Assembly: GCA_037200085.1 (NCBI GenBank)
Contig: JBBCHT010000007.1
Location: forward strand, 118-64,117
Length of the DNA stretch: 64,000 nucleotides
Origin: Actinomycetota bacterium
GTDB taxonomy: Bacteria; Actinomycetota; Actinomycetes; Nanopelagicales; Nanopelagicaceae
Direction of reading: 5' to 3'
Of the stretch, positions 1 to 64,000 are shown in pieces. Numbering within the stretch: the stretch's first letter is position 1; each line of letters opens with the position of its first letter. The notes under the pieces are model-generated. The model had not been told where the DNA came from. It did no database searches and saw nothing but the letters and a program-made list of their open reading frames with translations. The position numbers and the translations under genes are program-made.

Positions 1-1840
1 GCTCGCTTGGTCCCCTCAGTCATTCTCGGACCACTCGCCGGTGTCATCGCAGATCGCTTCGATCGACGAAACCTCATGGTCGTCACCGATCTCATGCGTT
101 GCGCTCTCTACATTTCTATTCCGATCGTTCGTAATTATTTTTGGCTCTACGCAGCAATAATTTTGGTCGAATGCGTAACGCTTTTCTGGTCGCCAGCAAA
201 AGAGGCGAGCGTTCCTAATTTAGTTCCTAAAGAGAAGTTAGAAGGCGCCAATCAAGTTTCACTCCTCGCCGCTTATGGAACTGCTCCCATTGCGGCAGTC
301 GTCTTCTCACTTCTTGCATTGGTGAGCGGAGCTCTAGCGAGCACCTTTCCATTTCTTGAAGATAACTCCTCTGATTTGGCGCTCTACATCAATGCGGCAA
401 GTTTTGCCTTTGGCGCTTGGACCGTCTGGGGGCTTCATGAAATTCCTAAAGGTCCGGCGGCCAAAGCCGATGGCGATGCTGGAGTAGCTAAATCACTCCT
501 TGAAGGTTGGCGATTTGTTCGCTCATCGAAAATTATTAGCGGTCTTATTGTTGGAATGGTTGGCGCCTTCATTGCGGCGGGAGCGGTCATCGGATTGGCC
601 CGAACCTTTGTTGGAGATCTTGGCGGTGGCGATGCTGCTTATGGTGTTCTCTTCGGTGCAGTTTTTTCAGGACTAGCTGCTGGAATCGCTTTTGGTCCAA
701 AGGTATTTTCACAATTTTCACGCCGTCGTCTCTTCGGTGCATCGTTAGCAATTGCCGGTGGTTTTCCTCATTCTCCTCGCAGCAATTCCAAACTTAGTTC
801 TTGCAGTTTTTATCGTTGTTCTTCTCGGAGCTTTTTCTGGAATTTGTTGGGTTACTGGTTTCACGATGTTGGGTATGGAAGTTCAAAATGAAGTGCGGGG
901 GCGAACATTTGCCTTCGTACAATCCTTAATTCGCGTGACATTAGTAGGTGTTTTAGCTGTTTCTCCGCTTATTGCCGCGGCAGTCGGACGACATGATTTC
1001 GATTTTAAAAAGGCGCACATCAGTTATAACGGTGCATCAATCACAATTTTGATCGCTGGCGCGGTGGCTCTAATTATTGGCATCGTTTCTTACAAGCAAA
1101 TGAAAGATCGACCAAAAATTTCTTTGTGGAGTGATATCGCAAGTGCGCTGCGAGGCGAACTCGGATCTATTACAGGTGCAACTACTAAAGGGTTATTTAT
1201 TGCTTTTGAAGGCGGAGAAGGTTCTGGCAAATCAACGCAGACCAAATTGCTTAAAGATTGGCTTGAAGAAGAGGGACATTCAGTTGTTCTGAGTCGCGAA
1301 CCAGGTGGCACTCCACTTGGAAAAGATCTGCGAAAGATCCTGCTTGGACATGAAACTGGTGATATCTCTCCTCGGGCCGAGGCGCTCCTTTATGCAGCCG
1401 ATCGCGCCAACCATGTTTACGCTGTCATTCGCCCCGCGTTAGAAGCCGGCGACATTGTGATTACTGATCGCTACTTCGATTCCTCGATTGCCTACCAAGG
1501 TGCAGGACGAGTACTTGAACCGGGAGAAGTTGCGCGTATTTCACGTTGGGCAACTGAGTCTCTCTTTCCAACCCTAACCATTATTTTGGATGTATCGGCA
1601 GAGATTGGATTGAGTCGATTGAAAAAGAAAGATCGACTTGAATCCGAGCCTTTGGCATTCCACGAAAGAATCAGGCAAGAGTTTTTACAGATCGCACTTT
1701 TAGATCCAGAGCGCTATTTAGTTCTTGATGGACATATGAGCATTGAAGATATTCACAAAGCCATCATTGTTCGAGTTGCCGAATTGCCCGCGGTTAAGCA
1801 AATTGGAGAAGAAGCCAAGACGATTAACATCTGGGCTTAA
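1..1840 (+). CDS. tmk: MFS-type membrane domain fused to dTMP (thymidylate) kinase; 5'-partial; one frameshift near 750-770
   Basis: ORFs 7-891 and 752-1840 join into one protein. The N-terminal part is multi-TM (GPLAGVIADRFDRR). The C-terminal part is dTMP kinase with P-loop FEGGEGSGKST and DRYFDSSIAYQG. The reading frame is open to the window edge. Confidence 0.8.
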
Positions 1841-1867
1841 GCGCAAGACGAAGGCGCAGTAATCTCT

Positions 1868-3017
1868 ATGTCCGTCTTTCAGGATCTGGTCGGACAAACT
1901 CAGGTAGTTCTTGCCCTAGAAGATGCGGTTCGCGCATCTCGAAGTGGTGAAGAGAGTCAAGAGATGACGCATGCCTGGCTCTTCACTGGCCCTCCAGGAA
2001 GTGGCAGATCTAGCGCCCGCAATTGCATTTGCTGCCGCCTTAGTTTGTCCTGAAGGTGGATGCGGAACTGCATTGATTGTCGAAGTGCAAAAGCGGGCGG
2101 ACATGCAGATGTTGAAATAATTAAGACTGAAGGACTTTCAATAAAGATTGATGAAGTTCGCGAATTAATGCAACGAATTTCATGGGCGCCGAGTGTTGGT
2201 GGTTGGCGAGTTGTAGTGATGGAAGATGCTGACAGGCTTACAGAATCCGCGGCGAATGCGTTACTAAAAGCGATTGAAGAACCTGGTGCGAGAACTGTTT
2301 GGTTGCTCTGTGCACCAACACTTTCAGATGTACTCCCAACGATTCGCTCGCGCACACGTCACTTGCAATTACGTACGCCATCGAATGAAGAGGTTGCACA
2401 AGTCTTGATCGATCGCGATGACATTCCCCGGGGATGGCTGAATTTGCTGCGCGAGTTAGTCAAGGTCATATTGGTCGCGCTCGCTAATTGGCTAAAGATG
2501 AGGCAATTCGTTCACGACGAAACACAATTATGAACTTGCCATTTAGCATCACAAATATCGCTTCCGCATTTAGCGCGGCAGCGACCCTTGTTTCTCTTGC
2601 AACTGAAGAGGCGCAAGCACAATCTTCGGATCGAAGTGAGAAGGAAACCCGTGAACTCGCTTTGGCGTGGGGAGAAGGTGCAACTGGGCGAGGGATGGCA
2701 TCGGGTGGTTCCAAAGCGCTTAAGGAGTTGGAGAAAGATCAAAAATCTCGAGCCACGCGCATGGTCCGCGATTCTCTCGATGGAGCTCTGCTCGATCTAG
2801 CCACCCTGTATCGAGATGTGCTGATGGTTCAATCTGTTTAGAAGAGAGCCTTATCAATAGTGAACTTCGGGAGAGAGTCATTACGCTGGCAAATAAGTAT
2901 CGTCCCGAAAAAGTTCTTTCCAAGATTGAAGCGATCATGCAGGCCAGAACTAATCTCTCTTTCAATGCGGCGCCATTACTCACCATTGAAGCCTTGATGT
3001 GTTCGCTTAACGAATGA
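1868..3017 (+). CDS. holB: DNA polymerase III delta' subunit (clamp loader); several frameshifts
   Basis: Built from ORFs 1868-2053, 2060-2533, 2488-2841 plus an unlisted tail to TGA 3015-3017. Motifs: FTGPPGSGRS, NCIDCRSAKAGGHADV, EDADRLTESAANALLKAIEEP, SRTRHLQL. Lies directly after tmk. Confidence 0.8.
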
Positions 3018-4519
3018 GAGCGTTGATGAAGAGAGCGCTTTCAATTTTATGTATGGGAATTTTGGCTCTCGTGACTTTGGCATCCCCAGCACAAGCTGCT
3101 GAAAAAATGACGCCAATAAAGGCTTACGAAAGTCAGAACCTAGTGTGGAAAAAATGTTACGGACAATTTCAATGTTCACATTTCATGGTTCCTATTGATT
3201 ATTCAAATCTAAGTAAAGGCAAATTCGTTCTTCAGCTACTAAAACTCAGCGCTAAGAATCAGAGTAAGAAATTGGGCTCTCTCGTAATAAATCCTGGAGG
3301 ACCAGGAGCATCCGGAATTGATTACGCATTTAACGCTCAATATGTTTTCAATCCTGAAATTCTCAAGAGTTACGACATTGTAGGTTTTGACCCTCGGGGT
3401 GTCGGACGAAGTCAACCGATACGTTGCCTTACTAACAAAGAGACCGATGAAAGTTATGCTTCAAATAGTCGACCAACGACGAAAAACCAGTTAACAACGC
3501 TGATTAATCAGCTTCGCAGTTACGTTAAGAAGTGCACAACTCGAAATGCGCACATTCTTGATTACAGCACCTCAAACTCCGCTCGAGATATGGATCTACT
3601 GCGATCTGCGCTCGGCGAAAAGAATTGAACTTTATGGGTGTGAGTTATGGAACTTACTTAGGAACTTTATATGCACAATATTTTCCAGAGAATGTTGGAC
3701 GAATTGTTTTGGATGGCGCTATTGATCCCAATGCAACTGGTACAGAACAAAATCTCACACAAGCCATTGGTTTTGATACTGCGCTAAAAGCTTTTGTTGA
3801 TGATTGCTTTTTAAAGAGTGATTGCCCACTTCAAAAACCTCGCAGCAAGGCGCTCTCTCAAATCATTTCTCTCTTTCAAGGTGCAGCAACAAAGCCTCTT
3901 CGCGGATATCCCAATCGACCAGCGACAGAATCTCTCCTTGTATTAGGAACTGCATCGGCTCTCTATGACAGCGCGACAGGATGGCCGCAATTGCGCGATG
4001 CAATTCGAGAAGGCGCTCTCAGGAACAGGCAAACGATTTCTCGATTTGTCTGATGACTACACTCAGCGAGATCTCGATGGGACGTATGCAAATAACGAAA
4101 CTGATGCCTCATTTGTTATTGACTGCCTTGATTGGCAAGGTGCAAAATCGACTACTGAAATAAGTAGTAGCTCTAAGTTATTTGCGAAGGAGGCTCCGGT
4201 CTTTGGGCCGTACCTCGCTTACGCCGGATTGTCCTGTCAATTTTTTCCTGCATTGTCAACAATTCGCCAACCAATAAAATTAATTAAGACAACACCGATC
4301 GTAATTATTGGTACGACCCGTGACCCTGCAACGCCTTATGTGTGGGCTCAAGCGCTGCATAAAGCTATTGCCAACTCGAGTCTCATTTCCCTCAATGGAG
4401 ATGGGCACACGGGCTATGGACACGGTTCTACCTGCGTGGATTCGGCAGTTGACGCATATTTCTTATACGGAAAAGTTCCCAAGAAGGAACTTCTCTGTAC
4501 GACTAGTTTTAACGAATAG
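3014..4519 (+). CDS. Secreted alpha/beta hydrolase (tripeptidyl-aminopeptidase-like); two frameshifts
   Basis: Built from ORFs 3014-3628, 3625-4053, 3965-4519. Signal peptide ...ILALVTLASPAQA; INPGGPGASG; nucleophile elbow GVSYG; C-terminal RDPATPY...GDGHTGYG. Confidence 0.7.
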
Positions 4520-4594
4520 TTACAGTAAACCGCGCGAATTTGCTTTGCAATCGGTGGTAAATAGCACCCCTATTCATAGGGCAAGATATTGCTC

Positions 4595-5240
4595 ATGCGT
4601 CTAGACCATGTTTCTTATGTCACCACACACGAACAACTTGCAGACACCGTTCAACGATTAGGTTCAAGACTTGAATCTACTTTCGTTGATGGAGGAGTGC
4701 ATCCGAGATTCGGTACTCGCAATTTCACGCTTCCATTGCAAGGTGGTCACTACTTAGAAGTTGTTTGTCCTCTGGATCATCCAGCTAGTGATTCCTCACC
4801 ATTGGAAAAGCTGTTTCACAACGCGCACAAGCAGGTGGCGGTTGGTTAACGTGGGTTGTCTCAGTCGATGATGTTTCAAAGATCGAAACTCGATTGGGTC
4901 GCTCATCTGTTGATGGACATCGCACTCGACCGGATGGATCAGATTTGCGATGGAAACAAATTGGAGTTCTAGGAACTCTTGAAGATGCACAACTTCCCTT
5001 TTTCGTTCAGTGGCTTTCACAAGATCACCCATCAGCGGATGGAAAACCTGTTGCCAAGATCGTAAAAGTTGAAATTGCCGGAAGCGAAGAGACTATTGAG
5101 TCATGGCTTGGATCTGATTTGGCGAATGCAATCGGTGGCGTTGTGAAGTGCAATGGCTTTCTCCAGAACAAAATGATGGCGAAAGCGGAATTGTTGCGGT
5201 GCATTAGAAACGCCTCACGGGGGTAATTCGTTTAGATTAA
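4595..5240 (+). CDS. VOC/glyoxalase-like domain protein; frameshifted
   Basis: ORFs 4589-4849 and 4894-5226. N-terminus MRLDHVSYV...HPRFGTRNFTLPL. The tail, reconstructed in a third frame, ends at TAA 5238-5240. Confidence 0.5.
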
Positions 5241-5251
5241 TGTGACTTGTT

Positions 5252-6015
5252 GTGAAACCAAAAAAGCTTGCCGCTCCTAAAATTCAAAGCGCAGAAAACG
5301 TTGAATATTCTGGACATCAAGAGTTGCAAGCAACTGAGATGGGGACTGATTGGTTACAGCACCGACATCGTTCTTTCACTAGCCAAGAAAATGAAGTTGA
5401 ATCAACAGAATTCCAAAGATGCGCGCGTTTTGGAATTTGGTGCTGGAAGCGGTTTTTTAGCCAATATTTGGCGTGAAAAATTGGGAATTACTCCAGATTG
5501 TTGCGAGATAGATCCTCAATTAATTGAAGCAATTCAAGCTCGTGGACTCACATGTTTTACTTCACTTTCCGCGCTGCCAAAAAAGTATGAAGGCATATAC
5601 ACATCCAATGTTCTTGAACATATTGAAAGTGACGTCGAAGTTCTGAAGGAGCTCTACTCTGCCCTTGAAGTTAATGGAGTAATTGGTATCTACGTTCCTG
5701 CTTTTCCAGCGCTCTTCTCTGGGATGGATGTCGCCGTGGGCCATGTACGTCGTTATCGTCGACGTGAATTGGTCTCGAAAGTGAGAGCCGCTGGCTTTTG
5801 AAGTCGAGTCTTGCCATTACGCAGATTTCATCGGGTTTTTCGCTTCTGTTGCTCTCAAAGTCTTGGGCTTTAAGAAGCGCGCAAACCTAGGTTCGACAAA
5901 GAGTTTGAAGTTTTACGATTCTTGGATTTATCCGCTCTCACGCACGCTAGATAGAGTGGGATTTAAGTATGTAGTGGGCAAGAACCTGATTCTTGTCGCT
6001 CGCAAAACTCGGTAA
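5252..6015 (+). CDS. Class I SAM-dependent methyltransferase; frameshifted
   Basis: ORFs 5252-5476 and 5268-5801 plus a tail to TAA 6013-6015. SAM motif I VLEFGAGSGFLA; later NVLEHIESD. Confidence 0.65.
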
Positions 6016-6056
6016 AAAGAAGCACGGTGCTATATTTTCGACCGTGATGCGAGGAT

Positions 6057-7001
6057 GTGGCGATAGTGGGAAGTAAAGTCTTTGTCATCATTCCCTGTCT
6101 CAATGAAGCAGAATCCATACGACCCACGATTCAAGAGATTCGCTCTGTTCTTCCCGAGGCGTTCATCGCTGTTGTCGACAACGGGAGCACCGACAAGACA
6201 GTTGAAGTGGCAAAGAGTGAAGGTGTCACCGTTTGGCGCGAACCTCTCAAGGGCAAAGGATTCGCTGTTCGCCATGGATTCATGCGCATTCCAGATGAGT
6301 GCGATCTCGTTTTCATTACTGATGGAGATGGACACTCACGCGATTGCCCCAGTTCTTGATGCAATAAAACTTGTTCGTGAATATGGCTACGACATGGTCG
6401 TTGGTAAGCGTGAACCCGTGAAGGGCGATGGAACGCGAGCTGAAACATTCCGATTTGGACACAATCTGGGAAACACTTTGCTTACCAAGACTTTTCGATT
6501 GCTCTTCCCGGTCCCGATAAATGATTCACTTTCGGATGGAGAGTGATGTCTCGTGGATTTGTTAAATCCTTTGCAGGTGGAGCATCAGGTTTTGAAATTG
6601 AGGCAGAGCTCAATGCTCATTCCTACTTACTCAAATGTCCTGTTGCCGAAGTTGTCGTTCCATATCGCGGTCGAGGCGAAGAATCATTTTCTAAATTGAG
6701 AACCTACCGTGATGGATTTCGCATCCTGCGGAAAAATCTCAAACTCTTTCGTTCAGAGCGACCGAGTTTGGCTTTCAATATCACCGCCGCGCCATGGGCA
6801 ATCCTTAGCGTTATTCTTTTGATTCGCTCTTTGCGCGACTACTTCTCTGATGGACTCGTTCCTCACTTTCCATCGCTAGTAGTAAGTGTTGGATCATTCC
6901 TATCTGCTGCGCTCCTGTGGGTTACTGGAATGATTTTAGAGAGAGTACGAATTAATCGCGAGGCTTCCGCCAGGTATATCTACAGCACTTCATTTAGGTG
7001 A
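6057..7001 (+). CDS. GT2 glycosyltransferase with C-terminal TM segments (polyprenyl-phosphate glycosyltransferase/GtrB-like); two frameshifts
   Basis: Built from ORFs 6057-6359, part of 6082-6546, and 6543-7001. Motifs VIIPCLNEAESI, VVDNGSTDKT, ITDGDGH. Hydrophobic C-terminus. Confidence 0.7.
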
Positions 7002-8817
7002 AGAAGCGATTCGCATCTTTTCTTGATTGGAAAGATCAACCCATCGCATATGTGATTGTAGGTCTTACCTCGTTCATCTATTTCTTTTCTCTAGCTCGTC
7101 TTGATCCTGACATGCACCATGATGGAGTCCAGTTTGCTCCAGCAGTTGGTGTTGGTGATGGACTTCGAATTCATGCAGATGTTTATGAACAATATGGTCC
7201 AGTTACTGCGTGGATACAAGGCGCGACTCTTAAGGTTTTCGGATTTACGCTTTACAACTTGCGGCTAGAGACAGTCGTCGTCTTGGTTATCGCAGCACTT
7301 TTACTTACGAGAATTCTTTTTCTTCTCAAAGTGCCGCAATATGTAACGATACTTGTTCCAATAATTTGGGCTATAAGTTGTCCTGCATCTTCAATTTATC
7401 CAGGTGTTTTCGGTCTCTGGCCATGGTCATCAACCTTCTCACTCATTTTTCTCCTCGCAAATAGCGCTGTTCTGCTCCAAGCCCAGGTTCAGCGTCGACG
7501 TATGTCGTCTATAGAAATTTATTTCTGCGGTGTTATTGCGGGAGTTATTTTATTTACGAGGTTTCAAGTTGGTCTCGTAGCTGCTGTTGTAAATCTTGTG
7601 TTGATCTTCTTTGGAGTGGCAAGACATGCGAACATTAATCGTGGATCGAGAGTAAGTAAGTTCCTTGCTTCATATCTGTTGACAGTTGGTTTCTTCTTTT
7701 TCGTTCTCTGGTCGCAAGGTTCGGTCACTAATTTCATCGATCAAATTATTGTTGGTCCTTTGCATCAATATGTATTCCCTTACAGTTGGGCATTCTTCAA
7801 GGTTTATTACATATGGGCTTCTCTACCGATGGTGATCTTGCTCTTGCTTGGAGCAATCGTGTGGAGGAATTTTGCACCGGCCTATCGCGCTACAACCCTA
7901 ATAATTTTCGGCGGAATTATGTTCACGCTGATGTATATCGGAAATTGGAAAAACGGCGCAGCTCTCAATCGAATTGAACCATTCAGCGCCATTTTGGACG
8001 TTCAAGCGATTTCTCTTATGTTTACTTCAGTCTTTGTATTTCTCATACTTTCATTCTTTGGAATCTGCTATCTCTTTTCCATTGACTTCATTTACCCACT
8101 TCTCGCTAGTCCGACGCGGATGGGTAGAGCATCCAAAGACCTCATTCATTCCTTCGGTGTCAAAATTCCTAAACACCGACACTTCGTATCTCCTTTGCAG
8201 AGAGTGCGTAGAGAACGACTTGCGGAGTTGGCAACTTTGATATTTCTTGGACTTCCTTTCATTGTTCAGTTGTACCCGATTGCAGATGTCTATCACTTGT
8301 GGTGGGCTGCTCCACTCTTCATGGTTCTGATCCCATACCTTCTTGGAAATTTTGTATCGAGAAAAGGCGTTGTTGGCGATAATGGCAGTTTTTTCTCTTG
8401 CCATCACTTGTCGCATCGACTGCCATGGAAGTTCAACATTTGCGAGTGCATAGAAGTGAAATTTTTCTTGGTGCGCTCTCCGGAATGCAGATAGAAGATC
8501 AATACATTGATTCCTACAATGCGGTAAATACTATTTTGCACTCCGTTGCACCAGGGTCAGCACGTTTTGCTTGCAGGGATGGAATGATCTCCGCATGGGA
8601 TGGGAGTTACTCTTCCATTGATGCTGCTTACGTTGATTGGGCGTGGGTGGCAAAAAATCCACCAACGATACTTGCTCCAAGCAGAATATTCTTTTGTGGT
8701 ACTGCAGAGGCAGCAACTGCCTATGCCGCAGCAAATAATTTGAAAGTTGTTGGCCAAGGAGTGGGATATCGTCCTTCGTATTGGTCATACGGAGTCTTCT
8801 ACGAATTCTCCCGTTAG
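6998..8817 (+). CDS. Large polytopic membrane protein, putative GT-C-type glycosyltransferase/polymerase; one frameshift near 8400-8490
   Basis: ORFs 6998-8494 and 8398-8817. More than 10 hydrophobic segments followed by a soluble C-terminal domain. GTGA start/stop overlap with the upstream GT2. Confidence 0.45.
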
Positions 8818-8826
8818 GCTCGCTCT

Positions 8827-9771
8827 ATGAGTGAAGTGGATTCGTTGCTCATAACTGGCAGCGCGGGATTTGTTGGACAGAGCGTTTTGGATTACCTCGC
8901 TTCTATTTCGCTATCTGATCGTCCAAGACGAATTGGACTTGTCTCACACAAACAGCAAACTTACGTGCCTGCAGAATTGGCTGAGTCAACGGAGATAGAT
9001 CACCTACGCGCAGATTTACTTGAACCATGGGAAATGAAATTCGAAGCAACCCACATACTTCATTTGGCGGCGGATGGATCCTCATCCGCCTACTCAGATA
9101 AAGCATCGCGCGATTTTGTAACCATGACAAAAAATATGTGTGAATGGGCCGCAACGCTTCAACACCCGATCGTTTTTCATGCGAGTTCTGGCGCATGTTT
9201 TGGACATGTTCCCTTGTCCGAAAATTCAAGCGTCTCTAGCGGAGAAGGGTTGAGCGCCAAAAAGAAAGTATTTATAGAGAATCGATTGGCAGCTGAATCA
9301 GTGGTGAACTCTTACCATCAACAAGGAGTTATTGATCTTCGAGTTGGACGTCTTTACTCTTTTATTGGTTCACATCTGCGCGAAAAACCACATTATGCAG
9401 TTCCTCATTTTGTTCAGATGGCGCTTCACAATAGAAAGATAGAAATTTCTGGTAATCCTCGAACTACGAGAAGCTATTTATCGGCCGAGGATATGTCCGA
9501 TTGGATTTATCGAGCGTTGAACCCGAAGGTATCCTCAGAAATTCTTTCCATTGGAAGTGAAGTTCCGGTCACGTTGGGTGAAGTTGCGACTTTTGTGGCC
9601 GATAAGACGAATTCTGAGATTATTTACTTGGATCCACTCCGTGAGGGAGACTATTACGTGGCTTCAAATGGCTTAACCCGAGATCGTTTGGGAGTCGAAG
9701 AGAGAACATCGTGGCAAACTTCGTTGGAGAGTTATATCGAAACCTGTCGTGGAATGGATACGAATGAATAG
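8827..9771 (+). CDS. NAD-dependent epimerase/dehydratase-family SDR (possible YerF-like ketoreductase)
   Basis: Intact 314-aa ORF. Rossmann motif ITGSAGFVGQSV. Overlaps the start of the downstream ThDP enzyme. Confidence 0.7.
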   Translation: MSEVDSLLITGSAGFVGQSVLDYLASISLSDRPRRIGLVSHKQQTYVPAELAESTEIDHLRADLLEPWEMKFEATHILHLAADGSSSAYSDKASRDFVTMTKNMCEWAATLQHPIVFHASSGACFGHVPLSENSSVSSGEGLSAKKKVFIENRLAAESVVNSYHQQGVIDLRVGRLYSFIGSHLREKPHYAVPHFVQMALHNRKIEISGNPRTTRSYLSAEDMSDWIYRALNPKVSSEILSIGSEVPVTLGEVATFVADKTNSEIIYLDPLREGDYYVASNGLTRDRLGVEERTSWQTSLESYIETCRGMDTNE

Positions 9772-11639
9772 TGAAGTAGATGTAAAGAAGACAGGTGCCG
9801 ATTATTTGGTTCGCGAATTAATTGAACAAGGCGTTGATTTGATTTTCTGTATTACGGGTGCAGGCAATTTAGCGATTGTTGATGCGATTGTTCGAGAAGG
9901 TTCGATCCGACTTGTCTATTCCCATCATGAGCAAGCAGCTGTCATGGAGGCGCAAGGGTATTCGCGTGTCTCTGGAAAAGTCGGAGTAGCTTTAGTCACG
10001 ACTGGTGGAGGGGGCCGCCAATACTCTTACAGGAATTCTTAGCGCCTATCTCGATTCGATTCCAGTCTTGGTCATATCTGGAAACGAAAGTTCTTTTCAC
10101 TGTCAGAATTACTCGGAACTGCGGGCTTATGGCGTTCAAGGTTTTGACTCTGTAACAGTTTTAGATCGTGTAACTAAAAAGTCGCTAAGAGTTTTAGACG
10201 CGGCAAATGTTCTTCAGGATTTCTCTGCTGTTTGGAATGAGGCAAAGAGTGATCGAAAAGGACCAGTATTGCTTGATTTTCCGATGGATCTTCAACGCAA
10301 ATTACTCACGGCTTCTGAAGTACATGATGCTCCTTCGACGCTAGGTTCATCAAATGCCAATGAAATTTCAGAAGCGCTAGGAAGCGAGATCGAATCCCTC
10401 TCTGCTGCTTTGGAGGTCGCTGAACGACCACTTCTTTACATTGGGAACGGATGTCGAAATCCAGAAACTTTGGCTCTCGTCTCACATCTCATCGAGACTC
10501 TCGGAGCTCCATTTTGTCTCTCGTGGTCGGCTATTGATCTCTTCCCTTCAGATCATCCACAAAATGTCGGTCGTATCGGAATTTATGGGGATCGAGCTTC
10601 AAATATTGTCTTGCAGAAGGCCGATCTAGTTCTCTGTATTGGAACGCGGTTGGCGATTCCTCAAATCGGATATGACAAAGCAGACTTTGGTCGTCACGCC
10701 ACCAAATGGGTCGTAGAAATCGATCCGACTGAGTGTTCTAAGTTTGCTGAAACAGATTGGCATCTTCTCAATCTTGATGCAAAGACTTTTCTCCAGGCAA
10801 TTAAAGATAGAGAGTTTGCAAATAGTCGTGAACGAGTAACGTCGTGGCGCAAAGAGATTGTGACAATTTGGGAAGAACTTCCTCGCATCAATCAAGTGGG
10901 AACTTTGAGTTGGCCAGATCATCGCGCAGTTCACTCGGCGCAAGTTATGGAGTATCTCAACACGTCCCTTGATGAGGATGCCGTCATTTGTACCGACGTT
11001 GGAGCTGGACTTCTCACAGGGCATTACATGTTGGAGCCGCGAAAAGGACAACGGTTATTTACTTCTCAAGGCCTTGGTGAAATGGGATTCGGTCTGCCAG
11101 GGGCCATTGGTGCTCATTTTGGTGCGCCAAAGAGACAGTTGGTTTGTCTTGATACTGATGGTGGCATCATGTTCAATCTTCAAGAATTGCAACTCGTGTC
11201 GCAACACTCCATCAATATGAAACTTTTTATTTTCAATAATGATGGCTACACGATGATAAAGATTTCGCAGGAGAATCTCTTTGGTGCACGGTTAGCTGGG
11301 TCGGGAATTGAGTCCGGTGTTTCATTTCCGAATTTCCAGAAGATCGCAGAGACATTCAATTTGAAGTATGTACGAATCGATTCTGTTGAGGATTTTCAAA
11401 CGAAATTACTTCCCGTACTTCACGATAGTTCGGGAACGCTTATTGAAATCGTCATGTCTCCGAACCAAAAATATTTGCCGCGACTCGCCACAACGAAATT
11501 GGAAGATGGAACGTTGGTTTCACCTCCACTCGAAGATATCGATCCATTACTTTCGATTGAGGATCTTGAGAGATATCTGGGCTATCCAGCCCACCCAAAT
11601 TCATATAAGGCTCGAGGATTGAAGAATGAGTTCGCCTAA
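9764..11639 (+). CDS. Thiamine-diphosphate-dependent enzyme, acetolactate-synthase large-subunit/YerE-like; one frameshift in G5 run 10010-10014
   Basis: ORFs 9749-10042 and 10005-11639. Motifs GADYLVRELIEQGVD, HEQAAVMEAQGY, and the ThDP motif DTDGG...FNNDGY. Confidence 0.75.
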
Positions 11640-12519
11640 GATCAGAGTCGCTGTATTAGGCACTGGAAATATCGGCACTGATTTATGTGAACGACTCTTA
11701 CTTGATGATGAATTTGAAGTCGTAGCGGTCGTTGGTCGTCGAACAGATAGTCCAGGCTTACAACGTTTCGAAGGACGAATTAAGAATGTAATTTCAAATG
11801 GAATTGAAGGTTTGGGATCGATCGTTGATGACATCGACGGGGCTTTTGATGCTACCTCGGCATATAGCCATGCGGAACATTGGTCGTATATGAAAGACAA
11901 TGGAACGTGGATGATGGATTTAACGCCATCACGAATTGGAACCCCTGTTGTGCCTGAACTCCTCGATGAAGTTAGCTCCATGTCGCTGAACAATGAATTG
12001 GTGAGTAACTATTCAATGGTTACATGTGGCGGACAATCATCGGCTCCACTCATGCATGCCATGGCGAAAAATTCTCGTGGAATCAGCGAAGTTGAAGTCT
12101 CCTCAAGTATTGCCTCACTTTCGGCAGGGCCGGCAACGAGAAGAAATATCGATCAATACATTGCTTCGACGGAGGATCTTGTTCGAATTTTGACTGGTTG
12201 TTCAAGCGTTAAATCCATTCTTGTTTTAAATCCCGCTGAACCTCCCGTGATGATGCGAACCACAGTTCAAATGAGAGTTCAAAATTGCAATGTAGAGGCC
12301 GCAAAGGAAAATGCTGCCGCCATCGTGAAGCGTGTGCAGAAGTATGTTCCTGGCTATGACATTGCTGTTGAGCCATATCTAAAAGGCTCGGATTTAATTT
12401 CAGCGACTGCAAAAGTAGTTGGCGCCGGTTATTACCTGCCACCTTATGCGGGGAATCTAGACATTATTAACGCTGCCGCAGTGCAAACTGCAAGGCTCCA
12501 CGCAAGGAAATTCCAATGA
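11626..12519 (+). CDS. Acetaldehyde dehydrogenase (acetylating), DmpF/MhpF-like
   Basis: Intact 297-aa ORF. N-terminus KIRVAVLGTGNIGTDL; TCGGQSSAP (catalytic Cys context). Overlaps both neighbours. Confidence 0.7.
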   Translation: MSSPKIRVAVLGTGNIGTDLCERLLLDDEFEVVAVVGRRTDSPGLQRFEGRIKNVISNGIEGLGSIVDDIDGAFDATSAYSHAEHWSYMKDNGTWMMDLTPSRIGTPVVPELLDEVSSMSLNNELVSNYSMVTCGGQSSAPLMHAMAKNSRGISEVEVSSSIASLSAGPATRRNIDQYIASTEDLVRILTGCSSVKSILVLNPAEPPVMMRTTVQMRVQNCNVEAAKENAAAIVKRVQKYVPGYDIAVEPYLKGSDLISATAKVVGAGYYLPPYAGNLDIINAAAVQTARLHARKFQ

Positions 12520-13508
12520 CCCTTCTCTATGACGTGACGCTAAGAGATGGCAATCATGCGCTTCGCCACACACTTACCTCTGAATTCGTTTCTCAATATT
12601 GCAAGGTAGCGGATTCCTCGGGAGTTTGGGCAGTTGAAGTCGGACATGGAAATGGATTGGGTGCTTCATCATTCTTGGTCGGTAAATCGTCAGAATCTGA
12701 TGAGGAGTTACTCTCATTGGCAAGATCTCATTTGAAGAGTGCAAAATTGGCAGTTCATACTATTCCTGGTTTTGCAACCGCAGATAGAGATTTAATTCCA
12801 GCAATCGATATTGGAGTTGAAGTTTTTCGCGTTGCAACTCATGTAACCGAAGCAAGTGTTGCCGAAAAACATATTGAGTTTTTAGCTACAAGAAATTTAA
12901 TAGTTCATGGAGTACTCATGATGAGTCACATGATTGATATTGAAGGTCTAGTTGCACAAGCAACACTCATGAAGAAATTTGGCGCTTCCGCAATTATTTT
13001 GATGGATTCTGCGGGTCATTTTGTTCCTGATGAAGTAAGGGTTCGGGTCGATGCAGTACGAGAAAGGGTTGCGATTGAAGTCGGGTTTCATGCACATAAC
13101 AATTTAGGAGTTGCAGTATCAAATGCCGAATCGGCAATTGTTTCAGGAGCCAACATTATTGATGGAGCTTCTATGGGACTTGGGGCCGGAGCAGGAAATG
13201 CTCAGTTGGAAAATATTGTTGCTACCTCAATAAAAGTTGGCAAACCACTCTCTCCAGTCTCGCATTTTCTAGAGATGAGTCGTTTGGTTGAAACAACTTA
13301 TCCTGGCAATTTGCCACGAACGAATAGTTCAAGCATTGAAAGTGGACTGGCAGGAGTATTTAGTGGCTACGCGCCACAAGTCAAACAATTGTCTGAAGAA
13401 ATGGGAATCGAAGTTTCAGTTCTATGGCAAGAGATGGGAAAGAGAAAATTAGTTGCGGGACAAGAGTCGATGATTCGCGAAATCGCTCAAGACCTTATGA
13501 ATTTGTAG
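12516..13508 (+). CDS. 4-hydroxy-2-oxovalerate aldolase-like (DRE-TIM/HMGL-like, DmpG/MhpE family)
   Basis: Intact 330-aa ORF. Motifs DVTLRDGNHA and GFHAHNNLGVAVSNA. ATGA overlap with the upstream dehydrogenase. Confidence 0.7.
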   Translation: MTLLYDVTLRDGNHALRHTLTSEFVSQYCKVADSSGVWAVEVGHGNGLGASSFLVGKSSESDEELLSLARSHLKSAKLAVHTIPGFATADRDLIPAIDIGVEVFRVATHVTEASVAEKHIEFLATRNLIVHGVLMMSHMIDIEGLVAQATLMKKFGASAIILMDSAGHFVPDEVRVRVDAVRERVAIEVGFHAHNNLGVAVSNAESAIVSGANIIDGASMGLGAGAGNAQLENIVATSIKVGKPLSPVSHFLEMSRLVETTYPGNLPRTNSSSIESGLAGVFSGYAPQVKQLSEEMGIEVSVLWQEMGKRKLVAGQESMIREIAQDLMNL

Positions 13509-14461
13509 CGGTAGTCTCGGTGAGAATGTAGAGCGGACGTTGTTTTACTTCTTCATAAATGAGGCCGAGATACTGAGCGAGAATTCCAATACAGAGCATT
13601 GTGAGCGAGAAACCCAAGAAGATCAGACTGATAATTGACCCGAAACCAGCAAAGGGAACTCCGCTAATAATCCAGAAAATCGCTAAACCAAAGACGGCAA
13701 AGACAGAGAAGATACTCAAGAAAATTCCCAAAACTGAAACCCAGAGTAGAGGTGTAGCGCTGTAAGCCAAGATGCTTCGAGAGGCGTGGGCAATTACTGC
13801 AAATAGAGACATTCCGAGCCACTTAGATTCGCCTGCAAATCTTGCTGGTCGCTCCAATTCAATCTCTGTTGTTTTAAATCCAACCCAAGAACCTAGTCCG
13901 CGAAGGAAACGATGGTTTTCACGCAGGCGCCTAATCGCCTCATAAGTCTTCTTGTTAACTAAGCGGAAATCACTCACCGATTCGGGGGAGCATCCCTTCG
14001 GTCATTTTGGAGGCCAGGCGATAGAAAAGTTTTGACATGAATCGTCGAGTAAATGGAACTGATTCACGACTCACGATTTTGACTAAGACTTGATCAAAAC
14101 CCTTCTCTGATTCGCGCAGAAGTTGAGGAATCGCCTCGGGTGGATCTTGGAGATCAGATGTCATGATGATTGCAAGGTCACTCTTTGCATGATCTAACCC
14201 GCAAGTAAATGCAGCATCTAAAGTGAAATTTCGTGACATTCGAAAACCAGTAATTCGATTGTCTTTTTGTGAAGCTTTCTGGATTATTTCCCACGTACTA
14301 TCAATCGAACCGTTATCCATGACAAGGATTCCGTAGTCATACTCAGTCTCTGTTTTCATCACGAGTTCGATTCTTCGGAACAACTCGGGGAGACACTCTT
14401 CTTCATTAAATGCTGAAGTGATGATATCTACGGTAGTCAATTGTTTCTTTGGTTTACGCAC
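13495..14461 (-). CDS. GT2 polyprenyl-phosphate glycosyltransferase (GtrB/DPM1-like) with C-terminal TM helices; one frameshift near 13975
   Basis: ORFs 13970-14461 (N-terminal part: ITSAFNEEECL, MDNGSIDST, MTSDLQDPPE) and 13495-13977 (C-terminal TM part). Confidence 0.75.
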
Positions 14462-15237
14462 GTGTAATTCCTCGAAGCCAAGGTGGTGGTGTCTCTAGCG
14501 CCAACTTTGCGAGTTCTTGTTTTTCACGAAGAGTATCCATCGGTTGCCAGAAATCCTGATGTTGATACGCCATGAGTTGATCTCTCTCGACCAATCGAGG
14601 AAGTGCTCCTGATTCAAATGGTTCAGAATCTCCGTGGACTAGGTCGGCGACTTCAGGTTCGAGTACGAAGAATCCACCGTTGATCCATCCAGCATCAGCT
14701 TGATTCTTCTCCCCGAAGTGAATGACCTTTGTATCTTCAATATGAAGATGTCCAAATCTTGCTGGCGGGCGAACCGCGGTAACAGTTGCCAATTTCCCAT
14801 GTGATTCGTGAAATTCCAGTAACTTCTTGATTGACACATTCGCTAGACCGTCGCCATAGGTAGCAATGATTCTCTCGCCAGGAAAAGCTTTCATGCATTG
14901 AGCAATTCGCCCGCCGGTTTGTGTGTGCAGGCCAGTTTCCAGCGCGGTAACGCTCCATGAAAAAGTGGAAGATTTTTCTAAACGGTGCACTTTCTTGTGA
15001 AGAGTATCGATTCTTATATCTCCATCAAGATCATTGAGATCCAGTAACCACCGCTTGATTACATCACTGCGATAACCCAATGCCAGCACAAATTCATCAA
15101 TTCCTTGAAGAGAGAAGATATTCATTAAGTGCCAAAGAATCGGCTTGTCATCGATCAGAACCATCGGTTTTTGGCTTACTTTCCGTCTCCTCTGAGAGTC
15201 TGGTACCCAGACCTCCAGCGAGAATGACGACCTTCAC
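14454..15237 (-). CDS. rfbF: Glucose-1-phosphate cytidylyltransferase; frameshift in T5/A5 run 15168-15172
   Basis: ORF 14454-15164 plus the reconstructed N-terminus [31 protein letters not shown] start at 15235-15237 overlaps the rfbH stop (GTGA). Confidence 0.8.
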
Positions 15238-16554
15238 TTCTCTCCTCTTTTTGAAGTAAGTATTTGGTGAAGGGATTCAATCATGTAATCAAGCATAGGA
15301 ATAGTGAGTCCTGGCCAAACACCAATCCAGAAGGTGCTATTCATGACGATATCTGTATTGGTTAGTTCGCCATGCACTCGTCGCGGAGTATTCGCAAATC
15401 CAGGTTGACGAAGAAGGTTGCCACCAAAAAGAAGACGGGTTCCAATTTTTCGTTCGTCGAGAAGTTTTACAATTTTATTGCGACTTACAGGACTGTTTCC
15501 TCTGACGGTAATAACAAATCCGAACCACGAAGGATCACCATCAGTTGTTGGTTCCGGCAAAATGAAAAACTCTTCCAAATCTCGAAGACCTTCTTTTAAG
15601 TAACTCCAATTTCTACGTCTGAGTTCAACGAAACTGCTTAATCGGTCGAGTTGTGCCAGGCCAATCGCAGCTTGAATATCGCCAGACTTCAAGTTGTATC
15701 CAAGATGCGAATAAATATATTTATGGTCATATCCCTCAGGCAATTCACCTAACTGCCACTCATATCGCTTAAGGCAAGTATTCTCACAACCGGGAGCACA
15801 CCAACAATCTCTTCCCCAATCGCGAAGCGATTCGACGATTCGTTTATACGCAACTTTTTTTATGAGTACAGATCCACCTTCACCTGTCGTGATGTGATGC
15901 GCCGGATAGAAACTAAAAGTCGAAAGATCGCCGAAACTTCCAAGGTTCTGACCTTTGTAGGTGCCACCTAAAGCATCACAACTATCTTCAACAAACCATA
16001 AGTCATGCTTCTTTGTGAGTTTTTCAATGAGAGATAAATTAAATGGATTTCCCAGTGTGTGCGCCATCATGATTGCTTTTGTCTTTGGCCCAATTGCGGA
16101 TTCGAGAGCTTCTTCGTTGGCGACGTATGTTTTTTAGGTCGACATCAACATAAACTGGAGTCAATCCATTTTGAATGATTGGCGTAACTGTTGTTGGAAA
16201 ACCTGCTGCAACTGTGAGTACTTCATCGCCAGGCTTAAGCGCGCGTTCGCCGAGTGCTGGACTTGTAAGAGTTGTGAGTGCTAAAAGATTTGCTGACGAT
16301 CCTGAATTCACCATAAAGGAATGGCGCATTCCAACTGTCTTTGCGAATCTGCTTTCGAATTCTTCTGCATATGGTCCAGAAGTCAGCCAAAAATCCAAAC
16401 TCGCTTTTACTGCGGCAGAGATTTCTGGTGCTCCAAAAACCTTTCCCGTTACTGGAATTACAGACTCTCCTGGAATGAACTCTTTGGCGGAATGTTTTTC
16501 TTGCAACGCTGATTCCACCAATTGAGCGATCATCTCGTCGCTGCTCGAGTTCAA
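15234..16554 (-). CDS. rfbH: CDP-4-keto-6-deoxy-D-glucose 3-dehydrase (E1, DdhC/RfbH); frameshift in T6/A6 run 16130-16135
   Basis: ORFs 16039-16659 and 15234-16070. E1 hallmarks: His at the PLP-Lys position ([14 protein letters not shown]) and the Cys cluster [12 protein letters not shown]. The start is uncertain: TTG 16554, ATG 16533, or the ORF maximum at 16659. Confidence 0.8.
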
Positions 16555-16629
16555 ATGAGACCCTGTCCGAAGTGCCGATAACGGCAACTCCTTGTTCGTT
16601 GTTGAATGAGTAAAGACTACTGTTTGACC

Positions 16630-17696
16630 ATGGATTTTGCGCTCGGCCAAAGGCTTCACGGTCTAGCCGGACCAGTTTTGGTAACAGGACACACTGGTTT
16701 CAAAGGCACATGGCTCACTCTTTTTCTTCAGCGATTAGGTATCCCTGTTGTTGGGGCTTTCTCTTGCTCCTACAAAAGATTCTTTATTTGAAAGAGCGTC
16801 GCGCACGGGAGTGATCCCTGAAAGTTTTTCGGATATACGTGACCATAAAAAGGTTCGTGATGTCATTGATAAATTTCAACCAAGCGCCATTTTTCATTTA
16901 GCTGCGCAACCAATTGTTTTGGAGTCATATAGAACGCCACGTGAGACTTTTGAAACGAATGTCATCGGCACAGCAAATGTGCTGGAAGCGGCTTTTGATA
17001 GCAGTTCAGTACAAGTGGTTGGTGTAGTGACTACAGATAAGGTTTATAGAAATGACAATTCGGGTAGAGCATTTGTAGAGACAGATTCGCTCGCAGGAAA
17101 AGATCCTTATAGCGCAGCAAAGTTGGCGCAGAGACTGTTGTTGCAGCTTGCAACAGATTGCCCATGTGAATGGTGGACCAAAAGTTGTTTCGCTCAGAGC
17201 TGGAAATGTCATCGGTGGTGAGATTGGGCTAAAGATCGTCTACTTCCGGATCTCATACGTGGTTTTGCGAAGGACGAAACTGTCTCAGTTCGCAATCCCC
17301 GGTAGCACTCGACCTTGGCAACATGTGATGGATCCATTGCACGGTTATGTCTTGGCAATCGAATATTTACTTTCGGGTGGTGACTTAGCGGCGGTGAACT
17401 TCGGTCCGGATTCAGCAAGTTTAAGAGCGTGAAGGAAGTTGTCGAGTTGAGTAGAGAATCGTGGCCGAAAAATACTCACGTTGAATTCTTAAGTGAGAGT
17501 AGTGCCAATGTGAGCGAGGCGCTGAGTTTGCAACTTGATTCTTCTCTTGCAAAAAAACCTTCTTCACTGGCGCGCGGCGTGGAGTCAGAAGCAATCCGTT
17601 CAAGCGACAGTTCACTGGTGGGATGGAGTGCTTAATGGCGCGACAACACCGACTGAAGCATGTGGCGCCGATATAGAACTTTTGCTGTCATCGTGA
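16630..17696 (+). CDS. rfbG: CDP-glucose 4,6-dehydratase; at least 3 frameshifts
   Basis: Built from ORFs 16606-16791, 16748-17221, 17148-17432, 17429-17635 plus a tail to TGA 17694-17696. N-terminus [18 protein letters not shown]; DPYSAAK. Divergent from rfbH. Confidence 0.75.
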
Positions 17697-17715
17697 GCCA
17701 ACAGGTGAGGAACTT

Positions 17716-19549
17716 GTGAGAAATTTACAACAGTTGCGCGAAGGAACATTCGCGCGTTCGGCCAGAGTTCTTTCACAGCGAGATCGTCGAAAGATGTTTC
17801 TTGTTGCCATTGTTCAAATCGGGTTGAGTTTGTTGGATTTGATCGGCGTCTTGCTGATTGGAATTTTGGGCGCACTTATGGTGACGGGTGTTCAATCTCG
17901 AGAGCCGGGTAATCGAGTGAATTCAGTGCTCGAGTTGATGCACATTTCACATAAATCTTTTCAAGCACAAGCCGCAATTCTTGGACTCGCTGCGGTCATT
18001 TTCTTAGTAGGTCGCACCATCATCTCCATAGTTTTCACGCGACGGATTCTTTTCTTTTTAAGTCGCAGAGGTGCACTGATTTCATCTCGACTTATTTCTC
18101 GACTGCTCTCACAACCGATGCTTAAAGTTCAGGCGAGGACCACGCAGGAAACCTTGTATTCGGTGACATCTGGTGTAGAAGTAATCGTCTTGAGCGTTTT
18201 GGCGACATCCATTTCAATTTTGTCAGATGTTTCAGTTCTTGCAGTAATGACGATTGGACTATTTGTTGTAGATCCAGTCATTGCAGTAGGAACATTCGGA
18301 GTTTTTGCAGGCGTCGGATTTTCTCTATACCGACTCATGCATGTGCGCGCTCGCCAGTTGGGTCGCCTCAATTACAGATTAAATGTTAAGAGCAACGAGA
18401 AAATCGTTGAAGTATTTAGTTCTTATCGAGAATCCGTAGTTCGCAACCGTCGAGATTATTATGCCCGTGAAAATCGGCAAAATGAGATTGAGCCTGGCTG
18501 ACACGATGGCTGAAGTGACTTTTATGCCCTACATCAGCAAATACGTGATTGAAGTAATCGTTCTGCTGGGAGCAGTTGTCATCGGAGCAGTGCAATTCGT
18601 TTTGCAGGATGCAGCCCATGCTGTTTCGACAATTTCAGTATTTATCGCGGCTGGTACGCGAATTGCTCCGGCAGTCCTTCGCGTTCAGCAATCAGCAGTT
18701 TCAATTCGAATGAATCTAGGTAAGGCCACGCCAACGCTAGATTTGATTGAAGAGCTTGGCTCTGTTGTCGAAGTAGAAAACACAGATGACAGAGTAGATA
18801 CAGTTCACGAAGGATTTAAAGCCAATATAGATGTAAAAGATGTATCGCTTTATTATCCAGGTGCATCAAAACCTGCGGTTTCAAACGTTTCACTCCATAT
18901 TCCCATTGGAACATCGGTTGCAATCGTTGGTCCATCTGGAGCGGGCAAGACAACAATCGTGGATGTACTTTTAGGTGTTCTCGTTCCTGACTCTGGAAGC
19001 GTTGAAATTTTCTGGTGAACCTCCGCTGGAAGCAGTTGGAAAGTGGCCAGGAGCAGTTGCTTATGTTCCACAAGATGTTGTGATTGCCAACGGAACGATT
19101 AGAGAAAATATTGCTCTCGGCTATCCCATCGCGGAGGCGACTGATGAACTTGTTTTCAATGCGCTAGATGTTGCTCACCTTCAAGAGTATGTCGCTGGTT
19201 TGCCTGACGGAGTTGAAACACAAGTTGGAGAACGTGGTACAAAAATAAGTGGTGGTCAGAGACAACGACTTGGAATTGCGCGTGCAATGTTTACAAAACC
19301 GCATCTCCTTGTTCTAGATGAAGCGACGAGTTCTCTTGATGGTGAAACAGAGGCGAGTATCTCCTCGGCAATTCATGCACTTCGCGAACAATTACAGTAG
19401 TGATGATTGCTCATCGCCTATCAACAGTAAGAAGTGTTGACATGGTTGTGTATATGGCGAAAGGCAAAGTGGTCGCTACTGGCACTTTCGAGGAAGTACG
19501 AAAGGTAGTTCCTGATTTTGATCGTCAAGCGAAATTGATGGGTCTGTAG
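17716..19549 (+). CDS. Fused TMD-NBD ABC exporter (MsbA/PglK-like); at least 3 frameshifts
   Basis: Built from ORFs 17716-18501, 18461-19018, 18975-19400 plus a tail to TAG 19547-19549. Walker A GPSGAGKTT, signature ISGGQRQR, Walker B LLVLDEATSSLD. Confidence 0.75.
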
Positions 19550-19553
19550 AGAA

Positions 19554-20547
19554 GTGACACAGTGGTCGCCAGAGATTGTGCGGCGAATAGAGATGACTGT
19601 GCAATGTCGAGATGCGGAAGATTTACCACGAGTACCAAATGCGGGATCGATAGCTACGAAGAACGGCAATGATGTACAGGTTATGCATAACGGAATCCTG
19701 ATTGAAAAGGATTGTTATGAGGGAGCCTGGATGACCGAGTTGATTGGACGGTTGCACGGTCATCATGAGCCACAGGAAGAGCGAGTATTTGATGCAGTGA
19801 TGAAAAGGTTCTCTTCGTTTCAGAATGAGAAACCTGTAATGGTAGAACTTGGTTCACATTGGCCTATTACAGTCTCTGGTTTCTACAGGAATTTCCGAGC
19901 GGCCAAGCAATATGTGTCGAACCGAACCCCGAGAATTTGGAAGTTGGACGTCGAAATTTTGCACTCAACGAGAAGGTAGGCACCTTCATTAACGGCGGTT
20001 TCAGTCAATCTGGTACTCGGCCATTCAGTTTTTTTTGTCGAAGAAAACCAAAAAACCATCGTCGTACCTGGCGTCACACTTGAATCAATTTTTGCTTCAG
20101 AAAAGTTAGATCAGATCGATGTTTTGTTGGCAGATATTCAAGGAGCAGAGATCGAACTCCTCAATGGTTCTAAGGGGTTTATTGGCGCATGGGAAAGTTC
20201 GTTTCATTTTCATCAGCACCCATGATTTGCTCATTAGCGGTGACGCGTTGACGCATCAGAACGCCATGAAAATTATTGAAGAGTGCGGCGGTCATATTAT
20301 TGCTGAGCATTCTGTGTCGGAGTCTTATAGCGGTGATGGACTCATAGTTGCTTCATTTGATCCTCGAGATGTTGGTTTTCAGGTACCGATTTCGTATGCC
20401 AGAAGCAAAGATTCACTATTTGGCGAATGGGAAGTTCGTTACGCAGCGTTAGATCAGAAAGTCTGGTTATTCCAGAAGGTACGAAAGACGAAAATTTGGC
20501 ATGTACTAGCGGTTGTCAAGAATTTGCTTAAGCGAAATAAAAAGTGA
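19554..20547 (+). CDS. FkbM-family methyltransferase; frameshifted
   Basis: Built from ORFs 19554-19979, 19859-20083, 20119-20547. Motifs VMVELGSHW, ICVEPNPENLEVGRRNFALN, DVLLADIQGAEIELL. Confidence 0.6.
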
Positions 20548-20554
20548 GACGTCG

Positions 20555-21356
20555 ATGACATTTATCTCGTACGCCCCAAAATTTCGAGGATGTGATCTTG
20601 TGGCGCTCACTCAAGGACGTCTCGAATGGGTTTTATATAGATGTTGGTGCACACCATCCGAAAAATCGCGTCCGTCACTCATGCTTTTTATGAGAATGGT
20701 TGGCGTGGAATAAATATTGAACCAATGGAGTATCAATTTTCACTTCTGAAATCAGCTCGACCAGATGACATAAATTTGAATTGTGCACTCGGAGATAGTG
20801 AAGGAGAATTGGAATTCTGGAGTATCGAAGGTACGGGACTTTCGACAGCAGTGCGTGAGGCAGCTGAAAAACGCAGAGCAGAAGGACGTCGTATCTCTTC
20901 GCGTAAAGTTCCAGTCAAAACGTTGAAACGGCTTTGTTTAGAATTTGTAAAAGAAAAAACAATTCATTTTCTCAAATCGATGTTGAAGGTTTTGAAGAAG
21001 AAGTTTTGCGCGGAGCGGATTTCACTCAATTTCGTCCATGGATCATTCTCGTAGAAGCGACTGCGCCACTTACTCGCATGGAGACTCATCATGATTGGGA
21101 GCCGCTACTTTTGAATTCTGGATATTCGTTCTGTTACAAGGATGGATTGAATCGCTTCTATCTTGCGGATGAGAAGCGCGAATTGCTGGTGAATTTCGAT
21201 TTTCCGCCCAATATCTTTGATGAATTCACTCTCTTCTATCAGAGCGAAGATGGAGAACTCGAAGTAGCAAGGGATGAACTAAAGAAGATTCTTAACTCAT
21301 CTTCATGGAGAATCACTTCTCCACTTAGGCGACTAAAGACGCTATTCTTCCGCTAA
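20555..21356 (+). CDS. FkbM-family methyltransferase; frameshifted
   Basis: Built from ORFs 20513-20713, 20641-21054, 20934-21356. Motifs YIDVGAHHP (repaired frame), GINIEPME, IDVEGFEEEVLRGA. Confidence 0.6.
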
Positions 21357-21375
21357 ATATTTTCAAGGGGGAGTA

Positions 21376-22351
21376 ATGTCCAAAGTTGCACTTGTCACTG
21401 GTATTACAGGACAAGATGGTCAGCATTTGGCCGAATTGCTTCTCTCCAAGGTTATCGGACATACGGCCTAGTAACTGGTCAACGTAGTTCGTTAAATGAC
21501 GAAATCATTCGTAAATTTCCGGATGTCACTTTAGTCCGTGGTGATTTAGCGGATTTTTCCAGTCTCTTACAGGTGATCGGGGAAACCGAGCCTGACGAGA
21601 TTTACAACTTAGGTGCGCTGAGTTATGTCGGATTGAGTTTTAATCAACCTGAACTGACGGCCAATGTCACGGGACTTGGAATATTGAGAATTCTAGAAGC
21701 TACCCGCAAGCTAAAACTTGAAAAGAAGACGCGGATATATCAGGCATCATCGTCAGAGATGTTTGGCAAAGTTCGTGAAACTCCCCAAAATGAATTGACG
21801 CCATTTCATCCGCGTTCTCCCTATGGAGTTGCTAAAGCGTTTGCTCACTACACCTGCGTTCAATATCGCGAGTCCTATGACATGTTTATTTGCTCAGAAT
21901 TCTCTTTAATCATGAAGGTGAAAATCGTGGCCATGAATTTGTAACGCGAAAAATCTCGTCCAATGTGGCGAGAATAAAACTTGGCAAGCAAGAGAAATTC
22001 TCATTGGGAAATATCGCCCCAAGTAGAGATTGGGGATATGCAGGAGATTATGTAGAAGCCATGTGGATGATGCTTCAACAGGATAAGCCAGAGGATTTTG
22101 TCATCGCGACAGGAATTTCTCACACAGTTAAGGAATTCGTCATTGAAGCGCTACTCGTTGCGGGATTGGAACCCGATCTAGATAAGTATCTCGATTACGA
22201 TCCGGCGATGATACGTCCAAGCGAAGTGGATACTTTGGTTGGAGATGCCAGTAAAGCCGAACGCCAGTTGGGGTGGAAACCGAAAGTGAATTTCAAAGAG
22301 CTAGTGAAGATCATGGTCGAGCATGACCTTCGAGTTGAGGCAGGTACGTAA
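21376..22351 (+). CDS. gmd: GDP-mannose 4,6-dehydratase; at least 2 frameshifts
   Basis: N-terminus MSKVALVTGITGQDGQHLAELLL starts at ATG 21376. ORFs 21573-21944 and 21890-22351. Motifs YQASSSEMFGK, SPYGVAKAFAH, FNHEGENRG. Confidence 0.8.
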
Positions 22352-23520
22352 ACTGTCTCGCGCTAAGGAGGACAGTAGAGACCAAGGAGTTACCCTCGTC
22401 GGTTACTTTGGAACCCCAACTGGATTGGGACAGATGTCTCGCAATGTTTTGGAGATGCTGGATGCCGCTGGAATTGATGTTCATGTGGAGAACGTTCCAA
22501 CTCGCTTTGAAACTCCAGAACTTCTTCACAAGGCTCGCGATCAGGAAATCAAATTTCGAGAAGAATTATCGTCACGTTCTCTCATTTATCCCGGTGAGAA
22601 TTCTGGATATCAGAACTTTTTCATCAAGGTCGTGTTGACCTCAGAGTTCAACACGTAACTGCAGTCTGGGCATGGGAGCTCGAAGAGCTACCAGAATATT
22701 TTATGAAAACTTTGCGCTACGCAGATCAAGTATTTGGAATCTCCAATTTCTCCCAACGGCTTTGGAAAATGGGTTACAAAGAAAGGTTTCTTTCTTTCCC
22801 CACTTTCGGAATGAATCCTGCGCTACAAGAATCTCCCCTCGAAGACAAAAGTGCATCTGAAGCCTTGAGAGAGATGGGAATCCCGGAGCAATACATTCTC
22901 TGTAGATTCGACGCAAAGAGTTTTATAAGGAGAAAGAATCCAGAGTCAGTTTTAGATGTTTGGGATCTCATTCGAGATGACTACCCCCAATCTATTTTTG
23001 GTGATGAAGACTGTTGAACTAAATACATACGCCACATCTGAAACTTCTTGAACGAATGGCGAGCACTCCTAGAGTTATTATTTTCAATCAAAACACTTTC
23101 ACATCTACTCAATACACAATTGATGAAAGATGCTCAGATCTACATTTCTCTCCATCGTGCGGAGGGGCTCGGCTTAAATATTCTGGAAGCAATCGGAGCT
23201 GACACTCCGTGGTTTTTACTGCTTATTCGGGAATCGCGCAGGAAGTTGAAAAAATCGGTTTCCCAGTGGACTATACAAAAGTTTCTGTTGGATATGACGA
23301 AGGACCGTATCCAGGAACTTCTACATGGGCAGAACCGGATGTTGGCGATGCAGTGAGACAGACTAGAAACGCGCTAGAGAAGGTGAAGTCTGGAGATTGG
23401 GCGCAAAGTAAAGGTGATCGCAGAAAATGGGTCGATAACTTTTATGAAAGTTCATACAGGACATCGATCGAGATGATTCGGGAAACGCTTTCTACTCCGC
23501 AAAAATCCAATTCCAGATAA
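22323..23520 (+). CDS. GT4 (GT-B fold) glycosyltransferase; multiple frameshifts
   Basis: Fragments 22323-22658, 22703-23017, 23048-23356, 23209-23520. C-terminal SLHRAEGLGLNILEAIGADTP motif. Confidence 0.55.
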
Positions 23521-23603
23521 GAAAGGGTTTTGGGTAAGTTTATTTGTCATTCTCAACAGGATTTGGTGGCGACTTCCTCTGAGAATTCGTCAGAGCTTGA
23601 GTC

Positions 23604-24495
23604 CTATTGCCCGACCTTTGTATCGGAAATTTCTCCTTTAAGTAGGGATCGAAGATATTGCGCGAAAGGATTGCCGTTGTAGTCGGCAGCAAGTGAAAGT
23701 AATTTTTCATCGCTTATCCATTTATTCCGCCAAGCAATTTCTTCGAGACATGAAATTTTGTACCCCTGACGCTCTTCGATAATTTTCACGTATGCGCTGG
23801 CTGCATGAAGAGATTCCAAAGTGCCAGTATCTAGCCAGGCCGTTCCGCGCTCCAGCACGGTCGTTGTTAGATTTTCCAAGCGACAAATAACGCTGATTGA
23901 CTGAAGTGATTTCAAGTTCGCCACGAGCACTGGGAGTAACAGACTTGGCAATTTCTACAACATTTTCATCATAAAAATAGAGTCCTGGAACAGCAAAACT
24001 CGATTTCGGTACTTTAGGTTTTTCTTCAATTGAAATTACTTTGCCGTCTGCATCGAATTCAACGACTCCATAGTTTTCCGGGTCGCTTACCTTGTAGGCA
24101 AAAATGTGAGCGCCTACTACTGAAGTCGAATTCTTCAATTGCGAACCTAGACCAGCGCCGTGAAAAATATTGTCACCAAGAGCAAGTGCAACTTTGTTTC
24201 CATCAATGAACTTCTCGCCGATGATAAATGCTTGAGCTAGTCCATCCGGTGAAGGTTGAACTGCAAATTGAATTTCGATTCCTAAATCGGAGCCATCTCC
24301 TAAAAGTCGTTGGAAGGAGGCGAGTCCTTCAGGAGCAGTAATAATTAATATTTCACGAATGCCAGCAAGCATTAGTGTGCCAAGGGGATAGTGCACGAGA
24401 GGCTTATCGTAAATAGGAAGTAATTGTTTGCTAATACCGCGAGTGATGGGCCAGAGTCTTGATCCAGTTCCTCCCGCTAAGACAATTCCCTTCAT
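23604..24495 (-). CDS. rmlA: Glucose-1-phosphate thymidylyltransferase; one frameshift near 23880-23950
   Basis: [33 protein letters not shown] starts at ATG 24493-24495, inside ORF 23722-24726. The C-terminus is in ORF 23604-23951 ([10 protein letters not shown]). Confidence 0.85.
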
Positions 24496-24556
24496 TTGGC
24501 AAAGCGTACCTTGCGTGTAGGTTAGGTCAATAACGCGAGATTGGAGATAGAGCGAA

Positions 24557-25514
24557 GTGAGAGTTCTCGTCACTGGCGGAGCTGGATTTATTGGCTCTAA
24601 CTTCGTCCGACGCGTTGTGGATGGTTCGTTGAGTGGAATTACATCAATCACCGTGTTAGATAAATTGACATATGCAGGATCGATGACAAATTTGGAGATC
24701 TTGCCAAAGAATAGTTTTGAATTCATTCAAGGTGATATTTGCGATCAAGGCTTAACTTCACAACTGGCCAAGAGGCATGATGCGATCATCAATTTCGCGG
24801 CAGAATCGCACGTAGATCGCTCTATAAATGGATCAAGGGATTTTGTATTGACCAATGTTTTGGGTACGCAAACACTTCTTGAGTCAGTACGTGGATCAGA
24901 TCTGACTTTTGTTCAAGTATCAACTGACGAGGTTTATGGCAGCATCCCTTCTGGATCCTGGGTTGAAAGTGATCCCTTGCTTCCAAATTCACCATATTCA
25001 GCTTCTAAAGCTTCAGCTGATCTATTCGTTAGGTCATTTGGCAAAACTTATGGATTGATGTACGGACCACTCGCTGTAGTAACAATTACGGTCCCTATCA
25101 ATTCCAGAAAAAGTCATTCCACTCTTTGTCACTAACCTCATTGACGGCCTCAAAGTTCCACTTTACGGAGATGGAAAGAATGTCCGAGATTGGTTGCATG
25201 TGGACGACCACTGTCGCGGTATTCACGCCGTGCTTACTCGAGGAAAATCCGGTGAAATTTACAACATCGGCGGAGGCACTGAACTATCCAATGTAACTCT
25301 TACAGAAACGATCTTGGAGAAAATGGGCAAAGATGGATCTTCGATTGTGAGAGTTGAGGATCGTCTCGGACACGATTTGAGATATTCAGTTGATATTTCA
25401 AAAATTTCTCGCGAATTGGGATACGCGCCGCTTGTCTCTTGGGAAGATGGTTTGGCATCGACAATCGAGTGGTATAAAAAGAATGGGTCGTGGTGGCGTC
25501 CACTAAAGAAATGA
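24557..25514 (+). CDS. rmlB: dTDP-glucose 4,6-dehydratase; frameshifted near 25060-25190
   Basis: ORFs 24557-25135 and 25194-25514. Motifs [34 protein letters not shown] (bridging frame). Divergent from rmlA. Confidence 0.85.
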
Positions 25515-26389
25515 AGTGGTTGATAGTTGGAGCCAACGGTCAGCTTGGACAAACATTTTCGCAACGTCTAGGTGAAACTGGCGCAGAATATATTAGTCTT
25601 GGCAAAGATCAACTAGACATCACTAACGTTGATGAAGTTAACGCAATTATTTCTAGCCTTCACCCCCAACGTCATTGTGAATGCAGCCGCATGGACAAAC
25701 GTTGATTTGGCCGAGGATGAGCCAGATACCGCTAGGGCGATCAATGTTGATGGTCCTAAAAATTTGGCCACAGTGGCACGAACTCTTGGTGCGAAATTGA
25801 TTCATATTTCAACCGACTACGTTTTCTCGGGAACCGGAGTTGAACCATGGAGCGAGGGTTCTGTAAAATTTCCTGCATCTGTCTATGGATCTACAAAATC
25901 TGAAGGCGAAGATCGTGCACTGGAAATTCATCCAGGAAGGAACTTTCATTGTAAGAACTGCCTGGCTTTACAGTCCTTACGGTAGAAACTTTGCGAAGAC
26001 CATGGCCACTCTGTCGAAAGATGAATCTCGAAAAGTGGAAGTGGTTGATGATCAATTTGGGCAACCCACCTACTCGATTGATCTTGCCAATCAGATATTG
26101 GAGATGGTTTCCAAAGAAGTACCGTCAGGGATTTACCACGGTACAAACCGCGGAAGTACGAGTTGGTTTGGATTTGCTCGCGAGATTTTTGACGCGATGG
26201 GTGCAGATTCCGGTCGAGTTGTCCCAATCGATTCAAGTGGAATCCTTACGAAAAGCAGTTAGGCCGAAGAACTCAGTACTGGGTCATGAGCGTTGGAGTG
26301 AAGTAGGCATGGTTCCTATGCGAGATTGGCGTGAGGCCTTGGCCGAAGCAATTCCTTCTCTTATAAGTGCAACGAACATGAAAGAGTGA
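25511..26389 (+). CDS. rmlD: dTDP-4-dehydrorhamnose reductase; at least 3 frameshifts
   Basis: Fragments 25490-25705, 25629-25985, 25885-26262, 25991-26389. N-terminus [13 protein letters not shown]; STDYVFSG; YGSTKSEGE. ATGA overlap with rmlB. Confidence 0.8.
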
Positions 26390-26393
26390 CCGA

Positions 26394-26955
26394 GTGGAAT
26401 TTAAAGAGTTGGCAATTAGTGGCGCATGGTTGCGCAATCTCCGGTTCATCGTGATGAGCGTGGCTCTTTTCGTGAGTGGTTTCGTGGTGACCAATTTCAG
26501 GAGTTATTGGGTCGAGATTTTGATGTCATGCAATCCAATATTTCGATTTCGAAAAAGGGCGTCATTCGTGGAATTCATTACAGTATGGCAAAAAAATCGC
26601 AAGCTAAATGGGTGACATGTGTATCAGGTGCTATTTGGGATGTCGTTGTAGATATTCGCCCTTCATCACCAACATTTAAACAATATGTAAGTGTTCCTTT
26701 GAGTAGCGATACGGGTGACGCTCTATTTATATCCGAAGGGCTAGGACACGGATTCGTTGCACTAACTGACCACACAGTCGTTACTTACCTATTGACCTCT
26801 CCATACTCACCGACGGAAGAGTTTGGAATTAATCCACTCGATCAGATTTGGCAATCGCGTGGCCCAAAGGCGAATGGAGCCTTTCAAAGCAAGATAGTGA
26901 TGCACCAACCTTGATTGATCGATTGGTGCAAGGGTTGCTCCCCGAGTTCGGTTAA
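26394..26955 (+). CDS. rmlC: dTDP-4-dehydrorhamnose 3,5-epimerase; frameshifted at both ends
   Basis: ORFs 26394-26615 and 26426-26914 plus a tail to TAA 26953-26955. Motifs HRDERGSFREWF, IRGIHYS, ISEGLGHGF. Confidence 0.8.
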
Positions 26956-27058
26956 TTAAGAACTCTTAACCAGCTCTTTCTTGCTTTTATTACCGACATC
27001 AAAAAATACAGGTAAAACCAAGAAGGCAATGCGCGTTCGAAGTTCGTTATACAAAGAT

Positions 27059-27913
27059 TCACGAAATCTTGCTCTTGTCAGTACTAAGTGGCGGAGACGA
27101 ACAAAGAAATTCCGCGTAAGTACTTAAGTAAGTTTTCCACTGCCGAACGCTGAGATTCTTCCATCCGATCTCCGTAGGCTGCGAACAATTCGTTCCATTG
27201 CAAATATGCTTCCATGTACGGTTACTCAACGTCCTAAATGTGCGGAAGAAACTTCGTTCACCAAGACCGATCGTGTTATTTGCATGAATGCGATATCGAA
27301 TTTCAGCTGCGCGATCATAGATAACGATTCCGCAGGTTCGAAGTACCAAGAATGCCCAGGTGTCATGACAGTGCGGGAATTGTGGGTGGTAAGAAGTGAG
27401 AAGCGAATTCGCTTCGCGATTGAACACCATCGAGCATCCGCGAGCTCTTCCTTCGAGAAAGAGTTCAGAGACTGGCGGAATATCTTTGAGCACTGGCCAT
27501 AGATAAGCCTTGCGACCATCATCGAAAAATGTAAGGGAAGTTGAAAAAGTGAGCGTTGGAAAGGGTTCGTATGGTTTCAATCTTTCGATTGAATTTCGGA
27601 GATGCTCTTTTTCCCAAATGTCGTCCTGATCTGCAAAGGCGACGTAAGGTGCCTTTGACTGATACATAAGGTGGTAGAAATTCTCCGTTGCACCCTTTTT
27701 TGGTCCATCAAAGTAGGTAACGGTATAGAAATTCTTTTCGTGAGCTCGAACGATCTCAAGTGAGTTATCTGACGAACCATCATCACTGACCAAGAGATTG
27801 ATGCGAACATCAATTTGGTTCTCGAGTGAAGTTAAAAACTCATCCAAGTATTTCGCGCCATTGTAAGTGGCAAGAAGTACATCGATTTCAGGTGCGAGTG
27901 TTATTTGATTCAC
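27059..27913 (-). CDS. GT2 glycosyltransferase (rhamnosyltransferase-like); the 3' end may be frameshifted
   Basis: 284-aa ORF. Motifs IDVLLATYNGAKYLDEFL, VSDDGSSDNS, FADQDDIW. Confidence 0.65.
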   Translation of the reverse strand: MNQITLAPEIDVLLATYNGAKYLDEFLTSLENQIDVRINLLVSDDGSSDNSLEIVRAHEKNFYTVTYFDGPKKGATENFYHLMYQSKAPYVAFADQDDIWEKEHLRNSIERLKPYEPFPTLTFSTSLTFFDDGRKAYLWPVLKDIPPVSELFLEGRARGCSMVFNREANSLLTSYHPQFPHCHDTWAFLVLRTCGIVIYDRAAEIRYRIHANNTIGLGERSFFRTFRTLSNRTWKHICNGTNCSQPTEIGWKNLSVRQWKTYLSTYAEFLCSSPPLSTDKSKIS

Positions 27914-28037
27914 CTTTGTTTACGTCGTCTATTAAATGATTAGGAATTTTAGCATAGGCAAAATTGTCAATTCTGTGCCTTTCGAAAGAGCGAGTAGCGC
28001 TTCAGGAAATCCATTGCTTGCGTGCTAAAGTCGATGA

Positions 28038-28824
28038 ATGTCCTATTCAGTCGTGATACCGACGATGGGTAGAGACACGTTAGATCGTGCAGTTGAATCC
28101 GCGCTCGCTCAGAACCTTCCGCCAAATGAGATTTTGGTTATTGCCGGTAAAGAAGCCAAACCTTTCATCGAAGAACGCTCCGCGAGTGAGAATAATTGAC
28201 AATTATTCTCCTGGTTCTGGAATTGCCACGGTTGCCAGGAATAGAAATCTTGGCGTAAAGGAATCAACTTCTGAGTTCGTATCCTTCCTGGATGACGATG
28301 ACATCTGGATGCCAAATAAAATGAAAATTCAGATCGATTTCTTGCAAAAAAATCCAGGTTCGACTTCGATATCTTCCGCAAGATATGTTCTTAATCGAGT
28401 GGCTAAATTTAAAAGACCTCGACGAGTGTTATCGAAGAACGAATTGATATTGATGCACATTATGGAAAACGTCGATTCCTTCCTTCTCCGTATTACACAT
28501 CAACGTGCGGGAACTGTAGTTACCAGAGCTTTGGCGATTGAAACACCTTTTGATGAAGACTTACCTTTTTGTGAGGACATTTGGTGGCTTCACGAATTGC
28601 AATCAAAAGGATCGAAGTTGTATCAACATTCAGAGATACTTTTTGAAGTTGCCGGGAATCCCTTTCGCGCTGCATCCCGTGATGCAGGAAAAGGGAAGGA
28701 GATGTGGGCTTCAAGGTTGAGGAGTATTAACCCGAAGTATGAAAGTAATTATTTGCAGGGCATTGGATTTCGAAATGCTCTACTACGAGGCAAGATTAAA
28801 GAGGCAGTTTCAAACTTTCGTTGA
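28038..28824 (+). CDS. GT2 glycosyltransferase; one frameshift near 28190
   Basis: The short frame from ATG 28038 encodes MSYSVVIPTMGRDTLDRAVESAL. It continues in ORF 28087-28824 (ARNRNLG, FLDDDDIW). Confidence 0.65.
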
Positions 28825-28872
28825 TCGGTTTTGGTATTGAAGATATTCGCGGTACTTTTTGCCGCACGATCA

Positions 28873-28947
28873 GCCGCCTTAGCTCAGGGTAGAGCAACGC
28901 ACCTCGTAATGCGTAGGTCCGGGGTTCGAATCCCCGAGGCGGCTCCA
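28873..28947 (+). tRNA. tRNA-Thr (anticodon CGT) with encoded CCA; as written it has an 8-nt anticodon loop and a short D-loop
   Basis: Manual cloverleaf: acceptor GCCGCCT/AGGCGGC, D stem GCTC/GAGC, anticodon stem ACGCA/TGCGT with loop CCTCGTAA, T arm CGGGG-TTCGAAT-CCCCG, then T-CCA. Confidence 0.8.
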
Positions 28948-31089
28948 CGGTCGAATCGAATTAAAACCTTGGATTTCTCGTTGTCCTCAAGAGAAATTCT
29001 TGGGAGTGCTTTTTCAAGCCAACTTGGAAGCCACCAATTTGCTGGTCCCCACCACTGCATAAGTGCGGGCACTAAAGCGCATCGAATGATGGTTGCATCA
29101 AAGAGCACTGCGGAGGCAAGACCAACTCCCGAACTCTTGAATTACTCGTTGGCCGCCAAAGACGAATGCACCAAAGACTGCAAACATGATTGTTGCAGCG
29201 GCAGTGATTACTCCACCCGTTGCTGCAAGACCTCTTCTTACCGCAGCGGAATTGTCATGAGAAATTTCCCACTCTTCTCGAATTCGAGAAACTAAGAAGA
29301 CTTCATAGTCCATTGAGAGTCCAAAGAGAATTGCGAAGAGCATGATCGGAAGGAATGGTTCTATTGGTCCACCGCGTGCGCCGAGGAATGGTTCCGCCCA
29401 CCCCCATTGAAAGCAGCAACCAAGACACCGAATGCTGCACCGATTGAGAAGATGTTCATGACTGCCGCTTTGAGTGGGATGAGCACACTTCTGAAGAGGA
29501 TCATCAGAAGTAGGAAACTCAAAAGAACCACAACAGCAATAAAGAATGGCAACTTGCTGGAAAGTACGTGGCCGAAATCGGCAAAGATCGCAACAATTCC
29601 ACCCACATAGACATGGATAGAAGAGCCTTGTAACGCAGTTGGAATTATCTCCTTTCGCAGCCGTTCAATGAGCTTTGTCGTATCTTCAGATTGTGGTGAA
29701 CTTTTCGCATAGACGTTAATGATTCCAATTGAGTGATCTGGAGTGAAGAAGGTAGGAGTCACTTGAGCTACATCTTCATCAGCTGCAACCGAAGACTCAA
29801 GTCTTTCGATGACCGCCGTATCTGCTCCTTCAGGAATTGAGGCAACGAGCATCAACGGTCCGCTATATCCCGCACCAAAACCCTTCGCCAATAAGTCGTA
29901 GGCAGCACGAGTAGTTGTGGTCTTTGGATCGTTACCGGAATCGGCACTTCCCAATCGAATATCGAAAGTTGGAATGCAGAGCACAATCAAGAGAATGAGC
30001 GCTGAAATACTCCAAACAATTGGACGTCGTTGTATCGCTCGAGACCATTGAGCCCATCGACCGCTCTCAATGTCGTGGTGATTCTTTGCTTCGTCCAGGA
30101 ATGAGAACTTGTCGATTCTCTTTCCGACCATTGCAAGTAAAGCAGGAAGCAAAGTAAGTGATGCGCTCATTGTGATGAGAACGGCCAACGAAGCAGCGAC
30201 AGCTACTCCGTATAAGAAACTTACGCCGACTGTGAATAGTCCCAAAAGTGCAATGCAAACAATGATTCCTGCAAAGAGCACAGCTCTACCCGAAGTTTTG
30301 ACTGCCGTTTTGACTGCTTCTTCAACAGTGATACCTGAGTGAATGCCTTGGCGAAAACGAGTAACAATGAAGAGTGCATAATCGATTCCGACGCCGAGTC
30401 CAACTAGTGCAGACAGGATCGGAGCAAATTGTGCAATGGAGAATGCATGGCTTAGAAGTCCGATTGCTGCAGAAGCAATTCCCAGACCTACGACAGCTAC
30501 GAAGAGTGGAATCAGCGTTGCGACAATGCTGCCAAAAGTTATGAAGAGAAGGCAGCGGCTGCGAGTAGTGCGATTCCTTCACTTGAACTTGGCCTAGCTT
30601 CTGTCGCGCCTTGAATTGCATTTCCAAGCAACTCCACTTGCACATCTGCATCGGAAAAACTTTTTGCTGTTTTGATTATTGCAACGATGTCACTTTTGGG
30701 AATGTGTTGCGAACTCTCATCGAGATGTACCGTCGAGAAAGCGACTTTGCCGTCCCTTGCTAAGCGCGCCATTCTTTTCATCGAAAGGAGAGTCAATTTC
30801 AGCCACATGACGAAGAGTCGAGAGTTTCGCCTCGATTGGAGCAATTTTTTCTGACGTTAGCTCTCCAACTTTTGCCGCGTACGACGCTGGATTGAGTCCC
30901 CCGTTGGGTCGGAGCGTATTTGGTTAGAAGATCTAGGGCTGTCTTGCTCTCCGTATTGGGCAGAGTGAAGGAGTCGCTATAGGCGGTTCCGGCGTTCTGC
31001 GCGAGTACCGTTATTCCACCCAAGAGAAGTAGCCAGAGAAGTACTACTAGTTTTCGGTGTTTAAAGGTCCAATTGGCAATGAAAGACAT
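28884..31089 (-). CDS. MMPL/RND-superfamily membrane transporter; many frameshifts; the true stop is probably near 28960
   Basis: Fragments 30799-31089 (N-terminus), 30539-30844, 30322-30651, 29361-30281, 29098-29343, 28884-29108. C-terminal WWGPANWWLPSWLEKALPRIS motif. Divergent from the TetR gene. Confidence 0.7.
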
Positions 31090-31171
31090 AGTTTCTCCTG
31101 TGAGTGAAGATGCGGGGCTGGCTTACCGAACGGTTGGTAGGTATAGTAGAGGGGTGGTGGATATAGTGCAA

Positions 31172-31725
31172 ATGAACGGTCGAAATTCATCTTCAACGAG
31201 GATGCAATTTTGGCGACAGCTGCAGAACTATTTTCAACAAAGGGATTTGCCGAAACATCCATGGCAGATCTCGCAGAGCAGTTGGGGATTTCTAAAGCGG
31301 CGATTTACCATCATTTCGAAAGTAAGGAATCTATTTTTCAAACGCTCTTAAAATCTTCGACGATGATCTTGAAGAATTAGTCGCGAGCCATAAGAAGCTT
31401 CCGGCCAATGAAACGGAGAGATGCGCGGTACTACGAGAATTCGTGATTTCATCTTTCGCCATCGAAAAGTTGTTCGACTTACTAGATCTGAAATGCAAGC
31501 CGAAGCAAAAGCACTGGGTCGAGAGCTCAAGCACCGATGTTGAGGTTGCAAGAATTGCTTGCAGGGAAAAATGCAAACCATGAATGTATGGTGCGAGCGA
31601 GAGTCGCCATCGGAACAGTATTTATGGGGATTTTTCCCTTTTCGCATGAAAATCCAATTGATGAGAAAGAGCAAGATCTAGAACTCTTATTGGATATTGC
31701 AGCTGACACACTTGGGAATCCCTAA
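31172..31725 (+). CDS. TetR-family transcriptional regulator; several frameshifts
   Basis: HTH read in frame 1 from about 31201: AILATAAELFSTKGFAETSMADLAEQLGISKAAIYHHFESKE. The C-terminal part is in ORF 31537-31725. Confidence 0.6.
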
Positions 31726-31864
31726 AGATGAGAGTGTTCGACACCCACAAGAACTGTAAATCGGCTCCAATCTTTAATGTTCTATGTGAGTGGTAAGGGT
31801 TACACCAAAAAAGGCTTCTTTTCCTCAGATTGAAAAAATAGACTGCCGATCACTTGAAATCCCT

Positions 31865-32590
31865 ATGACTATTTGTAGAAGAGGAAGAGTTTTGAACTGC
31901 GAGCTTCACACCTTCACTTTCAATGAAGAATATATGCTCCCAAATTTAGTTAAGTGGTATCGCAAGCGGATTCCGAAGATTCGAATTATTGTTCATGACA
32001 ATGAATCAACAGATAGAACACAAGAGATTGCCCGAGAACTTGGGTGCGAAGTAATTCCGTTTAGCACTAACGGACATTTGAAGAACAAAAAGTTAATGCA
32101 ATTGAAGAATCATGCTTGGAAAGGCTTCAACTGCAGATTTTGTTATCGTTGCAGATGTCGATGAAATGCTCGACGTTAATGAGGAATTTCTCTCCGTAAT
32201 ACCGATGCAACTATTATCAGAGGCGTTGGAATCAATATGGTTGGCGATTCTCGAGATTTAGAGAAAGTGAACCATGGAGCGCTCAGTTCGAATTACGACA
32301 AGATGCTCTGCTTTAGTCCAAAATTTATATCACAAATGCATTTACTCGCCCGGTGCACATTCGGCTTCGCCCAAAGGGTGATGTCCGAATCACGCATGCT
32401 CCGCTCTTTCATTACAAATGGATTAGCCCTGAGTATGTAATTTTTTCGCACTCGCTTGGTTTCATCCACGTCGCAGTCGACAAGATAAATTCTTTGCTAT
32501 GGAATTCACTATGAAATGACGGACGAGACGATATATAGAAAACATAAGGAGTGGATGGCGAAAGCAATTCCCATCGCCCCAGCCTGGTGA
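31865..32590 (+). CDS. Small GT2-like/nucleotide-diphospho-sugar transferase-fold protein; frameshifted
   Basis: ORFs 31790-32164 (FNEEYMLPNLVKWY, VHDNESTDRT) and 32237-32440. DxD-like segment VADVDEM in a shifted frame. The tail ends at TGA 32588-32590. Confidence 0.35.
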
Positions 32591-32652
32591 ATCAACTCTT
32601 AAAGAGGACCCGCTCGGCATTTTCGAAGTAGATTTTCTTGAGAAAGTTACTA

Positions 32653-33394
32653 TCAATTTTCGCTCCAATATATATTCCATCGACCGGATCGTGGCGACGA
32701 TGTGTTTACGTCGTAGGAAAAGTACTCGTCATCGGTTTCCAAGAATCTGAAATATTTTCGGATGCCCTCAATACTGAAAGGGAAGTAATCAGTTCCGAAG
32801 AGAATTCGATCGGAGTGTTTTTCTACTAGCGCGCTGAAGGCTCGCGGTTGGCGACCAAGGTCAGCGATTCGGGCGGAGATATCAACAAAATAATTTGGAA
32901 GTTCGCTTAGCAATTGCGAAAGTGTCTGGAGATCCTCTGGAATTCCACCAACGTGTGCTCCAATAAAGGTTGTCTTCGGAGCTGACGCAATAGCGCTATG
33001 AAGTGCCTCATGCAAAATTTCAAAGGATGGCACACCGCTTTGGAAGTATTGAAGAGCAGGGTTGGCTTTCATCGCCTCATATTTTCATTTCGCCCATCAA
33101 ATGGATTGAAATTACGTTTGTGGATCTGCTGAATGAATCATGATGGGCATTCCATTTTCACCCACAGCGTTGAGAGCATCGGCAATCTCGGATCGGAGCG
33201 AGGAGATGTTTTCCACTTTGATCTTTGACTCTTAACCCCAAGTCTTTTCCAAATTTTGAATCCTTTTGCACCTTGTTCTTTGGCGCGATTGGCTTGTGCA
33301 CAAACTCTTTTGAAGGGTCTGATGATGTGATTGCACTCCAATCAAAGTGAGCGAAAGTCAGAAATTTCTCAGGATATGCGCTGTCATAGCGCGC
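32653..33394 (-). CDS. Amidohydrolase-family (PF04909-like) protein; frameshifted and apparently 5'-truncated at about 33392
   Basis: ORFs 32653-33072 (IGAHVGG, ILFGTDYFP) and 33138-33341. Recognisable sequence starts at ...ARYDSAYPEKFLTFAHFDW. I could not find an N-terminal HxH metal motif. Confidence 0.5.
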
Positions 33395-34369
33395 CTTAGT
33401 CGCCGCGCTCGAACAAGGAATTCCTTTGACCTCGGTGTGGAATGGAAATTCTCCGCAAATTTTCGATGATGCGGGAAAGCCATATCCCGTATCAAATTAC
33501 GGCAATGAACAGTGGGGACAAGTAACCCTTCTCAAATCAACTGCACATTCGGTCAATACCGTTTATGTTCCATTGGGAATTGAAGTAACGCCACAAAAAG
33601 TCGTGGACGTTGCTAGACGGGCAGGTATTCCCATGACGTGGCAATGATGCCGACTCCCTCAGTGGTGCTCGGTGTTGCTAGCCCACATGTTGTTGATGTT
33701 GCAGCCGCCTATGCAACATTTGCTGCGCGAGGTGTTTATGCGAAGCCGTATTTAATTCAACAAGTACAAGGCGCGAATAAAGGTGTTCTCTACCAAGCCA
33801 GACCACAAGGTCAAGAAGTATTTTCAAAAGATGTAATGGCTGATCTCACCTACGCGCTCGGCGAAGTAGTAAGGAGTGGAACTGCAACCTACGGAACTGC
33901 CGGGCTTGGAAGACCAGCTGCTGGAAAGACAGGTACGAGTGAGCAAAATGCTTCAGCCTGGATTAGTGGATATACACCTCAACTCGCAGCTTCGGTGGCT
34001 TTCTTCAGAGATAACGCTTCACAGTCACTTAACGGAATTGGTGGATTGACTTCAGTAACAGGTGGAACTTTTCCAGCGCGCGTGTGGACTTCATTTATGA
34101 AGGCTGCGCTGATAGGTCAACCAAAATTGAAATTCCCAAAGCCTGTTCATATCGGCGGCACGAAAAAAATTGTGATGCGACCTCCAACTTTTGCCGTTGT
34201 TAAACCACCACCAACCCCAACTCCAACGCCCACACCGACCTCAACCCCAACTCCAACGCCGACTGATACCTCGTCTCCAATGGAATCACCAACTCCAACG
34301 CCGACTGATACTTCTCTACCAACAGATTCACCAACCCCCAACACCCACGTAGGTAGAGAATTTTCTTGA
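33393..34369 (+). pseudogene. Class A penicillin-binding protein, C-terminal transpeptidase part only (5'-truncated); one internal frameshift
   Basis: Recognisable from ALVAALEQGIPLTSVWNG. SxN motif (SVN) and KTGT motif present. The SxxK motif and the transglycosylase domain are absent. ORFs 33426-33647 and 33638-34369. Confidence 0.65.
34195..34345 (+). repeat. Pro/Thr-rich low-complexity coding repeat with two 42-bp units
   Basis: The 23-bp exact direct repeat CCAACTCCAACGCCGACTGATAC occurs at 34247-34269 and 34289-34311. Encodes PTPTPTDTSSPMES / PTPTPTDTSLPTDS. Confidence 0.85.
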
Positions 34370-35609
34370 TTTCATTTCTTCGACGTCCCATAAATTTCAC
34401 TGCGCTATTCCTAATTCTTTTGGCGATTCTTGCAGGAGCGCTCTCTTTCACTAAGTTTGATCATTGTCGGAACTCCAGTTGGGTTTTCTCCGGATTCTTA
34501 TGTTCACGCTTGCTATTCCGATATTCCAACTCTCTTTGGAGATCGCGGGCTTGATGATCACAAGTGGGCATATTCTGGAGATGAAAAAGCTGTCGAGTAT
34601 CCCGTTGTTATGGGAGCAGTCATGTGGGCGACCTCTTGGTTAGTTCCTGAAAGTTCTCATGCTTTCCGAACCTATTTCGATGTCAATGTATTTTTTCTCG
34701 CACTCATTTTTATTGGCGTTGTATTGCTTGTTTGGAGAATTCGTCCTCAATACGCATATCTACTTCCGCTCTCCTCCCGGCTGTTATCGCATCCCTCTAT
34801 ATCAATTGGGATCTTTGGGGAATCATCACAATGCTTGCCGCGATTTATTATTTCGAGTCGCGAAAATATTTAGTAAGTTCGTTCTATTTGGGAATTTCAG
34901 TTGCAACTAATTCTTTCCAATATTTCTACTCTTGCCTATTACAGTCATTTTGTATCGCACGGGAATGAAGCGAGAACTTTTTAAGTATCTGACTATGACG
35001 GCAGTTGTGTGGTTGCTTATTAATCTTCCCGTTATGGCGACAACCCCCACAGGTTGGTGGCATTTCTATAAATTAAATCTTGATCGAAATTCGGACTGGG
35101 GATCTTTGTGGTACTCCCTTGTAATTTTTGGAGTGGATGTAAAACATCTCAATAACATTGCCTCGATCGCACTCCTTGCACTTTTGGCAGGACTCGTCAT
35201 TTATTTGCTTGAGATTTCCTATGTGCCTTCCTTGTCAGAAGTGAGTTTTGTCGTACTTGCCTCAGTTATCTGTATTGGAAAGGTCTACTCCCCCCAGTAC
35301 GTACTCTGGTTAGCACCTCTCGCCATCATTGCCATTCGGGAGAAAGTTCACCTTCCGGTCTTCTGGGTGTGGCAAGGATCGGAAGTTCTCTACCATCTGG
35401 CGATCTGGCAGCACTTAGCTCTGGTTACTGGTTTGAAATTTGGAGTGACCAATGAGGCCTATGCAATTGCGACAGTTGTGCGAATAGCAGCCACATTTCT
35501 CTTAGTTGCTTCATTCGCTCGAACGAGCCTGCGAACTCCGCCAGATACGCCTAATTCCAGAGGTAAGTTGGCCGATTTTCTATTCGGTACCGCCTCAAGT
35601 TACCCTTAG
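34366..35609 (+). CDS. Polytopic membrane protein, GT87/DUF2029-like (same position as Rv0051 in mycobacterial synteny); at least 3 frameshifts
   Basis: Fragments 34366-34554, 34430-34873, 34732-34968, 34932-35609. Many hydrophobic segments. Lies between the PBP and rpsF. Confidence 0.5.
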
Positions 35610-35708
35610 CCTTCCTCGGTCGCTGGAAAACCAGTTTCCTTGGAGCACTAACCCTCCTGTCACGGAAATACCGTGGCCGCTTTAGTCCAGAGGAGGTCGG
35701 GTTAACGC

Positions 35709-35993
35709 ATGCGACACTACGAATTAATGGTCATTCTTGATCCAGAGTTAGAAGAGCGCACAGTCACGCCAAGTCTTGAGACATATCTCAAAATCATCAA
35801 AGAAAGTGGAGGCCGCGTCGACAAGCTCGATGTTTGGGGCAAGCGCCGCATGTCTTTTGAAATTTTGAAGAAGTCAGAAGGAATTTATGCGGTCGTTGAC
35901 ATGCACTGCGAGCCAGCAGCTATCAAAGAGTTGGATCGTCAATTGAATTTAAACGAAGCGGTTCTACGCACAAAAGTTATTCGTCCTGAGTAG
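35709..35993 (+). CDS. rpsF: 30S ribosomal protein S6
   Basis: Intact 94-aa ORF starting [12 protein letters not shown]. Confidence 0.95.
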
Positions 35994-36051
35994 TTTTCAT
36001 CCATTCAGTCAATAATTTGGGTTCCAAAACCGTAATAGAGAGAAGATAAAT

Positions 36052-36553
36052 ATGGCAGCAGGAGATACAACAATCACGATGATCGGCAATCTTGTCGATG
36101 ATCCAGAACTTCGCTTCACACCATCAGGCGCAGCTGTTGCTAAATTTCGTGTCGCTTCCACTCCTCGTTATCTTGATAAGGCAACGAATGAATGGAAAGA
36201 CGGAGATAGTCTCTTTCTTCAATGCCAAATTTGGCGTCAAGCAGCTGAAAATGTTGCTGAGTCGCTAACAAAAGGTATGCGCGTCATTCTTTCTGGTCGA
36301 TTAAAGCAACGCTCTTATGAAACCAAAGAAGGCGAAAAGCGAACTGTTTTTTGAAGTTGAAGTTGATGAAGTTGGACCATCTTTGCGAAATGCAACAGCG
36401 AAGGTCACTAAGACCACTCGCCAAGGCGGCGCATCTGGTGGATTCTCTGCACCATCAACAGATACTTTCAATGACGATCCTTGGGCTGCTGCCTCCTCCC
36501 CTTCAACGGGCGGCGGTTGGGCAACAACCACAAATGACGAGCCACCTTTCTAA
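36052..36553 (+). CDS. ssb: Single-stranded DNA-binding protein; frameshift in T6 run 36347-36352
   Basis: ORFs 36052-36354 and 36317-36553. OB-fold N-terminus, Gly-rich tail, and the acidic tip DEPPF. Removing one T restores ...[12 protein letters not shown]. Confidence 0.9.
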
Positions 36554-36627
36554 AGAAGGTTCTTACTAACAATCCATCCATTCCTACCATGTGAAAAATG
36601 GCAGGGCACCCGTAAAGGAGCACCACA

Positions 36628-36916
36628 ATGGGAGCACGTAATAACAGAGCGCTGAAAGAGCCGAAAAATAAATCGGCTAAGGCAGCAGCTCTTAATAAGA
36701 AGTTCAAGAAAAAGCCTTGCAGCTTTTGCCGCGACAAGGTGAGTTATATCGATTACAAAGATATTGCAACGCTTCGTAAATACATTTCAGACCGTGGAAA
36801 GATTCGCGCTCGTCGTGTTACTGGCGCATGCACCCAACACCAACGCTCGATTGCGACAGCTGTAAAGAACAGCAGAGAAGTCGCTCTCTTGCCTTACACC
36901 CTCAACCGCGAGATAG
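36628..36916 (+). CDS. rpsR: 30S ribosomal protein S18; the stop is lost to a frameshift in CCC 36899-36901
   Basis: ORF 36628-36978 contains [11 protein letters not shown]...ALLPYT. Deleting one C gives ...YTSTAR* with TAG at 36914-36916. Confidence 0.85.
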
Positions 36917-36936
36917 GGAGTCATCAGATGAAATTG

Positions 36937-37377
36937 ATTTTGACTCGCGAAGGTCGCTGGGCTCGGTCGTGCCGGTGACGTGGTCTCTGTAAAAGATGGA
37001 TTTGCACGCAATTTCCTACTGCCACGCGGTAATGCAATTGCATGGTCACTCGGTGGCGAAAAGCAGATTGAAAGCATTCGTCGCGCTCGCGCATCACGTG
37101 AGGTTCGCGATCTCGATCACGCCCAAGGAGATCAAGGCAGCACTTGAGGCAGCAACAGTTGTTGTAAACCGTCAAAGTGGGCGCTTCCGGGCGTCTTTTT
37201 GGCTCCGTTACTGACAAAGATGTAGCTGCAGCTATCAAGAGCGCAACTGGTCTCGATGTCGATCGCCATGACTTGAGCCTCTCCAAGCACATCAAGGAGA
37301 CTGGAACTCATGCCGTGAAAGTTTCGCTACCGCATCATGTGGTTGCCAACATTTCAATATCGGTTGTGGCTGCTTAA
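36937..37377 (+). CDS. rplI: 50S ribosomal protein L9; at least 2 frameshifts
   Basis: MKLILTRE starts at ATG 36937. [19 protein letters not shown] lies in a shifted frame. ORF 37177-37377 carries [19 protein letters not shown]. Confidence 0.85.
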
Positions 37378-37393
37378 CAACGCTAAAGATTAG

Positions 37394-37431
37394 AACGGGT
37401 CTGCTGATTACAGCAGGCCCGTTTTATTTTT
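37394..37431. terminator. Rho-independent-type hairpin shared by convergent rplI and the kinase gene
   Basis: Stem AACGGGTCTGCTG (37394-37406), loop ATTA, stem CAGCAGGCCCGTT (37411-37423), with one G.T pair. Followed by TTTTATTTTT. Confidence 0.7.
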
Positions 37432-38399
37432 CTGTAACCCTGCTTCAAACATTTTTGAAAAGAGCGCTCCTTGGAACTCTGATTCCGCCAAGTGGAATTT
37501 TTCCATTCCCCACGACCAAAAATCGAAATCAAGATCAGAAACAGCACTTTGAATAGATGCCCAAAGAGTCCAACCGTATTTAGCGGCCAAGGCAAGTAGC
37601 CAGGCGCGTGCGAATTTCTCGGCTCTATGGTTTTGATAGTAGGCATCTACAAGTTCTTCCAAAACTATCCAATTCCAAGAAAGCTTCCGCCCAGATATTT
37701 CCGAGTTCAAAGCAAGGATCGTTGTTGCCGGAGTATTCGTAATCAATTATCCAAATTTGATCACCGCTGTCGATAAAGTTTCCAGGCAAGAGATCATTGT
37801 TGCAAGGCACAGTACCTTCATCGAGAATTTCAAGTGCACGATGCATTTACAAGCATCTTATCCGAGTACGTTAAATAGTTTTTTGGTAACTGAAATCCAC
37901 GTGATTGCACGATATCTAAATAAGTCTTTTGAAGAGAGAACATATTAAAATCTCGGACAAATCGTTGTGACGAATGAAGCGTTCGACAACTTTGCGCAAT
38001 TCGCGAAAGATTTTCATTGACTCCCGAAGCGGAGAGCGTATGTCCTTCAATATATTTGATTGCTAACAAACCTTGACCTGGTAGATAGTCAATTACTTCC
38101 GGAGCAATTCCAACTTCAGCCGCCAATTTTGAATTTTGGTATTCCGATTCGCGATCAATGGAGAGAAGTGAAGAACTATTGCTTGATATGCGAGCAACGA
38201 ATTTTCCAAGTGAATTTTCAATGAAGAGATTTCTATTTGTTAACCCGCCGGAGAGTTCGCGAATTTGTGGACGTTCACGAAAAACAGAAACTTGATTGAG
38301 TAACGACCCGTAACTTTCTTCAAGTGAAGTACTGGAGTGGATCACTGCTTCAGGAATACATTTCAGGCATGGCTGCGTCAGTACTTCCTGATCGAGCAA
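37408..38399 (-). CDS. Choline/ethanolamine-kinase-like phosphotransferase (APH fold); at least 2 frameshifts
   Basis: Fragments 37830-38399, 37625-37846, 37408-37746. Motifs ELSGGLTNRN, NNDLLPGNFI (Brenner-type), IIDYEYSGNND. Confidence 0.65.
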
Positions 38400-40820
38400 A
38401 AATTGTCATTATTGGCGGCGGCGTTGGTGGAACTTCCGTTGCCTATCATTTGGCCGAGCTTGGTGAAAAAGATGTGATTTTATTGGACCGCAGCGACCTG
38501 ACTAGCGGCTCCACATTTCATTCCGCAGGACTTGTTGGTCAATTGCGTGCAGATCCAACGTTAACAAAAAATGAATATGCATTCAGTCGATCTCTATAGA
38601 AAATTGGAGGCCTCAGATACTCCACCAAGTTGGAAAGAGTGCGGAAGTATCAAGTTGGCTTCAACACCAGAGCGCATGGAGGAAATTCGTCGCCAAATTG
38701 GATGGGCGAGAACTTTTGGTCTAGATCTTCGCGAGATTTCTCCTAAGGAAGCGCAAGATCTCTTTCCTCTTATGGATTTAGAAGGCGTTGTTGGTGCTTG
38801 TTATATGGCTTCGGATGGACAGGTAGATCCATCACAATTGGCGCAGGCATTGGCGGCCGGAGCGAGACGCGGTGGAGTGAAAATTTTTACGCATACTCGG
38901 GTTACCAATATAAGAACTAACCAAGGTCGAGTAACTCACGTCGAGACCGATAAAGGCGTGATCGAATGTGAAACGGTTATCAATTGCGGAGGGATGTTTG
39001 CTCCAGAAATTGCTCGCTTAGTTAACGTCAGAGTTCCAATAGTTCCCATGAGTCATCAATATTTAATTACAGAAAATTTTATGCCAGTAGATGCACCGAT
39101 GTTGCCTTCTCTCCGTGATCCAGATTTATTGATTTATTTCCGTCAAGAGGTGAGCGGTTTGTTGATGGGCGGGTATGAGCGCCAATCAAAGGCATGGACA
39201 GCGAGTTATGAAAATCTGGATCAGATACCTGCAGATTTCAATGGCAAACTCTTACAAGAGGATTGGGATAGATTCGAAGAGATTGCGGTAAATTCTCAAA
39301 TTCGCGTTCCGAAGATGGCATCGATCGGTGTTAAGAACTTTATTAATGGTCCAGAAGGATTTACTCCAGACAATGAATTCTGCTTAGGTGAAACCTCGGT
39401 CGGCGGATTTCTTCGTGGCAGCAGGATTTTGTGCACACGGTATTGCTGGAGCGGGCGGTATCGGCAAAGTCGTTGCCGAGTGGGTTGTTGGCCGGTGAAC
39501 CCACGATGGATCTCTGGCATATGGATATTCGTCGCTTTGGAGAAGCATATAAATCTCCAAAATTCACTCTTGAAAGAGTGACGGAAAATTATGAAGAGTA
39601 TTACGACATCCACTATCCAGGAGAAGAACGAAAAAGCGCTCGTCCGTTAAAGAAATCGCCAGTGTATGAATGGCATAAGAGCGCCGGTGCTGTATTTGGC
39701 GAAAAAAGCTAGTTGGGAAAGGGTTAATTACTACTCTTCGCAAAAAGGCGATGATGAATTGCGTCCTTATGGGTGGGCGGGAAAGCATTGGTCTAGCGCA
39801 GTAAGTGTCGAGCATTTAGCAACTCGAACATCAGCCGGACTCTTTGATGAATCAAGTTTTGCAAAGATTTTGGTGAGCGGTGAACAAGCTGCCGAGTTTT
39901 TGAATTTTGCTTGCGCAAATGATGTTGTGAAGGGTGTAGGTCGAACCGTTTATACACAAGCGCTAAATTCTCGTGGAGGAATTGAATCCGATTTCACAGT
40001 TACTCAGATTGGCGACGCAGTTTTCTTTATTGTTACTGGAACTGCATTTGGCGGTCACGACAAAGGGTGGCTAGAAAAACTTGCACGAGAAAATAATTTT
40101 ACGGTGCATATTTCCGATGTCACTGAATCCCTTGCTTGCTTCGGTATTTGGGGTCCACGATCTCGAGAAATTTTACAGAGCGTTACGACTGAGGATTTAA
40201 GCCATGAGAAATTTCCCTTTATGCGATCACGTGAAATTTTGATCGAAGGCATCACAGTTCGTGCGACAAGAATTACCTATGTTGGAGAGTTGGGTTGGGA
40301 ACTTTATTTGCCTGTCGAGCAAGGAGAATTGATTTGGAAATCGATTCTTGAAGCAGGAAAGAACTTTGGGCTAGAAGTGTGCGGTTATAAAGCGATCGAA
40401 TCTTTGCGATTAGAGAAAGGTTATCGAGCTTGGTCCGGAGAAATTTCAACCGAGACGAATCCATGGGAAGCAGGCTTGGGTTTTGCAATCTCTTCAACAA
40501 AGGAGAATTTCTTTGGACACGACTCACTTGTACAAGCAAAAGAGAGTCAGAGTAGAAAACTTGTGGTCATCACCTTCGATGATATTCGAAGGGTTCCACT
40601 CGGAAATGAACCAATTCGTATCGGTGGCAAAATAGTTGGTCGAGTGAAAAGTGGTGGTCAGGGTTACTCGATTGGCAAAGCGATCGCCTACGCCTACCTT
40701 CCCATCGACCATTCGGCTCCGAAAACGAGGATAGAAGTTGAATTTTTTGGGCAATGGGTAGAGGGTCGTATTGAGAGTGAACCTCTCTTCGATCCAACAA
40801 ATCAGAGGATCAGAAGTTAG
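38369..40820 (+). CDS. Dimethylglycine/sarcosine dehydrogenase-family protein (FAD oxidoreductase fused to GcvT-like folate-binding domain); at least 3 frameshifts
   Basis: Fragments 38324-38599, 38571-39581, 39431-39712, 39666-40820. Motifs IVIIGGGVGGTSVAYHL and SGSTFHSAGLV. The C-terminal part is aminomethyltransferase-like. Confidence 0.75.
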
Positions 40821-40853
40821 TGTTGTTCATCATTTGAGATACGGAAAATACTT

Positions 40854-40981
40854 TTATCCACACTCATGTATTTCAACCAACGGTTCTGACCTGCACTCTC
40901 TCTCATGAAAGGGTCGAGAAAGTCGAGTTATTCACAATCCATCAACAGGCTCCTACACAAAGAAACGCCGAGTTCTACACA
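40854..40981 (+). promoter_or_regulatory. Array of four same-orientation DnaA-box-like 9-mers upstream of dnaB
   Basis: TTATCCACA 40854-40862 (perfect), TTATTCACA 40928-40936, TCCTACACA 40951-40959, TTCTACACA 40973-40981. The last three are spaced 22-23 bp apart. Confidence 0.45.
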
Positions 40982-41099
40982 AGGCAACTCACAACTAAAT
41001 CGCCAATTCTGGTCTCTAGCCTCAGCACTCTTTAACGTTCGCACGTTCAGTAGTGAAGTGACATGAAAATTGTCGCACCTCTTTGGGAAGGTAGGCAGT

Positions 41100-42501
41100 G
41101 TGAGCATCGCAGAACTTCCTCAACGATCAGCTCGTTCAGAGCCAGAGTTCGAGCGCACTCCACCTCAAGATCTCATTGCAGAACAGAGCGTCCTTGGTGG
41201 AATGTTGCTGAGCAAAGATGCAATCGCTGATGTTGTTGAAATTCTTCGCGAGCGAGATTTCTATCGCCCCTGGCCCACGAAACTATTTACGACGCGATTC
41301 TCGATCTTTATGGTCGTGGAGAACCGGCCGACGCAGTCACGGTCTCTGCCGAATTAACAAAGCGCGGAGAAATAGCGAGAGCAGGCGGCGCACCTTATTT
41401 GCACACTCTCATCTCATCTGTCCCTACTGCTGCAAATGCCGGTTACTACGCGAAAATCGTTCGTGAGCGAGCAATCATGCGCAGACTTGTTGAGGCGGGT
41501 ACAAAGATTGTTCAACTTGGATATAGCGCGGAAGGAAGCGTTGATGATTCTGTTGATCAAGCGCAAGCCGAAGTTTATTCAGTAACTGAGAGACGAGCAC
41601 ATGATGACTATGTGCAACTGAGTACTTTGCTTCCCGAAGCTTTGGATGAGATCGAAGCAATTTCCAAAGGTGTTGGTACAGAAGGAATTAAAAACTGGAT
41701 TTAAAGATCTCGACACACTAACCAATGGTCTGCATCCTGGAAACATGGTTGTATTGGCTGCGCGACCCGCAGTTGGAAAATCCACACTCGGTCTAGATAT
41801 TGCGAGATACGCTTCAATTCAAGGCGGACATACTTCTGTTATTTTTTCACTTGAAATGAGCCGCTCGGAAATTACGATGCGTATGCTTTCGGCAGAGGCG
41901 CGTGTTGGTCTCAATAACATTCGAGCGGGAAATCTCAGCGATGAAGAGTGGTCGCGATTGGCCAGAAGAATGGGCGAAATCTCAGCCGCTCCATTGTTTA
42001 TCGATGACTCTGCAAATCTTTCTCGATGGAGATCCGCGCTAAGTCACGCCGTTTGAAACAGCGACATGATTTAAAGTTGATTGTTATTGATTATCTTCAG
42101 TTGATGAGCAGTGGCAAGAAAGTTGAAAATCGTCAGCAGGAAGTTTCTGAATTTTCACGTCAACTTAAATTGTTGGCCAAGGAACTCGATGTCCCAATCG
42201 TTGCCATTTCACAGTTAAACCGCTCTCCAGAACAGCGCTCTGATAAGAAGCCAATGCTCTCCGATCTTCGTGAATCAGGCTCGATTGAACAGGATGCCGA
42301 CGTTGTCATTCTTCTCTCCACAGAGATGATCTATATGACAGTCAAAATAGATCTGGTGAAGCTGATCTCATTATTGCCAAACATCGAAATGGACCGACTA
42401 GAACTATTACCGTTTCGGCCCAACTCCACTTCGCCCGCTTTGTGGATATGCCTCAAGGTTCAGCGCCATCGGATTACACGCAGCAGCGCAACGAAAATTA
42501 G
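41100..42501 (+). CDS. dnaB: Replicative DNA helicase DnaB; at least 3 frameshifts; no intein
   Basis: Fragments 41070-41357, 41399-41704, 41646-42056, 42026-42547. Motifs [25 protein letters not shown] (Walker A), [21 protein letters not shown] 41100 follows GGGAAGG. Confidence 0.85.
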
Positions 42502-43418
42502 TGCGCTTGGCGGCGTGCTCGATCTGCTAAAACAATTCCTACGATAACAATCACGCCACCAACCAATTGAACAAGAGTGAACTTCTCTCCTAAGCACCAC
42601 CAAGCAAAGACTCCCGCTATGACAGGTTCCAACATTCCGATGACGCTGCTCGTTGATGCCGAGAGGTATTTCAATCCGCTGAGAACGAACAAGTAAGGAA
42701 CGATCGTTCCCATCACAATAATCCAGAGAATGAGAACCCAACCCGGTGCGCTGTATTGGCTAAAAGTTCCAAGAAAATCTATTTCGTCTGTGAGTATATG
42801 AAAAGGAAAAGACCACACTGGCGTAACAATGAACCAGACAAGGGATGCAAAACCAAGTCCCCAAACAGTCAAAGTATCGCTGGCACGATTAACAATGAGT
42901 TTTTCACCTAAGAGAAAATAACCAGCAAGTGCGAATGCATCAAGAAATGCTGCAATGAGCCCGACTCCATTGAGAGTCATGCCTTTCCAAACTTGAGCAA
43001 CAAGAAGTAATCCGAGGAATCCAAAGAGCAACGAGAACCACATTGTTGAAGGAACGTATTTTTTTCTAACGTAGCGGATATATAAAACGATCCAGATAGG
43101 CGCTGTGAATTCGATGATGAGTGCGATGCTCACATGCATTCGCGCAATTGCAAATGAAGTAACCAACCTGTACGAGTGCAAAGCCAACTAATCCGTAAGC
43201 TGCCAACCAAGGCAGTTCACTTTGAGAGGTCGAAGCGCGGATTTATTCCGGATGAGTGCGTAGACCAAAAGAATGAGGAATGCACCGGTACATCTGATCT
43301 GTGTAAGTCTCCATGCGGAGAGACCGCTCTCTAAAACTAACTTCGAAACGATTCCATTGAATGCAAAAGTAATTGCACCAAGTACAAGGAAACCTTCAGC
43401 TCGAAGAGATTTAAGCAC
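42498..43418 (-). CDS. EamA/DMT-superfamily transporter; one frameshift near 43188
   Basis: ORFs 43188-43418 and 42498-43187. About 10 TM segments. The stop overlaps the dnaB stop. Confidence 0.65.
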
Positions 43419-43432
43419 TGCCGAAGCGTACT

Positions 43433-45263
43433 TTAGAAAGCGCTTTCGGGAATCTCCATTACTGAGTTATCCGTGCTTTCAACGATTACACGGTCCGCGG
43501 CGACATGTGGCAAGACGTTAGATACGAAGAACTTCGCACTTGCAATTTTGCCAGTATAAAAATCACTATCTTTACCTGCAGTTGCAAGTTTTGAGATTGC
43601 AATATCCGCTTGTCGAAGTAGTAACCAAGAAGTGACGATATCTCCAACTGCCATCAAGCAACGAGAAGTATTGAGTCCCACTTTATATATCTCATCTGGT
43701 TTTTCTTGCGATTCCATTGCATGACCAACGAGGACTGCAACTATTGCATTGAGGTGATTGGCAGCTTCTTGGAGTGCAAGCTTCTCTTTTTCTAACGCAC
43801 CGCCAGTATTGGTGAATGCATGGACTTCTTTCGCTAAGAGTCCAAGTGCTCGTCCGCGATCTTTGATTATTTTGCGGAAGAAGAAATCAAGCCCCTGAAT
43901 TGCTGTTGTTCCTTCATAGAGTGTGTCGATTTTTGCATCTCGTACATACTGCTCAATCGGCCAATCTTGAGTGAATCCAGAGCCGCCGAATGTTTGAAGT
44001 GATTCTGTTCCAAGCAAAGTCCACGATCTTTCGCTACCGAAGCCTTTAATAACTGGCAGCATCAAATCACTTCTTGCTTCCAAATCGCTCAACGCATCTT
44101 TTTTGCTGTCGTCTGCTTGCGCCATTGCAACTTCATCTTGCATGGATGCTGCATAAAGCACCAAAGCTCGCATGCCCTCTGCATATGCCTTTTGCGTCAT
44201 GAGCGAGCGGCGAATATCAGGGTGATGAATGATTGTGACTCGAGGACTTGCTTTATCGTTCATAACTTTCATATCGCCGCCTTGAATGCGTGTCTTGGCG
44301 TAGGCGAGCGCTTGTTGGTAACCGGCAGAAAGTGTTGCAATGGCTTTTGTGCCGACCATCATTCTTGCGAATTCAATAATTCGGAACATCTGCGCGATGC
44401 CCTCATGCACATCACCTAGGAGATATCCGACAGCTGGTTCTTTCTCGCCAAGATTCATTTCACAAGGTAGAGGAAACATTGAGTCCCATTTTGTGTTCTA
44501 CTTTGGTGACGAAGACACCGTTGCGCTTTCCTAGCGCTCCAGTTTCAAAAATCAAACATAAATTTTGGAATGAGGAAAAGGCTCAACCCCTTTGTACCTG
44601 GTCCACCACCTTCTCTTCTAGCAAGAACGAAGTGAACAATATTTTCATTGAGATCACTGTCACCTGAAGTGATGAATCGTTTAGTTCCGGTTATATGCCA
44701 CGTGCCATCGCTTTGTTGAACGGCCTTTGTTCGTCCCGCGCCAACATCACTGCCAGCTTCTGGTTCGGTGAGCATCATCGATGCTCCCCAATCTTTTTCA
44801 ACCATGTGGCGAGCAATTTTCTTTTGATCGGGTGTTCCGAGTTGATATGCGACTTGAGCAAAGGAGTAACCAGAGGCATAAATATGGATTGCAGGATTTG
44901 CACCGAGAACCATTTCGGCAATTGCCCAACGAAGCGAAGCAGGAATCTTTGTGCCACCGAATTCAGTCGGTGCATCGATCCGCCACCATTCGCCATCGAC
45001 ATAAGCTTTGTAAGACTTCTTAAACGACTCAGGCAATTTCACATCGCCGGTCTTAGGGTCGAAATCAACCTCCGCGTCGGTCGCCTTCAACAAAGGAGGC
45101 AGCCAAATCGTTCTCTGCCATTCGCTTAACTTCCTCAAGCATGCCGACAACGGTTTTCCTTGTCGAGATCCTTATAGATCGAGGTACCAAGAATTTTGTC
45201 GCGCTCAAGTAGGTCAAAGAGACAAAACTCGATGTCGCGTAAATTTGCGATGTAGTGGCCCAT
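43433..45263 (-). CDS. Large acyl-CoA dehydrogenase (FadE5-like); at least 2 frameshifts
   Basis: N-terminus [13 protein letters not shown] from ATG 45261-45263. ORFs 44545-45150 and 43433-44479. Motifs [21 protein letters not shown]. Confidence 0.75.
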
Positions 45264-45392
45264 GCCTAGTTAATCCGATCTTGTATTGAGCGCCTGCAGG
45301 AAACTGGGTTTAAATGCTACCAGCCAGTAACTTAGCCTACCTCCTCCATCTACACCAGCCTAAATTCCACATGAATGGCAGCGAGCGCATGA

Positions 45393-45936
45393 ATGAAGAT
45401 CGCATTGGCTCAGACTCCACAGATGAAGGCATTTACGGAGGGGCTGCGCGCCGCCGGTTTTCTCTACTTTGCCGTGATTGGACTCGTGCTTTCACTCATT
45501 GATCTGCGCTCGCGAAGGCTGCCTAACAGAATCGTCCTTCCAAGCTATTTCATCGTCTTTCTCATAGGCGGAATTGGTGGAGCGCTAAGCGGCGATCCCT
45601 TCTCACTTCTGAGATCTCTTTTAGCGGCACTCTTCATGTTCGCCACTTACCTCCTCATCGCCTTTTTTAGTCAGGGAGGGATGGGATTTGGAGATGTGAA
45701 ATTTGCTGGAGTTATTGGTCTCTTTCTCGGATTTCTGGGTTGGAAGCAAGTGATCGTCGGTGCGGTCGCAGCATTTGTTTTAGGTGCAACTTTTGGTCTT
45801 ATCGTGATGGCTGCACGGAAAAGTATTCGCAAAATTCGCGTTGCTTTTGGACCATGGATGGTTCTTGGAGCCCTGGCTCGGAATTCTCTTTGCTACTCCG
45901 ATTTCTCGGAATTTACTCACAGTATTCGCGCTCTGA
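45393..45936 (+). CDS. A24-family prepilin peptidase (CpaA/TadV-like); C-terminal frameshift
   Basis: ORF 45393-46010. Motifs LIDLRSRRLPN and GGMGFGDVKFAG. The repaired tail ends at TGA 45934-45936. Confidence 0.6.
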
Positions 45937-46002
45937 AAATTTCCGAAAAGTTTTATTCACTAGGATTTCAGGAAATCGTGGCCAACGCTGTGAGAGGAAA
46001 GA

Positions 46003-46287
46003 ATGATTAGAGCAATTGAAGACTGCTTCAATAAATTCTCGGATTTCTCGGGACGAGCATCACGTAGTGAATTTTGGTACTTCTACCTCTTTGTCCTACT
46101 CGTTGACATTGCGCTCAGCTTCACAGCAATTCCGATAATTGGCGACTATGGTTCTTTGGCATTTCTTCTTCCACTCTTCGCTGTTGGCGCGCGACGAATG
46201 CACGACATTGGCAAATCTGGTTGGTGGCAACTTGTTCCGATCGCGAACTTGATCTTCCTCGCCACCCCCACAAAAATGGCGGAGTGA
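46003..46287 (+). CDS. DUF805-family small membrane protein
   Basis: Intact 94-aa ORF. Motifs GRASRSEFWYF and RRMHDIGKSGWW. Confidence 0.7.
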   Translation: MIRAIEDCFNKFSDFSGRASRSEFWYFYLFVLLVDIALSFTAIPIIGDYGSLAFLLPLFAVGARRMHDIGKSGWWQLVPIANLIFLATPTKMAE

Positions 46288-46601
46288 GAACGCGCCACTT
46301 AGTTAAATTGTGCACGGCAGTTCTGTTTGTTGCCGTTTTAAGTGGATGTAGCCCCAAACCAACTATTCAAATTACTCAAACATGTGAGGCGTATTTGCAA
46401 GGGTTAAAGCAAACTCAAGCCGGCGCATATCCAAATACAACAGAAGGCAACAAGTTATTTTTTCAACAATTGCAGACTATTAAAGATTTTGGAGATGCCT
46501 CTTCACTGCCAGAGTTAAAGGAGAGCGCCGATGCCATGTTTCAAAGCTGCGACGGATCAGGACCGAACTGCTTTTGTCGCAGCAGGGCAGAGACTCTTTG
46601 A
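46284..46601 (+). CDS. Putative lipoprotein of unknown function
   Basis: GTG 46284. Signal peptide with lipobox VAVLSGC. Confidence 0.4.
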   Translation: MRTRHLVKLCTAVLFVAVLSGCSPKPTIQITQTCEAYLQGLKQTQAGAYPNTTEGNKLFFQQLQTIKDFGDASSLPELKESADAMFQSCDGSGPNCFCRSRAETL

Positions 46602-46663
46602 TACTTGCAAAAAGTACGGGTATAACAAACTTCCCTAATTGAGGCGCGAATTAATTACTTTTT

Positions 46664-47090
46664 TTACGAGTTGACCCCGTACCGCTCCGCCGGGAAATTG
46701 CTTCGTGTGAACATTGAAATAGTACGAACTCGGATTTGCTGCAATGTCCTTAGAAGGGCAGCAGGAACCTTGACGCAATAGGTACCGACTTCGTTGATTT
46801 TTAGGGCATCTATGGTGACGACGATTTCTGCAACGACGCCCTTAAACACCCGTGTGAATATGAGAACCGATGATGTTAGTTAGCCCCTTTGTTGTAACGG
46901 AGGAGCAGATCGTTCCCTTGGTTTTATTAAGAACGAAAGTTCCAGTCGCTGAACCACTCTTTGCTCCGCCTGCTGGTTCATTTGCACCAGTGGCAAAAAC
47001 TTTGAGCGTTGTGACATTGGCTGCGAGAGCAGAAGGCGCTGAAGCAATTGCGATCGCTACGAGAGAGCAAAGGATGAGTGCTTTTTTCAT
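46664..47090 (-). CDS. Secreted CHRD-domain protein; one frameshift near 46845
   Basis: ORFs 46842-47090 (signal peptide, SHIHTG) and 46664-46849. Confidence 0.5.
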
Positions 47091-47206
47091 TCTGGAGGCT
47101 CACATTTCAGAGATTGTGATTGGCGATGCTACTCGCAGGATGTGTGTGGGTCTATGAAATCGATCGTTATTTTACCAGCGCCATTGCGCTCTCCGGGTTA
47201 TCGGAG

Positions 47207-47277
47207 AGCGGGCGACGGGAATCGAACCCGCGCTGTCAGCTTGGGAAGCTGACGTGATGCCATTTCACTACGCCCGC
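47207..47277 (-). tRNA. tRNA-Gly (anticodon CCC), no encoded CCA
   Basis: Reverse complement: GCGGGCG-TA-GTGA...; anticodon stem-loop GTCAGC-TTCCCAA-GCTGAC; T arm GCGGG-TTCGATT-CCCGT; acceptor CGCCCGC. Confidence 0.85.
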
Positions 47278-47325
47278 GGGGGGTCTGTTGGGCAAGCATA
47301 GGCAAGAGAGGTAAAGTCGCCAACC

Positions 47326-47906
47326 GTGCTACTTAGTGATCGTGACATCCGCAAAGAAATAACAGCGAAGCGTGTAATTGTCGAGCCATTCGATGAAGGC
47401 ATGATTCAACCATCAAGTGTTGATGTTCGACTCGATAGATTTTTTAGAGTTTTTGAAAATCACAAGTACTCTCCGTTATTGATCCATCAGTGGAACAAGG
47501 AGAACTCACTCGCGAAGTTGAAGTGGGTGCAAAGGATTATTTCATTTTGCATCCAGGAGAATTTGTTTTAGCAAGTACCTATGAAGTGATCACTCTTCCT
47601 GATGACAATTGCTGGACGCCTTGAAGGCAAATCATCACTTGGTCGATTGGGTTTGCTTACACATTCAACCGCAGGATTTATTGATCCGGGATTTTCAGGA
47701 CATATAACTCTTGAACTTTCCAATGTTGCCAACCTTCCCGTGAAACTCTTTCCAGGAATGAAATCGGACAACTTTGCCTCATCAGACTTTCATCTCCCGC
47801 TGAACATCCCTACGGTTCAGCTCTCTACGGTTCGCGCTACCAAGGCCAACGTGGGCCAACACCAAGCCGCTCCTGGATGAATTTTCATCAAAGCGAGATT
47901 AAATAA
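47326..47906 (+). CDS. dcd: dCTP deaminase; at least 2 frameshifts
   Basis: ORFs 47326-47571 and 47602-47880 plus a tail to TAA 47904-47906. Motifs [46 protein letters not shown]. Confidence 0.85.
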
Positions 47907-47974
47907 GCGCTTCTTACGCTGGGAATTGCACTTCCCACGTTATGACCAACGCCAAAGAGGAGTAAGTTAAAGAT

Positions 47975-48529
47975 ATGAACGCAACTGTAGTCATCTTGGT
48001 AGTCCTAGTCGTCATCGGCATTTTTGTCGTCACTCTCTACAACCGTTTAGTTCGACTAAACGTCAATGTAGACGAGGGCTTTTCGCAGATTGAAGTTCAA
48101 CTCAAGCGACGCTCCGACCTGATTCCAAATTTGGTGGAGACGGTCAAAGGTTATGCGACTCATGAGAGCGCTACCTTTGAAAAAGTTGTAGAAGCTCGCG
48201 CGAAGGCAACTACTGCTACAACCGTGCCAGATGTTGCTGCTGCTGATGGGATGTTGACCCAAGCCCTTCGCGGTTTGCTTGCGGTTGCGGAGAACTATCC
48301 TGATTTGAAAGCATCAGCGAATTTCCTTGCCCTGCAAGAGGAATTGTCGACGACTGAAAATAAAGTTTCCTTCGCTCGTCAGTATTACAACGACAATGTT
48401 CGTGCGCTAAATACTGCGATTAAAACAGTTCCTACATCGTTCTTTGCTGGTATGGCCAAAGTGAGTGCTCGACCATTTTATGAAGTCGATGACCCACAAA
48501 GTCGTCAAGCGCCAACTGTAAAGTTTTAA
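47975..48529 (+). CDS. lemA: LemA-family membrane protein
   Basis: Intact 184-aa ORF. N-terminal TM segment. Motifs YNRLV and QLKRRSDLIPNLVETVKGYA. Confidence 0.85.
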   Translation: MNATVVILVVLVVIGIFVVTLYNRLVRLNVNVDEGFSQIEVQLKRRSDLIPNLVETVKGYATHESATFEKVVEARAKATTATTVPDVAAADGMLTQALRGLLAVAENYPDLKASANFLALQEELSTTENKVSFARQYYNDNVRALNTAIKTVPTSFFAGMAKVSARPFYEVDDPQSRQAPTVKF

Positions 48530-48538
48530 TTCGCTTAC

Positions 48539-49457
48539 ATGGCAGGAGTTTCCTTTCGCGCGGCCGAGAGCGCTAATAAACGTAAAACCATTTTCTTGCT
48601 TGTTGGAATGGGTCTGCTTGTCTGGATAGTTATAGTTGCCGCTCTCAATTACTTTGGTGAGAGCACGGCGGCAATTGTTCCTATTGCTGTTGGTATTTCA
48701 CTATTTTCTATTTGGGGCGCTTATTTTTCTGCAGATAAATTAGTGATGACTATGACTGGGGCAAAGATCATTCAAGAGAGTGATAACCCACAACTCTTCA
48801 ATCTCATTCATGAAGTAACAATTGCTAGCGGTCTACCCATGCCAAAGGTTGCAATTGTCGTTGATGATGCGGCCGAATGCTTTTGCAACGGGAAGAAATC
48901 CTCAACACTCAGTTATTGCATTCACGACAGGAATTCTTCGTGTCATGGATCGTGATCAACTTCAGGGCGTTGTCGCACATGAAATGTCGCATGTTGGCAA
49001 CCGAGACACTTTGGTCTCAGCGGTGGCCGCTACAACGGCGGGTGCGATTGCTATTTTGAGTGACATCTTGACTCGAATGATGTGGTTCGGCGGCGGACGT
49101 CGCAATGATCGAGATAACAATTCAAATCCGATCGCATTAGTGCTTTCACTTGTGATTTTGATTCTCGCCCCGATTGCGGCAGTCCTTCTGAAATCGGCAA
49201 TTTCACGTAGACGAGAAGCGTTAGCCGATGCCACTGCTGTTGCCTTCACTCGCAATCCAGCTGGACTTCGATCGGCGTTGGAAGTTCTCGCTTCAGATTC
49301 GACAGTGGTGCATCAACGCTCTACTGCAGTGGCGCACATTTGGATTGAATCACCGCTAGATGGAAAAGCTGTTTCGCGACTTTTCGATACCCATCCACCA
49401 ATTCAAGAGAGAATTGCGGCGCTTCGTGCGATGGAGAGTTTGGGACCAGCTCAGTAG
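48539..49457 (+). CDS. htpX: M48 zinc metalloprotease HtpX; one frameshift near 48865-48880
   Basis: ORFs 48539-48955 and 48822-49457. Motifs PNAFATGRNP, HEMSHVGNRD (HExxH), THPPIQERI. Confidence 0.85.
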
Positions 49458-49464
49458 ATGTGAA

Positions 49465-51003
49465 TTAGTTTGAATGGTTAATCGGGAAAAAGAGCGTAAA
49501 TGTTGCGCCTTCGCCCAATTTTGAGGTGACACTTACTCGTCCACCGTGGGCTCGCATGACTGCATCAACGATGGCCAATCCCAATCCACTGCCTTCATCT
49601 TTTGAACGTGCACGTGATGGATCGGCGCGGAAGAAGCGCTCAAAGATGCGTTCTTGATCCTCTTCACTCAACCCAGGACCTTTGTCTGAAACAGCAACAG
49701 TTGCTCCATCATCGGAATGAGAAAGGGTCACCGTGATGAGCGTTCCAACAGGTGTGTGAGTTCGTGCATTCGCTAATAAATTGGCTATCACTTGGTGAAT
49801 TCGATTTGAATCTCCCAAAACAAAAACTTCACTCTCGTCGCCTTCGGGATTCACAATATTTATTGGATGATCAGGACCTGCTGCTCGCGCCGAAGCTACT
49901 GCCTCTTCTACTGTGCTGACTAAATCAACGGGATCCTTGATCATTTCTCGCGATTGATCTAGACGCGCAAGAAGAAGTAAATCTTCAACGAGTGAACTCA
50001 TGCGCACAGACTCTTTTTCAATTCTAGAGATCAATTCTTTAGTTTGATCATCTCCAACGACAGCGCCATGGCGATGCAGCTCTGCAAAACCACGGATAGC
50101 GGTGAGTGGCGTTCGCAATTCATGGCTCGCATCGGCAACGAAACGTCGTAGGCGATTCTCACTTTCACTTCGGGCAGCGAAACTTTCTTCAATTCGAGTC
50201 AACATCTGGTTGAGTGAAGTTACTAGTCTTCCAACTTCCGTGTCAGGTTTCGTTTCTGGAAGACGTGCTGAAAGATCTCCCGAAGCAATAGATTCAGCCG
50301 TATTTTCAACTGCCTCAAGTGGCTTTAGCCCGATCTTGATTACTTTTCTCGAAGCAAGTGCGATGAGAAATAGCGCCATTAACCCAATGAAAATAAAGAG
50401 AATTTGAAGTCTTCGTACGGTTTGATCAATATTTTCTAGTGATTGCGCAACCACAACGCTTCCAACAGAGGAAGGTAGGACTCGAGCTAGAACTCGAAAA
50501 TCAGAACCCGGAGCTTTAATCGTGTAAGGCAAGTTTTTATGAGTGATTACTTTGGTGGGAGTTAACCCAAGAATGTAGCGTCCAATTTCTTGTGTATTGA
50601 GATCTCCTCCAACAATTCCAACGATGTTTCCATAAGGATCAAGAAGTGTTACTGACATCGTTGTTGGAACTTGGCGCAGCGGCCTAAGTTGAGAAGAAGG
50701 CGAATTCGCATTCGAATTATCGTCTTGTTCACTCAAGGAGGATGTTGCTGTTATTGGCGGATTATTTTCATCCGGTGCAATGCCAGCTTTATCTAGGCGA
50801 AGTTCGGATCCACCAGCAACGCTCGATAATTGAGTATCAATCTGATCAATTAAATATGAGCGAAGAGCGCTTCGAGCAACGACATCTGATGCAATAAATC
50901 CAAGCGCTGAAAGCACGAGGACACCAACAACGAGTCGATTGCGAAGGCTCCACAAGCTATATCGCCTGTAGCCAATGGAGACGTTCTTCAGTGGGGAAGC
51001 CAT
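49465..51003 (-). CDS. Sensor histidine kinase (TM-sensor-HAMP-HisKA-HATPase)
   Basis: Intact 512-aa ORF. H-box SHELRTPLTAIRG. N/G boxes NLLANARTHT and DKGPGL...GSGLGLAIV. Confidence 0.85.
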   Translation of the reverse strand: MASPLKNVSIGYRRYSLWSLRNRLVVGVLVLSALGFIASDVVARSALRSYLIDQIDTQLSSVAGGSELRLDKAGIAPDENNPPITATSSLSEQDDNSNANSPSSQLRPLRQVPTTMSVTLLDPYGNIVGIVGGDLNTQEIGRYILGLTPTKVITHKNLPYTIKAPGSDFRVLARVLPSSVGSVVVAQSLENIDQTVRRLQILFIFIGLMALFLIALASRKVIKIGLKPLEAVENTAESIASGDLSARLPETKPDTEVGRLVTSLNQMLTRIEESFAARSESENRLRRFVADASHELRTPLTAIRGFAELHRHGAVVGDDQTKELISRIEKESVRMSSLVEDLLLLARLDQSREMIKDPVDLVSTVEEAVASARAAGPDHPINIVNPEGDESEVFVLGDSNRIHQVIANLLANARTHTPVGTLITVTLSHSDDGATVAVSDKGPGLSEEDQERIFERFFRADPSRARSKDEGSGLGLAIVDAVMRAHGGRVSVTSKLGEGATFTLFFPINHSN

Positions 51004-51043
51004 AGTGCCTTGAGTTTAATTGGAGTTAATTGAAAAAGTTTTA

Positions 51044-51787
51044 TTACTTCTTCGGTGGCATCCGTAGTCGATAGCCAACTCCACGAACTGTGTGAATTAG
51101 CGGTGGATCAAATATGTCGATCTTCTTTCGAAGGTAAGAGACATACGTTTCGACAATTCCAGCATCGCCACGGAAGTCGTACTGCCAGACGTGGTCGAGA
51201 ATCTGTGCCTTCGATACCACTCGATCAGCGTTGATGAGGAGGTAACGAAGCAAAAGGAATTCTGTTGGTGAGAGATCGATGAGTTGGCCAGCGCGACGAA
51301 CTTCATGTGTGGCTTCATCAAGTTCAAGATCGGCGAAGCGAATTTTTTCATCGTCGAGAGGCATCTCAATGGCGCCTGTTCGACGAAGAAGTGCGCGGAG
51401 ACGTGCAACGAGCTCTTCAAGGCTAAAAGGCTTAGTCATGTAGTCATCGCCACCGATAGTGAGTCCGGCGACTTTGTCTTCCATTCCATCTTTCGCAGTT
51501 AGGAAGAGGACTCCGACGTTATGTCCCTCTGTGCGCAGTTGGCGGCAGACTTCGAAGCCATCTAGGTCAGGCAACATCACGTCGAGCACGATGGCATGGG
51601 GCTGGAATTCCTCGGCCACCTGGAGAGCTTGAGCTCCATTGGCTGCAGTTCGAACATCAAAGCCAACAAAGCGAAGGCTGGTAGAGATTAAGTCGTTGAT
51701 GCTGGATTCATCATCCACCACCAAAATTCGATGGGTTGTTACTTCCTTTGTATCTGATTGTCCTGTGCGCTCTTTGAGAGTCGTCAT
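51044..51787 (-). CDS. OmpR/PhoB-family response regulator
   Basis: Intact ORF. ILVVDDE, DVMLPDLDG, and a winged-helix C-terminus (RGVGYRL). Start chosen at ATG 51787 after GAGGTG; the ORF maximum is 51808. Confidence 0.85.
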   Translation of the reverse strand: MTTLKERTGQSDTKEVTTHRILVVDDESSINDLISTSLRFVGFDVRTAANGAQALQVAEEFQPHAIVLDVMLPDLDGFEVCRQLRTEGHNVGVLFLTAKDGMEDKVAGLTIGGDDYMTKPFSLEELVARLRALLRRTGAIEMPLDDEKIRFADLELDEATHEVRRAGQLIDLSPTEFLLLRYLLINADRVVSKAQILDHVWQYDFRGDAGIVETYVSYLRKKIDIFDPPLIHTVRGVGYRLRMPPKK

Positions 51788-51846
51788 TGTTATCACCTCG
51801 AGACGCATACTGCCCTCAAAGTCTGGGAGCTATCTGAGAATAGCCC

Positions 51847-53922
51847 TTATGTGCTCTGTGGTTTTACGCTCCGCAGAAGAATTTGGGCTACGTCAAGGAC
51901 CTCAGTTTCACTTTCGCGGGCGGTGACTCCGTCACCGACCATTACTCGACAGAAGGGGCAGGCGACTGCGACTTCTTCAGCGCCAGTGGCGAGGGCCTCA
52001 TCGACGCGATTGAGATTGATGCGGGTTCCAATTTTTTCTTCAACCCACATTCGACCGCCACCGCCACCGCAACAAAATGATCTCTCCTGATTGCGCGGCA
52101 TTTCTGTAATTGTCATACCACTGGCTTGCAGTAGCTCTCGAGGCGGAGCATAAACCTGATTGTGACGACCAAGATAACAAGGGTCGTGATACGTCAACGT
52201 CTTCTGGTTCTGAGTTGCAATTGGCTTGAGTTTTCCTTCCTTAACTAATTGGTTGAGAAGTTGAGTGTGATGAATCATGGTCAATTCAAATCCACTCTGC
52301 GCATAATCTCGACCGATTGTTGTAAAGCAATGTGGGCATGTGACAACAATCTTTTTCTCGCCCTTATCTTTCTTTCCAGCGAATACTTCTTCAAAGGTAT
52401 CGATATTTTCCTTTGCCAAAATTTGATAGAGAAATTCATTTCCGGTTCTTCGAGCAGGATCCCCCGTACAAGTCTCTTTCTTGCCTAATACTGCAAAAGT
52501 AACTCCGGACATGTAGAGCAATTCTGCGACCGCTTTAGTTGTTCGTTTTGCTCTATCTTCATAAGCACCAGCACATCCGACCCAGAATAAATACTCAACA
52601 TCATCCGGAAGTTGTCCTTCAACAACTCGGACTGGAAAATCACATTCTGCTATCCATGATTCTCTATCAGTTCGATTTGCTCCCCAAGGATTTCCCGAGT
52701 TTTCCATATTGCGAAATGTTCCGGTGAGTTCATTTGGAAATTCTGATTCGACAAGAACTTGGAATCTACGCATATTTACAATGTGATCAATGTGTTCGAT
52801 ATCAACTGGACATTCATTGACGCAGGCACCGCAGGTTGTGCAAGACCATAAAACATCGAGTGAGATAGGAGCGTTTTCACCAACCATTGCTTCGGTTTCA
52901 ACAACTTTGGACATCGCATGATCGCGCATAGCCATAATGAGAAGCTTGGGAGATAGCGGTTTATCAGTGTGCCACGCTGGGCATTGCGACTGACACCGTC
53001 CGCACTCGGTGCAGCTCGTCATATCGAGCAGACCTTTCCACGAAATATCTGCTCGAGTACCTAAACCAAAAATGTCTTCCTCTGCGGGATCTTCAAAGTC
53101 AATGGGATGGCCGTGCGACAACATGACAGGAAGTTCGCCAAGAGAATGAGAACCATCGCTATGTCGTTTGTAATAGATGTTGAAGAAGGCAAGTAAACGG
53201 TGCCAAGCAATTCCCATTGTTAAGTTTTGAGCGAGGACGATAAACCACGTCATGGAGATGACAATTTTTATTGTTGCAATTATTTGGATCCAAGAAATTA
53301 TTGAGGCGAGTGACATTTCTTTGAAAATAAGAACTACACGCCATGAAAATGGATAGTGCCAGGTAAATCCAGTTTCATTGGAGAGCGCACCTTCTAGTCC
53401 ACGGAGCGCAACTTCACAAAATACGATGGCAACAATCGTTGCCTCAATGTAATAAGCCTTCCAGGAACCTGATTTAAAGAATCGGTTCGCACGTCCTTTA
53501 CGAAAAATACGAGTGAATTGTCGGATGCCAATCAAGGTAACAATTCCAATTCCAGTGAGAATGGTGATGAGCTCAATGAAATATTCGTAAGGCTTGAAAT
53601 CTCCAATAAATGGAAGTGAGAAATATGGATCAATAACTTGGCCATATGCACTTACGAGAGTTCCAAATAAAGTTAAGAAACCAATCATCACTACCCAGTG
53701 AGCCATTCCTGTGCCGGTGAAGTTCAACATCTTTGTGTGGCCAAAGACTTCCTTCAACATATGCGCTAAACGCGATCCTCGAGCGCTCTTGCGAGTGGGG
53801 TCGGGTTGTCCTGTTCGATAGATGGCGAGAAGTTGTCGTCCTCTGATGTAGAGCAGCGCTAAGGCAACGATCGTTATTCCGTAAGCAATTTTTGGAAGTA
53901 CGAAGTCGAGGGAAAGGAACAT
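51847..53922 (-). CDS. Membrane-anchored (Fe-S)-binding oxidoreductase with two 4Fe-4S motifs and CCG domains (Rv0338c/HdrD/GlpC-like)
   Basis: Intact from ATG 53920-53922 (MFLSLDF...). Five or more TM segments. Motifs CTECGRCQSQCP, CTTCGACVNECP, CCGGGGG. The upstream 107 codons of ORF 51847-54243 overlap dnaK and are discounted. Confidence 0.75.
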   Translation of the reverse strand: MFLSLDFVLPKIAYGITIVALALLYIRGRQLLAIYRTGQPDPTRKSARGSRLAHMLKEVFGHTKMLNFTGTGMAHWVVMIGFLTLFGTLVSAYGQVIDPYFSLPFIGDFKPYEYFIELITILTGIGIVTLIGIRQFTRIFRKGRANRFFKSGSWKAYYIEATIVAIVFCEVALRGLEGALSNETGFTWHYPFSWRVVLIFKEMSLASIISWIQIIATIKIVISMTWFIVLAQNLTMGIAWHRLLAFFNIYYKRHSDGSHSLGELPVMLSHGHPIDFEDPAEEDIFGLGTRADISWKGLLDMTSCTECGRCQSQCPAWHTDKPLSPKLLIMAMRDHAMSKVVETEAMVGENAPISLDVLWSCTTCGACVNECPVDIEHIDHIVNMRRFQVLVESEFPNELTGTFRNMENSGNPWGANRTDRESWIAECDFPVRVVEGQLPDDVEYLFWVGCAGAYEDRAKRTTKAVAELLYMSGVTFAVLGKKETCTGDPARRTGNEFLYQILAKENIDTFEEVFAGKKDKGEKKIVVTCPHCFTTIGRDYAQSGFELTMIHHTQLLNQLVKEGKLKPIATQNQKTLTYHDPCYLGRHNQVYAPPRELLQASGMTITEMPRNQERSFCCGGGGGRMWVEEKIGTRINLNRVDEALATGAEEVAVACPFCRVMVGDGVTARESETEVLDVAQILLRSVKPQST

Positions 53923-53998
53923 AGGTGTGAGGCTAGCCGAGAGATTTCGTGGAGTCTGGAATAAAGGCTCCAATCTGACTGTTCTCTGATTAGATAAC

Positions 53999-54019
53999 CT
54001 TGAGTCGACTCGACTCAAC
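53999..54019. promoter_or_regulatory. HAIR (HspR-associated inverted repeat) operator upstream of dnaK
   Basis: CTTGAGT-cgactcg-ACTCAAC versus consensus CTTGAGT-N7-ACTCAAG. TTGACA lies at 54023-54028. hspR is the last gene of the operon. Confidence 0.8.
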
Positions 54020-54112
54020 CTTTTGACAAAAGGCGGCGCAAGGTTGAAAATTAGGTATGGCTCGCAGCCTTGCGCGTAGAGCCCCAAGGAAAGAAGAAAA
54101 AGGAGCACCACA

Positions 54113-55939
54113 ATGTCAAGAGCAGTCGGAATCGACTTAGGAACCACCAATAGTTGCGTATCTGTCCTCGAAGGTGGGGAGCCTACGGTGATTGCCAACG
54201 CTGAAGGGGCACGAACGACCCCTTCGATCGTGGCATTCGCCAAAAATGGCGAAGTTCTCGTCGGTGAAGTGGCTAAACGCCAGTCGGTGACAAATGTTGA
54301 GCGAACAATCCGCTCAGTTAAGCGTCACATGGGAACGTCATGGAATACCGATATCGATGGCAAGAAGTACACCCCTCAGGAGATCAGCGCCAGAATTTTG
54401 CAGAAGCTCAAGCGCGATGCTGAGTCATATTTAGGAGAGACAGTGACGGATGCCGTCATCACTGTTCCCGCATATTTCAACGATGCCCAACGTCAAGCAA
54501 CAAAGGAAGCTGGAGAAATTGCCGGCCTCAATGTTCTTCGAATTATCAATGAACCAACGGCAGCAGCTTTGGCTTACGGCCTTGATAAGGGCGACAAAGA
54601 ACAGACCATTCTCGTCTTCGACTTGGGTGGTGGAACTTTCGACGTTTCACTTCTTGAAATCGGCGAAGGTGTTGTTGAAGTTAAGGCAACCAATGGTGAT
54701 AACCACCTTGGTGGCGATGATTGGGATCAAGCACTTGTCGATCACCTAGTCAAAACTTTCGGTTCGAAGAATGGAATCGATCTCACAAAAGACAAGATGG
54801 CGATGCAACGAATTCGTGAAGCAGCGGAGAAGGCAAAGATCGAACTCTCTTCTTCTCAACAAGCATCAATCAACTTGCCTTACATCACTGTTGACGCAGA
54901 AAAGAATCCACTCTTCTTGGATGAAACTCTTACTCGGGCACAATTCCAAACAATGACAGCGGATTTGCTCGAGCGTTGCAAGAAGCCGTTCCAATCCGTA
55001 TTGAAGGATGCCGGAATTCCTGTATCTGACATTCATCACGTCGTACTTGTTGGTGGATCAACACGTATGCCCGCAGTTGTTGATTTGGTACGTAGCTTAA
55101 CTGGCGGTCGCGAACCAAATAAAGGTGTGAACCCAGATGAAGTTGTTGCAGTAGGTGCATCTCTTCAAGCTGGTGTTCTTAAAGGTGAAGTTAAAGATGT
55201 TCTTCTCTTGGATGTCACACCACTTTCATTGGGAATCGAAACAAAGGGTGGCGTCATGACTCGCCTTATCGAAAGAAATACAACTATCCCAACGAAGCGA
55301 AGCGAAATTTTCACAACGGCCGATGACAATCAGCCTGCAGTTCAAATTCAAGCATTCCAAGGTGAGCGCGAAATGGCTGCTTACAACAAGAAACTCGGAA
55401 TGTTCGAATTAACTGGACTTCCACCTGCACCTCGCGGCATTCCTCAGATCGAAGTTACCTTCGATATTGATGCAAACGGAATTGTTCACGTCTCTGCAAA
55501 AGATCTTGGAACTGGAAAAGAGCAGAGAATGACCATTACTGGTGGCTCTGCACTATCAAAGGATGAGATCGATCGCATGATGAAGGATGCCGAAGCTCAC
55601 GCTGAAGAGGATCGTCAGCGAAAAGAAGAGGCAGAGATTCGCAATACTGGCGACACACTTCTCTATCAAACCGAGAAATTCATCGCTGAAAATAGCGAAA
55701 AACTTAGCGAAGGCGACGTTGCAACCAAGAAAGCTGAAACAGAGGAAGCTCTTGCTGAATTGAAAACTGCTCTCGGTGGCGCTAATTTCGAGATGATTAA
55801 GAGCGCGACGGAGAAAGTTTCAACTCTTAGCCAAGCACTCGGTGCAGCGCTCTACGCATCAAGTGCCGCGACCGCTCAAGGAGCCGATGGTTCAGCCAAC
55901 GAAGATCATGTCCAAGACGCAGAGATCGTCGAAGAGTAA
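54113..55939 (+). CDS. dnaK: Molecular chaperone DnaK (Hsp70)
   Basis: Intact 608-aa ORF. Motifs GIDLGTTNS and [17 protein letters not shown] upstream. Confidence 0.97.
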
Positions 55940-56439
55940 TGAGCGAAGTTGGCTCAGTGGAAGAAGTTCCAACTGAAAAACTTGAAAGCGTTGGAAAAGT
56001 AGAAGATGGTCTAGTTCAGGATGCCGAGACACAACTCGGCATCCTGACTTCAGATCTTCAACGCCTCCAAGCCGAGTACTCAAATTATCGAAAGCGTGTT
56101 GAGCGCGATCGCGCCTTGGCTCATGAGTTGGCCGTTGCCTCTGTCCTTAGTGAACTTCTCTCTATCTTTGATGATTTGGATCGAGCGAAAGCTCATGATG
56201 AATTGCAAGGTGGATTTAAATCTGTCGCAGATCAACTATCCAATGTGGCAAGTAAATTAGGACTCGAGCAATTTGGTGAGGCAGGAAGTGCATTCGATCC
56301 TCAGATTCACGAGGCGTTGATGCATTCAACTTCACCTGATGTGAAGAGACCAACAGCGACTGCGATTTTGCAATCGGGCTATCGCTATAAGAATCGAATT
56401 CTTCGCCCGGCTCGCGTAGCTGTAACGGATCCCGAGTAA
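55939..56439 (+). CDS. grpE: Nucleotide exchange factor GrpE
   Basis: Intact 166-aa ORF. Motifs YSNYRKRVERD and FDPQIHEA. Abuts the dnaK stop. Confidence 0.9.
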   Translation: MSEVGSVEEVPTEKLESVGKVEDGLVQDAETQLGILTSDLQRLQAEYSNYRKRVERDRALAHELAVASVLSELLSIFDDLDRAKAHDELQGGFKSVADQLSNVASKLGLEQFGEAGSAFDPQIHEALMHSTSPDVKRPTATAILQSGYRYKNRILRPARVAVTDPE

Positions 56440-56442
56440 TAG

Positions 56443-57359
56443 ATGGCCGCCAAAGATCTTTATGAGAAGGATCTCTACAAGATCCTTGGCGTAGAAAAGA
56501 ATGCCAATAGTCAGGAGATAAAGAGCGCTTACCGCGCGCTGGCTCGTGAATTGCATCCAGACAAGAACAAAGGCGACAAAGTTCTTGAAGAAAAGTTCAA
56601 AGCCGTCTCTGAAGCCAATGACATTTTGTCTGATGAGAAAAAACGAGCCGAGTACGACGATGCACGCGCTCGATTTGAGCGAGGCGGATTTCGCGCTCCG
56701 ACTGGTGGCGCAGCAGGAAGTGCTGGAGATTTCGGTGACATATTCGGAAACGGCTCACCTCAGGACATTTTCGCCAATCTCTTCGGTGGCAAACGTGGAC
56801 CTCGACGTGGTCAAGATCTTCAAACCGAATCGACTATCTCCTTTAGAGAATCGATCTTTGGAACCACTCTTGAGTTGCGCTTAACGAGTGCGAGCGGCAC
56901 GCCCCAAAACATCACAGCGCGGGTGCCAGCCGGAGTTACAGATGGCGGGAAAATTCGACTCAAAGGTAAAGGGGCGCAAGGTGAAGGTGGTCCCGGTGAT
57001 CTCTTCATCAATCTCCATGTCACTCCACACCCGCTCTTTGCCCACGTCGGGAACAACTTAACGATTACTTTGCCGGTCACTTTTACCGAAGCGGCCCTCG
57101 GCGCCGATATCAAAATCCCGACCCTTACAGGCGAGGAAGTCACGGTGAGGATCTCTCCGGTACCCCAAGTGGACGAGTTCTGCGGATAAAGGATCGGGGA
57201 GTTACGACATCGGATGGGAAAGGCGATCTACTCGTCACCATCGACGTTCAAGTTCCGCGGCGAATCGATGGAGCGGCTCGGCGAGCGCTCGAAGATTTTG
57301 CCAAAGCTACAGCTGGCGATGATGTAAGAGCGGACTTCACAAGCAAGGCAAAATTGTGA
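56443..57359 (+). CDS. dnaJ: J-domain co-chaperone, class II (no zinc-finger domain); one frameshift at GG 57159-57160
   Basis: ORF 56443-57189 plus a repaired tail (...ISPGTPSGRVLRIKDRGV...) to TGA 57357-57359. HPD motif (ELHPDKN) and a G/F region. No CxxCxGxG repeats. Confidence 0.85.
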
Positions 57360-57757
57360 GCGAGTTCGATCTTCAGATTTCTGAACACCCAGAACGCGAT
57401 GACGATGCCGCGGTCTATGTAATTTCCGTTGCATCTCAATTATCGGGATTACATCCGCAAACTCTTCGCCAATACGATCGTTTGGGTTTGGTATCTCCAG
57501 GTCGCGCGAGTGGACGCGGTCGAAGATATTCACTTCGCGACATCGCTCTGCTTCGAAATGTTCAGCGATTAATCGGTGAAGGAATCAATCACGCAGGTAT
57601 CAAACGAATTATTGAATTGGAATCGGCCGTAGCGAATATGGCCATTGAGGTAGCGAAGTTGCGCGTTGAAATGGATGCGCTCCTCTCCTCAAAATCCCCG
57701 AAGTCGGTAACCAAGCGCACTTCCACACCAGTTGTGATTTACAAGCAAGAGGGCTGA
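57356..57757 (+). CDS. hspR: MerR-family heat-shock repressor HspR
   Basis: Intact 133-aa ORF. HTH YVISVASQLSGLHPQTLRQYDRLGL. GTGA overlap with dnaJ. Confidence 0.9.
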   Translation: MSEFDLQISEHPERDDDAAVYVISVASQLSGLHPQTLRQYDRLGLVSPGRASGRGRRYSLRDIALLRNVQRLIGEGINHAGIKRIIELESAVANMAIEVAKLRVEMDALLSSKSPKSVTKRTSTPVVIYKQEG

Positions 57758-57784
57758 TCGCCAAGCAAAAGGTATGCTCGCTTC

Positions 57785-58318
57785 ATGAGCGCTCGCGAAG
57801 AGTTGAAGCAGGAAATCATTTCGAAAGCCGTTGTCCACGGAAAAGTAATTTTATCTTCAGGTAAAGAAGCAGATTATTACGTTGATCTTCGCAGAGTTAC
57901 CCTCGATGCTACCGCTGCTCCACTCGTTGGAGCTGTGATGTTGGATCTTTTAGATGGATGGGATTACGACGCTGTCGGTGGACTAACACTTGGCGCAGAT
58001 CCCGTCGCTACAGCGATCATGCATGTGGCTGGGCAATATGGAAAAAGGATTGATTCCTTCGTTGTACGAAAAGCGGAGAAGGCCCATGGATTGCAACGAC
58101 GTATTGAAGGTCCAGATGTTAAAGGACGAAGAGTTGTTGCCGTTGAAGATACGTCGACAACCGGAGGTTCTGTTTTAACTGCCGTCGAAGCGTTACGAGA
58201 AGCAGGTGCGATTGTTGTTGGCGTTGCTGTGATTGTTGAGCGAGGTGCAGAACCTGCAATTCGCGAAGCTGGTTTGGAATATCGAAGTGCTTATTCGTTA
58301 CAAGAATTGGGGTTATGA
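57785..58318 (+). CDS. pyrE: Orotate phosphoribosyltransferase
   Basis: Intact 177-aa ORF. PRPP motif VVAVEDTSTTGGS. Confidence 0.9.
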   Translation: MSAREELKQEIISKAVVHGKVILSSGKEADYYVDLRRVTLDATAAPLVGAVMLDLLDGWDYDAVGGLTLGADPVATAIMHVAGQYGKRIDSFVVRKAEKAHGLQRRIEGPDVKGRRVVAVEDTSTTGGSVLTAVEALREAGAIVVGVAVIVERGAEPAIREAGLEYRSAYSLQELGL

Positions 58319-58319
58319 A

Positions 58320-59285
58320 ATGTCGCTTCCGCAAAGAACACTTGGCAACTGGAAAGTTTCAGCAATGGGGTTGGGTTGCATGCCTCTCTCTGGTCTACCA
58401 ACTACAAAGGCATACATGCTTGATGATCGCGCAGGTGCAATCAAAGTGATTCAAACTGCTTTGGATGCAGGCGTTACTTTGCTAGATACAGCCGATATTT
58501 ATGCGACAAATTGGATTAGTTTCGGCCACAACGAAAGGCTTGTTGCAGAAGCTTTTAGAACATGGAGCGGTAGCGCCGAGGCTAAATCGAAAGTAGTTAT
58601 CGCTACTAAAGGTGGCATTACTCGTGGACCAAAGGAAACGTGGGGACGTGCAGCAACTAGTGATTATTTGTTGCGGGCAGCTGAGGCATCAGCTCTGCGA
58701 CTTGGCGTAGATAAAATTCAACTCTGGCAACATCACCGTTTGGATCCATCAATTGCTTTTGAAACGCAATTTGAGAATGTATTGGTTCTTTTGGAACGCG
58801 GTTTAGTTGAAAGAATTGGTGTCAGCAATTACAACCCAGAACAACTACGTCGCGCAATTAAAATTGGCGGTACGCCAGCCCAAGGTGGGTTGATCTCGGT
58901 TCAGAATCAATACAGTGTGAGATATCGCAATGATGCCGAAATATTTTCCATCTGCGAAGAGAATGGAATTGCATTCTTTCCATGGTCACCTCTTGGTGGC
59001 GTGAGACGCGCCAACGAATTGGGCGGCGGTGAGTATTCAGTTTTCACTTCAATGGCAGAGAAGAAAGGTGTTTCGCCTTACGCGCTCGCAATTGCGTGGC
59101 ACTTACACATTTCTCCGATTTCTATTCCGATTCCTGGAGCGACAAAAGTTGAATCCGTGACAGATAGTTTGGTGGGACTCTCAATTTCATTGTCAGCTGC
59201 CGAGGTCGAAGAATTGAATTCACACTTGCCAGAAAGTGGACCAGTTGACGGTGAGTTGCTCAACCAACCGCCATTCAGAGATTAA
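58320..59285 (+). CDS. Aldo/keto reductase
   Basis: MSLPQRTLGNWKVSAMGLGCM starts at ATG 58320, inside ORF 58233-59285. LLDTADIY; PIPGATK. Confidence 0.8.
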   Translation: MSLPQRTLGNWKVSAMGLGCMPLSGLPTTKAYMLDDRAGAIKVIQTALDAGVTLLDTADIYATNWISFGHNERLVAEAFRTWSGSAEAKSKVVIATKGGITRGPKETWGRAATSDYLLRAAEASALRLGVDKIQLWQHHRLDPSIAFETQFENVLVLLERGLVERIGVSNYNPEQLRRAIKIGGTPAQGGLISVQNQYSVRYRNDAEIFSICEENGIAFFPWSPLGGVRRANELGGGEYSVFTSMAEKKGVSPYALAIAWHLHISPISIPIPGATKVESVTDSLVGLSISLSAAEVEELNSHLPESGPVDGELLNQPPFRD

Positions 59286-59295
59286 TTTTGGAAAA

Positions 59296-59934
59296 TTAAC
59301 TCAAGTGTCGTTTTGTTCTGATCTCTCGAAGAATTTGTAGACCGAGCGGAAGAAGTGAAAGAGCAATAATTACTCCGACGATCGGCAAGAGATAAGAGTC
59401 GATTGAGCCTTTGAGTTTTTCTCCAATGATGTAGCCGAGCAAAATGACTCCGTCACTCCAAAGAATTCCGCCGATCACATTGAAAATGAAGAATTTCTTC
59501 GCTGGTATGCGAACGATTCCGCAGAGTGGATTGATAAGGGTTCTAACGATCGGGATGTAACGAGCGAGAATGATTGCCCGTCCTGGTCCATATTTTTTGA
59601 GCCACTTTTCTGTCGCGGCAACTCGTTCGTGGTTGAAGAACCGTCCATCGGGTCGATCAAAGAATGGCCGACCAAATCGCCCTCCGAGATAGTGACCGAG
59701 TTGAGAGCCAAGAATTGTGGCGATCGGTGCGCCCACAAAGAGAATTACTGGAGAGAGGTGGGCACCACCCAAAACAGCGGCGGCACTTCCCGAGGCTGCA
59801 ACGCCAGCAATAAAGAGGAGCGAATCCCCTGGAAAGACCAGACCGATCAGGAGTCCGGTTTCGGTGAAGAGGATGGCAAGAACCCCAGCCGCCCCTAGAT
59901 CGGTAATGATGGACTTGGCGTCAAGGAGGTTCAT
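59296..59934 (-). CDS. DedA-family membrane protein
   Basis: Intact 212-aa ORF. Motifs VFPGDSLLFIAG and ARYIPIVRT. Confidence 0.8.
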   Translation of the reverse strand: MNLLDAKSIITDLGAAGVLAILFTETGLLIGLVFPGDSLLFIAGVAASGSAAAVLGGAHLSPVILFVGAPIATILGSQLGHYLGGRFGRPFFDRPDGRFFNHERVAATEKWLKKYGPGRAIILARYIPIVRTLINPLCGIVRIPAKKFFIFNVIGGILWSDGVILLGYIIGEKLKGSIDSYLLPIVGVIIALSLLPLGLQILREIRTKRHLS

Positions 59935-60059
59935 AGGTAGACCCTAATAGATAGGTACACCTGTAGAAATTTAGGGGTATCGCTGAGAGTGTGGGTAGGC
60001 TTCCCTCACTTTGGCTTATCCATACCCCGCTCGGGGTCCCAAACTCCAATGGAGGAGAA

Positions 60060-62336
60060 ATGCGAGCTGCTAGCTCTCTCGTGCATGTAACCGGAAGTAA
60101 CCTGACATATGTCTACATAGTTCTAGCGATCTCCCTCGGAGCCCTCGCTATTGCATGGGCGCTTAGGGCGCAGGTTCTGGCCGCTGATGAAGGTACTGAA
60201 AATATGAAGGAGATCGCCGCCGCTGTGCAAGAAGGCGCCGCTGCATATCTTCGACGACAATTCCAAACTCTCTCGTACTTTGTCGGAATCGTCTTCTTAC
60301 TTTTATTTGCTCTACCAGGCACTTCAGATATTCGAATTGGTCGTTCACTCTTCTTCCTTATCGGCGCAGCCTTTAGCGCGCTCGTGGGATACAACGGTAT
60401 GTGGCTTGCAGTGCGCGCGAATGTACGCGTCGCAGAAGCAGCGCGACAAAATTCATCTGAGCGAGCGGTACAGATTGCATTTAGAACCGGTGGCGTAGTT
60501 GGTATGACAACGGTTGGTCTTGGACTCGTTGGTGCCTCACTTGTCGTCATCCTTTATAAGGAGAATGCTCCTTCAGTACTTGAAGGATTTGGATTTGGTG
60601 CTGCGATGCTCGCGATGTTTATGCGTGTTGGCGGCGGTATTTTCACGAAGGCAGCCGATGTCGGAGCTGACCTTGTTGGAAAAGTTGAAAAGAATATTCC
60701 AGAAGATGACCCACGTAACGCAGCAACAATTGCAGATAACGTTGGCGATAACGTTGGCGATTGCGCTGGAATGGCTGCTGACTTATTCGAGTCCTACGCA
60801 GTAACACTTGTTGCAGCACTTATCTTAGGAAAAGCTGGCTTCGGTGATTCTGGTCTTATCTTCCCATTGATCGTTCCTGCAATTGGAACTGTTACCGCGG
60901 TCATCGGTATTTTCCTAACACGAATGCGCAAGACAGATAAGAGCGCAATGAGCGCAATTAACCGTTCATTCTTCTTATCAGCTGTAATCAGCGCTGTTCT
61001 TACTGGTCTTGCAACCTTTGTTTACCTACCAGGTGATTTCAAACTTCTCACTGGTCTTTCAGATGATGCAGTTGCAGATGCAGGAACACTTAACCCACGC
61101 GTAATCGCATTTGGCGCAGTGTTGATTGGTATTGCTCTTGCTGCTTCGATCCAAGTACTTACCGGATTCTTTACCGCAGTTGGACGTCGTCCAGTAAATG
61201 ATGTTGCCGCTTCATCGCAAACAGGTGCAGCGACAGTTCTTCTCTCCGGTATTTCGGTTGGATTTGAATCTGCGGTTTATTCTGCAGTGTTGATTGCATC
61301 GGCAGTCTTCGGTGCATTCCTTCTCGGTGGAGGAAGCATCGTTCTCTCACTCCTCGCAATTTCATTGGCAGGTACTGGTTTATTGACGACTGTTGGTGTC
61401 ATCGTCGCAATGGATACCTTCGGACCAATTTCTGATAACGCGCAAGGTATTGCCGAAATGTCTGGCGATGTTGAAGGAGAAGGTTCAGCAATTTTGACTT
61501 CACTTGATGCAGTTGGAAATACAACGAAAGCAATCACTAAGGGAATTGCAATTGCAACAGCTGTTCTTGCAGCAACTGCGCTCTTCGGTGCCTTCACCGA
61601 TGCAATCAAGAAAGCAGTTGAAGATGCAGGAAAAGTTGCAGGCAATCTTGCATCCCAGTATCAAGGAATTCTCGATGTTGCCAATCCTCGCAACTTGGTT
61701 GGTCTCATCATTGGTGCAGCAGTTGTATTCCTATTCTCTGGTCTTGCAATCAATGCAGTATCTAGAGCGGCAGGTGCTGTCGTTGTTGAAGTTCGTAAGC
61801 AATTCATCGAACATCCTGGAATCATGGCTGGCACAGAAAAGCCTGAGTACGGTCGCGTTGTAGATATTTGTACTCGTGATTCTCTCCGTGAACTTGCAAC
61901 GCCAGGTCTTCTCGCAGTTATGGCGCCAATCGCAGTTGGTTTTGGTCTTGGTGTTGGTGCACTTGGCGCTTACCTTGCTGGTGCAATTGGTACCGGAACG
62001 CTGATGGCAGTCTTCCTAGCCAACTCCGGTGGAGCTTGGGATAATGCAAAGAAGATGGTTGAAGATGGTCACTACGGTGGCAAGGGCTCTGATGCTCACT
62101 CTGCAACAATCATCGGAGACACTGTCGGAGATCCATTTAAAGATACTGCTGGTCCTGCAATCAACCCACTTATCAAAGTTATGAACTTGGTTGGTCTTTT
62201 GATTACTCCAGCAATCGTCAGCATGGCGCTAGGTGGACATACCGTCCCAAGCACAATTATTGGATTAGTCGCCTTCGCAGTAATTGTTGGCGCACTCATT
62301 CATAATCGTCGCAAGTCCACGGCTATCGAGATTTAG
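60060..62336 (+). CDS. hppA: Membrane-bound H+-translocating pyrophosphatase, K+-independent type
   Basis: Intact ORF. ATG 60060 follows GGAGGAG. Motifs DNVGDNVGDCAGMAADLFESY and GNTTKA (Lys variant). Confidence 0.9.
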   Translation: MRAASSLVHVTGSNLTYVYIVLAISLGALAIAWALRAQVLAADEGTENMKEIAAAVQEGAAAYLRRQFQTLSYFVGIVFLLLFALPGTSDIRIGRSLFFLIGAAFSALVGYNGMWLAVRANVRVAEAARQNSSERAVQIAFRTGGVVGMTTVGLGLVGASLVVILYKENAPSVLEGFGFGAAMLAMFMRVGGGIFTKAADVGADLVGKVEKNIPEDDPRNAATIADNVGDNVGDCAGMAADLFESYAVTLVAALILGKAGFGDSGLIFPLIVPAIGTVTAVIGIFLTRMRKTDKSAMSAINRSFFLSAVISAVLTGLATFVYLPGDFKLLTGLSDDAVADAGTLNPRVIAFGAVLIGIALAASIQVLTGFFTAVGRRPVNDVAASSQTGAATVLLSGISVGFESAVYSAVLIASAVFGAFLLGGGSIVLSLLAISLAGTGLLTTVGVIVAMDTFGPISDNAQGIAEMSGDVEGEGSAILTSLDAVGNTTKAITKGIAIATAVLAATALFGAFTDAIKKAVEDAGKVAGNLASQYQGILDVANPRNLVGLIIGAAVVFLFSGLAINAVSRAAGAVVVEVRKQFIEHPGIMAGTEKPEYGRVVDICTRDSLRELATPGLLAVMAPIAVGFGLGVGALGAYLAGAIGTGTLMAVFLANSGGAWDNAKKMVEDGHYGGKGSDAHSATIIGDTVGDPFKDTAGPAINPLIKVMNLVGLLITPAIVSMALGGHTVPSTIIGLVAFAVIVGALIHNRRKSTAIEI

Positions 62337-62385
62337 ATCCCGACGACAACCTGTCCATTAATTCACAATTCAATGATGGATAGTG

Positions 62386-64000
62386 ATGCCTAAAAAAGTG
62401 GCGAAGTCAGAGCACAAAGGTCGTACTGATCTGAAGAAGCTGGTGATTGTTGAATCACCAGCTAAAGCTCGCAAAATTGGCGGCTACCTCGGCGATGACT
62501 ACATCGTCGAGGCTAGCGTGGGCCATATTCGCGATTTACCTCAGCGGGCCGCTGATATTCCCAAGGAATACAAGGGAATTGCGTGGGCAAAAGAGGGAGT
62601 AAATATCGAAGAGGATTTTGCTCCTCTCTACGTTATTAATCCCGATAAGAAAGCAAAAGTTGCTGAGTTAAAGGCGCTAATGAAAGATGTCGATGAATTA
62701 ATTCTTGCAACGGATGAAGATCGAGAGGGTGAAGCCATTGCTTGGCATTTGGTCGAAGTACTGCAGCCAAAAATTCCATTTACGCGAATGGTTTTCAATG
62801 AAATCACCAAAGAGGCAATACAAAAAGCTGTAAGCCAGACACGTGATCTGGACTATCACTTGATTGATGCACAAGAAACTCGACGAGTACTCGATCGCTT
62901 ATTTGGTTATCGACTCTCGCCAGTTCTTTGGAAGAAAGTCATGCCTCGCATATCTGCCGGTCGAGTGCAATCTGTTGCTACGCGATTGATTGTAGAAAAA
63001 GAACGTGAGCGAATGGCATTCATCTCATCCTCATGGTGGGATCTCACTGCAAAGTGTGAGTTAGGTTTTGATGCGCGACTTATTAGCGTAGATGGCAAAA
63101 AAGTTGCAGCAACGAGTGACTTCGGTGCAGATGGAGCAATAAAGGAAAAATCTGCAACAAATATTCTTCTTCTCGATGAAGTCAGCGCAAAGGATTTAGT
63201 TGCTTCTTTGGCATCATCATCTTTGACTGTGAAAACAATGGAGGAGTCTCCACGGACAGAGAGACCTAAAGCTCCATTCACAACATCCACACTTCAGCAA
63301 GATGCAGGTGGACGCCTTGGTTGGGGCGCGCAAATCACAATGCGAATTGCTCAACGACTTTACGAAAACGGTTACATAACTTATATGCGTACCGATTCAG
63401 TCAATCTCTCCGCTCAAGCTGTAACTGCTGCGCGCGCCTCGGCTAAAGCGCTCTATGGTGCAGACCATCTCTCTGAAACCCCCCGCGTTTATGCAAGCAA
63501 AAGTAAAAACGCCCAAGAAGCGCACGAAGCGATTCGACCTGCAGGAGATTCATTTCGAACGCCAGGTGAGTTAGCGCCAGAGTTGTCGCGCGATGAATTC
63601 GCACTCTATGACTTGATTTGGAAGCGAACAGTTGCATCGCAGATGGCTGATGCTAAAAAGTTGCAGATGCGCGTTGATTTTGAAGCGGTGACAAATGATG
63701 CTCGCAATTTGATTTTTAGAGCCAATGGTTCTGTTGTTACTTTTCAAGGATTTCTAGCAGCTTATGACGATGTAACAGATGAAAAGGTCGATGAAGAAAG
63801 TGAAGATCGACGCCTTCCGGCAATGACTTTGGGCCAATCGATAAAGGTGAGTGAATTTGCTTGCGAAGGTCATGACACAAAGCCACCGGCTCGTTATACA
63901 GAACCAACTCTCGTAAAAAAACTTGAAGAACTTGGAATCGGTCGCCCTTCAACATTTGCATCAATCATCGCAACTATTCAAGATCGTGGTTATGTCTATA
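62386..64000 (+). CDS. topA: DNA topoisomerase I, 3'-partial (runs off the window)
   Basis: Not in the ORF track because it has no stop in the window. Read manually from ATG 62386: KKLVIVESPAKARKIGGYLG, ATDEDREGEAIAWH (TOPRIM), SAGRVQSVATRLIVEKE. The frame is open to 64000. Confidence 0.9.
   Translation, partial: MPKKVAKSEHKGRTDLKKLVIVESPAKARKIGGYLGDDYIVEASVGHIRDLPQRAADIPKEYKGIAWAKEGVNIEEDFAPLYVINPDKKAKVAELKALMKDVDELILATDEDREGEAIAWHLVEVLQPKIPFTRMVFNEITKEAIQKAVSQTRDLDYHLIDAQETRRVLDRLFGYRLSPVLWKKVMPRISAGRVQSVATRLIVEKERERMAFISSSWWDLTAKCELGFDARLISVDGKKVAATSDFGADGAIKEKSATNILLLDEVSAKDLVASLASSSLTVKTMEESPRTERPKAPFTTSTLQQDAGGRLGWGAQITMRIAQRLYENGYITYMRTDSVNLSAQAVTAARASAKALYGADHLSETPRVYASKSKNAQEAHEAIRPAGDSFRTPGELAPELSRDEFALYDLIWKRTVASQMADAKKLQMRVDFEAVTNDARNLIFRANGSVVTFQGFLAAYDDVTDEKVDEESEDRRLPAMTLGQSIKVSEFACEGHDTKPPARYTEPTLVKKLEELGIGRPSTFASIIATIQDRGYVY

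Follow-up and report, generated by a model that had tools for sequence, protein, structure and literature searches.

A putative erwiniose-type branched-sugar gene cluster from a freshwater actinobacterium

Described pathways and the layout of the locus

The biosynthesis of erwiniose has been described in Pectobacterium atrosepticum SCRI1043, where it depends on the genes erwE-erwF-erwJ-erwI together with those for CDP-4-keto-3,6-dideoxyglucose (Steitz et al. 2022, PMC9306805). There, 4-hydroxy-2-oxovalerate is made from acetyl-CoA and pyruvate and serves the ThDP enzyme as its donor, so that a C4 branch results (PMC9306805). ErwE uses 4-hydroxy-2-oxopentanoate, with a preference for the (4R) form, but does not accept pyruvate (PMC9306805). 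The yersiniose A pathway (ddhDABC with YerE and YerF) likewise uses a CDP-3,6-dideoxy-4-keto acceptor and ThDP-dependent branching at C4, but its branch is a C2 unit from pyruvate. Caryophyllose-type clusters, with the HpcH-family aldolase MMAR_2331 and the ThDP enzyme MMAR_2332, start from the same keto sugar and an aldolase-made hydroxylated 2-oxoacid donor, but rely on another aldolase family and build a longer branch. A further relevant enzyme is JanthE of Janthinobacterium sp. HH01 (PDB 8rph, 8rpi, 8rpj), a YerE-like lyase that takes 4-hydroxy-2-oxovalerate as well as pyruvate and other 2-oxoacids, and whose physiological substrates are reported as unknown.

The locus described here lies in a 64-kb stretch of DNA (64,000 nucleotides, referred to as the window) from a metagenome-assembled genome of a freshwater actinobacterium (Actinomycetota), the nearest genomes to which belong to the Nanopelagicaceae. 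Pfam and NCBIfam searches bore out the identities and coordinates that an earlier note on this DNA had given for seven of its genes. On the + strand, an atypical extended-SDR-like protein (8827..9771, 314 aa; Pfam Epimerase, 80.7 bits) is followed by a ThDP-dependent carboligase (9764..11639; 624 aa with one G removed from the G5 run at 10010-10014), an acylating acetaldehyde dehydrogenase of the DmpF/BphJ/ErwJ type (11626..12519, 297 aa; AcetDehyd-dimer, 127.9 bits, and NF006157) and a class II pyruvate aldolase of the DmpG/BphI/ErwI type (12516..13508, 330 aa; HMGL-like and DmpG_comm domains, TIGR03217). As noted earlier, these four genes are linked by overlapping stop and start codons, the overlaps being 8 nt (SDR/ThDP), 14 nt (ThDP/dehydrogenase) and 4 nt (dehydrogenase/aldolase). 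On the - strand are a family 2 glycosyltransferase (GT2; 13495..14461, 321 aa corrected), rfbF/ddhA for glucose-1-phosphate cytidylyltransferase (14454..15237, 260 aa corrected; TIGR02623, 245.9 bits on the truncated ORF) and rfbH/ddhC for CDP-6-deoxy-L-threo-D-glycero-4-hexulose 3-dehydrase, or E1 (15234..16554, 439 aa corrected; NF011936, 466 and 181 bits on its two ORF pieces). The + strand gene rfbG/ddhB for CDP-glucose 4,6-dehydratase (16630..17696), split into ~7 frame segments, was placed divergently from rfbH by three-frame translation and by tblastn with the RfbG proteins of two related loci (L009 and L004). All three rfb genes are thus present, as claimed in the earlier note, but none is a continuous ORF, the frameshifts in each having escaped that first reading. 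The corrected RfbH ORF holds both E1 hallmarks described there, a 14-residue His motif and a 12-residue Cys motif.

The window cluster resembles the erwiniose cluster in combining a ThDP carboligase, a BphI-like aldolase, a BphJ-like dehydrogenase, an SDR, the CDP-4-keto-3,6-dideoxyglucose genes and a glycosyltransferase, and in its proposed 4-hydroxy-2-oxopentanoate-derived C4 branch, the two being likened by description and not by the Erw protein sequences. It differs in its host, a Gram-positive bacterium without LPS, in an SDR without the Tyr/Lys pair, and in gene order, which is SDR-ThDP-dehydrogenase-aldolase in the window and, as consecutive accession numbers suggest, ThDP-SDR-dehydrogenase-aldolase in erw. 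By analogy with that system, we read the locus as an erwiniose-type, acyl-branched sugar cluster within a glycan island, with a probability of roughly 70%. It would be a new example of a pathway reported in 2022 from Pectobacterium, a plant pathogen, and would lead to a 3,6-dideoxy sugar of the cell surface that bears a four-carbon branch. The earlier note had called the expected sugar undescribed; this is incorrect, since its first hypothesis, that the DmpFG-like pair supplies 4-hydroxy-2-oxovalerate as donor for a C4 branch, is the published erwiniose scheme of ErwE, ErwF, ErwI and ErwJ (PMC9306805).

The carboligase and its predicted donor

Among solved structures the best match to the ThDP protein is JanthE (8rph; 452 bits, ~590 residues aligned, ~40% identity), compared with 198 bits for PpYerE and at most 218 bits (29-31% identity) for acetolactate synthases. 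With TIGR00118 the score is 244.9 (cutoff 538), and all acetolactate synthase equivalog models fall below their cutoffs. The protein carries the motif TDG (CLDTDGG) where JanthE has CDG, shares with JanthE the C-terminal extension LVSPPLED, and has full-length relatives of 613-625 aa. By sequence, then, the protein is assigned to the JanthE clade and not to the housekeeping acetolactate synthases, a grouping the earlier note had proposed to check. Its description there as YerE-like, with a YerF-like partner, holds only loosely: the ThDP protein is no closer to the Yersinia YerE-type protein (27% identity) than to acetolactate synthases, and the SDR has no significant similarity to the SDR in the YerF position of Yersinia. 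The Yersinia-type cluster (L069) is further unlike the window in that its YerE is a 571-aa GDG-motif protein, that it has an E3 gene (ddhD) and a canonical YerF SDR, and that the aldolase/dehydrogenase pair is absent. Because JanthE also takes pyruvate and other 2-oxoacids, the choice of donor cannot be read from homology alone.

Gene neighbourhoods were compared in 65 related loci from several phyla, which were chosen through their ThDP motifs and do not count as phylogenetically independent cases; neighbours were counted in the 40 loci where the ThDP gene is flanked on each side by 4 kb or more. DmpF and DmpG lie within 5 kb of 34 of the 35 CDG/TDG-type ThDP genes, versus none of the five GDG/ADG-type genes, and RfbH is found within 10 kb of the ThDP gene in 38/40 loci. 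Two GDG-type genes (L029, L053) are followed by an HpcH/HpaI aldolase in place of DmpFG. The locus encoding a protein 98% identical to JanthE (L036) has the order RfbF-RfbG-RfbH-ThDP-SDR-DmpF-DmpG-SDR; like the window it holds DmpF/DmpG, RfbF/G/H and SDR genes, and it has an additional YerF-type SDR. The adjacency of the ThDP and DmpF/DmpG-like genes to rfbF/G/H is therefore conserved across phyla, and the co-occurrence in related genomes that the earlier note had suggested examining is real.

The dehydrogenase scores 283 bits with NF006157 (cutoff 166) and 275.7 bits with TIGR03215, below its cutoff of 282.25, and keeps the catalytic Cys in TCGGQ when aligned to 7z3s; the aldolase scores 293.6 bits with TIGR03217 (cutoff 286). 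The pair has the two-protein architecture, domains (HMGL-like plus DmpG_comm and AcetDehyd-dimer) and catalytic residues of DmpFG, BphIJ, MhpEF and HsaFG, and probably their aldehyde channelling. It is unlike these catabolic complexes in its neighbours, as no hydratase or extradiol dioxygenase of the meta-cleavage type is present beside it, in the synthetic direction proposed for it, and in the active site of its aldolase. Alignments to 8ih7, 4jn6 and 4lrs place His81 at the position of BphI Leu87 and Phe282 at that of BphI Tyr290, both of which are retained as Leu and Tyr in the solved catabolic aldolases. Among the cluster-linked aldolases, His occupies the first position in 52/52 and Phe the second in all 50 that were readable there. 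BphI is (4S)-specific; its Y290F substitution abolishes stereocontrol, and the engineered L87N/Y290F variant is (4R)-specific. The His/Phe signature mirrors this variant and predicts a (4R) rather than a (4S) product, and Ile at the Leu89 position argues for a short aldehyde. These data support a non-catabolic role for the pair. Generic annotation names and the sub-threshold synthase profile matches would suggest that a catabolic DmpFG pair and a housekeeping acetolactate synthase lie beside an rfb cluster by mere coincidence; the probability of this is negligible in view of the JanthE-clade placement of the ThDP protein, the conserved adjacency of its partners, the divergent aldolase active site and the missing meta-cleavage enzymes. 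The alpha/beta-hydrolase upstream is TAP-like, and the Glyoxalase_3 protein is 4 kb away.

The order of the steps also bears on the donor. The ThDP enzyme could instead use pyruvate to add an acetyl branch as YerE does, after which the aldolase would extend the branch or chain with acetaldehyde; JanthE does take pyruvate, and the final carbon skeleton would be identical. This order is unlikely: Steitz et al. excluded it for the erwiniose pathway on the ground that ErwE rejects pyruvate (PMC9306805), and the aldol extension after branching offered as a second option in the earlier note is thereby argued against experimentally, for ErwE. In a residue survey of the related loci the aldolase keeps Arg16, Asp17, His20 and the two metal-binding His, a complete pyruvate- and metal-binding set, and the DmpG communication domain that pairs with the dehydrogenase is retained, which fits a reaction between free pyruvate and acetaldehyde. 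The His/Phe signature likewise fits a free oxoacid of (4R) configuration.

Frameshifts in the deposited sequence

Five genes are broken in the window: those for the ThDP enzyme, GT2, rfbF, rfbH and rfbG. Extra bases were located in the G5 run at 10010 (ThDP), the G5 run at 13984 (GT2), the T5 run at 15168 (rfbF) and the T6 run at 16130 (rfbH); these sites and the first rfbG junction were mapped to one base and are all in homopolymer runs, the remaining rfbG junctions being mapped less precisely. With one base deleted from each gene, the 624-aa ThDP protein and the 439-aa RfbH read through free of internal stops. The Logan contig assembled from short reads of SRR28211700 is identical to window positions 10011-16052 except at two places, where the additional G (13984) and T (15168) are missing, and it encodes the 321-aa GT2 and 260-aa RfbF; it contradicts these two frameshifts only, as the ThDP, rfbH and rfbG sites fall outside it. 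Two of them are absent from this short-read assembly, which represents the same population, and the frameshifts are therefore most likely assembly errors and not gene decay. In OZ248346 (L009), a complete Nanopelagicaceae chromosome, the gene order is identical and every gene is intact, and the arrangement is therefore not due to chance. A reading of the cluster as a remnant of decaying pseudogenes, with genuine frameshifts, is very improbable: the density of at least 10 frameshifts in ~9 kb, with many further split ORFs between 1 and ~38 kb, would favour decay, but the precisely mapped sites are all homopolymer runs, the corrected ORFs lack nonsense codons, both sites spanned by the independent assembly are intact there, and the proteins are 57-86% identical to intact orthologues.

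The proposed product and its possible fate

Judging from family membership, RfbF, RfbG and RfbH would convert glucose-1-phosphate and CTP to CDP-4-keto-3,6-dideoxy-D-glucose. The earlier statement that a DdhD-type E3 is absent was confirmed, a tblastn search with an AscD-type E3 giving no match over the whole 64-kb window; the reductase that re-reduces E1 would have its gene elsewhere, outside the island. Following the published ErwJ/ErwI scheme, the DmpF-like enzyme would reduce acetyl-CoA to acetaldehyde, and the DmpG-like aldolase, given its His/Phe signature, would join this to pyruvate to yield (4R)-4-hydroxy-2-oxopentanoate. By homology, the JanthE-clade enzyme may then decarboxylate this donor and place a 3-hydroxybutanoyl group on C4 of the keto sugar, which would leave a tertiary alcohol with a C4 branch; chemistry of this kind has been shown in vitro, on surrogate acceptors, for ErwE only and in part for JanthE. 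Reduction of the branch carbonyl could give CDP-erwiniose or a stereoisomer, but the window holds no convincing enzyme for this step. The product expected by analogy is erwiniose, 3,6-dideoxy-4-C-(1,3-dihydroxybutyl)hexose.

The SDR keeps its GxxGxxG NAD(P) motif. Phe149 and Arg153, however, stand in place of the catalytic Tyr and Lys, lining up in three independent alignments with Tyr/Lys of UXS1 and YxxxK of the proteobacterial cluster SDRs. Both residues, along with K146, Y190, H118 and C124, are invariant in eight actinobacterial orthologues (37-47% identical to the window protein). In all, 17 proteobacterial loci of the DmpFG type contain a YerF-type SDR1, whereas none of the actinobacterial loci does, nor is a YerF-type reductase found in the window. 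Because the sole adjacent SDR lacks the catalytic pair and a YerF-type reductase is absent, the same carbon skeleton might end as a keto-retaining 4-C-(3-hydroxybutanoyl)-3,6-dideoxyhexose or another derivative, with the SDR acting as a non-canonical or non-redox partner; FkbM-type methyltransferases close by would be compatible with such a derivative. We consider this possible, though a minority reading. Against it, the NAD(P)-binding motif is kept and translation of the SDR gene is coupled to that of the ThDP gene, K146, Y190, H118 or C124 might provide the acid, the locus most closely related in its other genes (L004) has at this place an SDR with the canonical YxxxK, and a reductase could be encoded elsewhere.

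As to the fate of an erwiniose-type sugar, the GT2 encoded at 13495..14461 is a GtrB/ArnC/PgfS-like polyprenyl-phosphate glycosyltransferase that ends in C-terminal transmembrane helices, and over its full length is 30% identical (E 2e-41) to the GtrB-like GT2 downstream in the Yersinia yersiniose-type cluster; tentatively, it would transfer the sugar to polyprenyl phosphate for attachment to a cell-envelope polymer. Directly 5' of the SDR gene, the + strand encodes a 498-aa polytopic membrane protein (6998-8494) whose translation is full of hydrophobic segments and which matched no family in a Pfam search. With a second, fragmented GT2 before it (~6057-7001, + strand; Glycos_transf_2 match), it forms a candidate periplasmic-face transferase pair. 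Beyond rfbG, three ORFs (17716..19400, + strand; ABC_tran matches) together represent a split ABC exporter of the fused type, a possible flippase or exporter for a lipid-linked glycan.

Gene content and reading frames of the cluster

The cluster opens with four + strand genes encoding an SDR (8827-9771), a ThDP enzyme (9764-11639) with TPP_enzyme_N, M and C domains, an acylating acetaldehyde dehydrogenase (11626-12519) with an AcetDehyd-dimer domain, and a 4-hydroxy-2-oxovalerate-type aldolase (12516-13508) with HMGL-like and DmpG_comm domains. These four genes had been described as linked by overlapping stop and start codons, and the overlaps were confirmed at 8, 14 and 4 nt. They are followed on the - strand by a GtrB/ArnC/PgfS-like GT2 (13495-14461), rfbF (14454-15237) and rfbH (15234-16554), and by rfbG (16630-17696) on the + strand, divergent from rfbH. 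The SDR, ThDP and GT2 genes were assigned from the ORF listing and profile searches, and rfbF, rfbG and rfbH by NCBIfam equivalog models (466 bits to NF011936 for RfbH). The cytidylyltransferase, 4,6-dehydratase and E1 genes for CDP-4-keto-3,6-dideoxy-D-glucose (rfbF, rfbG and rfbH, respectively) are encoded in the same cluster as the ThDP enzyme; rfbF is intact in the short-read contig L002 (Logan, SRR28211700), and all three genes are intact in the chromosome L009 (OZ248346). The gene identities and coordinates of the earlier note were borne out by the ORF listing and profile searches, and its central observation is real once the frameshifts and the strand of rfbG are corrected.

As the window sequence stands, each of the genes for the ThDP enzyme, GT2, RfbF and RfbH is present as two ORFs, and rfbG is broken into ~7 frame segments. 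The junctions that could be mapped to a single base all lie in homopolymers: G5 at 10010, G5 at 13984, T5 at 15168, T6 at 16130 and G4 at 16753, the last being the first rfbG junction, with later rfbG junctions mapped less precisely. Over window 10011-16052, contig L002 differs at two sites only: the surplus G at 13984 and the surplus T at 15168 are missing, so that GT2 (321 aa) and RfbF (260 aa) are both intact there. Removal of one G restores a ThDP protein of 624 aa, within the 613-625 aa of its relatives, and removal of one T restores a 439-aa RfbH with no internal stops. This corrected RfbH carries both of the E1 hallmarks previously claimed for it, a 14-residue His motif replacing the PLP-binding Lys and a 12-residue [2Fe-2S] Cys motif. 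Because of the homopolymer sites, the intact GT2 and RfbF of L002 and the restored full-length ThDP and RfbH frames, the frameshifts are treated here as consensus errors, though independent data directly contradict only two of them. Pseudogenisation is rejected on the homopolymer positions and the independent assembly. When other assemblies were searched with the SDR, the sole match was the source contig, JBBCBH010013818.1 of NCBI assembly GCA_037975565.1. Many genes in the first part of the window (~1-38000) are broken into short ORFs, and the 38-64 kb part has mostly long ORFs; as every frameshift examined in the cluster region sits in a homopolymer, the split-ORF pattern of the first ~38 kb looks like uneven consensus quality and not biology. 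Heavy ORF splitting in this assembly is not to be taken as gene decay.

A JanthE-clade ThDP enzyme in an erwiniose-type cluster

The best PDB match of the ThDP protein is 8rph (452 bits), which is JanthE, a CDG-motif YerE-like lyase of Janthinobacterium that accepts several 2-oxoacids including 4-hydroxy-2-oxovalerate. Acetolactate synthases score at most 218 bits, and PpYerE (5ahk), with 198 bits, scores no better than an acetolactate synthase. The best acetolactate synthase model, TIGR00118, gives 244.9 against a cutoff of 538.35 for a 544-aa fragment of the ThDP protein, and the other NCBIfam acetolactate synthase models are also far under their cutoffs. Identity is 29-31% to annotated ilvB genes, true acetolactate synthases that were the only matches in a plasmid-collection protein search used as a baseline, and 27% to the Yersinia canariae YerE-type protein. 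Since JanthE is the closest structure, the synthase models fall below cutoff and identity to both ilvB and YerE is low, the window enzyme is placed by sequence in the JanthE clade, and neither among the acetolactate synthases nor in the YerE clade proper. A housekeeping acetolactate synthase (IlvB, IlvG, IlvI or AlsS) is rejected on its sub-cutoff equivalog scores and 29-31% ilvB identity, as the comparison of 452 with at most 218 bits also indicates. YerE proper, a clade of GDG-motif proteins of about 570 aa from Yersinia and P. protegens, is rejected on 27% identity and the 198-bit 5ahk score, so the label "YerE-like" in the earlier note gives way to a JanthE-clade assignment. The window enzyme has JanthE as its best PDB match and has the three TPP domains of the JanthE clade, but it has a TDG motif (CLDTDGG) in place of the CDG of JanthE, and is likewise distinct from the GDG type. 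Among related loci the tally is CDG 44, TDG 10 (actinobacterial), GDG 5 and ADG 1.

The combination of such an enzyme with a dehydrogenase-aldolase pair has a characterized counterpart. In Pectobacterium atrosepticum SCRI1043, erwE, erwF, erwJ and erwI are consecutive and accompanied by CDP-4-keto-3,6-dideoxyglucose genes (Steitz et al. 2022, PMC9306805). They encode, respectively, a ThDP enzyme (WP_011093010), a reductase, an acetaldehyde dehydrogenase (WP_011093012) and a pyruvate aldolase (WP_011093013), with sequence similarities of 43% between ErwI and the catabolic aldolase BphI and 41% between ErwJ and its partner dehydrogenase BphJ (PMC9306805). ErwE converts 4-hydroxy-2-oxopentanoate with ketone or aldehyde surrogates, prefers the (4R) enantiomer and refuses pyruvate; from these donor results Steitz et al. 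set the aldolase step before branching. The pathway yields erwiniose, a 3,6-dideoxyhexose that is branched at C4 by a 1,3-dihydroxybutyl group (PMC9306805). The likeness to the window, drawn from gene content and the described chemistry, lies in the mutually overlapping ThDP, dehydrogenase and aldolase genes (9764-13508) together with rfbF, rfbG and rfbH; the difference is that the window lacks a YerF-type reductase, though an SDR-fold gene is present. The 65 loci recovered by the genome scan described below include none from P. atrosepticum, and the best 120 relatives of PpYerE, for which the query was rebuilt from the 5ahk alignment, include Pseudomonas and Yersinia proteins but no Pectobacterium protein. 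The window cluster is a member of the erwiniose-type acyl-branched-sugar family in an actinobacterial host. The leading mechanism of the earlier note, in which the DmpF/DmpG-like pair makes 4-hydroxy-2-oxovalerate as the donor for a C4 branch, is well supported; its novelty does not stand, as the same mechanism was published in 2022 (PMC9306805). No paper linking Nanopelagicales to an erwiniose-type pathway was found in a search of the accessible literature, and the cluster extends the range of the pathway from Gram-negative LPS and mycobacterial lipooligosaccharides to abundant freshwater Actinomycetota, with the nearest genomes in Nanopelagicaceae.

Conservation of the donor module and its aldolase signature

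The window ThDP protein was aligned with its relatives and with JanthE, and a scan of 185,579 species genomes based on this alignment and the motif patterns GNESSFHC and AIPQIGYD yielded 65 loci; as these were picked via ThDP motifs and are mutually related, counts among them are descriptive and not independent trials. The hosts are Nanopelagicaceae and other Actinomycetota, Burkholderiales, Legionellales, Verrucomicrobiota, Bacteroidota, Bdellovibrionota, Nitrospirota and Chloroflexota. DmpF-like and DmpG-like genes detected by tblastn with the window proteins adjoin the ThDP gene in ~50 loci, usually with RfbF, RfbG and RfbH. Distances were counted in the 40 loci that extend 4 kb or more beyond the ThDP gene in both directions: DmpF and DmpG both lie within 5 kb of 34 of the 35 CDG- or TDG-type genes and of none of the five GDG- or ADG-type genes, and RfbH lies within 10 kb in 38/40. 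The adjacency, whose conservation the earlier note had proposed to examine in related genomes, is thus retained in nearly all of these CDG- and TDG-type loci. The complete chromosome OZ248346 of the Nanopelagicaceae isolate ZE-9 has the gene order of the window with every gene intact.

In a Duganella locus (L036:6775-17325, Duganella sp. S19_KUP01_CR8), a ThDP protein 98% identical to JanthE is encoded in the order RfbF-RfbG-RfbH-ThDP-SDR(YerF-type)-DmpF-DmpG-SDR-GT2. The physiological substrates of JanthE have been reported as unknown; the position of this nearly identical gene amid RfbF/G/H and DmpF/DmpG suggests that they are 4-hydroxy-2-oxopentanoate and CDP-4-keto-3,6-dideoxyglucose. Two other loci (L029:9992-12575 and L053:10007-12652) have a GDG-type ThDP gene and no DmpFG, with an HpcH/HpaI aldolase directly after the ThDP gene as in the caryophyllose clusters, and a further two, likewise of the GDG or ADG type (L066:10001-13830 and L012:10001-13838), have neither DmpFG nor aldolase, and the ThDP gene is accompanied by genes for an SDR and an FkbM methyltransferase alone. 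Donor-supply modules appear to have been swapped around a common JanthE-clade ThDP core, a pattern that fits a modular "unifying scheme", and a DmpF/DmpG pair beside a JanthE-clade ThDP gene would mark the C4-branch module.

In its domains and its catalytic residues the window pair matches the catabolic DmpFG/BphIJ enzymes: the aldolase retains Arg16, Asp17, His20 and the two metal-binding His residues (BphI numbering), and the dehydrogenase its catalytic Cys. It differs in lacking both meta-cleavage neighbours and the Leu87/Tyr290 determinants of (4S) specificity. Residues were mapped by ungapped alignments and the known DmpG/BphI offset (Arg17/Arg16, His21/His20), with BphI numbering taken from PMC3962088 and not from a BphI sequence. 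In the window aldolase, His81 stands at the position of BphI Leu87, Phe282 at that of Tyr290, and Ile at that of Leu89. At positions 87 and 290, three catabolic aldolases of known structure have Leu and Tyr; among the cluster-linked aldolases, which share 43-79% identity with the window protein, His is found in 52/52 and Phe in all 50 that were readable. BphI is strictly (4S)-specific, its Y290F variant loses stereocontrol, and the L87N/Y290F and L87W/Y290F variants are (4R)-specific (PMC3962088). The His/Phe signature fits a need for a (4R) donor and gives indirect support to the prediction that the window ThDP enzyme would use (4R)-4-hydroxy-2-oxopentanoate in place of pyruvate and lead to erwiniose; Ile at the Leu89 position fits a short aldehyde. 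As a rule, aldolases of the C4-branch module carry His and Phe at BphI 87/290, and so parallel in nature the engineered (4R)-specific enzyme. This signature is a modest new observation, as is the association of ThDP motif type with aldolase module.

Under a meta-cleavage reading, the pair would be expected beside a hydratase and an extradiol dioxygenase; as had been noted earlier, neither was found among the window neighbours of the operon. The reading is rejected along with two candidates: the alpha/beta-hydrolase fragments upstream are those of a TAP-like peptidase (Abhydrolase_4), and a Glyoxalase_3 protein ~4 kb from the operon is outside the extradiol dioxygenase family. This Glyoxalase_3-domain protein is encoded, in fragments, at 4589-5226 in the window, and in a Planktophila MAG (L012:9260-9922) the gene for a counterpart directly precedes the ThDP gene.

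Reductases and the surrounding island

The NAD(P) motif of the window SDR is intact, but three alignments agree in placing Phe149 and Arg153 at the catalytic Tyr and Lys positions, and both residues are invariant in 8 actinobacterial orthologues. The SDR encoded in the proteobacterial clusters is of this loose group too, with the canonical YxxxK. Across the actinobacterial subfamily (window 8827-9771; loci L005-L011 and L055), an invariant K146-x-x-F149-x-x-x-R153 replaces YxxxK and an HASSGACFG motif is also invariant; this subfamily was found only beside TDG-type ThDP genes in Actinomycetota. In 17 proteobacterial DmpFG-type loci an extra YerF-type SDR, 50% identical to the Yersinia YerF-position protein, directly follows the ThDP gene. 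No YerF-type SDR was detected by tblastn in the window or the actinobacterial loci, and the window SDR has no significant similarity to the YerF-position SDR; together these rule it out as a YerF orthologue. With Phe149/Arg153 in its SDR and no YerF-type SDR, the window has no assigned enzyme for the final reduction.

An E3 partner for E1 had not been visible in the island, and its absence holds across the 64-kb window by motif scan and by tblastn with the E3 proteins of two related loci, L049 and L051. These are the only related loci with an AscD-type E3, which also occurs in the Yersinia yersiniose-type locus L069; in all three it has a Fer2-FAD_binding_6-NAD_binding_1 architecture and lies directly upstream of rfbF (L049:4195-5193, L051:5145-6299 and L069:3791-4780). 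In most clusters of the JanthE-clade family E1 is encoded and E3 is not. General cellular reductases act as partners of some E1 homologues, SpnQ among them, and such a partner for E1 would explain this most simply.

The TDG motif, the atypical SDR and the absent YerF-type and E3 genes are lineage-specific features that bear on the exact end product. It is possible, although we put the chance at only about one in five, that freshwater Actinomycetota of the Nanopelagicaceae and Acidimicrobiia types have their own version of acyl branching, with a TDG lyase, a (4R)-selective His/Phe aldolase, an SDR-fold partner without Tyr/Lys and no dedicated E3 or YerF-type reductase, and that it yields an undescribed C4-acyl-branched, possibly keto-retaining 3,6-dideoxyhexose for a Gram-positive envelope, from a region rich in glycan-synthesis genes. 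Little is known of the surface glycans of freshwater Actinomycetota.

The genes upstream of the cluster encode a polytopic membrane protein of 498 aa and a further GT2, which is fragmented. Those downstream encode an ABC exporter, an FkbM methyltransferase and another nucleotidyltransferase, along with fragments of a GDP-mannose 4,6-dehydratase. The GT2 of the window cluster shares 30% identity with the GtrB-like GT2 that the Yersinia cluster encodes beside GtrA and a large membrane protein; transfer of the sugar via a polyprenyl-phosphate carrier is plausible. A second nucleotide-sugar pathway in the island is represented by these GDP-mannose 4,6-dehydratase fragments, which are frameshifted (21573-22351), and by a sugar-phosphate nucleotidyltransferase of 334 aa on the - strand (23722-24726). 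Further downstream, ARAGORN reports a tRNA-like element of undetermined anticodon ("tRNA-???", cg at position 33) at 28873-28947, which overlaps an ORF at 28831-29295.
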